NCBI RefSeq assembly: GCF_000143415.4
Contig: NW_003314373.1
Span: forward strand, 493,150-557,149
Reading direction: 5' to 3'
DNA: 64,000 nucleotides
DNA from: Selaginella moellendorffii
Taxonomy: Eukaryota; Plantae; Lycopodiophyta
The notes below the pieces were generated by a model, which saw nothing but the letters and a program-made list of their open reading frames with translations, was not told the origin of the DNA and did no database searches. A program made the translations under genes and the position numbers. Below are positions 1 to 64,000 of this stretch, piece by piece. Position 1 is the first letter of the stretch; each line of letters opens with the position of its first letter.

Positions 1-2693
1 AATAATTGATGAATAAATTAGTTGTGTATGAGGTAATAAAATGGAGTTAGAAGGTAAAGATGGTAAATTTTTAAAATTTTTATTATTTCCAACTTTGAGA
101 AGCCATTCAGACCATGATTTATCACTTTTAGCAAGCCGTATATTTGTTTTCAAAGATAATTTTCTAAATAATCTCCATAATTTATTCATTCTTACAGAAC
201 TTAAAACAATTTATGCCCTATGTTCATATGGAATGATTGGAAGTGTTTGTTTAAAGTCCTCGTTAGTGACAACAATTATGCCACCAAAAGGTAATGATGT
301 ATTTTTTAGGTCTCGCAACACTCAATCAATAGTAGTGAATGCATGAGTGTGAACCATACTTATTTCATCCCATAACAATATGTTAGTAGTTTTGATTTTT
401 ATACTTACTTCACTATTAGCAGTTATAGCGAAAGTTAATGTTTCATTTATTGGAACAAAAAGTTTAAAAGTAATATGTGAAGTTCGGCCATTATAAAGTA
501 AAGTACTTGCAATTCCTATCCAAACCATGCTAACAACATTTTTTTTTTCAGTTGTAAAATATTTATAAGAGTAAAACATGAAATGTTTTACCAGTACCAC
601 CAGGGCAAATGTATCGATTATGCTCAGTTGGGTGATCAATAACATTAAGAATATCATTAAAAATATTTAACTGTTCTTGATTAAATCGAGGAATATTTTG
701 TTCAACATTTTGATATATTTGTGTTGAGTTGACAATATTTTCATCATCAAGATTTTGAGATGGCAAAGGTAGATGATAGTTTCGATTAGTTTTGCCATGC
801 ATTTCATTTTAATTATTATATCATGTAAAGCATGTTTATAATGAAAAATTGGATTTGTTTGCATGAAATCCTTAGAGAGGAAGTTTTTAAATTTATCCCA
901 TAAGAAGTAAAGATCTTTTGGAGTGCAAAAGATACAAAGTAATACAAATAATTGTCTTAATTGTTATAGCATTTTAAAAAAGCAAGCATCTTCTAAACAT
1001 TTTTCCCATTTAGTATCATCAATTATAAACCCCATTGCATCTGCAACTTGTTGAAATGTGTCATAATAAATATTGTTAACTGTCTTGAGATCTTTAAAAG
1101 ACATAGCACCTTTTTTATGGAGTAAAATAAAACATAAATGATATAATTCAACATTAGATGGCGACATAGAATACATTCGGGGAATGACATTTCTTGTATG
1201 TCGAATTTTCCAGTTATGAGTATGAGGGTTAAATGTATAATATAAAGGGATTTCAGGATATGTATATTGTCTAGCATTTGGGTCATTTATATTTAATTCA
1301 AACCATTTTGTTAACATCGTACTATTTTGAGTAGCTCTTTGAAGTGCTATTTGTTCAGAATCTTCTATAAAATAGATGTTTTGAAAATTTGGAAGATGGA
1401 TAGGAAGAAGGATTATAGGGGTCAAACGACCATGCATTTTAAATTTAAAAAGTCTCCATATTGCCTCTAGAGTAGATACATAACGTGTATTTAAAAATGT
1501 TGAGATTTCATCAATTTAAAATATTATCAGGTTGTTGCGTTGTTGAATGGATTTCAATTGTAGCATAATTATAATCTTTATAAACATATTGAAATAAATA
1601 TTTAATACTTTTTATAGTAGCACAAGTTTCAATATTAATATGAGCATTATATTTTTTACAAAGGTATTTATTATAAGGCACTACCCAATGATTATCAATA
1701 TAACACCCATTTTTTAGAAATGTACGGCCATTATTAGGTCTATAATAATCTGAATATCCATCAACACTAAAAGTAGTTTCATAATTAAATTTTTTTGGAT
1801 AACCTTTTGAGCAAGTGCCATTTTCCATGCAAAGACTATTAGGGTAAAGACGCTCACATGGACTATATATCATATGAGATGTAATTATTTTAGAAATTTC
1901 AAGTTCATTTTGAGGATCAAACAATTGTGCCGTTATGTATTGGTTAATAGCATAACGGTCTTTAATCTTGTTTTCATGAGATAAAATGTGGAAGGCCTCT
2001 TTTTTGAAATTCAATTACATATATAAAAGCAATACAATTTCCAAAAATATGTTTTTTAGTAATATCATTCAAAAATTCTTTAAGTTTGATATAAAATACT
2101 CTAGAAACCAAGTCTGGACGATCCTTAGGGCTTTCATTTGGATGTAAGTTCTTAGAAATTTCTGGCCATTTGGGATTACATGTAAAAGTAATGAAAAGAT
2201 CTGGCTTTGAAAAATGAGTAACTATAGCCATTGCATCTTGATAATTTTATTGCATTGCTCTAGGGCCACCCCCAAAACTTGAAGGTAAAATAACAATTTT
2301 GCTTGGATTTATATTTTCATTAGTAACACGGTTTGCAACATAATCCATAAAACTAGTATACATTTCAACTCGCAATTGTTTCTGATGAGTGCGATAGTAA
2401 TTCAAATTATTGCTTTCAACTTTTATATAAGCATCGACAATATATTGTTATGTGAGTTTTCCTACATGTAAAATTTGATCAAAACCAAAGTGTATTGTGT
2501 CTCTTATAGATAAGCGGTATGCATAATATTGGAGTAATGTAATTCGACGTCTGGAATTAAAAATATTTTTGTGCCAACTTCTGTCACCAAAAGGAAATAT
2601 TAATGGGTAAACCATTGGATCACAATTATAATCAAGTGTTGAGATACATTTAGAATTGCTTACAGTTGGATATATACAAATTTCATGACTATG
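1..2693 (-). mobile_element. Helitron Rep/Pif1-helicase, 3' part, pseudogenised by frameshifts and stops
   Basis: Rep motifs PDLFITFTCNPKWPEI and VIEFQKRGLPH, plus WVVPYN..L.KKYNAHINIE. Helicase motifs GGTGKTF, DEISM and PFGGIIVV..DFKQTLP. All are spread over broken minus-strand ORFs. Confidence 0.9.
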
Positions 2694-3829
2694 TGTCGCG
2701 CATGTGACTTTGGGTATCGAAAATTACCTGTCGACCAGTCCTTACGGACACTCTTACCTTACTGCCACGATGGCAGGAGGTCGGTATTGCTGGTTCCTTT
2801 TATCAGCCCCTCTTGTTCAAGTGTTAGTTTACTGGGCTTAGCACCTGTACTTAACTAGATGGACATAAGGTAGGAACTCCTATGTGTTTCTAGCTGAGCA
2901 TACTCGGCCTGGGTCTTAGTTCTCTTTTGCTCTGTCTTGCACTGGCTTGACAAGAACCCTCGTGTATTGAGATTGGTCCCTCAATATTGCCGGATGATAG
3001 CTTACCGTGTCTGCCAAACACCCTCACTATCATGCCCTTTGTGTTAGTCTCAATTCGGTCCCAAATGCTATTTATGGAAAGTGTCCAGATTTACTTATTT
3101 GGCATATCTACGGAATGTAGAGATTGTCTTGAACACAATTGTGTTCGTCCCGTGTCCAAATTTGCAATCTAAGGACATTCCATATTTAGTAAGTTTCAAA
3201 TTTGTCCCAAAGACTAACTCCTGATACTAAGGGAGGCTTGGGGTGAAAGCCCAAAGCGTGTGTTCCTCAAGGGGGGGGGGCTGTAGGGGGTTCCAAATGT
3301 CCAAATGTATAGTAGGGATAGTGGGTAGGTCGGGCATGGCCGACCAACTTGAGGCATAGTCTAGCTCCCGCTTGCGTGCTTGTCCTTGTTCTGCGTCCGG
3401 CTTGGGTCTAAGCCCAAGTTCCATTCCATGCTAGTTGGTGGAATACCCATATCCTCACGTTAGGCCACCGGTATGCCGAAATAGCGCCAGACTCCATTTG
3501 GCTCCGTTTTGCGTGCTGGTCCTGGCATTGGGATGCTGGTTGCTCCAGGACTGTTCCAAGTCGCTCTGGGCTCCTGTCCCTTCACTCCTTGGGCTTTATG
3601 CTCGGGAGTTGCTCCGTGGTTCGGTTCCGACACTCCTTGGCTCCATGCTTGGGAGTTTGGCACCGTTCTATCGTTCAGTGGCCCAAGGCCCTGAACCTCG
3701 GGTTCCTATGGACACGTGGCATGGACACGTGGTATGTGACATGTGGCATCTGTCACATGGCACAAAGAGGGTTTAGGTTCCGCAAGGTAAATCACCATAG
3801 GATAAAGGGTCAAAACCACGTGCACTACA
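2694..3829 (+). repeat. 5' LTR, family A
   Basis: Starts TGTCGCGCAT and ends CACTACA. Near-identical to 10491-11624. Confidence 0.95.
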
Positions 3830-5985
3830 TTTGGCATTAGAGGATGAGTCTCAACGAGTACTATTCAATGAGATTGGGCAACTAGTCTCGTTGCATACAC
3901 AGAGATGAAAACGATGATCCGAGTGGGTACACGTTTGGTGTAAGGGGTTCACATTCGTTCCTTGGGTATGGTTTTGGTTACCTTTTATACCTAATAATGT
4001 GAGCTTGCTCTTGGGCTCATAGGATGGATTTGAGATGCTCCGTTAGCACGAGTTTATGCTTGGGCTCGTGAGTGAGGCACATTAGCAACTCAAGGTTATA
4101 CTTTGAGTTGGCAGGATTAATGTTAGCCTATCGGTGGTTCCATGAGTTGTTCCAGTGGTTCTATGAGTTGTTCCATGTACCGTGGGTGAAAGCAAACCTC
4201 CTTGAGTTTGCTATGAATGGCAAATAGGCTAGTCCGTAGCTATTTAGCACGGCACTAATAGATCTTTCCTAGGCATGATTACAAGTGAATCAACCAAGAT
4301 TGTAGGGAAGTCTATTGGTTCAAGTAATCATTGTCGTGCTCTCTCATAAACTTTTCTTGGATTGGACTGAAAGCAGTGCGAAAGCAAGCTTGAGGTTTAG
4401 TCAAAGATGAGACCGAAAAGAGAGTCGTCGGGGACGAAGGATCAAACACGTAAATCATTTTCTTTTTTTGAGGAAATGATTCGTAATGAGGTGTTAACTC
4501 ATTGCTCGTGTTCACATTATGCAATCAAGAGTCATTACCTTAATGCATCTTGGAGATGATAATCTTACAAATGGTGAGTTATGGGATGGATAGCAGTGAA
4601 GCGCTATACCATTTTGTCTAGGCTTGCTATTGGAAGATTTGGGTTGCAATGCTCAATTCTTTTCCAGGGAACCTTGCTATTGCTCCTTGAGTAGCTTGGT
4701 GTTGGGTTAAGTTTTGAGTTTGGTCGAAAAGCGAGTAGCATGAGCTTGTCCGTGTTGTGAACAAAAATTGGTGGTGTTCAGTGTTGTAAATCTCTATTGG
4801 TGGAGTGTGGCATTTATGTTGCATTTTGTCGAATTGAGTTGGCACTTGATGCTCACATAAACCTTTGAAGTAATGACATGGGTGTTGCTCATGGTGTTGC
4901 TTAATTGATGATCAAATCATTGTAATTTTGTATCATATCCATGTGATAATGAGCAATGTGTTTACGAAGTTGCTTGGTTAAATGATGATCAACCCCAAAG
5001 TGGTTGATGGTGAAGCTAATCTACTTGCACGGAGTAGCATTGTAGTAGCTTTGATTGGATTCTCGATAGTGGTCCATTATGCTAAGCTTAAGTTGGTTCC
5101 TTAGTTCCTTGAGTTTGCCCATTGAGGTGTTGGAAAGGGTTCTAGCATCCATTTGCTATAGCTCATTAGTTGATCCGTTAACACTTGGAATAGATTGTTG
5201 GATAGAGAAGGTGTAAGGTTGAGGCAATGACATTACTAACACTTGTGTTAGTGGAAGTGGCATTGTTATTTTAAGTGATGAGGAAGTTTCCTTAAAGCTT
5301 GATTTTCCATGTCATTTTTCTTATTAGTGTTTTAGTTTCACATTAGATCTTGAAGGTGGTTGAAAAAAAGTGTTGGTGCAATGTGGATATCTGAAGATGT
5401 GGTCTTCGTGATCAAGCATTGGATATTCCATTTGCATTTTTACGGATATCGGTGTTGGATGACAAAAGAATGGGCAAAAAGATGTTCAAGGCTTAAGCAT
5501 ACTATGGGTCATGAGAATTTATGTTGAGGTGAACCTATGTGAAGTTGTTAGTAGGAGGAAGTTGGTTGAGTTTTGAAAGTTTGTATTCCTAGACTAGGAG
5601 TCATTCTTTCTCTGGGATGGAAAGATTTTCCACAAATTTTCTTAGACTTTTCCAATGGCTGATTTGTTATCACTTTGCTCGAAAACCATTCCGTTTTCGA
5701 AAGCTAATACAAACTAGTGAAGGGGTTGGAGTTGACTTCGGTTAGCTTAGACCTTAATATGTAGTTTGTATGATGCAGACCGAAAGGGATGCTAACTTTT
5801 GGGGCTAAGGCAATTGAGTTGAATAGAGTCTGGAGTTGGTGTAAAAAAGTGGCCATTGCACTTTTCTAAGAAGGGTGACCCTTGTGCCTTTCTTTTGTAG
5901 CGTTATGCTTGGTGGCAAGTTGCACCTTGCAGTTTGTTAGACTCTATGAGAGTAGTGAGCTCTCATTGATCTTGACTTGGACTTG

Positions 5986-6509
5986 TGTGAGACACAAAAT
6001 CCCTAGGCCCCAAAGTGGAGCCAGAAGGGCGCCACATGGTAGTGGCCGAAGTGAGAGCCAAATGAGTGTAACGCGTTTGGACCAAAAGCTCCGACTTGAA
6101 AAGTCAAGAGCGGGAGTGGAACTCCCAACGAAGTGCTCGAGGAACAAGCACGAAGCGAGCAAAAGGCGAGGCTCCAAAAAGGGACCCAAAAGGACCAACA
6201 CATGACACGTGGGAGTGTCCGAGATGGACCCGAGTTGGAGTCCAAAGTGGAGTCCGAGATGGACCCGAGTTGGAGTCCGAAGTGGAGTCTAAGATGGACC
6301 CGAGTTGGAGTCCGAAGTGGAGTCCGAGATGGACCCGAGATGGAGTCCGAGGTGGACCCGAGATGGACCCGAAATGGAGTCCGAGATGGAGTCCGAGATG
6401 GACCCGAGATGGAGTCCGAGATGGAGTCTGAGATGGAGTCCGAGATGGAGTCCGAGATGGAGTCCGAGATGGAGTCTGAAGTCGAGACCGAGACCGGGAC
6501 CGAGACCGG

Positions 6510-6551
<42 letters not shown>

Positions 6552-7649
6552 GATCGGGACCGAGGCCGAGGCCGAGACCGAGCCCGAGCCCGAGTCCGAG
6601 TCCGAATCCGAGTCCGAGTCTGAGTCCGAGTCCGAGTCCGAGTCCAGAGCCTGAGAGGGTGAAAGCCCAAAGCGTTCGTCTCCCAGACCCTGGGGGGTTT
6701 GGTGAGCTCCAAAAGTATAGTAGGGGGAGGACTGCAGTGGAGCCAGTTTGGCCAGGAAAGGCCAGTTTGGCCCAGGAAGGCCGGACCCAGTGTTGGGTGA
6801 TGAGCTGCCCACTGGGAAGTCCAAGACTAGAGTGAACACGGACCGACAAGCGGGGTAGCTTGGTGAAGTGTTCAAGAACCGGCTCTAGTTCCCCCGGGAG
6901 ATCGACTGGCCGATGCTCCCAGTCCAAGTGTGGGTGGCACTACCTACTTGGATACCTGGTGTGGCTCAACGGAACCCGCTCTAAGCCCATGGCTAGAGCA
7001 CCCAAGGGCAGAAGGCGAGGAGAGTACCCAGGTGGCTCGCGTAAGGCCACGGTGTTCCGAAATGTTGTCCCAAAGGCCCAGACTGTGGAAAGGAAGAGGA
7101 GCAGTCCTCTGGGGTAGTGACCAAGGACACAGTCATGTGGTGAGGAAGTCCCAGAGGACCGTGGGACTTAGTGGTCGGGCTTGTGGGTCTCGATCCAGTG
7201 GCAGTGTTGGCAAACACTTCCAGGGGCAGAAAGGGACTTAGTGGGGACTGACAGAGGGATATTGGGGAAGGCTATTCCCCTTGTCGGTGGGCATCCTAAG
7301 GATGCTAAGGAGTGGATCTGAGATGACCACTCACGGATGGTTTGCCTAGTCTTGGAGAGCCAAGACGGTGATGCAAGTGGTATTGGACTACCAGTGTGGC
7401 AAAGGTGATTGGGCATGGCCTTAGCGTAACGGGCTGCTATGTCGGTGGTACCTTTGAGTGTCGGTCATGGGATCGGACACGTGGAGCACTTGGACCAAGT
7501 GCAAATGTTGAGTGGCATGGATGCTATTCTCGGGGCTAGCAAGTCCCAAGTCCTGGATTGGACTTATGGAGGTTGTGAATGAGACTCCTCCAAGTGGTCA
7601 GAGGTGTGGTTAAGTGACTAAAGTAGAATGGAAAATTTAGTCTCTTACA
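5986..7649. mobile_element. Solo LTR, family B, nested in the family A element
   Basis: Termini TGTGAGAC...GTCTCTTACA with 5-bp TSD ACTTG at 5981-5985 and 7650-7654. A homologous copy with the same termini lies at 58481-60595. Confidence 0.9.
6215..6646. repeat. Hexamer-based tandem array (GAGATG/GAGTCC/GAGACC/GACCC units) inside LTR B
   Basis: Visible (GAGATGGAGTCC)n, (GAGACC)n and (GAGTCC)n blocks. Confidence 0.95.
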
Positions 7650-10490
7650 ACTTGGTGGCTCTGCAACTTGGCTGAGGATAGTGATGTCCAACTTAGTTGT
7701 TTGTAGTTGAGATGTTGGTACCTATACTATAGCTTTGTTTAAGTGGAGGTTGTGTACCGATATGAGTCCATCTCGTAGTCTTCACTTTAGTTTCGACTAA
7801 GTGTTGATTACGCATAGTTAGCCTCTTCAAGGCATGCTCAGAGCCGTTGGCTAAATGTATTGGTGAGCTTATTGTGGTTGAGTTGGATTTGAGTGGTCAT
7901 TTGGTTTGTGCTTGTCTATGAACTTTTATCTCATACCGGAGGTAACACGTTTATGTTGGACAAGTGTATGACTCGATGACGTGAGTTTAGTGTTTGGGTC
8001 TCGTGAAAGCAAGTTGAAAAAGTGATGGTTAGTTGCTTTGCAACTAATGATTGCTTGTAGACTTTGTCAAGGACTGTTGACACTTTCTTCGCTCGATGAT
8101 AATTTAGCAGTGATAGGCTTGCTTTACCGAATGGTGTTGCGGAGGAACGTGTCGTTAAACTTCCATGGGTATTCCATGTTGGCATGTCGACTCTACCTCT
8201 GTTGATATCATTTGGTTGCGTTTAGTTCATAGTGTTGGATTTCATGGAGTCTTGGACGTGGTGATTCATTCCTTGAGGAAGTGTTATCTGTACCTGAGTA
8301 TTGTTGAGAGATTGGTCTCGGATACTAAGTAAAGTATCTCCGACTTTGGTTAGCTTGGTTGCTAGAAAGTTTTGAGTGGTGATTCACTCTTGCTTTCTAC
8401 TAGCTTTGTTCTGTTGTTGATGGCATTGAAGTGATGCCTTATCGTTGACATTATTGAGGTTGAGATTTTAGTGAAATGGGATGTCTCTCCACAAGATTGA
8501 TATCGAGTTTCATTAGTTTTGATGGAAATAGTGTTCATGATTTGGCTATGACTTTGTGTTATTGGCATTCGTGCATTTGCTAGTTAGCAACTGTCATGAT
8601 GTTCACATGAACTGAGTGGCAAGTTTGAGTTAGTTGTGTTCTAGATGAGATTGTTTAGTAAGGGTTAAGCTTTGGCTTTTCCTTGAAAAGTGGTTCAGTC
8701 AAGGACTATGCTAACTCTACAAGTGGAAGAGTTAGTGATTGATATTGGAATATTTGAATCCTTATGGGATTTTAGTTGAAATATATTGATCATTGATAAT
8801 TCTTCTTGTGTTTGTTATGAAGTGAGTTACGTCTTGCTATAGATGGATTCATGGAGGATCGTTTGGTGATCACTTGTTGAGCATAGCTTCGTTGTGCTTA
8901 GCTTTTGGATTGATGCAGATATGCTCTTCATTAGCTTTGGCATTATGAAGTTTAGCTTATGGATGTGTTGAGGAAGATATTGTGGATTGCACTATGATTT
9001 CTTCAATAACATTGAAGTTAGTTCATGCAAAACTTGTGATCATTATTAGGCAAGACTTGGCTATAAGTTTCTTCGAGCTTTTGGTTCCTTGAGGTTTTAT
9101 GCTTGTGGTCCATTTGTTAGAAGTTGTTGGGGAAAGCATTTTTGTCTCATTAGCTTCGATGTTGAAGTTGGCTTTTGCATTTAGCAATCATTGGTTATAA
9201 TTGACTATCATTTAGAATAGTTCATTGTCATTGTCAAAGGTTTTACTTGATTATTATTGGTATAGAATGATTTACCGTTCTTCGGGATGGTAAATTGTTT
9301 CTTCGACAATGATAATGCATCTCCTTATTGATAAAATGATTGATGATCTTTCATGGTGGTTATTTGTTCTCTTTGATGGCTTATGGCTTTTCGCAATATC
9401 ACATGTTCTTTGTGATTTGCTCTGGATTGGTCTTTTGGGTTTGAGACATCAGTAGGATATTACTAACACTTGCTTAGGCAACTTGAGTTCCTTTGTATTG
9501 TTGGCTGGGATCTATTCAGATTGGCTTTTGTGATAGTTGGCAGGAATGAATGTTGTTGGTCTTACCACATTTATTCTCTTCTGTTGATTGTTGCTCGAGT
9601 TAGTTTTGATAGATTTGGATGTTATTTCCTTTGGGTGATACATTCGCGAGCATTGTGCTTGTTAGTCAATGATACTTTGTGTTCTTTGAGTTCTCTCTAG
9701 TAAGTTGTTAACTTACTGTCTACTATCTTCGGTAGTTAAGTTTCATCATTGAGTTTCCTTGATGATATACTAGCTATGGATGGTCATTCCTGTGTTTGCC
9801 AAATTATGATGATCTTGGTGGTTCCTGCACTATTATACTGATTTATCAAATGATAACTTTCTTGGAATACTTTTGTGTTCTAATCTAAGATATATTCACT
9901 GATAGTTAAGTCTCTAAGATATCATTGTTTATGACTTTGATATTGTCCATCTATTGATCTTTGAGTTTGGGCCAATATAGGCAGACTGGCTTCGGCACTT
10001 CGTGTGCATGGTGAAATCTCTAGTCATGGGGTAGCTACTATCGACTGGTCACATAACCCGCCTCTCTGTCGATGTTCCTTATTCCGTTAAAAGGGCGTGA
10101 CCGTGTAAACAACTCTAACTGCCTGTTTACAGTAGTCTATCTAAACCTTACCGACGGGTTTGGTTTCTTTGCTCATGAGGGTTGGGGCCTCTGGCTTCTC
10201 TCTCTATGTCTCTGCGGGCAGGGCATATCACACTTTTGTAAGCTGGGTGACTCCCAGAGCACCAAGGGTGGCTGACTCCGTTAGTCATTTCTTTGTCGGC
10301 GACGGCCGGAAGGTGTCTGAGTTGGTAGCGCATCCGCGTTAGACAAAGAGGTTACCCCTAACTCATTTAAGTTGGTGCATTTCTCACATAGTGTGAGTAC
10401 TGTGAACTTTTTCTTGAGTTGTTTCCTTGGCGGTATTCTAGAGTTGAGTATGCATCGACGAGGACGTCGATCTTCCCTAGGGGGGGAGAG

Positions 10491-11624
10491 TGTCACGCAT
10501 GTGACTTCGGGTATCGAAAATTACTTGTCAACCAGTCCTTGCAGACACTTTTACCTTACTGCCACGATGGCAGGAGGTCGGTATTGCTGGTTCCTTTTAT
10601 CAGCCCCTCTTGTTCAAGTGTTAGTTTACTGGGCTTAGCACCTGTACTTAGCCAGATGGACATAAGGTAGGAACTCCTATGTGTTTCTAGCTGAGCATAC
10701 TCGGCCTAGCTCTTAGTTCTCTTTTGCTCTGTCTTGCACTGGCTTGACAAGAACCCTCGCGTATTGAGATTGGTCCCTCAATATCGCCGGATGATAGCTT
10801 ACCATGTTTGCCAAACACCCTCGCTATCATGCCCTTTGTGTTAATCTCAATTCAGTCCCAAATGCTATTTATGGAAAGTGTCCAGATTTGCTCATTTGGC
10901 ATATCTACGGAATGTAGAGATTGTCCTGAACACAATGGTGTTCGTCCCGTGTCCAAATTTGCAATCTAAGGACATTCCATATTTAGTAAGTTTCAAATTT
11001 GTCCCAAAGACTAACTCCTGATACTAAGGGAGGCTTGGGGTGAAAGCCCAAAACTTGTGTTCCTCAAGGGGAGGGGGGGGATGTGGGGGGTTCCAAATGT
11101 ATAGTAGGGATAGTGGGTAGGTCGGGTATGGCCGACCAACCTAAGGCATAGTCTAGCTCCCGCTTGCGTGCCTATCCTTGTTCTGCGTCCGGCTTGGGTC
11201 TAAGCCCAAGTTCCATTCCATGCTAGTTGGTGGAGTACCCATATCCTCACGTTAGGCCACCGGTATGCCGAAATAGCGCCAGACTCCATTTGGCTCCGTT
11301 TTGCGTGCTGGTCCTGGCATTGGGATGCTGGTTGCTCCAAGACTGTTCCAAGTCGCTCCGGGCTCCTGTCCCTTCGCTCCTTGGGCTTTATGCTCGGGAG
11401 TTGCTCCGTGGTTTGGTTCCGACACTCCTTGGCTCCATGCTTGGGAGTTTGGCACCGTTCTATCATTCAGTGGCCCAAGGCCCTGAACCTCGGGTTCCTA
11501 TGGACACGTGGCATGTGACACGTGGCATCTGTCACGTGGCACAAAGAGGGTTTAGGTTCCGCTTCGTGGTGTTATCCTATGGTAAATCACCATAGGATAA
11601 AGGGTCAAAACCACATGCGCTACA
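10491..11624 (+). repeat. 3' LTR, family A
   Basis: Starts TGTCACGCAT directly after the PPT, ends CGCTACA, and is followed by TSD CTATG. Confidence 0.95.
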
Positions 11625-12550
11625 CTATGTGGCAGTTTTCCATCATCACTAACAAACACAACAGCAACATCATTTGTCTCTGGAGCATTATAGTGTCGTG
11701 GATCAGTTTCTTTAGTTTTTAATAACATATAAATACCACGTATAGGATAACCTGAAAGTGTAGCAGAACAAATTTTTTCTTGTTCCATTTTATACATCAT
11801 TTTGAAAGCTTGAGCATATGGGTTAACATGACGAAGGAGAGCATCACAATGTTTAAATAAGTTTATCTCACAGCTTGAATTAAAAGGGTTTTGCTTTCTG
11901 ATATTTGTAGCTTCTAGAGTATCAAGCATATAAAGTTGTCCATAAGTTCGATATTGACCTTCAGAAGGATGTGCTGAAACAATATTATGATATATTTGAC
12001 CATGGATTTTAAAGCAATAAGGACCATGACCTTTTACAATATCAATATTAGAAGACATAGATACAAAAGCAAGAGCACTATTGTAGTGTTTAATATTTGT
12101 TTTAAAATTAGAGTTCTTATTTTGCTTGTAAAGTGAAAGTAAATCAAATGGTAAAGGTGAAATTGGAGGTAATATAACTTGGTTATTCTAGCAACACATT
12201 GAAGAGTTTTCATCTTTAAAATACAATGCATTAGAAAAAAGTACAAACAAATGTTAAACTACCAATATTGTTAAAGTCATTATAAATGCTATGGCTTGCT
12301 AGTGTGGTATTCATAGGTGGGTGTGGTGGATTTAATATTGCTTGATATATGTAATTGTCATAATTACATAGGTTCCAGATGCTTCTGAGTGTCCAACTGA
12401 TTGCTATATATAATCATTATCATGATTAATATTTTGGTGTATAGAATCATTATCATGATTATTTTGAACAACTATAGTATGTGTATCATAATCAATCATA
12501 GTTTCAGAGGCATCTAAATCTCCATTAGATTGTTTACTATGTCGTATGGT
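11625..12550 (-). mobile_element. Helitron Rep/helicase, 5' part
   Basis: GPYCFKIHGQIYH, YGQLYMLD, VNPYAQAF and RHYNAP..NDVAVVF motifs. The frame KLPHS|HEICIYP rejoins across the LTR insertion. The upstream limit is approximate. Confidence 0.85.
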
Positions 12551-13748
12551 TCTCAAAAGATGGTGGAGGCAAGGCATTTTCAGTCACTTTGATTATATTT
12601 TTGATTATATATATATTTTTTTAATTGAGTTTGTATAAAAGTTTATGCAGAATAGAAATGCAGACTACAGTTGGATATATATAAATTTCACAACTATGTA
12701 ATGATCTGAAAGGAAAATATTAGACTTTTGCGAAGCACACTCAAGAACAACAAAATAACTCCAATATTGTGTTTACCAATCTCTACCTCATAACCCACAG
12801 CTTTGCAATTTTGAGCTGCAGCCACAAGTGCTGCTCCTATGCCAGCATCAGGTTACCTGGCACAGCATCCCAGCACAGCATCGTTGAGACCGGCCCTCAA
12901 ACTCTTGGAAACTGGAACTAAATTTTAGATTCGACAGAAGCAGTATCGGACAGAAAAAAAATCTCATCATAGAATACAAAGATATTCAAACTTACAACTT
13001 ACCTCGATCTAAAAACGAAGCTAAACCAGGTGATGCTTGCGGTGGCACTTGCTACTTCTCCTTCTCTTTCAAGGAAAAGGATTTCCAAAACTTTAGGAGC
13101 AGTGCTAGCTGGCGCAGCCACTCAACAGCCCTACGTCAACTTGAAACACCTGGTTCCTACAAACGGAGTTGATCCCGAGCATGTGCTGAAATAAAAATCC
13201 CTCACAGGCCCAGCAGCAAGGATTCCTCGAGAGAATCCAGGGATGAAGAGGGAGTGTCCTTGATAATTGCTTTCCTGTAGGCCAAAGAGCTCATGAGGTA
13301 GTGGCGAATAAGGATCAAAGCTTTGCTGACTTGGAAATGAGCCAATTTGCCTCTCACAGTCCTGAGTTGATCCTGAGAAGAGCCTGGATTGTGTGCCCGA
13401 CTACCATTCTACTCGCCCCTGCTACTTACCAGGCACAGGCTCTCACGAAAAATGCCCACACAACCGTGTCTGACCAGAGCAGCCATGGAGCCCTAGGAGT
13501 GCATGGCATAACACTTGTCACCATGCCCTCTTCCCTTCCCGGCCACACGTGCATCCCGCCCATTGGCCACCACAACATTGAGCCGATATTCCCGCTAACC
13601 ATGGCCACCGGCCCTGGCCCGAGCCTGGGCTGGCCTCCCCTTGCCGAGAACCATGGCTTCCGAGGCTGCCCCGGGCCTGGGATTGGACGGCTGCAGGGGT
13701 GTGGGTTCTTCGTTCTTATTGTAAGATATAGTTTTTGATGAAAAGTTT

Positions 13749-14640
13749 TTAAAGCGCTGATTTTAGGGTTCTTGAGCTATGGAGCGACGATGCTTCACAG
13801 GCGCTGGACTTCTTCCGGGTACAGCGCATCGCGCGATTTTCTCTTTCGCGAGCTTGGAAATGTCAATCCAGGGGCGTTTGTGGCAGATTTTGGACACGCA
13901 ATGGCTCCTGGCACTGAGGAATTTGTCAATGGAGGATCTTCTTCTCCTTCCATCGCATATGAGAGTCCCTTCGGTCCTTTGTTTCTCGTGCATTGACGGC
14001 GGGGATGGAAGGCCTTAGGATTGCTGGCCCAAGACGCTCCAGGATTTGCTCTCTCGAGAGGTGAAGGAGACCTCAAAGGTAATTCTTTTCGCAAAACCTT
14101 GTCATTGACAATGTTTCTTAGCTTCTCTCAGGAAGTGTTTTAACGCATGGCGTGAACGCCAGGAAACCATGAGGTATGCATCTCCTTCAATCCATCGATC
14201 GTTTTTGAGAAAACTCGCGTTTAGATTCTTTCCAGATTGAAGGACTTTCTTCGTTGGTGGTAAACGCGTCGAACGATACTAGCCATTCTTGTCAACCGTT
14301 TCAAAGCATCGTGCCACACAAAACCGCAACCTTTCTCGGCGACGAGGACGTGTAGCTGGATGCATTCTTGTCGTCCATTAGAATTCGCGAGCAACGTAAG
14401 CCATGACTGCATGCCTGTGGAGATCTCTTGGCGAACATGTTGAGGTGAGGAGCGTAAGTTCTTGAAACACTGGGGCAGGACCTCTGTAAATCGCCAGGAC
14501 GTCACGGCGGTGATCTCTGTTTGGTGTTGCTAGAATTTGTTATCCGAGAACGACGACGGTGCGAGCAAGTGTGGCTTCCCTTTGAGCAGAGGCATGAAGA
14601 GATTGAACTTGCGTCTCGGTGGAGCTGGACGTGATCTTGT
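13749..14640 (+). pseudogene. Deleted copy of the METTL25/RRNAD1-like methyltransferase
   Basis: Collinear similarity to 19680-21010 with many internal deletions. Confidence 0.85.
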
Positions 14641-15053
14641 GATACAATCTCAATGCCGTTATTTTGTTCCTTCGTTCCTTTGTGCCGATCCCCGAGGAAG
14701 TGGAATTTTTTAAAAATGCTTGGCTTCTTTTGATTCTTTTTCAGCTCCGAAGTCAAGAAGAAAACCTATTGCTCTTCCTAATTGTGTGACTTCTCGTGGA
14801 ATCGATGGTGTATCTGGGGAAGATTAAGGAGCTTCTACTTCCTGAAGTTTTATATTAACAAGAATACCCCTCGGGATTTAGTGTTCCAAACCCAGTTTGA
14901 ATCGAGAGGATCTATAAATCAAAACATTTTGGTTCAAAGGACCTTTTATTCATGTTTTTGTGGAATCGTTAAAAATACTATAGGAACTTTCAGAAGAACC
15001 TACATAGAGCCACAGCGACTTGCTATTTATTAATCACAAGAAAGAAGTCAAAA

Positions 15054-16804
15054 TCAAGCATACTGAATGGAAGCCCCCTTGAATGTGAAGCCAGTCTGTC
15101 CGGTCGGCACCAGAGTCACAACGAGCTTGTCCGCTGACTTTAGGCCCAGGATCTCGACATTAGCCTTGATAGAGAAGGTGATGTTCACGATCTCGGTGTG
15201 CTCACCGCTCTTGAGAATGAAGTGGGGGACGTTGGAATAAGAGCCCACGTACTCGGCACAGCTGACGCGCGTGTTCTTGTTGGCCTCGGGCAGGTTGATG
15301 AACGCGTTGAAGCTCATGGGTAATTGCATGTCAATCTCCATGCCCTCCAGCACCAGGATCTCGTCACAAGCGCTGCCTTTGGGCTGATCCACCGTGATTG
15401 TCACCGGCTCCGTTCGAACTTCCAAGGCCTCCGGGTTCTCAGCTGATGCTTTCACCAGCCGATACTCATACGACGATCCACTCCAGGGCGTCTGTTTCAG
15501 TGGCTTGGGCTCGTAGGCGATCCAGCTCTTGTCGTCAGGCATCGCCTGGTACTTGTACTTGAGCATCTTCTCGTTGTTGAGGGAATCTTTCACCTTGACG
15601 CGAACGAGATCTTGGTTCTCGTCAAAGAAGAGGAACTCGGTGTTGAGGTAGTCCGGGTCTGTGAAGTCCTTGTTTCCCAGAGACCTCCACACGTCCCACA
15701 TCCGATCGACGTTACCGTGGTGGCAGTAGAAGAGAGGGTCTCTACCGGCCGAGTAGAAGTTGCCCATGTCCTCGTAACCCGGCTCCTTGGGGCTGCCGCA
15801 AAATATGTGCAGAGCATTATGTGGCGCCCTCTCCACGCCCCCTGGGCCATTCACGCTGCTGCTGCCTTTCCTGCAAGTATATATGGCTGCTAAAATGGAA
15901 GCGCATGGGAATGCACGTACCTGATGGGGTAGCCAAAGAACGCGTCCGGCTGCTTCACCTTTGCGACGTTGTTGTACATGATTGAGAGGTTGTCCTCGCG
16001 GATCTGCTCGTCGCTCTTCCCATCAGAGCCGGAGTAGATGAGGTCCACCCGTGTGTCATAGTGACTCGTGTCGCGCTTTTTGTCGTAGAGGGCGATCTCG
16101 CGGCGAAACATGTCTGGGATATACCTCCCGCCCTCCTGGTCCCAGCTCCAGAATGGGAGCGCAAAACTAGGATCCCCGATCAGGCTCCCCAAGATCTTCT
16201 CGTGGAAGTAGAGATACCAGCGGTGCCACGGCAGGAAGAGCCAGTTGAAGTGGATCTGGAGCGTCTGCTTTGGGGCGCCCTCCTGGCGGTAGCCATAGTT
16301 GCAGTAGGCGCAGTGGACTTTGGCCTGATGACGTAAGCTGCGCGGGTCGCCCCGGCTGAGGGCGCGCATCTTGGCGTAGGCCTCGTTGTACTTGGCGATG
16401 TAGTCCTTGTCGACGAGGTGGGCAGCGGGGCGGACGCGCATCGGGCCTGAGTCGGGCTTGAAGTCGATGGTGGCGCGCTTGGGCTGTGGGGGGCAGCACC
16501 GCCGGTTGATGTCGTCGCTGATGGTGGCGCGGTGGCAGTGCTTGAACGAGGGCAGTCCTAGCGGATCCGCCAGCGCGGGGCTGTCGACTGATGGGGCGAG
16601 AGACGCACCACCGGCAATGGCCCCGGCCAGGAGCTCGCGGCGATCGATCGAGGGCGTCACAGGGGAGGAGTTAGAGTTACACGCATTGGCTTCTTTCCTG
16701 GCGTTGGCGGCGATCTTGAGCGGACGCGTGCGGGACGGGCGCTGGAGCTCGAGGCGATCGATCGACAGTGCCACCATCCCAGACATGCTCGGTAGCGAAT
16801 ACAT
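15054..16804 (-). CDS. PPO: Polyphenol oxidase (type-3 copper), 2 exons, intron 15871-15920
   Basis: Transit peptide with twin-Arg DRRELL. CuA HCAYC..HFNWLFLPWHRWYLYFHE. CuB HNALH..DMGNFYSAGRDPLFYCHHGNVDRMW. DWL-like and KFDV-like C-terminal domains. A 50-nt GT-AG intron restores the frame. Confidence 0.95.
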
Positions 16805-16848
16805 TGTCAAAGAAGGCAGCTATACAACACATAGCAGTTGATACTTGC

Positions 16849-16856
16849 TTTTATAG
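16849..16856 (-). promoter_or_regulatory. TATA box of the intact PPO
   Basis: CTATAAAA on the minus strand, about 45 nt upstream of the ATG. Confidence 0.55.
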
Positions 16857-17060
16857 GGGCGCTCTTGCATGGATCTCGTGTGTAATGTGAACACTTCCGG
16901 ATTTTTCTGCTAGGGGAGTTGACACTGGAGCTTTTGACACATGCATGCACGAGCGATTGAATTTAATAAACCAATTATTAAGTATCATTGTTAGTCAAGT
17001 GGGACACTACAAGTGTCCAACTTGATTAACATCACTTAGTCACTTAAAATGATATTTTAT

Positions 17061-17208
17061 AATGGCTCCTGGCACTGAGGAATTTGTCAATGGAGGACTT
17101 CTTCTCTTTCCATCGCATATGAGAGTCCCTTAGATCCTTTGTTTCTCGTGCATTGACGGTTGGGATGGAAGGCTTTAGGATTGCTGGCCCAAGACGCTCC
17201 AGGATTTG
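17061..17208 (+). pseudogene. Second short METTL25-like fragment
   Basis: Near-identical to 13900-14048. Confidence 0.8.
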
Positions 17209-17408
17209 GAGATGCACATTTTTCTCGAGAGCTCAAAGTTTGAATATCCAAGTTTTATCGAGAGAATCTATATAAACATTTTGGTTCAAAGAACCTTTTA
17301 TTCATGTTTTGATTTGTTTTTGTGGAATCGTTAAAAATACTATAGGAACTTTCAGAAGAACCTACGCAGCAACTTGCTATTTATTAATCACAAGAAAGAA
17401 GTCGAAAT

Positions 17409-19080
17409 GAAGCATACTGAATGAAAGCCCCATTGAATGTGAAGCCACCCTCTCCAGTCGGTCACAACGAGCTTGTTAGGCCCAGGATCTCCACATTAGC
17501 CTTGATAGAGAAGGTGGCGTTCACGATCTCGGTGTGCCCCTTACCGATGTCGGACATGAAGTGGGGAACGTTGGAATAAGTGCCCACGTACTCGGCACAG
17601 CTGACGCGCGTGTTCTTGTTAGCCTCGGGCAGGTTGATGAACGCGTTGAAGCTGATGGCGGATCGCATGTCAATCTCCATGTCCTCCAGCACCAGGATCT
17701 CGTCAGAACCGCTGCCTTTGGGCTGATCCACCGTGATCGTCACCGGCTCCGCTTCAACTTTCAAGGCCTCGGGGTTCTCAGCTGACGCTTTCACCAGCCG
17801 GTACTCATATGACGATCCACTCCAGGGCGTCTGTTTCAGTGGCTTGGGCTCGTAGGCGGTCCAGCTCTTGTCGTCAGGCATCGCCTGGTACTTGTACTTG
17901 AGCATCTTCTCGTTGTTGAGGGAATCTTTCACCTTGACGCGAACGAGATCTTGGTTCTCGTCAAAGAAGAGGAACTCGGTGTTGAGGTAGTCCGAGTCTG
18001 TGAAGTCCTTGTTTCTCAGGGACCTCCACACGTCCCACATCCGATCGACGTTACCGTGGTGGCTGTAGAAGAGAGGGTCTCTACCGGCCGAGTCACCGCT
18101 GGTATCTCTACTTCCACGAGAAGATCTTGGGGAGCCTGATCGGGGATCCTAGTTTTGCGCTCCCATTCTGGAGCTGGGACCAGGAGGGCGGGAGGTACAT
18201 CCCAGACATGTTTCGCCGCGAGACCGCCCTCTACGACGCAAAGCGCAACACGAGTCACTATGAGCCCACACGGGTGGACCTCATCTACTCGCCCGGCTCT
18301 GATGTCAAGAGCGACAAGCAGATCCGCGAGGACAACCTCTCAGTCATGTACAACAACGTCGCAAAGGTGAAGCAGCCGGACGCATTCTTTGGCGTCAGGT
18401 ACGTGCATTCCCATGCATGCGCTCCATTTTAGCAGCCATATATACTTGCAGGAAAGGCAGCGGCAGCAAGAATGGCCCAGGGGGCGTGGAGAGGGCGCCA
18501 CATAATGCAGCCCTGACCAGCCGAATTTCGAGGACATGGGCAACTTTTGGGGCGCCCTCCTGGCGGTAGCCATAGTTGCAGTAGACGCAGTGGACGTTGG
18601 CCTGCTGCCGGAAGCTGCGCGGGTCGTCCGGGCCGAGGGCGCGCATCTTGGCGTAGGCCTCGTTGTACTTGGCGATGTAGTCCTTGTCGACGAGGTGGGC
18701 GGCGGGGCGGACGCGCATCGGGCGCGAGTCGGGCTTGAAATCGATGGTGGCGCGCTTGGGCTTTGGCGGGCAGCACGCCCCGCTGATGTCGCCGCTGATG
18801 ATGGCGGGCTGGCAGCGCTTGAATGTGGGCAGTCCTATCGGATCCGCCAGCCGGGGCTGTCGACTGACGAGGCGAGAGACGCGCCACCGGCAATGGCCCC
18901 GGCCAGGAGCTCGCGGCGATCGATCGAGGGCGTCACAGGGGAGGAGTTAGAGTTACATGCATTGGCTTCTTTCCTGGCGTTGGCGGCGATCTTGAGCAGA
19001 CGCGTGCGGGACGGGTGCTGGAGCTCGAGGCGATCGATCGACAGTACCACCATCCCAGGCGTGCTCGGTAGCGAATACAT
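17409..19080 (-). pseudogene. PPO pseudogene with internal inversion (about 18094-18547)
   Basis: Minus-strand 5' and 3' parts flank a plus-strand block (HRWYLYFHE...EDMGNF, including the intron). There is an N-terminal 1-nt frameshift, and deletions remove one CuA and one CuB His. Confidence 0.92.
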
Positions 19081-19706
19081 TGTCAAAGGAGGCAGCTATA
19101 CAACACACAAGAGTTGATACTTGGTTTTAAAGGGGCGCTCTTGCGATGGCTCTCGTGTCTAATGTGGACGTTGCAACTCATACCCAAGCTTGGATGACTT
19201 TGCTGGCTCCGCAGCATTATTGTGGACCTGATCCATTCATTCATATGCTGTTTACAAGGTACTACGCGCGCCCGCCCCCCCAATGAAGCATGAATCCGAC
19301 CGGTTTAGGAAAGTTGCATGGATAATGTCCGTCGACCTTCTTGCTTCAATGGCGTCCACGTCTTCGGCCCGCCACCTTTTTCCGGTGTCCGTCTTATGTG
19401 ATCTGGTCCTCAGCTGTCAGTCACGGACTCATAAATAGCTCTTCTACAAACATTTTTTTCATTTAATTGAAGACTCAGCTCCTGACATACGGCGTGAAAC
19501 ACCAACGAAAATAGAGCCCCAACAATGTCCACATAGAAATATGAGAATTCGAATTGCTGTAAAAGAACATGTAAAGTTTGATCTTGGCATTGCTTCAAGA
19601 GACAGCCAATTCATCAAAACAAACATGCTGATACACCTAGTGAAGAATAAACATACTAAAACAATATCAAATTTTTTAAAGCCCTGATTTTAGGGTTTTT
19701 GAGCTT

Positions 19707-21746
19707 ATGGAGTGGGAGGAAGAGAGGATAGTGGCGCATCTGGAGGTGCTCGTCGCATTTCTGCGTCGCCACGAGCGCCTGTGGAGAGCGCACGTCGTGG
19801 AATTCTTCCAGGTATGGCGCATTGCGCGACTTTCCCATTTGCGAGCTTAGAAATTTATGCCAATGCAGGGGCGTTTGTGGGAGATTCTGGACACGCGATG
19901 GCTCCTGGCGCTGAGGAGTGCGTCGATGGAGGATCTTCTTCTCCTTCCATCGCATATTTCCAAGGTGAGAGAGAGAAACTCTCGATTCTTTGTTTCTCGC
20001 GCATTAATGGATGGCAAGGAATTGTGGCTTTAGGATTGCTGGCCCAAGACGCTCCAGGATTTTCTTGCAGACGCGCGCTCGCTCTCTCTTTCTCGAGAGC
20101 TGATGGAGACCTCAAAGGTATTTCCCTTCACAAAACCTTGTCATTCACAACGTTTCTTAGCTTCTCTCAGGCGAATCGCTTCCAAGTGTTATAACGCAGG
20201 GCGTGAACGCCAAAAAACTCCACGAGGTATGTCACTCCTCTCCATCGATCGTCTTTGAGAAGACCCGCGTTTAGATTCTTTCCAGATTGAAAGACTTTCT
20301 TCGTTGATAGTAAACATCTCTCGCGTTGTCAACGCTACAGAAATCGTGGACGTCGGTGCTGGCCAGGTAAACATCCATCATTCTCCGGTGTATCATTCAC
20401 GGGCATTTTGTTTCTTCCTAGGGGTATCTTGCGCAAGTCTTGGCGTTCCACCACAAACTTCCAGTAGTCGCAGTAGATTGCTCGGCGCACAACACAACCG
20501 TGACAAACAAACGCGCCGACCGCATCCAAAGATACTACGCTTCTCGCTCCGGTAAGCTTGAGTTGGTGCCATTCTTGTCAACCGTTTCAAAGCATCGTGC
20601 TACACACAGGTCGTGCTGCAAACCCGGGCCCCAAGACCGCAACCTGTCTCCTTGGATCGGGCAACGAGAATGTGTCGCTGGATGCATTCCTGTCGTCCAT
20701 CAGCATCCGCAAGGAAGACGAGCAACGTAGCCACGAACAACACTCCATTGTCTTGGCCGGACTGCATGCCTGTGGAGATCTCTCGGCGAACATGTTGAGG
20801 TGAGGAGCTCGTGCTCGTCCGTAAGTTTGTCACTCTGTAAACTCTGGGTGTGTTGGCAGGACCTTTGTGAATCGCCAGGACGTCACGGCAGTAATCTCTG
20901 TTGGGTGTTGCTACAATTTGTTGTCCGAGAACGACGACAAGTGTGGCTTCCCTTTGAGCAGAGGCATGAAGAGATTGAACTTGCGTCTCGGTGGAGCTGG
21001 ACGTGATCTTGGATGCCAGGTGATCAGTCCCTTGACTTCCCTGTAAAAAGCTAACAATGGATACTTGTAGAGTGCTCACCGCTGGAAAGATATTGGTTGC
21101 GAGATGGCCGTGGCAAACTTCGACGTGCATGCATTCCGGGCTGCTTTTCAGATCGTGAGTGATCTTAATCCGCTCGTTTCTCCTGGTTTACAAACTGGTG
21201 GCGTGCGCAGCTCCTCCATCGCTTTTACCCCGGCATTGCCGTCACCAGTCCTTCGGTCGGTCGCATCGGCAAAGCAAAGCGTCGCAAGCAAATGCGAAAG
21301 CCAAGCTCTGAGTGCCAAGCATGCCACGGGAAAGGTGGCGACGACGCTGGAAAATTCGTGGCGTTCCAGCACTACTCCGCCGAGGCTCTCAAACGACTTG
21401 GCCTTCCCGAGGTCTCGCGGGAGGACTTGGCTGAGATCTGGAAAGAAGTGGAGCCGTTTCAGGTACGCGAGCTTTCTTGGCAGTGGTAGTACTTTACCTC
21501 TCGGTTTCAATGCAGGCACTTGTTGCTCCTTTCTGGTCGTTGAGAAGCGCCATAGCTCCGGTGCTGGAGACGTTGCTACTGATGGACAGGCTGCTCTATC
21601 TCAAAGAACAGGAAAGTGAAGTTCCGTCTTTCAGCGCCATGCTGCTGCCGGTGTTCGACCCTTCTGTATCGCCGCGTAACATGGCAGTTGTTGCTACGAG
21701 GAGAAAATCCGGAGACAAAACTAGTAGTGAGAGCCTGCTTGGCTGA
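19707..21746 (+). CDS. METTL25/RRNAD1-like SAM-dependent methyltransferase, multi-exon
   Basis: Motifs VDVGAGQGYL, AGLHACGDLS, SVGCCYNLL, FPLS and FDP.VSPRN across short GT-AG introns. Confidence 0.85.
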
Positions 21747-22594
21747 TTCGCTGCTCTGCTTCACGGACAAAATCTCTTTCGTTCTGCCAACGAGTTACGT
21801 CCACAAAGACACAAAACGAGAAGCTATAGAGACGTACATGGCAGAATCCAAAGAGTTAAGAAACACCGGTGTTTGTTGCTGCCGGAATTCAGCCTTTGCT
21901 GATGGATGGACCTGTTGTGCTCTGTCGATCATAACTTTGGCCAGAATGATTTGTATGAATGTCCTGGCTATGCCCACTGGGCTCCCGAAACCTCCGGGAG
22001 CCAGAGGTCCGGTGGCCACCCCACCCTGTTCTCTCTATATACATGAGCATCTCATTCTCAGCTATCATGGGATCAGATTTTCTGTAGCTGATCCTGATGA
22101 TCCATCATGCTCCCAGTGACTGATCAACTACAAGCGATACCTCCGGGTTCATGGCGACATGACGAACGGTAGCAGCAGCGCATTCAGCTCGCTGACCTTG
22201 AAATAGTTTGTGCGCAAGGATGTCGTTGAAAAATCGTCGTGGATCGAGCCATCATGAAGAACAAAGAAAGGAGTGAAATGCAAAATCTTGTGCCGGTCCT
22301 TGCAGATTCATTGTTCGCATTGCCATCTTCAGATCCATGGCTACAACACTCACGAATTGATATATCCAGAGTAAACTAAACATTATATTAAAATATTTCA
22401 TCACTTACTGGCCGTTTTTAGAATAGCTCTGGAATTAAAATATTTCGAGCCAAAAGAAGAGAAAGATCCGTGCTTTGAACAAAAGAGCGGGAGGGTCACA
22501 ACGTTCGTAACGAATATACGTTTCGTACTATTTAAGCCATTCCAAGATTATACCCACGAATATACGTTTCGTACTGCCCTGTGTTTAGGGTTTT

Positions 22595-23611
22595 TCAACT
22601 TGGCGTGATCTTGGGGAGCCAAGCAAACATTCTCTTCCAGCCAACATACACGCCCTCGATCACCAATGCAGCCAAATCCGAGGGGGGATAGACCTTAAAC
22701 TCGGCCAGGGCCTCTTCAGTCACGCAATACTTGTCAATCGATCCTTCCATGAGCGGGAATTCGTGCTTCTCCTGCGCTCGAGCAAAGCACTCGTAGTACG
22801 CGCGCTTGTCCACGAAAGGAGGCTCCTCTTCCCTATCCGTAACGAACAAAACATTCGGGAAAGGCATCACGCTCCGGAGGATCGCAGCGAGAAGAACACG
22901 CCCGATCCGCCCATTCCCATCGCGAAACGGGTGGATCCGCTCAAACTCAAAGAAGAATCTGGCTCCAAACTTGAGCAAATCCTCGGTTTGCTCCACACTG
23001 ATCAAGCTTTCTTCCTGGCTCGCCGGGAACATCTCCTCGAGCTCGCGATTCGCGTCCTCGACCAGCTTCTCCAGCGAGCTCTCCACTTGGGTCGGCCACG
23101 TAAAGACGTGAAGGCCGCCAGTCACCATTCTTGTGTAGGCAATCTCGTGGGGATCCTTGCGGAGGCGAGCTGCGATCTTGGGCTTGGTGCTCCTCATGAG
23201 CTCGCCGTGGGCCTCCAAGATCTTGGGAACACTCAGCTTTGGGATCACGATCCCATGGTGGGCTTGATCATCATCTCCTTCTAGCGGCGGAAACATCGCT
23301 CGCAGTGACTTGTGGAGGCAGCGCACGGCCTCGAGCCTGGAATCCGACTGAACGGCGTCTCCCAACGCGAGCGCCCCATTGCAAAAGATGGCATCCCGGG
23401 TCTCGGCGTAGGTGTCGAATCCTTCTTGCTCGATCTTGTTTACCTGGAAAAGATACTGCGCCAATGCTTCCTTTGCGTGAATCTCCATCGCCCAGCGCTG
23501 CTGCTTGTCCGGGAGGCGCTTGAATCTATCCACAAACGCGTGGATTCTTACCACTTGATCGCTTGTGCTCGCCCTCCAGAAAGGAACCTGGGATGCCGCG
23601 TACTTCCACAT
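22595..23611 (-). CDS. Fic/Fido-domain protein (putative adenylyltransferase), intronless
   Basis: 338-aa ORF with the canonical Fic motif HPFRDGNGRIGR, preceded by FFFEFERI. Upstream helix ILEAHGELM and a possible inhibitory helix QVNKIEQEG. Confidence 0.9.
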   Translation of the reverse strand: MWKYAASQVPFWRASTSDQVVRIHAFVDRFKRLPDKQQRWAMEIHAKEALAQYLFQVNKIEQEGFDTYAETRDAIFCNGALALGDAVQSDSRLEAVRCLHKSLRAMFPPLEGDDDQAHHGIVIPKLSVPKILEAHGELMRSTKPKIAARLRKDPHEIAYTRMVTGGLHVFTWPTQVESSLEKLVEDANRELEEMFPASQEESLISVEQTEDLLKFGARFFFEFERIHPFRDGNGRIGRVLLAAILRSVMPFPNVLFVTDREEEPPFVDKRAYYECFARAQEKHEFPLMEGSIDKYCVTEEALAEFKVYPPSDLAALVIEGVYVGWKRMFAWLPKITPS

Positions 23612-23816
23612 AGATATTGAAGAACCCTAAAATTCCACGTCAGCTCTTTAATCCTAGAACCAGGATCTTTTGAGTGCTCAAAGTCGCTTTAAAGTAAACG
23701 CCCTGTTAAAAGTGCGGTCGCCATACCTTTATCTCCAGCTCACGCATTTCACGCACTCTGGGAAGAAGCACACACACCATAGCTTGCGCTCGGTTGGATC
23801 GTTTGTAAGTACAAGC

Positions 23817-25428
23817 ATGATCGTGCTCTCTCGTTCGTTGATTCTGGCACTCCTTGTGATGATCCCACTGCCACTGTCGAGAGCTTTTTATCATGATCAT
23901 CATGCTGCCTGTGCTCTAGCTGCAAATCCAGAGATTTGCATTGCCAGCATGGAAGCACTGGATTTGGATCCCGGCAACGCTGGAAGCTTTGCACTAGCGG
24001 CGGTAGGATCCGCTCGTGACTCCCTGGAGGCGCTGCTTGCATCCACAGCAGAGCTCGATCATGGCGCCGTCTCGTCGAGCAAGCCATCCAGATCCATGAG
24101 GAAAAGGGCAGTGATGCGCGACTGCGTGGAACTCCTCCATGACGCGTCCCGCCTCGCTGCCGATTCACAAGTGGCCATTGGAAGAATGAAAGCGAGCGAT
24201 CTGGTGAATGCTCACACCTGGATGAGTGCTGCTCTCACTTACCATACCACTTGCCTGGATGGATTGATCGAGGCTGGCTTTGACGAACACAAACTGCTAA
24301 ACAAAGCCCGAGAATCACTCAGCACTTGCCTGGCAGCCATAGCATCCTTGCGAAAAAATCAAGAACAGGAGCCACAGATCATCAAAACCCCGCATTGGGT
24401 CTCCAAGTCGGTGGGAAATTACACCATTCTTCCCAACATCACGGTGGCCAAGGACGGGAGTGGCCAGTTCGAGAACATCACTGCGGCTCTTGCCGCTGCT
24501 CCCACGAAGAGCAGCTCCAGGTTTGTGATTTACATAAAGCAGGGAACATACTTGGAGACTTTCGAGGTGCCGAGGAATCTCCTGAACTTGATGTTCTTGG
24601 GAGATGGGATTGGCAAGACCATTATCACTGGAAACAAAAGTGTCCAGGATCCAAACATCACAACTTTTACGTCCGCAACAGTGGGTAAGTGATCACAAAC
24701 GTAACTTTACAAACCTCGCTAATCGATTGATCGATCTTTCAGCTATTAGAGCGAACAATTTCATCGCTCAAGACATCACATTCCAAAACACGGCCGGAGC
24801 CATAAACCATCAAGCGGTGGCGGTGCGAGTGACCGCAGACAAGGTGGCATTCTTCCGATGCTCGTTCGAGGGCTTCCAGGACACCCTCTACGCTCACTCG
24901 CTCCGCCAGTTCTACACCCAGTGCGAGATCTACGGCACCGTCGACTACATCTTTGGCAACGCAGCCGCGATCTTCCAAAACTGCAATCTCTACGCTCGCC
25001 TCCCGATGCCCAAGCAGAAGAACACCTACACGGCGCAGGGAAGAACAGACCCAAATCAGAACACCGGCTTCTCCTTCCAGAACTGCGCCGTGGATGGAAC
25101 GCCGGAGCTCAAGGCAAACATCACCCAGTTCCCGACGTTCCTGGGGAGGCCATGGAAGGAGTACGCGGTCACGGTGTTTCTCAAATGCTACGAGAGCGCG
25201 GTGGTGGATCCGGCAGGATGGCTCGAGTGGAGCGGCGATTTTGCGCTCCAGACGCTCTTCTATGGCGAGTACTTCTGCTATGGGCCAGGCGGCTCGACCG
25301 TCAAGCGCGTTGACTGGTCAACTCAGATATTTGACTCTAGCTTTGCGAGCAAGTACACGGCAATGAGCCTGGTCAACGGGGACGAGTGGCTCCCAACGAC
25401 GAATCTCCCATACACACTGGTGCTATGA
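23817..25428 (+). CDS. PME: Pectin methylesterase with PMEI pro-domain, intron 24685-24742
   Basis: Signal peptide, PMEI motifs (DCVEL, TWMSAALTYHTTCLDG), then VAKDGSGQF, QAVAVRV, QDTLY, GTVDYIFG and LGRPWK. Confidence 0.96.
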
Positions 25429-25553
25429 TCATAGGAAAAGAAAAAGTGGTATCATCAACCTTGACTTATTCAGCTATAGCTACATTGTGCCTATTCCACC
25501 TTTTGTGAGGTGGAATATCACTCAAAATACTTTAGCGTTGTATGATGTGTGGG

Positions 25554-26488
25554 TCAGCTCACTGTTCTTGGCCCTCCAACCGAGGTGGGAACCCCCACGG
25601 CTTGCATATGTTTGAGCGTCGCGGCCAGCCAGTCCAATCCTTCGTACAGACCCTCGCCTTTGATCGCGCAAGCTGCTTGGACGTGCCACCGCCGGTCTCG
25701 CATCTTTCCCAGCCCCAGCACCGCGCAGATCTCCGTGGGAGACATGGCGCCCTTCTGCAAAAACGAAGAGACGAGCGAAAACTTCACTCTCCCGGAGAGA
25801 AACGAAAATCGAAGAGAGTTACCATGTCTTGCTTGTTTGCGAACACCAGGATGGCGCTGTTTCTCATCAGTGGATCGTTCACAATCGCCTGGAGAAAGAA
25901 GTGACGCGAAGGATGTGATGAGCTCCCGGAGAGCTTAAGTAGAACTTGTTTGAAACCACTTACTTGGAATTCCAAGGCGGCTTTGTCGATTCGGTCCTTG
26001 TCGAACGAGTCCACGACATAGATCTGGAGCACGTCTTGTAGATCACAATCGAAAACAAAGAAGGAAATCTAAAACAGTACCAGAGCATCGGTGCTGCTAA
26101 AGTAGTGCTTCCAGAGCGGTCTTAGCTTCTCCTGGCCACCCACATCCCACACCGTGAACACCACATTCTTGTACTGGACCTTCTCCACGTTAAATCCTAG
26201 CAAGGATTCACATCAGTCGAGCAAGAAGGCCAAGATGAAAGCCAAGAAACCAGAAAAAAAGGATTACCAATTGTTGGAACCGTGGAGAGGATTTCCCCTA
26301 TGTGTAACTTGAACAGGATCGTTGTCTTGCCGGCGGCATCCAACCCCAGCATCACTACCTGCAAGAGCCTGCCCGTAAGGATCAGTCCATAGAAGACCGA
26401 GAAGCGCGCAATCAAAAGCCACAGCCATTACCCTCATCTCCTTGTTCCCAAACAAGCTATCGAACAGCTTCCGGAACGTCTGCCCCAT
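25554..26488 (-). CDS. ARFB1: ADP-ribosylation factor, ARFB group, multi-exon
   Basis: [46 protein letters not shown] and [11 protein letters not shown]. Confidence 0.93.
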
Positions 26489-26595
26489 AATCCTCTCGCT
26501 CTCTCTAGCTCCCCGATCGATCGCGCTGATTTCACCCAAGCGCCCTCATCGTCGAAGGTACCAAAGCCCTAGGAAACCCTAATCTTGGAAGAACC

Positions 26596-27849
26596 CTAAA
26601 AACTTTGTCTCACGGGCTTCTCTAGAATCGCCGAGAGATAGACCTCGCGATTGGCCCGATCGAGCTTCTTTCCGACCGCCCACTTGATCCTCCGGAACCC
26701 CAGCCTCTCGATCAGCGGCACATAGAGGGTGTCCAGTTGATCCTCGGTGCAAAAGAAGTGATCCAGCCAGAAGAATCCACCCGGTCGCAGCACGCGATCG
26801 ATGTCGTAGAGCACGAATTCCAGCGATTCCAGCGGGATCCAGTTGCTAAGAACATGCATGGTGTGGACGAGATCTAGGGTGTTGTCGAAGAAGGGCAGGC
26901 GCTGCGAGATCGTGGCGAAGATCGGGACTAGCCCACGCGCCGCGATGAATTCGTTGAAGGGCCCGTTGAGATTGAGCGTGGTGGTGATGATCGTCACTCC
27001 CCGCTCCAGCATTCTCGCCGCAAAGCTCCCAGTCCCTCCGCCCAGATCCAGCCCAATTCGAATGCCACCCTTGGCCAGCGAAAAGATCTCGTCCAGCTCC
27101 TTGGAGCTCACCCATCGCGATCGCTCCGGGCCGGAGAGATCGAAGCAATCAGCGCAATCATAGAAGACGGTCTTGTTCTTGGCCCTGTTCTTGAGGCAAT
27201 CGAAGCTCTTGCACGAGTAGTGGCTCCACAGCACAGATTTGTCGCTGGGGATCTCCCACAGCGATCCCGGGAGGGAGTGTGGCGGGGAGATCGCTGCTGG
27301 GGTCCTGGCGAAGCATCGCCGGCGAGGAAGAGGCTCGCAGCCGCGGAGCATGAGCGATTGGCCGATCCACCAGTCGTCTGGGCAGATCTCCCCTGGCGTG
27401 TAGCCCATGAATCGATCGAGGAGCTCCCTCTGCGCGTAGCACTGGTGCCCAATTGGAGAGGTCATCGTCTCCAGGCCATAGTTTGGATTCCTGCCCAGCG
27501 GGAGCTTCCTTTCTGCCGTGAACTCCACGAGCTCCTTGCTCATCGCGAAATCCCCTTTGTGTTCTTCGTGTTCTTCGCGAGGGTTTCGCGCGCCATGCCT
27601 GCGAATTTCATCCCTGAGCGTCGCCAGCTCCCGGAGAATCGATTCGTCCCCCGCGGCGTGCTGCAAGCTCCGCTGGACGTCGCGCGAGATCGAGAGGCTG
27701 TAGAGCGCGAGAATGTTGGTGACAACGATCGTCGCCAGCAAGAATAGAACTCCGCAACTCCCTCCTCCTCCTCCATTTCCTCCATTCCCAAATCCCAGCG
27801 CTGCCACTAGCGATCTCGTGAAATCCCTGGGTTTGTCTTCCCCTCCCAT
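26596..27849 (-). CDS. Type II membrane SAM-dependent methyltransferase (Methyltransf_29-like), intronless
   Basis: N-terminal TM segment, GCEPLPRRRC, RIGLDLGGGTGSFAARM, RLPFFDNTLDLVH and DIDRVLRPGG. Confidence 0.9.
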   Translation of the reverse strand: MGGEDKPRDFTRSLVAALGFGNGGNGGGGGSCGVLFLLATIVVTNILALYSLSISRDVQRSLQHAAGDESILRELATLRDEIRRHGARNPREEHEEHKGDFAMSKELVEFTAERKLPLGRNPNYGLETMTSPIGHQCYAQRELLDRFMGYTPGEICPDDWWIGQSLMLRGCEPLPRRRCFARTPAAISPPHSLPGSLWEIPSDKSVLWSHYSCKSFDCLKNRAKNKTVFYDCADCFDLSGPERSRWVSSKELDEIFSLAKGGIRIGLDLGGGTGSFAARMLERGVTIITTTLNLNGPFNEFIAARGLVPIFATISQRLPFFDNTLDLVHTMHVLSNWIPLESLEFVLYDIDRVLRPGGFFWLDHFFCTEDQLDTLYVPLIERLGFRRIKWAVGKKLDRANREVYLSAILEKPVRQSF

Positions 27850-28175
27850 TTCTTGGGCAGCGAGCAAATCCCTCACTCCACAATACCAGGATCTCAGTGC
27901 GCCATATCTAGGGCTGATGTGGACTTGATCGCAGGGCTGACGTGGACTTGATGTTAGGGCTGACTTGTCACGTCAACGTAGTTTTCTCGTTTCTCCGTTG
28001 GACGGCGCTCGGGTTCTTCGCCACGCGTGTGCGCGTTCTCTGCCGGCGCCACGAACGATCCTACCGAGCTTTCCTCTCGGACCGCCCAAGGCTATTTAAT
28101 CGCTCGCTCCTCCTTGCCCTCGCCCAAATTTGAGATCGATCCATCAAAGCTTTGGGCGGCGCAGTGTCAGTGGCG

Positions 28176-28440
28176 ATGGAATTCGCGGGCAAGGCCATAA
28201 TCGCGTTGTGGGCGCTGGTGATTTGCGTGATTTTCCCCTCGGCGGCGGCGGCTAGGGGCATTGCGACAACCCAAGCTGCGAGTGGTGAGTGCTGCGATCT
28301 AGAAAGGAAGAATCTATGGATTGATCTTGGGTGCTCTTGTGGCAGGGGCTCTTTTGGATCAAATGGTGGCGTATTTGCTCTTGTTTGGCGCCTTGATGGT
28401 CACATACCTCACCCATCCTCTCCCCTTTAACATCTTTTGA
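28176..28440 (+). CDS. Arabinogalactan-peptide-like small protein (AGP16/20/22, DUF1070 type), 2 exons
   Basis: Signal peptide in exon 1. After a GT-AG intron comes DQMVAYLLLFGALMVTYLTHP, matching the family DQGIAY.L...AL.LTYLIH tail. Confidence 0.75.
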
Positions 28441-28543
28441 GGAGATTTCCTCCATTCTTTTGTGAATCCAATCGCATTTTTACTCACCCAAGAACCCTAG
28501 AAGAGCAGAAACTTAGTTCTTAGGTCAAATATTTCGAGCCGCG

Positions 28544-30034
<1,491 letters not shown>

Positions 30035-31659
30035 TTGCCTTCCTCACAGTTTGTTCCGGCGACTTGTACACAGGTAAATGTGTTTCGTTTTCAACATGTG
30101 AAGTGTTTGCTAACCAGCCTGTTCATGAACAGAGCGGAATTTTTCAGCGAAGGCAAAGATCAAAAACTTTGTTCTTTTGGCCCGGTCCTACCCGGTCCAT
30201 ACGGAAGCACTTTAGAAAATCTTTAAAATCCAGCCACTGAGCATTCTTCCCTCTTGTCAGCAATGCTGCACTACACTACGTGCTTTGAGCTGCAGCAATG
30301 CAGAAACAGAACAGTCCATTCGGCCCTCGAGGTACGGTTTTAGTCAATCTCTCTTAAATCATCTTTGCTTCTCCTTTGGCGAACAGGATCTTAACAAACA
30401 GTGTCGGTGTGGTTGAATGCTCTGGAGGGGCTCTGGCAGCGTACTCCACATCTAGAATCACTGTCCACCAGAGTGACGCGATGTGAAGCACAGAGCAAAG
30501 GAAGGTTCTTACTAGTAAAACATTGTGGCTCCTTTGCGGTTTCTCCATTTTCAGATTAGACATCGCTGTATGCGAGCTGTGTTTTGTAGGCACGGGGCGT
30601 GTGAAGAGATTTTCGTTATGTACGGAAATAGCAGCAGTGAAAATCTAAGGAGTTGAGTTTGAAACTTCAGCTAACTTGACAAGACAAAACAGCAACTTAC
30701 GAGATCAACATCACTCGGTAACTAACAGTTTTTTTTTTTGCTTTCTTTCTTTTTTCAGTTTCTTTTTTGGCTTTCTCCAAACATTTATGAGCATGCACAC
30801 AAACAGCTCTGGCTCTTTTGAGTAAAAATGGTGGTGGTGACACACAACACAACAGTGACTTGTTTGAACAAGAATAGTGGTAACATTCAGATATAATGTT
30901 GGTTTCAGTGTGAGGAGTTCCATGGAGGGTGGATTCAGGCCAGAAGTCGAAGGTGTGTAGGTGGTTGCTCCCCAAACAAACAAAGAGGACCCACAGATCT
31001 GTTAAGGTTGTCCCACCACCTTTTAGTTGAAGATGAAAGTGTCAAATAATTTACAGTACCATCATAAACTAGAAACAAAATCAGAACACTCACTGAGAAA
31101 TTTTCTGGGCCAGATTTTCAATCTTCTTCTGAGGAGACCATGATCTGAGCAACAAACTTTGCAACATGTCAACATGGTCCCATCGATTGAATTTGATGAG
31201 CATTTCCAACACAGTTTCCAGACTAAGAGCCTTTTCGATGTTGGGCGAGTTTTTTAGTTCGGGTGCCGGGTTGCTGTCATTTTTGGTTGGCAAGAAGAAA
31301 TTATATGGCCTCCACCAGAACATTTTATAGAAAATAAGCTACAAAATCTTTTACAATTTTTATTTTTTTCCACAGAGATTCGATCCAATCTCTATTCTCA
31401 TAACCGAAACTAAAGGAAAACTTTTACCTCAAATCTAAGAAAACCATTCAAACGGGGAGAGTTAAAAATCCCCTTTTTTTTCCTTTTATCATTACCTTTT
31501 TCTTCTCCCTGTTTCTGCCATGGCCATTTATAAAGCCATGGAGTGTATGCCACCGACTTGAGCAGCATCCAGTGATCAAAATCTCTGTTCTTCCTTTGCA
31601 ATTCTAGCAAAGGATATCTTTGTCCTCTTCGTGTGGTTCTTGCTAGAAATCCCGCAAAG

Positions 31660-32932
31660 ATGAAGGCACTGATTCTTGTGGGAGGATTTGGGACTCGCCT
31701 CCGTCCACTCACGCTCAGCCTCCCAAAGCCACTCGTGGACTTCGCAAACAAGCCAATGATCCTCCACCAGGTAAGCAACCAAATCTCTCCCAAAAGTTTG
31801 GCTCAAGAACTAAGGATTCGTGCATGCGTAGATTGAAGCTCTCAAGGAGGCTGGAGTGGACGAAGTTGTTCTTGCCATCAACTACCAGCCAGAGGTATAG
31901 CATTCGCTCTGGATTCACAGCCACAAACCTCACAAATCTCTTTCTTCCAGGTGATGATGAGATTTCTCAAGGATTTCGAGGCCAAGCTGGGCATCAAGAT
32001 CACTTGCTCCCAAGAGCGAGAGCCCATGGGGACCGCCGGCCCCCTGGCGCTGGCCCGAGACAAATTGGTGGATGGATCTGGCGAGCCATTCTTCGTGCTC
32101 AACAGCGACGTGATCAGCGAGTATCCGCTCAAACAGATGATTGCCTTCCACAAGAGCCACGGAAAGGAAGCCACTATCATGGTCACAAAGGTATGATTCG
32201 ATTGCTCCAGGAAACTTGGAAAAACCTATCCTATAACTTCCGTGATTTTCGTGTTCTTAGGTGGAAGAACCATCCAAGTATGGAGTGGTGGTCATGGACG
32301 ATGCCACGGGAGCCGTACAGAGATTCGTGGAGAAGCCTCAAATCTTCGTGGGCAACAAGATCAACGCTGGAATCTATCTCCTCAGCCCGCAAACGGTCGA
32401 CCGGATCGAGCTCCGGCCAACTTCCATTGAGAAGGAGATCTTCCCTGCCATCGCCGCGGAGAAGCAGCTCTTCGCGATGGTTCTCCCGGGATTCTGGATG
32501 GACATTGGCCAGCCCAAGGACTACATCACGGGGTTGCGCTTGTACCTCGAGTCTATCCGCCGCAAATCGCCCGAGAAGCTCTCTATCGGCGCTCACGTTG
32601 TTGGAAACGTGATGATCGACCCCTCGGCGCGGATTGGGTCGGGGTGCTTGATCGGGCCCGACGTAGCAGTAGGACCGGATTGCGTGATCGAGGAGGGCGT
32701 GAGATTGTCTCGGTGCACGGTGATGCGAGGCGCCCAGATCCGGAAGCACTCGTGCGTGTCCGGGAGTATCATCGGGTGGCACTCGAAGCTCGGGCAGTGG
32801 ACGAGGATTGAGAACATGACCGTGTTGGGCGAGGATGTCCAGGTGAAAGACGAGCTCTACAGCAATGGAGGGGTGGTGTTGCCACACAAGGAGATCAAAA
32901 CCAGCATTCTCAAGCCCGAGATTGTCATGTAG
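31660..32932 (+). CDS. VTC1: GDP-mannose pyrophosphorylase, 4 exons
   Basis: [58 protein letters not shown], ending ILKPEIVM. Confidence 0.97.
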
Positions 32933-33316
32933 GATTTGACGAAGAACACACACCGGATGATTTTTTAGAAGATTGGTATGTATCGTGGAAAGATGGTAAC
33001 TTACGTAGCATGTATCTGTGTGTAGGGGGATTTCATGTGACGAACTAACGAATAAACAATGGTTTAGATGGTTCAGAGCTGACAATGAGAGATTGGAATT
33101 AATTATTGGGCAAGACATTTTGGTTGGTGCAAACCATCAAAAACATGCTTTGTAGCGGTCTTTGACAGCTCAACCATCTGCTGACACGGTATCTTCACTC
33201 AAGAAATAAATGGAAGAAATAGCGAGAAAATGTTTATAAACCTAAAAAGGATTTGAGCAAAGAATAAAAGTTTATAATGAATCCCTGGCTTGAATTTATA
33301 GAATCAATGGCCCGGC

Positions 33317-34410
33317 TTATGGCTTCCTCCATAAAAGAAGCATTGGATTAGCCAGGAGTGGAAATCCACTATTTTCTACTATTAAATTGGTGTGGTTAGC
33401 AATATATTTACAGAAAAATTACTCCATCCATCACATCCCAATAGAACTAAATTTCCATCTTTTTGGAGTGTTTCTTTCTCAAACACTAAATTGCAATTAT
33501 ACTCCAGAACTAGCTGGTAAAGGCCATTTGAAGAAATTAAATGACCCCCTTCATTTATAACTGATTGAAGTGTCTTTATATCTCTGCTAGTCATGGATGA
33601 ATGATATACATTACAATCATTTGGAATAGCTGGAACAGTTTCTCTAGCGTCATTGTACAAAAGATCATTTTGAGAATTTTTGTCATTTGTAGTTAATATT
33701 TTGTATGGTAAGCTGAATAATCAATCTGTATATTACATGCTGAAACCTATACAAAACCATAGTTCTATAGTCAAAACTCTTGCATAGTCCTTCTAGCAAA
33801 AGCTTATTTGCAAAGGTGATGGACACTACAACATCCACTAGTTTCTCTTTTACACATACCTGAACAAATTTTGGACTGCCCCATTAGCTTGGAGGGATTT
33901 AATCTCTGTGAAGTTTAGAATCGTATTCTCCACATTTGCTGTCAGCTAACAATTGGTCATGGTTTCTTAAAGATCTTATATGCCTAGTGTGGTCACTCCG
34001 CACAAATTGGTGATTGTGCATTTTAAAGACAGGAATGCCTTCTGTAAGTAGGCACGCCTCTTGACACAGGGCATGTATGTATGCCCATGCACAATTGTCA
34101 TCCCACGAACTTCTAGAAGTAGTGGCAGATTTGAATGCTTTAGATTGCGATGTCTCACTTTTTTGTTCTTCCTGCTCACTTAACTGAATATGGAACACAT
34201 CTTATAGGATATTAATTCCATTGGCTCCAAACTTTTATTGCTATTTCAATAGAAATTGTTAATCAAATATTATTCTCAATAGTAGGACTTATCTTTTTTG
34301 GACTGTTTAATTGTAACACTACGGCAATACTTTACTAGAAGTCTAGAAGTAATAAATAAAACATTAATTTCCTGATAAGCATCATTTTCTTTTGAGTGCA
34401 TATACTTCTC
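33317..34410 (-). pseudogene. Decayed copy of the B-lectin gene, with an internal insertion
   Basis: Homologous to 43381-44332 (LISSNGLYQLVLEYNCNLV, LQKDGNLVL). It has deletions, stops and a lost start codon. Confidence 0.85.
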
Positions 34411-36656
34411 TATTTTTCAGCAAGGAGAATAAATAGAGGAACTTGCTACATACGCTTGGTTTGCTTGTGTACTTTAAAGAATATTATAACATATACTTTT
34501 TTTACTTTTTTTTAACAGAATGTACAAGAAAACCGGATAAAGATGTTAATAATATAATAAAATATTTAATTTCTATGTCTCACATGTTCAGTTGCAACTT
34601 AAAAAATAACCTATGTAATCAAACTTGACATTCAAGTAGAAGGATTTTATTATTATCCATATTAATGAGGTCATTAACACTTCCTTTTTTTTAAAAAAAA
34701 TGAAATAGTTTTCATGGAGCATCAAAAAGTCATCATGGTCATATTTTATTACTTATGAGATCACAGCTCTTAGCATCATATGAGGATTACAATTTCACTT
34801 CATTCAAATTGAATTGAACTCTAGGGTATTCTACCATATCATTTTGCTTGAGTCAAGGACTAGCCATTTGAGATTCTTATTTGGAAAAGAGTTGTCAATT
34901 ATCCTAAATATTTAATAAAATTTCATAAAGATAATAGAAATAACACAAAGTCATATATATTTTACTAATATTGTGGCAACATTAGCATGAACTTATATTT
35001 AAACATGATCTTGATGAAAAATTAATATATTAATTAAAATCACTCATCCTCCAAAACATCATAGTTGTCATTGCTAATCATAAGTTTAATTGAAAAAAAA
35101 TAATAAGAGGGATTAAATGAGTAGTTTATGTGTTCTTATTTTAATCACAAAATTAAATTGATTTTAACTAAAGCAAACTGTTGGCAGTGAATATGCCTAG
35201 AATATTCTTGAATATTCTGCATCTATTATTATTTATTTAGATTAATCTTGTATTATAATTTATAAATATGTTTATAATTCATAAAAACTTTTAAACACAT
35301 GATTTAGAGGATATCTAGCTAAAATTTCTTTTAACTAAGATTAGTAATATTAATTTATATTAATACTCTAGATAAATTGCTGTGCATTGCATGTAGCAAT
35401 ACTTAGTTTGCTTAATAGTAGTTTTGTGACCATTTTGTGATCTCTTGTTGCACATGAAGAGGTTCATTGAAAAGAAAAAATAAAAATAGATAAGTCACTT
35501 GCATGATAGTGCATCAACTTTTTTTCTATATAGGGTGGGGTTTAATGAATGTTATAAAGAGTTTGTAATGTAATATGAGCCACGTCACTCTTTAGTGCTA
35601 CAATAGATCCCCTCATTGTGCATTTTGAGGATAAAGGTAACCAACCCACAACTCATTCCATTCCTTTTCTTTCTAATCCCTCAAGTTGGATCTCCTCAGG
35701 AATTAGTAGTTAGTAATAAAAGAAAACTATGTTCTTACTATGCTCCTATTTTATTCCTCTCCTAGTGGACCTTGTGACTATGGAAATCATCTGAGTGTCA
35801 GCATGCCCCTCTTCGCATTTGCAGCACTTGTAATGAGGTTTGCAATATGGGCAATAGATAATCCCTTCATCTGTCATTGAACCTTAAGCCTCTCGTTTAG
35901 GGTCACTGATAGCAATGGCTGCAAGGTCACCTTGTGCACCACCATACCCATAACACAAATCAAAATAGAGATCCAAGGCACAAGGCTACCAAGGATGGGA
36001 AGACAACTGGTTCAGTACCAATAGAAGACAACAGCCACAACAAGCACCTCAAATAGGGAGCCAGATCCAGGCACGACCATGCTAGACACCCACAGCATGT
36101 CAAAGGAATATACCACACTAGCCAGATTATAGAACCCACATAAGTAGACCAAAAGACAGAGGGTAAACATGAAATCAACCATTCATCTAGTGGTGAGAAC
36201 TATGGGAAAGCAAACCAACACTCATTGTGTCTAAGGTATGCCATGTGCTTATACCTTCTGCTTGAGCTACACTCAGTTGAGGAATGTAGATGAGGTGATC
36301 TTCAACAAACACTGTGTTGTTGTCAATGACAGAAACCCTATCCACTTCAAGGGCATTGTGAAGCCCATACCTCTCTAACTGCTTGTAAATCTTCTCTACC
36401 AACAGCCCTGCTAGAGGAATTCACACCTTGATCACCTCTGTGCCATCATTGGCTTGCACAATCATTACCATCGGCGCCATAAACACATCTATATCCTAGA
36501 AAGTGAACCCTAGAATGGTGCTTCTAATTATGATAATTATTATTATGATTCATTGCTACTCTATCTTTTGCATTCCTGCATTTATTGATACCATCATCAA
36601 ATCATTCTGTTATTGTATCACAACGTTGTTAGAAAGGTAAGGAAATAGTGAAATGT

Positions 36657-36689
36657 AAATCTATAAATCTATAAATCTATAAATCTATA
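36657..36689. repeat. (AAATCTAT)x4 microsatellite
   Basis: Directly visible. Confidence 0.85.
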
Positions 36690-37899
36690 GTTTATTTTGA
36701 AGTTACAAATTTATCCCTACTAATAATAGAATAAGTTAATGTTCATTTTATTTTGGATTTGATGCATTAATATATATATATTTTTAATGACATTTATCGC
36801 TTGTTGAAGCTTTGAAACTTCGATGGAGTTTTTTAGGGTATTAGCTACTATGATACAGTTAAAATTCTCAATTTTATTTTTGAAGCATAATACAATACTT
36901 CCAAACTTGAAGTTCAAGTTAATAATCACTTAGAAGACTATAGCAATGTGTTAGCAAAGTAGGACTATCATTAAAAATTGAAAACATTAGAGTTTTTTAT
37001 AAGCATAAATCAAATCCCTTTACACTGTGTGTGCATATTACACTCTTTAAACTTAGGAAGATGAATGGTCTCTAGGGTTGGAGGCTGTCTCTCAACACAG
37101 TTAAAAAATGTAGCCTTTCAATGTCTCCACTACTGCATTGATCTTGTGGTGCTACATTTGCTTCAGCCTTCCCAATAAACAATGACCAAGCTTCAAATGT
37201 TATAGGGAAAGTCGACATCATTTCAACAAAAGCTCCATCATAGAATTTAATTAAAAAAGGTTGGGAAGGCTATCTCCCACCAATCCAATCTACATGGCCT
37301 ACACAAGTTGTCCCCATATCTCTAATGGTAGTGCTTGCAACTCTTAGTACCAACTTTCCCACCTCAAAAGATATTCCCCCTGCAGATCCTTATGCAGTGT
37401 TTTACACACCCTTTGCTGGTTGACACCCCTTTGCATTTGTAGTTTATTTCTTGCAGCATCTACCACCCCATGCTTTCTATGGTTGGATTTTCCCTAAATT
37501 ACTTATTAATCCAATTGATCCAATAAAGGTTATAATTATAAGCATGTTTATAATTTATAAACACAAGATTCTTATTGCATATCAACCATTAGATGATAAA
37601 ATAAAAAAGAATATACTAGAAAGGGTTTAAGGAAGTTTATAAATTATAATCATGTTTATAATTATAAATACAAAATTAACTTAAATGAATAACAACTGTT
37701 AGATGGTAAAAAATCCTAGAATATCCAAGCTTATTCTAGGTATATCCACTACCAATAGGTTTGCTTAAGCAAACCACAAAATTAAGAATCTAGGTATCTG
37801 AAGAGACTAGAGAGCTACTCTTGGAACCTACAATAGTGCCAGTTCAAGGAGTACTATGGAGCAATGGTAGGTAAGCAAGTACAACTTTACTTTCAAGAA

Positions 37900-40330
37900 T
37901 GATAGAACTTTTAAATTACATACTGACTTTGGTGTTAACAAGTGTAAAAAAGGATTTCTAGCATGGAAGAGAAGCCTTTGTGAACCACCCAATGTTTGCT
38001 AGGCAATTTCTAGTAGAAAATTGTAAACACTTGCAAGTTTGGTGACAATGTCAATGTTGGAGAGGAGAGTTGGAAGATATTTATTTCACTAGGTGATGGC
38101 TAGAAGTTGTTGGTGGAGGTGGTCATACACCCCATAATTATATAAGACATGGAAAACATCCTCAATCTATGTAAAACTACAATCTAACAAAGACGAAGGT
38201 GGTGAGGGATGTGAGGTCTAACTCACCAGCCCCATTTGAATATGGAGATGGTGATTACTGCATTTGTAAGCTGCAACCTTAGCCAATACTCCAAAGCTTT
38301 TGACATTCATCAATTTTTTGAAATACCAACTCAAGGACAAGGCCAAGTTTAGCAGTCCATTTCTTGAGTTCTACCCACCAACCTCCATCCTGTTTGAACA
38401 TAAGACTGATAGGTTGTATAGAGAGTTTCATTTTTAGATTGCTGAGCCAATACTAGGTTTTTACATAGTTAATTGTCAAGGGCCATAGATTGGACTCAAA
38501 CAAGATGATTAAGTATAACACATCCTTTGTTGTAGCACACGTAGTTTTCACCCTTTATCCTATGCTAATTTAGTATAGAATAACCACAAAGTGGAACCTA
38601 AACCCTTTATGTGATGTTATGTGCCAAATGCCATGTGTCCCAAAGACAACGAAGTGGAACCCGAATTTCAAAGCTTGGGCCATTGAATGAAAGAACAGAG
38701 CCAAACTCCCAAGCTTGCAACCAAGAAACGAAGAAACTGAAGCACAGAGTGACTCCTGAGTTTTCAGCCCAAAGAGCAAAGGGACAGAAGGATAGAGTGA
38801 CTTAGAATAGTCCTAAAGCATTTAACATCCCAATGTTAGAAATACTCTACCAACTAGCATGGTATAGAACTTGGGTTTAAACCCAAGTCAAATGTAAAAT
38901 AAGGACAGCCACACAAATAAGAACTAAATTATACCTTAGGTTAGCTAGCTATACCCAACCTATCTGCTATCTTTACTATATATTTGGAACCCCACACCCC
39001 CAATTGAGGAACACATGTTTTAGTTTTTCACGTTTAGCCACCCTTAGTACTAAAAGGTAGTTTATAGGATTAACTCGAAACTTATTAAATATGGAATGGT
39101 GTTAGATTGTGAATTTGGACATGGGATGAACACCATTATATTCACAACAAACTCTACATTCAATAAATATGCCAAATTAGCAAATCTAGATGCTTTCCAT
39201 AAATAGCATTTGAGACTGAATAGAAATAACATAAAGTCCATGATAGTGAGGGTGTTTGGCAGACATGATAAGTTATCATCTGACAAATATTAAGGGACTA
39301 AACTCAATATTGTAAAGGTTTCTAACACTAGCAAGTGCAAGTCAATAAATAAGTTTCTCTAATCACGTCAAGTATGCTTGACTAATAGCACTTAGAAATT
39401 CCACTTTTATACTCATTTGGTCAAGTGCACATGCGAAGACTAGTTTCTCAACTAGCTTAAGCGGAGATTGAAAAAGGTCCAGCAATACCAACCTTTTGCT
39501 GTCATGGTAGTAAGGAAAGAATATTCAAAAAGACTAGTTGATAGATAACTTTCGATACCCACAGACACATTTGTGACACTTGTATGGAGTTCCTCCATTT
39601 GATTTCAAAGAATGTTAGTCATTCTTAGAGCTGACCTCCATTGCATACAAAGTAACTATGGAGACCTTGGCTATGAAGAATTTCCACTTTACACTCTAGC
39701 TAGTGACAAGAGCATGAAGTGAAAAGTAAACACCTCATACTGCTATAATACAATTTGCAATCCCTGACTTTCAAGGATTGTTCTTGTGAAAAACATACCC
39801 CAAATATTTGTAACTCTCCACTTCCTAAAGTGTAGTGCCACAATAATAGCATATCCTATCTTGCACTTGTCCTAACACCATAACCTGTGTCTTGGTGAGA
39901 TTAACTTCCATGCCGGTGGCATCACAAAACTTGCTTAATGCACCAAGTGTGTTTTGCATTTAGTAGGCTGAGGGAGCCAAACAAAGTATGTCATCTAGTG
40001 AATATAGGCACATTCCCAAAAGTTGGTATGGCATCAGTGTTCTTCCTTTGATCATGGATTCATTGCATCAATGTAAATAGCGAAAAGCTTTGGCAACAAG
40101 GGGCAGCCATGCTGGAATCCAACCTGGTGGCCTATCAAAGATTTGTAGCTGCACAATTCTATAACAGCAGCAATAAGTGGAGTGGGCATTTGAATTTCAA
40201 GCAATCTTTGAATAAGCAAATGTCACGGCACTTGATCAAAAGTTTTGACTAAGTTGACATAGCCAAGGAAGACCACTCAATTGCATCTAAGTTAACAGAA
40301 GAGTGGATATATTGGGCTTCAGCACAGCAA
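37900..40330 (-). mobile_element. Degenerate LINE (non-LTR) reverse transcriptase, split by a solo LTR
   Basis: Minus-strand remnants VNLVKTFDQVP, GFQHGCPLLPKLFAIYID and DDILCLA..LGALSKFCDATGMEVNLTKTQVM. Boundaries are approximate. Confidence 0.75.
38531..39578 (-). mobile_element. Solo LTR, family A
   Basis: Reverse complement of LTR A with both termini. Flanks TTTGT / CTTGT form a TSD with one transition. Confidence 0.9.
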
Positions 40331-40826
40331 CTTTGGAGGTCTGATGGGATCCAGTGCCATAGTCATTCATCCCACCACTCGCAAATCCCAAGGATCCTCT
40401 ACCCTAGATATCATGTCATTTAGGGTAAAAAGTGCTCTCCTATAGTGCGTTATAGCACCTAGCCACAGTTCTACAGAAGCATATAAAGGTGGCCATTCAT
40501 CCTAGTTGCAGACGCTGCCCTTGGTCATCATCATCCACACAAATGGGGAGCGCCTAGGTCCTGGACACAGACACATGTTGTGTTTCTGTCTTTTATAGAA
40601 TAGCCCAATAGCAAGTTGAGCTCAGCTGCACTGTGCCAAAATCTTCTTAGCCGCAAGAAAATCAAATTCAAAATCATGGCTGTCCCTAAACCCTAAACGA
40701 GCTTAAAGTTTATTTACTTTGTAAAACACATCAAATTCATTGTATGACAAAAAAGCATTGGAACCTTCACCCTAAAATGATTTATTTCTTATTTTTATTT
40801 TACTGTTTTTGTTCTGGTTTCTTAAG

Positions 40827-41953
40827 ATGTTGCTCTTAATGCTATTGATGTTGTTTTCTAATGGTACAACTTCTTTCAAGGATAACTTCACTGTAAGATT
40901 TAGATCTTTCTGTTAATCTTTCTCTAAGATACAAACAGCTATCACATTATGAACTCCCCAAAACAAATATTGAGGTAAGTCTTGTAGCTTAAATAAAATC
41001 CTTGAAAAATTGCATAATTTATGCCTAGAAACTTGGTTTAGAGCAATTAAAAGGTATTCACAAGGTAAAAGCTATAAGAAAGTAAAACTTTCACATGTTT
41101 ATTAAATATGTATTCATAGTATGCATTAGGAAGTTTGGTTGGAAACTTTACTGGAGTGACCTCTACACTTAGTGTACAAAATCCCAAAGTTACAGGGGAT
41201 GGACAATCTATATCACAAATATGGATTAGCGATAGTAGCAAAAGAGGAATTCTTGAGGCTGGCTGGCACGTATGTGATGTTCTACATTTAGTAATTATAA
41301 TATATTAAAAAACGTTTTCAGGTTTATCCAATGGTCAGCTCAGGACATTGCCTGTTTATCTACTGGACGGTAATCCAATTCTCTTTTTTAATTTTTTTGA
41401 TAAATATGTTATTGGAAACAGGCTGATCGATATCAAAGCACCGGATGTTTCAATCTCCAATGTAAAGGTTTTGTGCAAGTAGACACTAAAGTTGTTCTTG
41501 GAGGAGTGATATCCCAGAGAGAAATATCACTTGCCATCTCTCAGGTATTAAGGACAAAAATCTCTAGCTTTTAATGGAGTTTTCAATTTCTAGGACAAGA
41601 AAACCCAGAATTGGTGGCTCTTGGTCGATGGCAAGCGCATTGGTTACTGGCCTTCATCGCTACTAAAATCACTCCAACAAGGTGCAAGCTTTGTCGCAGC
41701 TGGAGGCGAGGTTGCAACATTGAATGGTAAAGCCATCTTGCAAATGGGGAGTGGAAAGTTTCCAAGTTCTGGGAAGGGATTTGCTGCATACCATAGAAAC
41801 ATAAGAGTTTCGGATGCTAATCACGTTATCCATGATGCAAGGCTTCAGACAACACTGATCAACACAAATCAAGCTTGCTATGGTATTGGAAACATTCAGT
41901 ATAATCCTCAGTGGGGGTCACATTTCTTCTTTGGTGGACCTGGCTGTTCTTAA
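40827..41953 (+). CDS. Neprosin (DUF239) glutamic-peptidase-domain protein, multi-exon
   Basis: SISQIWI, LEAGWHVYP, LFIYWTAD.YQSTGCFNLQCKGFVQ, NWWL, IGYWP, GGEV, QMGSG and FFFGGPGC. The 5' exon structure is uncertain. Confidence 0.85.
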
Positions 41954-41999
41954 ACCCGCAAAATGTTGTTAAAATAATAATGCCATGGGAACTTAAATA

Positions 42000-42290
42000 A
42001 GAGAATGGCGGCATTTCTCATCAAATCTTACCCAATGCATGGGAGTTGCGCCAGTGAGCCAGAAGGAGTTCTATTGGATCAAGCAGCAGCTTCGATGGGC
42101 AGGCAACACTGGAGATTTGGGTCACGGCAGACGTCTCATCCATGGCACTGGCCTCCGATACAACCGCTTTCTCTCCAATCTCATCATCCAGATGTACGGC
42201 AAGTGCCGGAGCATCAAAGACACTCCGATTGATTGCGCTCATGGATTTCTACTCGATGATCACTACATTTGCCTTGAGCGGGCATCTGCG
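42000..42290 (+). pseudogene. Truncated 5' copy of the PPR gene
   Basis: Homologous to 44806-45135 with deletions. Confidence 0.85.
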
Positions 42291-42316
42291 AGACTTGGCA
42301 ACCTGATCTTCGCTTC

Positions 42317-42782
42317 TTAGGTGGTGGTGGTCATGGACGATGCGTACAGAGATTCGTAGAAAAGCCTCAAATATTCGTGGGCAACACTTGAATCTCCACA
42401 AATGGTCCACTGGATTGAGCTAGAGGAGATCTTTCCTGCCATCGCCGCGGCTCTTCGCAATGGTTCTCCTGGGACTTTGGATGGACATTGGCCAGCCAAG
42501 GCTACGCTTGTACGCTGAGTCCATCCGCGGCAAATCGCCGGAGAAGCTCTCCAGCGGCCCTCACGTTGTTGAAAACGTGATGATCGACCCCTCGGCGCGG
42601 ATTGGGTCGGGGGCTTGATAGGGCCCGACGTAGCAGTAGGACCGGATTGCGTGATCGAGGAGGGCGTGAGATTGTCTCGGTGCACGGTGATGCGAGGCGC
42701 CCAGATCCGGAAGCACTCGAGTTGGTCCGGGAGTATTATTCGAATCAAAACCAGCACTTTCAAGCCCGAGATTGTCATGTAG
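42317..42782 (+). pseudogene. Truncated VTC1 last-exon copy
   Basis: Homologous to 32257-32932 with deletions and frameshifts. Confidence 0.9.
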
Positions 42783-43380
42783 TAGAGGAAGAACACACAC
42801 CCGTATTGTGTGGTGATATCATGGTAACTTATAGCGATTTCGGCATTGGGATTTCAAGGGCTTAAAAAAGGATGTGAGCTGACAGTGAAAGATTCGTTGC
42901 TTGGAATTAAGTCTCGAGCAAGAGACACAAACCATGGGAAACATGCTTCTTTGTAGCTGTTAAGCTGTCGGTGTTGTGTCTGCGGACACGGTATCTCAAG
43001 TGAAAGGCCAAAGAAATAAGTAGAAGAAATAACAAAGTTCTTGACCCAATTTTTTTATTTTTAAAATCTTCTTATCTTGTTTTGGTTTTTTTCTGGTAGT
43101 ACTAAGCTGTTGACAGCTTCTTTCAAAATCACAGCTTCACCATAAGCCTGTGTGAGTATGAAAAGATCATCGTGAAAGACAGGGACAGCGACAGGCTGAA
43201 GACGCAGATGTCGTTGCAGATCCAGCAATCTGAGCAGCATTCCTAAACCTGTTGGTCTCATGAGGGAGATATATGAAACATTTTGATTTTTGGCAAAAAC
43301 AAATTGATATTAAATGTTTTTGGGGTCTCATAATTACCTATGTAATTTTTTGTTGAAGTTCCCTGAATTCCTCCATCCTT

Positions 43381-44332
43381 TTATGGCTTCCTCCATAAAA
43401 GAAGCATTGGATTAGCGGCACTGTATAACGAAATATGCCCACTATTTTCTACAACGAAATTGGTAAAGAAAATGCAATTTGGTTGGGGCTGGCAATATAT
43501 ATTTGCAGAAAAAATACCCCATCCATTGTGTCCCAAAAGAACTAAATTTCCATCTTTTTGGAGTGTTAGCTTACATCCACTTCCACCACCTTTCCCAGCA
43601 GTATCACTCCACCATAGTACTTTCCATTCAAATCCATATAACACTAAGTTGCAATCATATTCCAAAACTAGTTGGTAAAAGCCATTTGGAGAAATTAGAC
43701 GACCTCCATCATTGAGAAATGATCCAATTGTTTCTATGTCTCCACTAGTCATGGATGAATAATATATATTACAGTCATTTGGAATAGCTAGAACAACTTC
43801 TCTTGTGACATTGTACAAAAGATCAGCTTGGAGGTTAGAGTTTTTGGTAATGTAATTAATATCCTGTATAGGAAGATAGTAAGCTGAATAATCAATCTCT
43901 ATAACACCTGCTGATGCCCTTACAAAACCATAGAACTGTAGTCGAGCCTCTTGCATAATCCTTGTAGCCACGAAATCAAAAGCTAGTCTTAAGATATCAC
44001 CAGAATATTTGCGAAGGTGATGGACGAGCGCTACAACGTCCACTAGTTTCTCTTGTATAGATACTAAGCCTTGAATAGCAATAAAAGTTTGGAGCAGATG
44101 GAAGCCTAAATGTCTTATAGAATGATTGTGTTCCATATAAGTATCCAGGTAAAATTTCAAGAGAAATTTGTGCTCTAATATTATGCTCGATAATGTCAGC
44201 ATCAGTAGGACTTATCCTTCCTGGACTATTTGTAGCAATGATTGTAACACTACTGCAAAAATTTACGGAAAGTAACAAAAAAAACATCAATTTCCTGATG
44301 AACCCCGTTTTCTCGTGATATATATACTTCAT
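43381..44332 (-). CDS. Secreted protein with C-terminal bulb-type (GNA) lectin domain; apparently split over two frames
   Basis: Hydrophobic N-terminus in ORF 43997-44332. LISPNGFYQLVLEYDCNLVLY..VLWWSDT..LTLQKDGNLVL in ORF 43381-44202. Confidence 0.7.
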
Positions 44333-44589
44333 AGCTGGCTCTAGAAAAAGCCTTTCAATTAATAATGTTTAAACATTTTTTTTTTATACCTCTTGACAAG
44401 AATTTTCATACTTATTACTAAACGAAGTGAGACTATTTATAATAATCTTTGTTTGTTATGGGAAGTCAATATATATCATGTCTTACTATGTGTTTTTAGT
44501 CAATAAATGACTTATGTAGTATTGGATATTCTTTGGATTTAGATATGATGGGATATTCTTATATAATGCATTATGGTTATCTTCTATAT

Positions 44590-44760
44590 TTAGGCTGATA
44601 GATACCTCAGGTATTACAAAAATCTGGGAAGGGAATTGCTGTACCGCATAGAATCATCAGTCGATGCTCATCAGGTTATCCATGATGCAAGGCTTCAGAC
44701 AAAACTGATCAACATCAATCAAGCGTGCTATAGTATGGGAGGGGTCACATTTCTTCTTCA
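44590..44760 (+). pseudogene. Neprosin gene remnant
   Basis: Homologous to pieces of 41420-41930. Confidence 0.8.
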
Positions 44761-44805
44761 ATGGACACAAAATGTTGTTAAAATAATAATGCCATGGGAA
44801 CTTAA

Positions 44806-46938
44806 ATGAGAGAATGGCGGCATTTGGGGAATCCTTGTCGAATCTTTACCCGATGCATGGGAGTTGCGCCAGTGAGCCAGGAGGAGCTCTATGGCATCGA
44901 GCAGCAGCTGCGATGGGCGGGCAACACTGGAGATTTGGCTCACGGCAGACGGATCCATCGTGTCATTCTTGGCACCGGCCTCCGATACAACCGCTTTGTC
45001 TCCAATCTCCTCATCCAGATGTACGGCAAGTGCCGGAGCATCAAAGACGCGACCGAAGTCTTCAGATCGATTGCGCGCCCGGATTTCTACTCGTACAACA
45101 TCATGATCACTACATTTGCCTTGAACGGGCATCTGGATGACGCCAATGCTCTCTTTCTTTCGATGCCCACCAAGGACTTGATATCTTGGAATACGGGGTT
45201 GGCATTGTATGGAAAACTGGGCCGGCCACACGATGCAAAGCGAATGCTTTTTTTTATGCCCCAACACAGCGTTGCGTCCTGGACAAGTGTCCTGCATGCA
45301 TATGCCCGGATTGGGCATCTTGACGAGGCACGAAGAATGTTTGACCGCATCCCTGAGGTCAACACCGTCGCGGCAAATGTGATGCTCTCGGCATATTCTC
45401 AGGCTGGAAGTTACAAGCAGGCGCTATCGCTGTTCCAGAGCATAGACCAACGAGATGTGATTTCGTGGAGTGGGATCTTGATGGCATATACCCAAGCTGG
45501 CAGCCTACGCGGCGCCAAAAGAATCTTTGATTTGATGCCCAAACGAGACTCTGCAGGGTGGAATATAATGGTTACTGCATATGCCCAGAATGGGCATATG
45601 TCGGAGGCAAAGGGGCTGTTCCATTCCGTGCCGGAGTTGACGATTGTTACGTGGACGGCCATGATTGCTTTGTACAGCGAGTGTGGAAACCCCCGAGAGG
45701 CATCTTTCATGTTTGATTTAATGCCCAGCAGGAACATTATCAGCTGGAATGCAATCCTAGCCGCACACGCCCAAGACGAAAATTTCACGCTCGTAAAGTC
45801 CACCTTTGATTCCATGCCGGAACGCGATGCTGTTTCGTGGACGACCTTGATACAGGCATACGGGATAAATGCTAAAGTCTTTCTAGCGGAGAATACGTAT
45901 AGAAAAATGCCCCTCTGGGATCTAGTCTCAGGGACTGCTCTTTTGGCGGTATATGCCGAGAATAAGGATCCAGACAATGCGAGGATGCTATTCGATGAAT
46001 TGCCGGAGCGCAACCTGCTGACGTGGAACAAAATGGTTACTGCGGTGGCAGCCAGCACGGAGCCAAAAGCAATCTCAGACAAGATGCCGGCCTATGACAT
46101 GGCCACGTGGAACACGATGATTGAGGGATATGGCGGGAGCGGCAACCTTGCTGACGCGGAGGCCTTGTTCCAGAGCGTGAGAAACGTCAGCGACTCGGTG
46201 ATGTGGACGACAATGCTCCAGGCGTACGCGGCATGTGGTGACGTGGAGAGAGCCGAGGGGACGTTCAATGACATGGCTGCCAGGGACGGGGTGACGTGGA
46301 TCGTCATGCTGGCAGCGTACGGCACGAACGCGCGGCTGGCCGAGGCGGTCCGTACGTTTGAGGCGATGCCAAAGAGAAACGCGCTGGCTTGGAACACGAT
46401 AATGAGCGCTTTCATCACTCACGGCCTGGTGGACCGAGCAGCGGAGATCTTTGCAGCGATGCCGGAGCCAAATCTCGCGTCCTGGGCCGCGCTTTTTGGA
46501 GCTTTCGCTCACGAAGGAAACACCAACTTTGTCATCGAGTTCTACCGGGAGATGAATCTCGCGGGAGAGAAACCCGACGAGAATGTGTTCTTGAGTATCC
46601 TCGCCGCCTTTAGCCACGCCGGGATGATCGACGAGAGCTTGAAACACTTCGAGTTCCTGGCGGATCACGGCCTCGCGGCGATCAAGGAGCACTACTGCTG
46701 CATCGTGGATGTTCTGTCCAGAGCCGGCCAGTTGAAAGAGGCTGAGAAGCTGATAGAGACCATGCCTTTCATTCCGGATCAATCAGCCCTGGGAGCACTG
46801 CTGTGTGCTTGCAAGACGCAGAGTGACATCGAGCGAGGATCACGAGCAGCGAGGCTCGCGATCGATCTCGAGCCTGAAAGTTCCTGTGCACCACTGGTGG
46901 GAATCGTGAACATCTACTCTGAGAACCCTCTGAGTTAA
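44806..46938 (+). CDS. PLS-class pentatricopeptide repeat protein with E domain, intronless
   Basis: Tandem ~31-aa repeats (FD.MP.RD..SW..M..AYA..G). C-terminal EHYCCIVDVLSRAGQL.EAE.LI..MPF.PD E-domain. No DYW domain. Confidence 0.93.
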   Translation: MREWRHLGNPCRIFTRCMGVAPVSQEELYGIEQQLRWAGNTGDLAHGRRIHRVILGTGLRYNRFVSNLLIQMYGKCRSIKDATEVFRSIARPDFYSYNIMITTFALNGHLDDANALFLSMPTKDLISWNTGLALYGKLGRPHDAKRMLFFMPQHSVASWTSVLHAYARIGHLDEARRMFDRIPEVNTVAANVMLSAYSQAGSYKQALSLFQSIDQRDVISWSGILMAYTQAGSLRGAKRIFDLMPKRDSAGWNIMVTAYAQNGHMSEAKGLFHSVPELTIVTWTAMIALYSECGNPREASFMFDLMPSRNIISWNAILAAHAQDENFTLVKSTFDSMPERDAVSWTTLIQAYGINAKVFLAENTYRKMPLWDLVSGTALLAVYAENKDPDNARMLFDELPERNLLTWNKMVTAVAASTEPKAISDKMPAYDMATWNTMIEGYGGSGNLADAEALFQSVRNVSDSVMWTTMLQAYAACGDVERAEGTFNDMAARDGVTWIVMLAAYGTNARLAEAVRTFEAMPKRNALAWNTIMSAFITHGLVDRAAEIFAAMPEPNLASWAALFGAFAHEGNTNFVIEFYREMNLAGEKPDENVFLSILAAFSHAGMIDESLKHFEFLADHGLAAIKEHYCCIVDVLSRAGQLKEAEKLIETMPFIPDQSALGALLCACKTQSDIERGSRAARLAIDLEPESSCAPLVGIVNIYSENPLS

Positions 46939-47147
46939 ACGGAAAACACACTGACCTCTAGATGATCTTCTAAAAACTTGGAAGATCTTTACGTTAAGAA
47001 TTCGATCATACAGTAAGTATTCATCTATATCCTGGAAGAACACTGATCATACAAGAAAGTCGATCATCTAAAAAGGATCATACCTCTCTCGCTGGAAGGA
47101 AATCGAAAGAAATCACGAGAGCCCAGGAGAAGGAACGACCACTGCTG

Positions 47148-47510
47148 CTATTTGTTGAGGCCATACTTCTCTTGCATCCGGGAGAGCTCCTCCTCCTTCT
47201 TGCGCTGGTCGTTCTTCTTGGACATCTTGGCCTGCTGGTAGTAGAGAACGATGAGGTACCTGTTGGCGACATTGAATCCCGAGAGATGATCCACGGCGTT
47301 CTTGGCGTCATAGATGTCCTCGTAGACGACGAAGGCGGTGCCGCGCGTGTCCTTGTTGTTCCCCACCCTAATTTGCCGGATCGCGCCATACTTGCCGAAG
47401 ATGTCATACATCTCCTCGGACGAGATGTTGAAGGGCAGATTGCGCACGTACAAGACCCGATTCACCTCCGGCGGAAGCCGCGTGTTGCCGCGCCTCACCA
47501 GCGCTGCCAT
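47148..47510 (-). CDS. SF3B6: Splicing factor 3B subunit 6 (p14)
   Basis: [38 protein letters not shown]...[18 protein letters not shown]. Confidence 0.97.
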
Positions 47511-48059
47511 TGCCCAAGAACCCTAATCTAAGAGCCCTAAAATCTAAAATCTCGTGAAATTTAAGTAGACTTCGAAATGGCAGAAAGTGAGCCCATCGCA
47601 GCCGTCCATCGGCCCATGTGCCGACCACGTGGCAGGAAAAAACCGTCCACGTCACTTGTCCGGCTGACCTACAGCGCTTCGTTCTCGGCTTTGTTATCCA
47701 ACACATTTGGCTGTGACGCTTCCGGCAGGTGCGGCGCGATTGGCGGCGCTGATGCCGTGCTAGGGTTGCTCAATCGGCGCCGAGCCGGGATGCTCCACTC
47801 CGATTGGGGCCTCATTCGGCCGTGATCGACCGACACCGAAAAGAGGGGCCAGGGTCTAGGCGCCGGCGCGTCGCTGCTGCTGGCGCAAGATCTGGATCGT
47901 CATCTCCAAAGATTTCCTCGCGAATACCGGTATGGTCGTCCTCGATCCCAGGTAGGGGTTTCTAGCAGGGCAGGGCAGGGCAGTCGATCGATCGCTGATC
48001 GCCTACTTGCGGCTATGGCGGCATTCCTGTGAGCCAAATCGAGCGATCCTCGGGGGATA

Positions 48060-51000
48060 ATGTCCGCAGATGGAAATTCCGGGAGAGATCGGCTTCTTTC
48101 TCGGATGGGATCCTCAGGGCTGGCTGTTTTGCTCGACAGCGGCAGCAAGGAATCCCTGGTCACAGCTGCGGCGTGCATGGTAGACGAGTGCACGCGCTCC
48201 ACGCTCGATCGATCCATCGCGTTCGTCCTAGATTACTCCAGCGAGGTGGTCGAGCAGCAGCCTCGGTTCGTCGTCGGCGATAGCAAGATAGATTCCTCCA
48301 GCATCCAGCTCCACCTCCAGTCCCGCCTCGCCGCATTGGGTTCCAGTTCTAGCACCGATGTCTCGGCCAGCTACAAGGATGGTGTTTTCATCGAAGGGAG
48401 TAGCGACCCTCTCTCGGGGGTCGTCAGGATGGACAAAGGGAGACCCTCTGGAGATATCAAGCTTTCCAAGAGCTCCTTGTTGCTGGAGAGTCAGGCCATC
48501 TTTAGCAGCGCTCGAGCAAACGCTTGCGTGTGGAGGGGGAAGTGGATGTACGAGGTGACCTTGGGCACGGCGGGGATCCAGCAGCTGGGATGGGCGACCA
48601 TCTCTTGTCCCTTCACGGACTCCGAGGGCGTTGGAGACGCCAGTGACTCGTATGCTTACGATGGTCGACGAGTGAAAAAGTGGAGTGGGAAGAGCCAGAC
48701 GTATGGCGAGCCTTGGGTGGTCGGGGACGTAATCGGCTGCTGCATCGATCTGGAACAGGGGCAGATTTTCTTCTACCGGAATGGGACGTCGCTGGGGATG
48801 GCTTACGACTGTGTGAGGAGGATGGAGGTCAAGCAGGGGTACTATCCGGCTATCTCTCTCTCGCACGGAGAGCGCTGCGAGCTCAACTTTGGCGGTCGGC
48901 CTTTTAGATATCCAATCGCGGGGTTCTTGCCGCTGCAAGCACCGCCGCTGGACACTTCTGGTACCAACAAGCACGGCTCCGTGATCGTCAAAGCCAAGTA
49001 TCTGTTTGGATGCTTACAAAAGCTTGTCCAGCTTGGGAGCCCAGAGGTGGCGGCGGCCATGGCTCCCGCGGAAAGGCTGCGGAGGTTTACTCCACTTCCT
49101 GACGAGCAGTTTCGTGTTGTCGGCACTGAGATCTGCAAGATACTTTGCGAGCTGCTGCAGCAAAGCAGTAAAGCGGAGTACGTTGTCTGGGGAGCGCTGG
49201 TTCCTTTCCTCATGACAACTTACAGGCCTGGAGCACCGCACGACGGTCACAGTGTGGATCGAGCTCTTGACTTGCTGATGCCGATGCTGGGGCAGGCTTA
49301 CTTTGGTACGATCGTTCTTCAGATCATCGAGTGCCTGGCGTATGGGTGCCGGACTTCGCCCCTGGTGTTGGCCGACTCTCCGTTTAGCGCCTCGTACTCG
49401 CATTTGGCACTGGCCTGTCATCTACTTCAGCGTGACGACTTCATGGTCATCTGGTGGAAATCTGACGACTTTGAGTCCTGCTTGGAGGGGCTGCTGACGA
49501 GAAAGGGGCCTAACAAGTACGACTTGGAGAGCCTTATACCCACCGTATGGTGGCCGGGTTCCCGTGAAGAACATCCTTTCTCGGAGAGCAACATGAGGCA
49601 GATCGTCATTGCTTTATCTCGTGCAATATCCAGGGTAAGTCAGTAGCATGCATGGTTTTCTTGCTCTGGAACTAACGTGGCCATCACTTTTTTTTTTCTT
49701 TTCAGATCGAGGACTTGCACTTCGATCTGTGTAACCGGCTGGTTGCTTTTGACACGAAGTCGAATGCTACCGGTTCTATATTCAGAACGTTTTTGCAACA
49801 CCTTGTTCTGAAGAACCGTGGGGCACACAGAAACATGCCGCCGCCGGGTCTCTCCGACAACTCGGTCTTGGTTTCGGTGTACACTGTACTCTTGCGGTAC
49901 CTTTCGGAGGGTCTCGACTCGACAGGGGATGGCCATGGAAGCTGCGTGCCGTTCCTGCACAAGGGAGGAAAGCACAGCTTTCCGGTATCTCTGTTTGTGA
50001 GCTCGGACCCCTGCTTGAACGATTTCGCCCGCCTTGGTGGAACCTACAGCTATCTTACGAAGACATGTCCTCTCAGCTCAATCGAATGCGAAGAAGTTGA
50101 GTGGGAAGAAAGCAGTATGGACAAGCAGGAAACTAGATACGGACACGATGCTGGGTTGAAAAAGCCATGTTGCTGCATGGACGGTGGTGCAGGTTCCATC
50201 GACAGTGGTAACGGTAAGGTTCTATCGAAAGGCTTGGAAACACGCTTCAGTGGCTCCAGTAACAAAGTTAGCGAGACTACGTGTCCTTTGTCGCCAACTG
50301 ACGCAGAGAGGAGCTATGATGGGGATATGGAAAGCAAGGCTAGCTCCAGTGGAAGGGTCGAGCCTGCCACCAGCACGGCCTCATTGCTACAGAAGGCCAA
50401 GAAGGTGTTCATGTCGGTAAAGGAGCTGTCATCTGCGGTACGAGAGGAAGAGTTGCTGGATAAGATGGTGTTGCTCTACCATCTTGGAGTGACTCAGAAT
50501 TTCAAGCAGGTCTGTTCTTGGTCCTTTTGGTTCTCATTCAAATGTTTTAATGTTTTTGTCTGCAGGCTTCTTATCACATGCAGCATCAGATACAACTGAT
50601 GGCTCAGCTCGATGAGACGGATCGTCAAATCCGTAGCGATAAGACCTCCGTTGACCAGACAAAGCGCTTGAAAGAAGCGAGAGCTATATTCAAAGAGGAT
50701 CTTATTGACTATGTACGACAATGTACCTGGTATTTTGGCTTTCTCCCGAGTATATGTGGTTTCATTGCCTTTACGATCTTTCCAGCGACAAGTGCTTACA
50801 GTGCGTTTCTTTCGCAGGTACCGCGTCTGCTTGCTTTCTAAATGGAAGCAAAGGGGAATGTATGCGACTTGCATGTGGGTAGCACAGCTCCTCGTTACGA
50901 TCAGCAAGAAAGATGCTTGCTTCAGCTATGTTCCAGAGTTTTACATAGAGACACTGGTGAGCATAACATGCTTTGATTTCGTGTGAGACTTATTTTGTTG

Positions 51001-52691
51001 ATTCTGTTTTGGTTAGGTGGATTGCTTTCACGCGCTGCGAAGGAGCGACCCGCTTTATGTTCCTCCTTCATCCCTCCTTCAACATGGCTTGTCGTCGTTT
51101 GTAAGTATTTCCTTGTTTCTTTTGGAACAAATTTCTAACGAGAGCCTTCAGGTTACGTTCCTCGTGACACATTTTCACGACTCCCGAATAGTGAATGCGG
51201 AGATAAGGGATTTTCTCCTCCAGTCTATTTCCGTTCTAGTACAGTTTAAGGAGTATTTAGTAGCTATCGAAGCTTGCAAGGCAGCAGAGGACACGATGGC
51301 TGGCGCTCTTTTATCGGCCTTCGACAACAGGTTTTGGATTCCGGTGTCCAACATTCTGTTGCGCCTTTGTAAAGGCTCGGGTTTTGGAACTTCCAAGTCC
51401 AGCCACGGTGACTCTTGTTCTCCGTTCTTTCAGGTAGACACGTTTCGTTTTGTTTTCCTGGCGATCTAAAGTTCTGGTGTGGCTTTGTTTCTGCAGCGGC
51501 TGTTGCGCGAGAAATGCTTGAAGGACGAGAAGCTGTTCGCCTCTTTCCTGAACCGCCTCTTTAATACATTGAATTGGACAGTCAGCGAGTTCTCCGTCTC
51601 TATCAAGGAGATGCACGACCATGACCACCGGCAGGTTACTCATACTAAAAGTTTTTGTTTTGTTCTTCTGGTGCAACTGATTAACTTGTCCGCTGTGACC
51701 AGGTTCCAGAATTTCAACAAAGAAAATGTGCAATAATGTTCGAGCTTTCGTGCAACCTGGAAAGAATACTGGAGTTCTTTACGAAGGAGCTGCCACAAGT
51801 TTTCCTGGTTGGTCCGGAAATGAACATCATCCGGCTTTGTGAGCTGGTTCTATTTGTGCTCAACCACACCACCTCAAACACGGCAGGCGAGCTGTTCGAC
51901 AGGTACGTTATCTCGCGTTGGCTCTCCTCGCGAGTTGTTCACCTCTCTGCGTCTCATGCAGCACCATAAAGCAGCAGGGTCAGTCGCTAGAGAAGGTCAA
52001 CCGCGCCACCATCCTCGCTCCCGTGGTGGGCATCGTGTTGAATCTCTCCGCCGCCACAGACCCTGCTGGCCACAGAATGGAACACGATATCGCGCGGTCA
52101 ATCGCCAGCGTCGATGTCTCCTCGGTCGCCACCAGGAACTTCCAGTATTTATTTGACTACGATTGGGTAAGCTTTGCTTTTTTTTGTGTGTGTTTGTTTT
52201 CCTCGTCACAAGCTAATCGTGTGACCACTCCCACCACAGTTGGGCACGTTCAAAGGGGATCCTTCGCTCGCAAGGCTGTCGGACCTTAACATATTTATTG
52301 AGAAGCTCAAGACGGAGTACGCGGAGGCCAGGAAGCGAGCGTGCAAGGCCGAGGCGGAGCTCATCACTAGACACAGTAAAGGAGGTACTTTCCTCTGTTT
52401 TGCTCTTTCTTCTTGTTCACGGCCTTGATATGCACAGATGATTTCGAGCTTGGAAATGCAGACAAAGCCGGGGGCGGAGGAGAGCTGTGCAGCATTTGCT
52501 ATGCGTGCGAGGAGAACGCCGTGTTCCTTCCCTGCAAGCACAGGTCATGCGTGCGCTGCGTCTCTCGTCACCTCCTAAACAACCAGCGCTGCTTCTTCTG
52601 CAACGCGGCCATCTGCGAAGTCTGCCCATACGAGGAGCCTTTGTCGCCTCTAAGCGGCGGCGGCCTCAAAGGTGGGGACGTGAATTCCTAG
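48060..52691 (+). CDS. RKP: E3 ubiquitin ligase RKP (KPC1/RNF123 homologue), SPRY plus RING, multi-exon
   Basis: SSGLAVLL N-terminus, SPRY domain (FSSARANACVWRGKWMYEV..QLGWAT..SYAYDG), YVPEFYIE, and C-terminal CSICY..PCKHRSC..C..CFFC RING. Confidence 0.93.
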
Positions 52692-52798
52692 CGATCAAAT
52701 CGCTCGCTTCCTATAGGTGCCATTCTTGGAGAAACGCTGTAAATTATTCCTTTTGTCTCTCTGGTAGCAAAGCTCTGTAAATTCCAGCCTTGGTTTGC

Positions 52799-53731
52799 TC
52801 AGACGTTGTAGTTGTCGACGTACCACTTGTAAGTCTCGGTCAGCCCCTCGCGGAGAGTGATCCTTGGCTTCCACCCCAGGGTCGCGAGCTTGGAGCTGTC
52901 CATGAGCTTCCGGGGAGTTCCATCCGGCTTGGAAGCATCCCACTTGAGCTCCCCTGGAAAGCCCACCACCTCTTTCACCATCTCCGCGAGCTCCTTGATG
53001 CTAACTTCCGAGCCACTGCCCATGTTGATGTGTGGAACGTCGCTGTACTTGTCCATCAAGAACACGGCCGCGTCCGCGAGGTCGTCGACGTGGAGAAACT
53101 CTCGCAGCGGCGATCCCGTCCCCCACACCACCACCTCCTTGGCTCCATTCACCTTGGCCTCGTGGAACCGGCGGATCAAGGCCGGAAGAACGTGAGAGTT
53201 CTCGGGATGGAAGTTGTCGTGAGGGCCGTAGAGATTGGTCGGCATTCCGGAGATGGCGTCCCACTTGTGCTGGATCCTGTAAGCCTGGCACATCTTGATT
53301 CCCGCGATCTTGGCCACCGCGTACCACTCGTTTGTCGGCTCCAGCGGACCCGTCAAGAGAGCTTCCTCGGTGATTGGCTGGGGAGCAAACTTTGGATAGA
53401 TGCACGACGATCCCAGGAACAAGAGCTTGGCCACGCCGCTCCGGTACGCGGCATCGATCACGTTGGTCTGGATCTGCAAGTTGATCCCGATGAAATCGGC
53501 CGGATACGTGTTGTTGGCGTGGATCCCTCCCACTTTGGCCGCGGCCACTATCACATACTTGGGCTTTTCCTTGTGGAAGAAATCCTCCACGGCCTCCTGT
53601 CTCGTGAGATCCAATTCCTTGTGGCTTCTCAGCAGCAGGCGGCTGAATCCTTCCTTCTCCAGCCGCTGGACGATCGCGGCTCCGACGAGACCGCGGTGGC
53701 CGGCAACGAAGATCTTCGCGTCCTTGTCCAT
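52799..53731 (-). CDS. GER1: GDP-L-fucose synthase, intronless
   Basis: [48 protein letters not shown] and DGTPRKLMD. Confidence 0.96.
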
Positions 53732-54182
53732 CGCCTTCTGGAAATGCGGCGTGAAATCCTTGGCGCTGCGATGGCGCTAGCTAGAGAAGAGAGGATTTTA
53801 CCTGGGAAACAAGAGATCGCAGCTCCTGCCCGCGATCTAGACGCGCATTCTCTAGTTTCTCCTCCACAAGAAATTCCACGCCCTAAACTATAAAAAAAAG
53901 TAGTTAAAACCTAACCCAGGGTTAAAGACTTATTGGACCCTTCGCTTTAATAGCACAAATTAAATGGATGAAAACAAAGCTCAAAGAATAGAATTTTTTG
54001 TTCTTTTTTCTTTCGGTCACGTTCTATCTCGCTACAAGCTAAGCTGCGATAGTAAGAAGTGTCTCCCCTGATCAAAGAAATCGAAGCTCCAGACCTCTGG
54101 TATAACATATGTTTGTTCTTCGTGGTGTTGGGTGATGGCTATAGATAAAAGTTCCTGGCCTGGAGCTCGCGGCTTCTTTGGA

Positions 54183-55785
54183 TCAAAAGGATGGATTACT
54201 TGGCTGACTTACGGCGATTGGAGAGCCTTCCGACTTGACGAAGGCTCCCATGTAGTTCCCCCGCGGGAGGAACTCGGGGTGAGCTCCTGGCTGCTGCTGC
54301 TGCTGCTGCGGCTGAGACGGTGGTGAGCGCTGCGATTGTTGCTGCTGTTGGCTGTCGATCGCGTTCTGTGCCTGCTGCTGGAGCTGCTGGAGCTGCTGCA
54401 TCTGGAAGTACTGCGCGTTGATCGACAGCTGCTGCTGCTGGCCCCCCGGGCCTGTAAGTTGGCCAGTGGCCAACTTCAGCCTTTGGACTTCCTCCTTGAG
54501 TGCATCGTTTAAAGCTGGAGGGAGAAACACACAAACTATCAGTTTATCTGATGAAACGTGGAATGTGCTTCCTACCGTCTCGGAGCTGTCCTTGTTGCTC
54601 CATGGCGGTTAGCCGAAGTTTCAGTTCGTTGTTCTCTGTGGTCAGCCCCGTTGTATCCCGCTGCCACCACGAAGCGGAAGTGTGAGAGGAGAAGAAAGAA
54701 ACAAGTTTTACCTGAAGCATCGTCAACTGAGCCGATAGTGTTGTGGCTTCCGTCTGGAGCGTTTGTACTTTACGCTCCAGCTCGGAGATGTAACGCATCT
54801 TGCGCTCCTTCGAGCGAGCAGCTGACTGCCGGTTTGCAAGTATTCTGCAGCAGAGAAAGAGAAAGCAGCTTAGCCATGTGATCATTCTAGGAAACGAGGA
54901 CAGAAAGCTCTACCTTTTTGGCTCGCTTTGGATCAATAAGAGCAAGCTCGGCAAGCTTGCTGGCCGCAAGAGCCTTCTTCGCCTCGGTGCTGTCCGACCT
55001 CCGAGTTTAAAAAGTCACTTTTGAAAGAATCCATCGAGTTGCTGTGATGGTGTCTTGGACGACGCGGCTCCGAGTTGGAGTTGCTGCCAGCCGGCCCTCC
55101 GGCATTGAAAGAAGCAAGCACTCCATCCGTGCACAGGCTCCGAGAATGGTGGTGCTTGGTGGCTGGACCCATCCGACTTAGTGGGAGTTGCGNNNNNNNN
55201 NNNNNNNNNNNNNNNNNNNNNNNNNNNNNNNNNNNNNNNNNNNNNNNNNNNNNNNNNNNNNNNNNNNNNNNNNNNNNNNNNNNNNNNNNNNNTGATCTTC
55301 TCCATGTCGATGTACATGTTGAAGAGATCCTCCCCGGCCTCGTCCGAGAGCGCAGGCATTGCCGGGCTCTGGAGTCCAAGCTCTCGCTCGAAGGACGCAT
55401 CGTCGGGCAGACAAAACGTGATCTCCGACTGAGCGCGGCGATGGCCGCGAGGCCGAGGTGGAGCGTCCGGCATACGGTTCACATCCGTGCTGAAGCTGTG
55501 AGCCGGGCTTGGAGCTTTAAGAGGACCACTCACGCTCGAGTTGCCGGGAGAAGTCACAGCGTCGTGCATGGTTACGTCTTTGGACACGGACACGAGCGAG
55601 GAGTCCGAGAGCGTCGGCGAGGCCTCCTGCTTGACCGAGAAGCCATGATTGTTTGAAGATGGGTAGCCCACATAGCGCGAGTGAGACGGCAGTGATGACC
55701 CAGAATTCCCATTCGCAGAGTTCTTGGCGAAATCCGACTGGAGCCGCTCTACAAATGCCTCATACCCATCGCCCAGCCCCTCCAT
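54183..55785 (-). CDS. Group I bZIP transcription factor (RF2a/PosF21/VIP1-like), multi-exon, interrupted by an assembly gap
   Basis: [80 protein letters not shown] and a Gln-rich tail. Confidence 0.92.
55193..55292. other. Assembly gap (100 N)
   Basis: Run of N. Confidence 1.
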
Positions 55786-58480
55786 TCCCCCTCCCCCTTG
55801 TGTCTCTTCCCTGTTCTTCCCTGTTCTTCCTGTTTATTTCCTGTTCTACTCTAAAAAACTCTATTCCTTCGTTTAACACCTGGGAATCCGTCAAGACGGT
55901 CTAGCTTCCGTGCTCGGGGAGAAGGAAATCCACTCAGCCCTGCTTGAAATCGATGCTCCTGGCTCCTGGCACAGAATCTCCTGGAAGAAAAATGCCTGTT
56001 ACTCCAAATCCCAAAGATCTACTCCATGCAAGGGCAATAGAATCAAGAATGCAGCTCCTGCCACGACCTAAATCCTCCCAGGCACGCCAGGAAAGCGCGA
56101 ATGCGGCGCAAGGATGCACAAAACACTCGCAAATTCACTCCAAATACCGCTTACCTGGCCGCTGGAATCCCCCGAGATGCATCGAGGAGGCCGGATTGGA
56201 GCCCAACCCTCCCGCAGCTTTTGCGCGATCGATCTGTCGCTCACACAACACCCCTCCAAGGAGCCGCCGTGATGGAGATTATCACTGCCCTAAGCTATGC
56301 TCTAGATCCCTTGCTCTCTATGCTTGCGTAGTCGGGGGGGGGGCCGGCTGGCTATGGCGCTATCACAAAATGTTCTCTCTTTCTCTTGGCTAAAGCAAAA
56401 TGTAAGCTATTGACGGGAAGGAGTTAATCTCGCCCGTCTATTACATGCATCCGACCGAGCAGTTTGAGCCACGTCAGAGAGGCCGTCAAGATTTTCAGTG
56501 GCCCAGATCCGTCCACGCTATCCATAACCAACCGTCTGATCTAGCCCAGGGCAGTAAAAGTCTTACGCGGAAAGTGCCAAGTGACGTGTCGCCATCATCT
56601 ACGTCCGATGGGTATCGAAACGAGATGCCGGTGCCAAGCTTGGGGCATATTCTGTCCGCGTCTCACCCAAATGGATGGTGTCACGTGGGTCGTCAGGGAA
56701 TATTTCTTGTTTGTAGTTAGGATGCGGTTGGCTGCTCGACACGATGTTAAGGTAATGCCGCCACCTTTGATCCAATTTTAGGGTTCTTACTTCTTCCGCC
56801 CAAGAACATTGACTGGATCATAATTCCACCCAGAAAAGTATTAATTTTTAACAATCGCTCGTGCATGCATGTGCCAAACGCCCCAGTGTCAACTCCCGTA
56901 GTAGAAAAATCCGGAAGTAAAGGTTTAAAATGGTCTCGAAGCTGAACAACGTTTTCTTCACTCAAAACTTCATTTTATTGTTCTCAAATTCCTTTGTTAT
57001 ACATCATCTTGCACCTCAAGAATGAATGCATAATCTAGCACTGCTATCTAGAAACCTTGCTTTTGGATTCCTTTTCAAGCAAGAAGAGCAAGGTGGAAAA
57101 AGAGAAGGAATTTCTTCTCAAGCTGGTCATTTCACAAGATTTTAAGGGCACAAGTGGTTGTAAACACAATAATGTATGTAATTATTCGTATTGTATCATG
57201 TCATAAATTATCAGTTCACTTCAAGTTCATTTTTTTTGTCTAGTTAATGCAAAACCAAATGCTTTGTCACCAATTGAGATTCACACATCCATAAACTTTA
57301 AGATCCAGTTGGACGCTTCAAGACCCTCAAAAACATGTATTATTATTCTTTGCCAAGGACTTCAAATCTTACAAGCTTGCATACATGACAATCTCTTTCT
57401 CATACTTGTACTTGATAGGCTTGCACTGTAGTAATTAGAGGAGTTCATGAATGCCGAGAAAGAATAAAAGATTTTGGTGCTCTAGCTCCTCAAGCCACAT
57501 TTTACTACATTATATTTGTTAAAAGCCACTTAATTAGTCATCCACAAAAAAAAGATAAAATCCTAGAACACATAGACATGTGAGTTTAGCTGAAGTATTG
57601 TTTATGAAGTTTATGAAGAATGCAATGAGAAGATGGAGGCATGAGACCATAATGCAATGGATACAAATTGAAAATTTTATCACTTTTAGTCCCTTTAGTC
57701 TTTAGTTCTAGGTACTCACATCTTTTGCTAATACCAAAGCTACTTTTGCTTTTCCAATTGAACACTGAGATATAAAGCAATGGTGACTAATACCTCAATG
57801 ACATTTTATACTTTTACTTTCATGAATGGAAATAATCAGGATCAAAAGAGTGAATTGAAATACTGAGAGTTGAAAAAACAGAAAATAAAAAAAAAACAAA
57901 AGAAATTAAACATAGGTAGAAGGAAATGAAATAGAAGTTAAAAACATGGAAGATGTAATAAGGGAAATAATTTAAAAGTCCCATTTGATTGATCTCACTC
58001 TAAAGTTTATACCTTAATAATATAAATCTTGAATTGATTTAACTTAGCACTATTAATAATCCTCATCTTGAAACCAGCATATTTCTATCCATTACTAAAC
58101 TTGATTTTGCTATGTAGTGTAACTAAAAATCATAATATACAATTAAAAACTTAAGTTTGTATTATATAAAATTTTGCAAGATTTGCAAACAAGATTTGTA
58201 AACTAGAGAAAGCTAGAATATATGACTTTGCTCCTTTTATTTTACGATTTAATTACAGTCTATTTCTTTGATGAGATTTTAACATTTATTAGGTTGAGAA
58301 TATTGACTATATGCCTATATTTACAAATAGATAAGGTATAAATTACAATTTATAAAGTCCTAGTGTACAGATGTAAAGTCCAGATGTATAACTATGATAT
58401 TGTATACTATTATTAATGTAATGGGATTTTGGCAGCTATCATATTGATTTCAATTTAGACCACTTGCTTTTGTATATAAG

Positions 58481-60595
58481 TGTGAGGCACAAATCCCTAA
58501 ACCCCAAAGTGGAGCAGAAAGGGTGTTATATGGTAGTGGTCAAAGTAGAAGTCTAACAAGCGTAACATGTTTGGATCAAAAGCTCCGATTTAGAAAATTG
58601 AGAGTGGGAGTGGAACTCGTGCTCAAAGGATGAGCACGAAGCAATTGATGAATGAATCTCTAAAAAAGGACACAAAAAGGACTGACATATGGAAGTGTTA
58701 GGAATGAGTCCAAAAAGAAGTCCAAGAAGGAGTTCAAGATAAAGTCCAATATAGACCCAAGATAAAGTCTAAAATAGAGTTTGATATGGACGTGAGATGG
58801 ACTCAATATAAACCCAAGATGGAAGCCAAGATGGAGTTTAAGATGGACCCAAGATGAAGTTCGAGATGGAGTCTCATATGAACCCGAGGTGGACTTGAGA
58901 TAGACTCCGAGATGGACCCGAGATGGACCTGAGATGGAATCTAATATGGACCCGAGATGGACTTGAGATGAAGTCCGAGATAGACCCAAGATGGATTCTG
59001 AGGTCGAATCTGAGATGGACATGAGATGGAGTTTGAGATTGAGACTGAGATCAAGATCGAGACCGAGACCGAGATGGAGTCCGAGACCAAGACTAAGACC
59101 GAGACTAAGACCGAGACTAAGTCCGAGTCCGAGTCCAAGTCTGAGTCCAAGTCCAAGTTCGAGTCCAAGGGTGAAAGCCTAAAGCGATTGTCTCCCAGAT
59201 TTGGTGAGCTCTAAAAGTACAATAAAGGGAAAACTCCAGTGGAGCCAATTTGGCCAAAAAAGGCTAATGTTACCAAGGAAGGCTATACCCATGTGTTAGG
59301 TGATAATATAACCATTGAGGAGTCTAAAGTTAGAGTGAATATAAATAGACACTACAAACGAAGTGATTGAAATGAATGAGTGATATCGAAATGAATTATG
59401 AATGAAGTGCTCAAAAAATGAGTATGAAGTGATTAATGAATGCATCTCTAAAAAGGGAAACAAGAAGGATTGACACATGGCAAGTGTCAGGATTGAGTTC
59501 GAGATGAAGTCCAAGATGAAGCCTAAGGTCAAGTCCAAGATAGAGATTGAGACCAAGTCTGAAATCAAGGGCAAAACCAAAACCGAGACTGAGAGCAAGT
59601 TTGAGTCCAAAGACTAATATAAGTCAAGGGTGAAAGCCTAGAGAGGGGGGGTGGGGGTGGGTGCAAGGGGTTCCAAAAGTATAGTAGGGAGAGTGTGGGG
59701 GTAGTGGAATTAGTTTAGCCAAGAAAGACTATTATAACTCAAGAAGGTTATACCTATGTGTTAAGTGACAATATAACCATTGAGGAGTCTAAAGCTAGAG
59801 TGCATACAAACGAATAAATAAAGTAGCTTGGTGAAGTGTTCAAATGTTAGCTCTAGCTCCTTCGGGAGATCAAATGGTCGATGCTCCCAATGCAAGTGTG
59901 AGTGGCACTACCTACTTGGATACTTAGTGTGGCTTATTGGAACCTTGCTCTAACATCATGGCTAGGGCACACAAAAATGGAAGGTGGGGAGAGTACTTAT
60001 AAGGCTTGCATAAGAGTATAGTGTTTCGAAATATCATTTTAGAATCCCAAACTATGGAAAGTAGACCTTTAGTATGGTGACCAAGAATATGGTCACATGG
60101 TGAGGAAGTCCCAAAAGTTAGTGGGCCTTTAAGCCTTGATTCAGTGGCAATATTGGCAAACACAACCATGAATGAAAAGGGATTTGGTGGGGATTGAAAA
60201 AGGGACATTAGGGAAGGGTGTTCCCTTTATTTCTAGGCACCCTAAAGGTGGTAAGGTGTAGTCAAGGGATGACCATTCATGAAAGGATGGCCTAGTCTTT
60301 AAGAGACAATATTGTGATGTAGGTGGTCTTGGACCACCGAAGTGACAAGTGTGAAGGGAATAACCTAAGTATAATGGGCTAATATGTCAATGGTACTTTT
60401 GGGTGTTAGTCATGGGATTGGACACATAAAGCACTTGGACTAAATGCAAAGGATAAGTGATATAAAAGCCATTTACAAGGCTAATATGTCCCCAAATCAA
60501 GAATAAAATTTATGGAGGTTGTGAGTGAAATTCCTCCAAGTAGTTAAAGTTGTGGTTAAGTAACTAAAGTAGAATGGAAAATTTAATGGCTTACA
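58481..60595. mobile_element. Older LTR family B copy with internal duplication
   Basis: Termini TGTGAGGC...GGCTTACA. Collinear with 5986-7649, with a segment re-duplicated at about 59350-59810. No matching TSD. Confidence 0.85.
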
Positions 60596-60929
60596 AAGAG
60601 CTAAATGGGGGGGAAGGGAGTTAGACCCTCTTTTTCAATCAGTTAAGGGCCTTGGGATATCTGGAAATACCAAATTCAAGAGCTTACATTTGGTATTGGA
60701 ATGATTTCAATTTAACTCTATTAATTGGCTAAGGGAATTACACTATATATTGAGATTGATATTTGAAAAGTTTAATTTTCCTTTGGTTGAGATTGACCCA
60801 AGGGGTAAGGCATTAAGAGAGTGGGGTTTTAGGAGAGATATAACTTTCAACTTCCATTCGCAAGGATGTGAACTTGCAAATAAGCATAGTGGATTATAAA
60901 TAACTATAAAGAATTACTCAAGAGATGCC

Positions 60930-63900
60930 CCCGCATATTAAAATTAATCCTTTAATATTGCAATTTACCGTGTTTGCCAAACACCTTAATTATCATAGCC
61001 CTTGTGTTAGTTTCATTCGGTCTCAATTACTATTTATGGAAAATGTTTAGATTTGTTAATTTAGCATATCTACGGAATGTAGAGATTGTCCTAAATACAA
61101 TGGTGATCATCCCATGTCCAAATTCACAATCTAATGCCATTCTATATTTAATAAATTTTGAATTAATCCTAAAGATTAACTCTTAGTACTAAAGGTGGCT
61201 AAGGGTGAAAACCCAAAGGTAAGGGGTGGGGGGGAAGGGGGGTAGGGCTATGGGGTTCTAAATATATAATAAGGATAGTGGGTAGGTTAGGTATAGTTGA
61301 CTAATCTAAAGCATAGTTTAACTCTTACTTGCATGCTTGTCCTTGTTTTGCATTCGGCTTAGGTCTAAGCCCAAGTTCCACACCATGTTAGCTGGTAGAG
61401 TATCCATATTCTCGCGTTAAACCACCAGTATATTGAAATAGTGCCAAACTCCATTTGGCTCTATTTTGCATGTTGGTCCTAGCATTGGATGCTAGAAGTT
61501 CTAAGACGGTTCCAACATTACTCAGTGCTCTTATCCCTTCGCTCCTTGGGTTGAACACTCAAGAGTTACTCTGTGCTCCAATTCCTTCACTCCTTGGCTG
61601 TAAGTTTGGGAGTTTACCTTTGTACTTTCGTTTAGTGGCCCAAAGCCCTGAAACTTGGGTTCCACTCTACTGTCTTTGGGGACACGTGACATGTGGCATA
61701 TGGCATATGACACATGGCATATAAAGGGTTTAGGTTCTGCTTTGTGGTTATCTTATGATAAATTACTATAAAATGAAAGGGTGAAAACCACGTGCACTAC
61801 ATTTAGTATCAGAGGATGAGTCTCAGTGAATACTATCCAATGAGATTGGGCAATTAGTCTCATTACATATGGAGCGATGATCTGAGTGGGAATACATTTG
61901 GGTGTTAAAACTTTACATTTGTTCTTTGGGTATGGATTTTGGTTACCTTTTTGTACTATATTGTGTGAGCTTATGCTTGGGCTTATATGATGGATTAAAA
62001 TGTACCATTTGCACAAGTTTGAGCTTGGGCTCTTGAGTGAGGCACATTAGCAGCTTAAGATTACACTTAGAATTAGCAAGATTAATGTTAACCTATTAAG
62101 GGGTTCCATAAGTTGTTCCAGTTATTCCATGAGTTGTTCCATATACCGTTAAAGTAAACCTCCCTTAAGTTTGCTATGAATGGCAAATAAGCTGGTTTAT
62201 AACTGTTTAGCATGGCACTAGTAGATCCTTTCTAGACATGATTATGAGTGAATCAATCAAGACTGCAAAGATTAATCTATTGGTTCAAGTAGTCATTGCC
62301 ATACTCTTTTATAAACTTTTCTTAAACTGGACTTAGGTAGTGCTAATGCAAGTTTAAGGTTTAGTCAAGTTAAATCTGAAAATAAAGTTACCAGAGACGA
62401 ATGTAACACATGTGATCATAGGATGAGATTTGGATATACTGTCACTGTGGATTCTTGGAACCTTGGGGGATAAATGGAGATAAAATAGCCACTAAAGGCT
62501 CTCTCATCAAGCAATTGCCCTTTTTCTAATTGGCTTAAAAGGAGAGAGATATAACAAAGGATCAAATATATAAATCATCTTCTCTTTGTGAGATGATTTA
62601 TAACAAAATGTGATGCATTGCTCATGTTCACATTATACAATTAAGAGTCCCTATTTTGATGCATGTTGGTTATTATGGTTTTGCAAGTGGTGAGTTATGG
62701 GATGAATAGTGGTGAAGTGCTAAACTATTTTGTTTAGACTTACTATTAAAGATTGGGTTACAATACTCAGTTTTTTTTTGGAAAACCTTATTATTGCTCC
62801 TTGAGTAACTTGGTGTTAGATTAGTTTTGAGTTTAGTTAGAAAGAGAGTGGTATGAATTTATTTATGTTATAAACAAAGTTGGTGGTATTGGATATCATA
62901 AATCTCTATTAGTGGGGTGTGGCATTTATGTTGTATTTTGTCAAATTGAAGTGGCACTTGATGCTCACATAAATGTTTATAGTAATGACATAAGTGTTGC
63001 TCATGGTATTACTCAATTGATGATCAAGTCATTGTGATTTTTATATTATATCCATGTGATAATGAGCAATATGTTTACAAAGTTGCTTGGTTAAACAATG
63101 ATCAACCCCAAAGTAGTTGATAGTGAAACTAGTTTACTTGCAAGTAGTAACATTGAAATAGCTTTGACTTGGTTCTTAATAGTGGTCCATTATGCTAAGC
63201 TTGAGTAGGTACTTTGGTTCTTGAGAGTTTACCCATTAAGGTTTTGAAAAGGATTATAGCATTCACTTGCTATAATTTATTGATTTATCCATTAGCATTT
63301 AGAGTAGATTATCGGATGGTGAAAGTATGAAGTTAAAGCATTGATATTGCTAACACTTGTGTTAGTGGAAGTGGCATTGTTGGTTCAAATGATGGGGAGT
63401 TTTTCTTTAGAGCTTAATTTTCCATGTTATTTTTTTTATTAAGTTTTATATTGGATCTTGAAGGTGGTTGAAGAAGAGTATTAGTGCAACGTGGATATCC
63501 AAAAATATGGTCTTTGTGATCAAGCTTTGGATGTTCATTTTGCATTTTGTGAATGTCGATGTTGGGTATTGGAAATATGAGCATGATGTTTGATGCTTAA
63601 ACATGTTGTTGGATCATAAAAATTAGTGTTGAGATGAACTTATATGAGTTTGTTAGTAGGAGAAAGTTGGTTGAGTTTTGAAAGTTTATATTCCTAAACT
63701 AAGAGTTATTCTTTCTCTAGGATGGGAAATTTTCCATAAATTTTCTTAAGAATTTTTCAATGGCTAATTTATTGATCATTTTGCTTGAAAACCATTCCAT
63801 TTTCGAAAGTCATTACAAACTAGTGAAAGGGTTAAGTTGATTTTGGTTAGCTTAGACCTTAGTATATAGTTTGTATAATGCTATATAAAAGGGTTGCTAA

Positions 63901-64000
63901 CTGTTAGGGCTAAAGCAATTGAGTTAAATAGAGTCTAAAGTTAGTATAGAAAAGTGGACGTTGTGCTTTTCCTACGAAAGTGACCCTTGTGCCTTTTTTG
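60930..64000 (+). mobile_element. Older family A element: 5'-truncated LTR (to 61801), PBS and internal region running off the window
   Basis: Collinear with about 2960-5895. The LTR end CACTACA is followed by TTTAGTATCAGAG. Confidence 0.9.
62402..62553. mobile_element. 152-bp insertion, probable miniature solo LTR
   Basis: Absent from the homologous site near 4435. Starts TGTAAC and is flanked by ACGAA / ACAAA. Confidence 0.6.

Follow-up and report, generated by a model that had tools for sequence, protein, structure and literature searches.

A stretch of 64,000 nucleotides from Selaginella moellendorffii (hereafter the window) contains an expressed, intronless nuclear gene for what is probably a soluble enzyme of the Fic fold, belonging to an old, multi-copy plant family with kin among eukaryotic Fic proteins that carry an N-terminal PxWR element. 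The coding sequence (22595..23611, minus strand), identified from the ORF, the Pfam match and synteny as a single-exon allele or haplotype partner of SELMODRAFT_414686, is uninterrupted from its ATG and encodes 338 amino acids plus a stop, with a predicted mass of 38.9 kDa. An earlier note, made from the letters alone, had read this frame as a single-exon gene with a perfect HPFx(D/E)GNGRxxR signature and had proposed, among other checks, a search with the PF02661 profile, RNA coverage of the locus and dN/dS among paralogues. The ORF scan bears out that reading: the complete catalytic motif H227-P-F-R-D-G-N-G-R-I-G-R238 (HPFRDGNGRIGR) occupies residues 227-238 (22898..22933, minus strand), as seen in the translation and in an alignment of 64 sequences (A3). 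In a Pfam scan of the 338-aa ORF, PF02661 matches residues 126-245 at 60.6 bits, against a cutoff of 24; no Pfam family other than Fic is found in the ORF, and no TPR at E-values up to 1. A 19-residue hydropathy scan (KD19) detects neither an N-terminal signal nor a membrane anchor, its maximum of 1.87 lying in the Fic core helix 239-257, in agreement with the initial impression that signal peptide, transmembrane segment and TPRs are all lacking. The gene is predicted from these features to encode a soluble Fic-type protein of the cytosol. The named bacterial families SoFic, NmFic, VbhT, VopS and Doc were considered as identities and rejected: the protein scores far under the cutoff of every corresponding NCBIfam equivalog (for TIGR01550 Doc, 19.3 bits against 38.65) and therefore lies outside these families.

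An intact, expressed plant Fic gene contradicts a statement common in the AMPylation field, that plants have none. A 2025 review describes the eukaryotic FIC protein as absent from plants and fungi (PMC12409994), and in the supplement of a 2015 in-silico survey (PMC4454073) unnamed Fic proteins described as 'plant' share a mixed clade with sequences from Dictyostelium, fungi and bacteria. A literature search found no publication combining Selaginella with Fic, Fido or AMPylation, and no characterised plant member is known; the earlier note had said as much of flowering plants. Already on record are automatic UniProt and RefSeq labels on other Selaginella Fic proteins; the gene's own subfamily is masked by faulty models. 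The window gene is an uncharacterised addition to a known kind of enzyme, and its enzymatic reading rests on homology. It provides a tractable system for studying the role of Fic proteins in a photosynthetic eukaryote and the reason for their apparent absence from seed plants, and through it the plant genes are linked to a family of eukaryotic Fic proteins other than FICD, large and uncharacterised, that occurs in sponges, molluscs, fungi and protists.

The best protein match to the window ORF is SELMODRAFT_414686 (P0001) of S. moellendorffii, a lycophyte and not a flowering plant, at 98% identity across shared columns. On scaffold GL377589.1 of assembly GCA_000143415.2 the syntenic copy is an unbroken ORF of 334 aa, flanked on one side by a divergent PMEI-pectinesterase, an Arf GTPase and a Methyltransf_29 gene and on the other by a Methyltransf_32 and a polyphenol oxidase gene. 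Thirteen codons differ between the two ORFs, so the GL377589.1 copy is the other haplotype or comes from another assembly. In the window, the neighbouring PMEI-pectinesterase gene (23817..25428, plus strand; 517 aa, with one 58-nt GT..AG intron at 24684-24741) diverges from the Fic gene, the ATGs lying at 23817 and 23611. The 205 bp between them (23612..23816), as judged from transcript ends and a motif scan, form a divergent promoter and 5' UTR region common to the Fic and pectin methylesterase genes, from which Fic transcription would start; transcripts end within it at 23633 on the Fic side and at 23791/23804 on the pectin methylesterase side. Both motifs that had been noticed in this gap are present, a telo-box (AACCCTAA, 23623-23630) and an ACGT element (CCACGTCA, 23635-23642), and each is commoner in the window than expected (9 observed vs 1.9 expected, and 8 vs 1.07, respectively). 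Third-position GC of the Fic gene is 0.705, within the 0.66-0.82 of its neighbours, with which its relative synonymous codon usage correlates at r = 0.73. The Fic gene is a bona fide nuclear gene of S. moellendorffii, set in a context of plant genes.

Transcription was followed in RNA contigs from four runs, one from each of four studies, aligned over 20900-26800 of the window; such contigs show that a transcript is present, but not its abundance or strand, and do not reveal rare isoforms. Among them, X1 record 2 spans 22528-23633 with two mismatches and no gaps, and thereby sets the minimum mature, unspliced transcript (22528..23633, minus strand), with 22 nt of 5' UTR and 67 nt of 3' UTR seen. 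Contigs from the other runs (X5, X6, X7) span the Fic ORF from 22621/22683 to 23529. The neighbouring genes are spliced, with GT..AG joints at 21017/21069, 21154/21211, 21459/21513 and 24683/24742 and five further CT..AC joints between 25754 and 26429, and the intergenic interval 22082-22475 has zero contig cover in all four runs; because of these canonical joints and this uncovered interval, the four runs can be taken as RNA. Within the Fic ORF no canonical splice joint occurs among the contigs of the four studies. The sole joint that touches it skips 1099 nt between non-canonical CA..CA ends; it is present in one run, is anchored by 20 nt on one side and most likely comes from a chimeric contig. 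Since the contigs run across the ORF without canonical joints, the gene is transcribed as an unspliced mRNA.

The public model tells a different story. P0001 is a protein of 247 aa that begins at Met43, lacks F215-R260 and has no Pfam match. What it removes is an in-frame, 138-nt GT..AG segment (22833..22970, minus strand) that includes the whole Fic motif and that the contigs retain. A real intron or exitron at 22833-22970 was considered and is unsupported by the contigs of the four studies, a kind of record that drops rare isoforms. The same fault recurs at the related loci. Unbroken genomic ORFs were recovered for SELMODRAFT_407185 (363 aa), 444864 (356 aa), 422537 (349 aa), 418963 (341 aa) and 411522 (313 aa), all with HPFxDGNGRxGR and with Pfam Fic scores of 42-53 bits for the full ORFs, above the cutoff (42-58 bits for the paralogues as a whole); the deposited models of these five paralogues (221-330 aa) lack the motif in every case. 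All six intact subfamily loci are intronless, and at all six the public models excise the motif as an intron, which is a systematic annotation error. Because the models remove the catalytic motif, domain-based surveys are blind to these loci and the subfamily carries no Fic label in databases; a full-length product of the window gene was not found in the protein collections searched. SELMODRAFT_417825 is truncated and ends before the Fic motif.

In all, the S. moellendorffii genome has at least 10 Fic loci, scattered among plant genes. An exhaustive profile search returned 4022 matches at E-values up to 1e-3, 12 of them at 1e-30 or better; within this top tier the labelled matches are from Selaginella or the fern Adiantum nelumboides and from nothing else, and the search returned no labelled bryophyte or seed-plant member. 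A word-index protein search had suggested a tiny family separated by a gap from bacteria, an appearance that the exhaustive search exposed as an artefact of sensitivity. In a careful, unrooted maximum-likelihood tree (support given as two values) all 12 plant sequences fall into a single clan (99/91), and plant monophyly received an SH-aLRT of 97 in a quick tree. The window subfamily is supported at 100/99. Two sequences, P0004 (SRR4210093) and P0006 (SRR17638748/52/53), are 'fern-like' only by their grouping with Adiantum P0005 (100/99), and this fern clade joins Selaginella 418963 and 411522 (94/86), apart from a separate group made up of 414686, 407185, 444864 and 422537 (98/85). Since ferns nest among Selaginella paralogues, at least one duplication predates the lycophyte-fern split, and the ancestor of lycophytes and ferns would already have had several copies of the gene. 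Between paralogues pS is 0.64-0.90 and pN 0.20-0.46, so that synonymous sites are saturated, and the closest pair, 414686/407185, has a dN/dS of about 0.16, the paralogue ratios being rough because dS is saturated. These values show old duplications, with the copies under purifying selection. The earlier note had held that a broad, vertically inherited plant orthogroup already described would undo its proposal; a part of that picture is indeed found, in that the family extends over lycophytes and ferns and parts of it carry automatic Fido or fic-1 labels.

Below the plant tier in the exhaustive search lie many proteins of 300-400 aa, scoring 80-124 bits and aligned from profile position 2-3 onward. 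Like the plant proteins they have an N-terminal PxWR..TS element, a segment [S/T/V]-N-x-x-E-x-x-G..T, a (T/M)PFP just past the Fic motif and a C-terminal helix with P..L.A..EG.[YW].GW[KR]. The window protein carries the features of this PxWR family, with PFWR at residues 10-13 (P10-F-W-R13; 23573..23584, minus strand), MPFP at 249-252 and EGVYVGWKR at 319-327, the last within E319-G-V-Y-V-G-W-K-R-M-F329 (22625..22657, minus strand; helix 311-335), an element missing from the prokaryotic clade described below. The homology extends over the whole length and gives the best non-plant HMM scores; identity to the window protein is only 20-28%, however, most PxWR members read HPFxDGNGRxCR where the plants have xGR, and the plant clade stands apart from them (99/91) rather than nested within. 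Most PxWR members are unlabelled metagenome or transcriptome proteins, and the eukaryotic origin of the family rests on few labels together with contig context. The members with a eukaryotic label are a 'FICD-like' protein (P0340) from the sponge Dysidea avara, encoded on a scaffold of 40 Mb, and P0118 from EukProt; of the nearest Atlas clusters, one is 100% Eukaryota (commonest taxon Mollusca) and another 98% Eukaryota (commonest taxon Ascomycota). Two members sit in tandem Fic arrays on gene-sparse contigs of 0.55-0.62 Mb, beside an SH2 fragment. A search of the Atlas by shape was not discriminating: all that it retrieved were generic Fic folds, Fic-HTH proteins of bacteria and FICD of chordates.

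The prokaryotic clade consists of proteins of about 290 aa labelled Marinimicrobia, Gammaproteobacteria and Nanoarchaeota, with a canonical SNAIEN inhibitory motif. Together with bacterial class II Fic proteins (BT_2513, 3cuc; Dde_2494, 4rgl; CdFic, 4x2c; SoFic, 3eqx) its members resemble the window protein in fold, motif and size, and their SNAIEN aligns column for column with VNKIEQ of the window protein. In the prokaryotic clade, however, PxWR, TPFP and the C-terminal GWK are all missing and the C-terminal extension is a different one, and class II and prokaryotic Fic proteins reach at most 72 bits in the word search and form a separate clan (98/99). In the careful tree, which was unrooted, with limited bacterial sampling and without FICD, the prokaryotic (98/99), plant (99/91) and PxWR (98/86) clans are distinct, and plants and PxWR eukaryotes lie on the same side of the 98/99 branch. 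Judged by these sequence features, the plant clade is best grouped with a eukaryotic Fic family other than FICD, recognisable by PxWR and EGx[YW]xGW[KR].

These relationships bear on where the gene came from. The earlier note had suggested that a bacterial Fic gene reached the plant lineage horizontally and was then domesticated, which could have involved entry in the lycophyte/fern ancestor or separate entries, and a history of this kind would suit a family that is overwhelmingly bacterial and patchy in eukaryotes, a window gene and intact subfamily paralogues that are without exception intronless, and the restriction of labelled plant members to lycophytes and ferns in the exhaustive search. 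The published survey likewise infers, in its supplement, several transfers from bacteria to eukaryotes, including the clade with 'plant' sequences (PMC4454073), and our quick tree joined the plants weakly to the prokaryotic clade (support 84, on a short branch of 0.09). The careful tree instead puts the plants with the eukaryotic family, across the 98/99 branch from the prokaryotes; the PxWR, TPFP and C-terminal GWK elements are common to plants and eukaryotes and not to the prokaryotic clade; the top-scoring non-plant matches are of eukaryotic type; and composition and codon use are those of the neighbouring genes. We therefore consider bacterial transfer followed by domestication unlikely. 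No positive evidence for it emerged, and the ancient lycophyte and fern clade, the eukaryotic kin and the host-like composition all speak against it. With dS between paralogues at saturation and the ferns placed inside the set of Selaginella paralogues, any transfer would have to precede the lycophyte-fern split; a recent bacterial transfer, or one specific to this lineage, has no support, and an ancient one is possible. An intronless gene from a mostly bacterial family could also be a bacterial contaminant or a mis-assembled insert, and this we regard as vanishingly improbable. The identical neighbours recur on an independent scaffold of GCA_000143415.2, the gene is transcribed in the RNA of four studies beside spliced neighbours, its 5' region has plant cis-motifs and its GC3 is that of the host, the genome has 10 or more paralogous loci dispersed among plant genes, and identity to the closest bacterial proteins is no higher than about 25-30%. 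The earlier argument against contamination, from intron-containing plant neighbours, is upheld by the GT..AG and CT..AC joints, by synteny and by RNA cover. An old gene of the plant lineage with eukaryotic relatives thus remains the preferred account of its origin.

Catalytic and regulatory residues are well conserved across this family. In the 64-sequence alignment A3, H227, F229, G232, N233, G234, R235 and R238 are invariant, and E61, T71, H135, G148, F223, P228, D231 and L240 are nearly so. An inhibitory helix had been proposed from the sequence, and the segment concerned (QYLFQVNKIEQEG) is real and conserved, but the homologous glutamate is E61 and not the E63-G64 pair. The inhibitory-type segment V57-N-K-I-E61-Q62 (23426..23443, minus strand) ends helix 35-60 and aligns with TVAIEG of FICD and SNAIEN of bacteria, the profile alignment making E61 the counterpart of FICD E234; the glutamate thus sits on a helix that precedes the Fic core, as in class II proteins. 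The alternative site E63-G64 was rejected: the glutamate of bacteria, FICD and PxWR proteins aligns at E61, and E63-G64 is not homologous since E63 is Gly in Adiantum P0005. The likeness to the (S/T)xxxE(G/N) consensus holds for the glutamate, whereas window VNKIEQ has Val for Ser/Thr and Gln for Gly/Asn. Paralogues 407185 and 444864 read VN[KH]IEG, in which the Gly fits and the Ser/Thr position does not, and several PxWR relatives read SNLGEG or TNIAEG. With the motif degenerate in the window copy, autoinhibition may be weaker or work differently; the near-invariance of E61 over 64 sequences argues for a retained role.

Among solved structures the closest relative is human FICD (E-value 1.5e-38, 136 bits, positions 32-267 of the 64-sequence family profile), followed by C. 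elegans FIC-1, BT_2513, Dde_2494 and CdFic. An AlphaFold2 model of the window protein (pLDDT 87.8, pTM 0.90) puts E61 just past helix 35-60, shows a hairpin at 159-169 (strands 159-161 and 167-169) in the position of the flap, and has helices flanking the motif loop. Foldseek ranks FICD and FIC-1 first for this model (TM about 0.58) and assigns a probability of 1.00 to more than 40 Fic structures. FICD/HYPE is the ER AMPylase/deAMPylase of BiP and is single-copy in animals, in contrast to the multi-copy Fic genes of Selaginella. Human FICD and C. elegans FIC-1 have in common with the window protein a complete Fic motif, an aligned inhibitory Glu and a beta-hairpin flap. They differ in carrying a membrane anchor and two TPR motifs, neither of which is seen in the window protein, predicted to be cytosolic rather than ER-luminal; identity to FICD is about 17-19%, and the PxWR and EGVYVGWKR elements fall outside the FICD alignment. 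The earlier view that the protein does not look like FICD/HYPE is therefore sound for architecture, with no transmembrane segment or TPRs, but by profile and fold FICD is its closest solved relative.

In Fic enzymes the motif His is the general base, and two Arg residues bind phosphates. By pairing with the second of these Arg residues, the inhibitory Glu imposes a non-productive pose on ATP; FICD also requires this Glu to deAMPylate BiP. By homology, the window protein would use a nucleotide triphosphate as donor and attach AMP (or a different NMP) to the hydroxyl groups of Ser, Thr or Tyr in target proteins, with His227 acting as the base; E61 would hold Arg238 and block productive ATP binding until relieved, and might also support the reverse reaction, deAMPylation, as it does in FICD. 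We infer an autoinhibited, possibly bifunctional cytosolic AMPylase/deAMPylase, for which Hsp70-type chaperones are, purely by analogy with FICD, the best guess as putative target. A Fic fold could also serve an activity other than regulated AMPylation: the protein might be mainly a deAMPylase, might transfer UMP, GMP or phosphocholine, or might be active constitutively owing to its degenerate inhibitory motif. When its inhibitory Glu is present, FICD works chiefly in the deAMPylating direction, and UMP is the group transferred by AvrAC, whose motif is canonical; VNKIEQ departs from (S/T)xxxE(G/N) at the Ser/Thr and Gly/Asn positions. Yet the full HPFxDGNGRxxR is the signature of NMP transfer, from which the AnkX and Doc types deviate, the Doc motif ending in NKR and AnkX having DANGR without the last Arg; the window motif is a canonical GNGR..R and matches neither, and E61 is kept almost throughout the 64 sequences. 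A different activity is for these reasons rather improbable, and regulated AMPylation is the reading that we favour. Published abstracts describe both FICD and SoFic as bifunctional.

A wider hypothesis can be put forward tentatively, as one that is conceivable and somewhat doubtful. Seed-free vascular plants may have kept an old and enlarged complement of bifunctional AMPylase/deAMPylases resembling FICD, lost in seed plants, with paralogues distributed over different compartments, where they would tune Hsp70-class chaperones or other targets. The cytosol would be served by the window gene, the secretory pathway by SELMODRAFT_407185 and the nucleus by SELMODRAFT_418963. If true, this would mean that plants have an AMPylation system which the field says is absent, hidden by gene models that excise the catalytic motif.

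Beyond the window subfamily, the genome has more divergent Fic members that are visible in databases. XP_024542721.1 and XP_024515747.1 bear the RefSeq name 'adenosine monophosphate-protein transferase fic-1', and SELMODRAFT_425001, 424999 and 421387 the UniProt name 'Fido domain-containing protein'. The labelled proteins XP_024542721.1 and, under the Fido name, D8SRP9, D8SRP7 and D8SF41 have plant clade, motif and genome in common with the window gene but belong to other subfamilies, at about 26-32% identity to the window protein. Several of the more divergent labelled members lie on one 987-kb scaffold.

Among the Selaginella paralogues of the window Fic gene, SELMODRAFT_407185 (L001:4001-5092, GL377571.1) begins with a signal-peptide-like stretch, MLLRFILAIALVIAVDARA followed by SG, which has a KD19 of 2.02 and an AxA site, and the N-terminus of its haplotype partner, P0003, is identical. 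The protein may be destined for the secretory pathway, like FICD, the metazoan ER enzyme. At the opposite end of a second paralogue, SELMODRAFT_418963 (L011:2501-3526, GL377605.1), the sequence closes with ...DDRPKKRRRKSDKRS. This basic cluster is of the classical nuclear-localisation-like type and has no counterpart in the window Fic protein. The reading frame of the copy SELMODRAFT_417825 (L013:2918-3550, GL377601.1) stops shortly ahead of the Fic motif (...DTLLKLFIVNTNVAYF*), and truncation or disruption of this paralogue is the probable cause; two 2OG-Fe(II) oxygenase genes flank it, one on each side.

All four RNA runs carry C at window position 23068, where the window itself has T, and the sequenced plants therefore have the other allele at this site. 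The substitution converts Lys183 to Glu, as is also the case for the allele at the syntenic locus L003 (EELVED vs EKLVED in the window). Each of the four runs additionally contains a contig whose match to the window ends at 23082, or begins at 24083, and whose remainder is unrelated sequence (GATCGGAGATCGCTGTC..., GTTCATGAAAGTTACC...); a graph branch, a chimera or the transcript of a paralogue could account for these breaks.

PxWR-type Fic genes are also found as tandem arrays of two or three on gene-sparse contigs of 0.55-0.62 Mb (L008:138-6927, ENA ERZ25069326; L009:3881-7029, ENA ERZ25071859), the source of which is a eukaryote with an expanded PxWR-type family. An SH2-domain fragment lies close to the arrays.

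The whole window contains nine telo-boxes, against 1.9 expected. In addition to the one at 23623-23630, a second telo-box near the Fic gene lies at 22585-22592 (AACCCTAA, minus strand), 3 nt past the Fic stop codon. AT-rich blocks (window 1-2000, 34000-42000 and 58000-64000; GC 0.28-0.38) are interspersed with gene-rich stretches of GC 0.50-0.56, and GC skew is strongly positive at both window ends.
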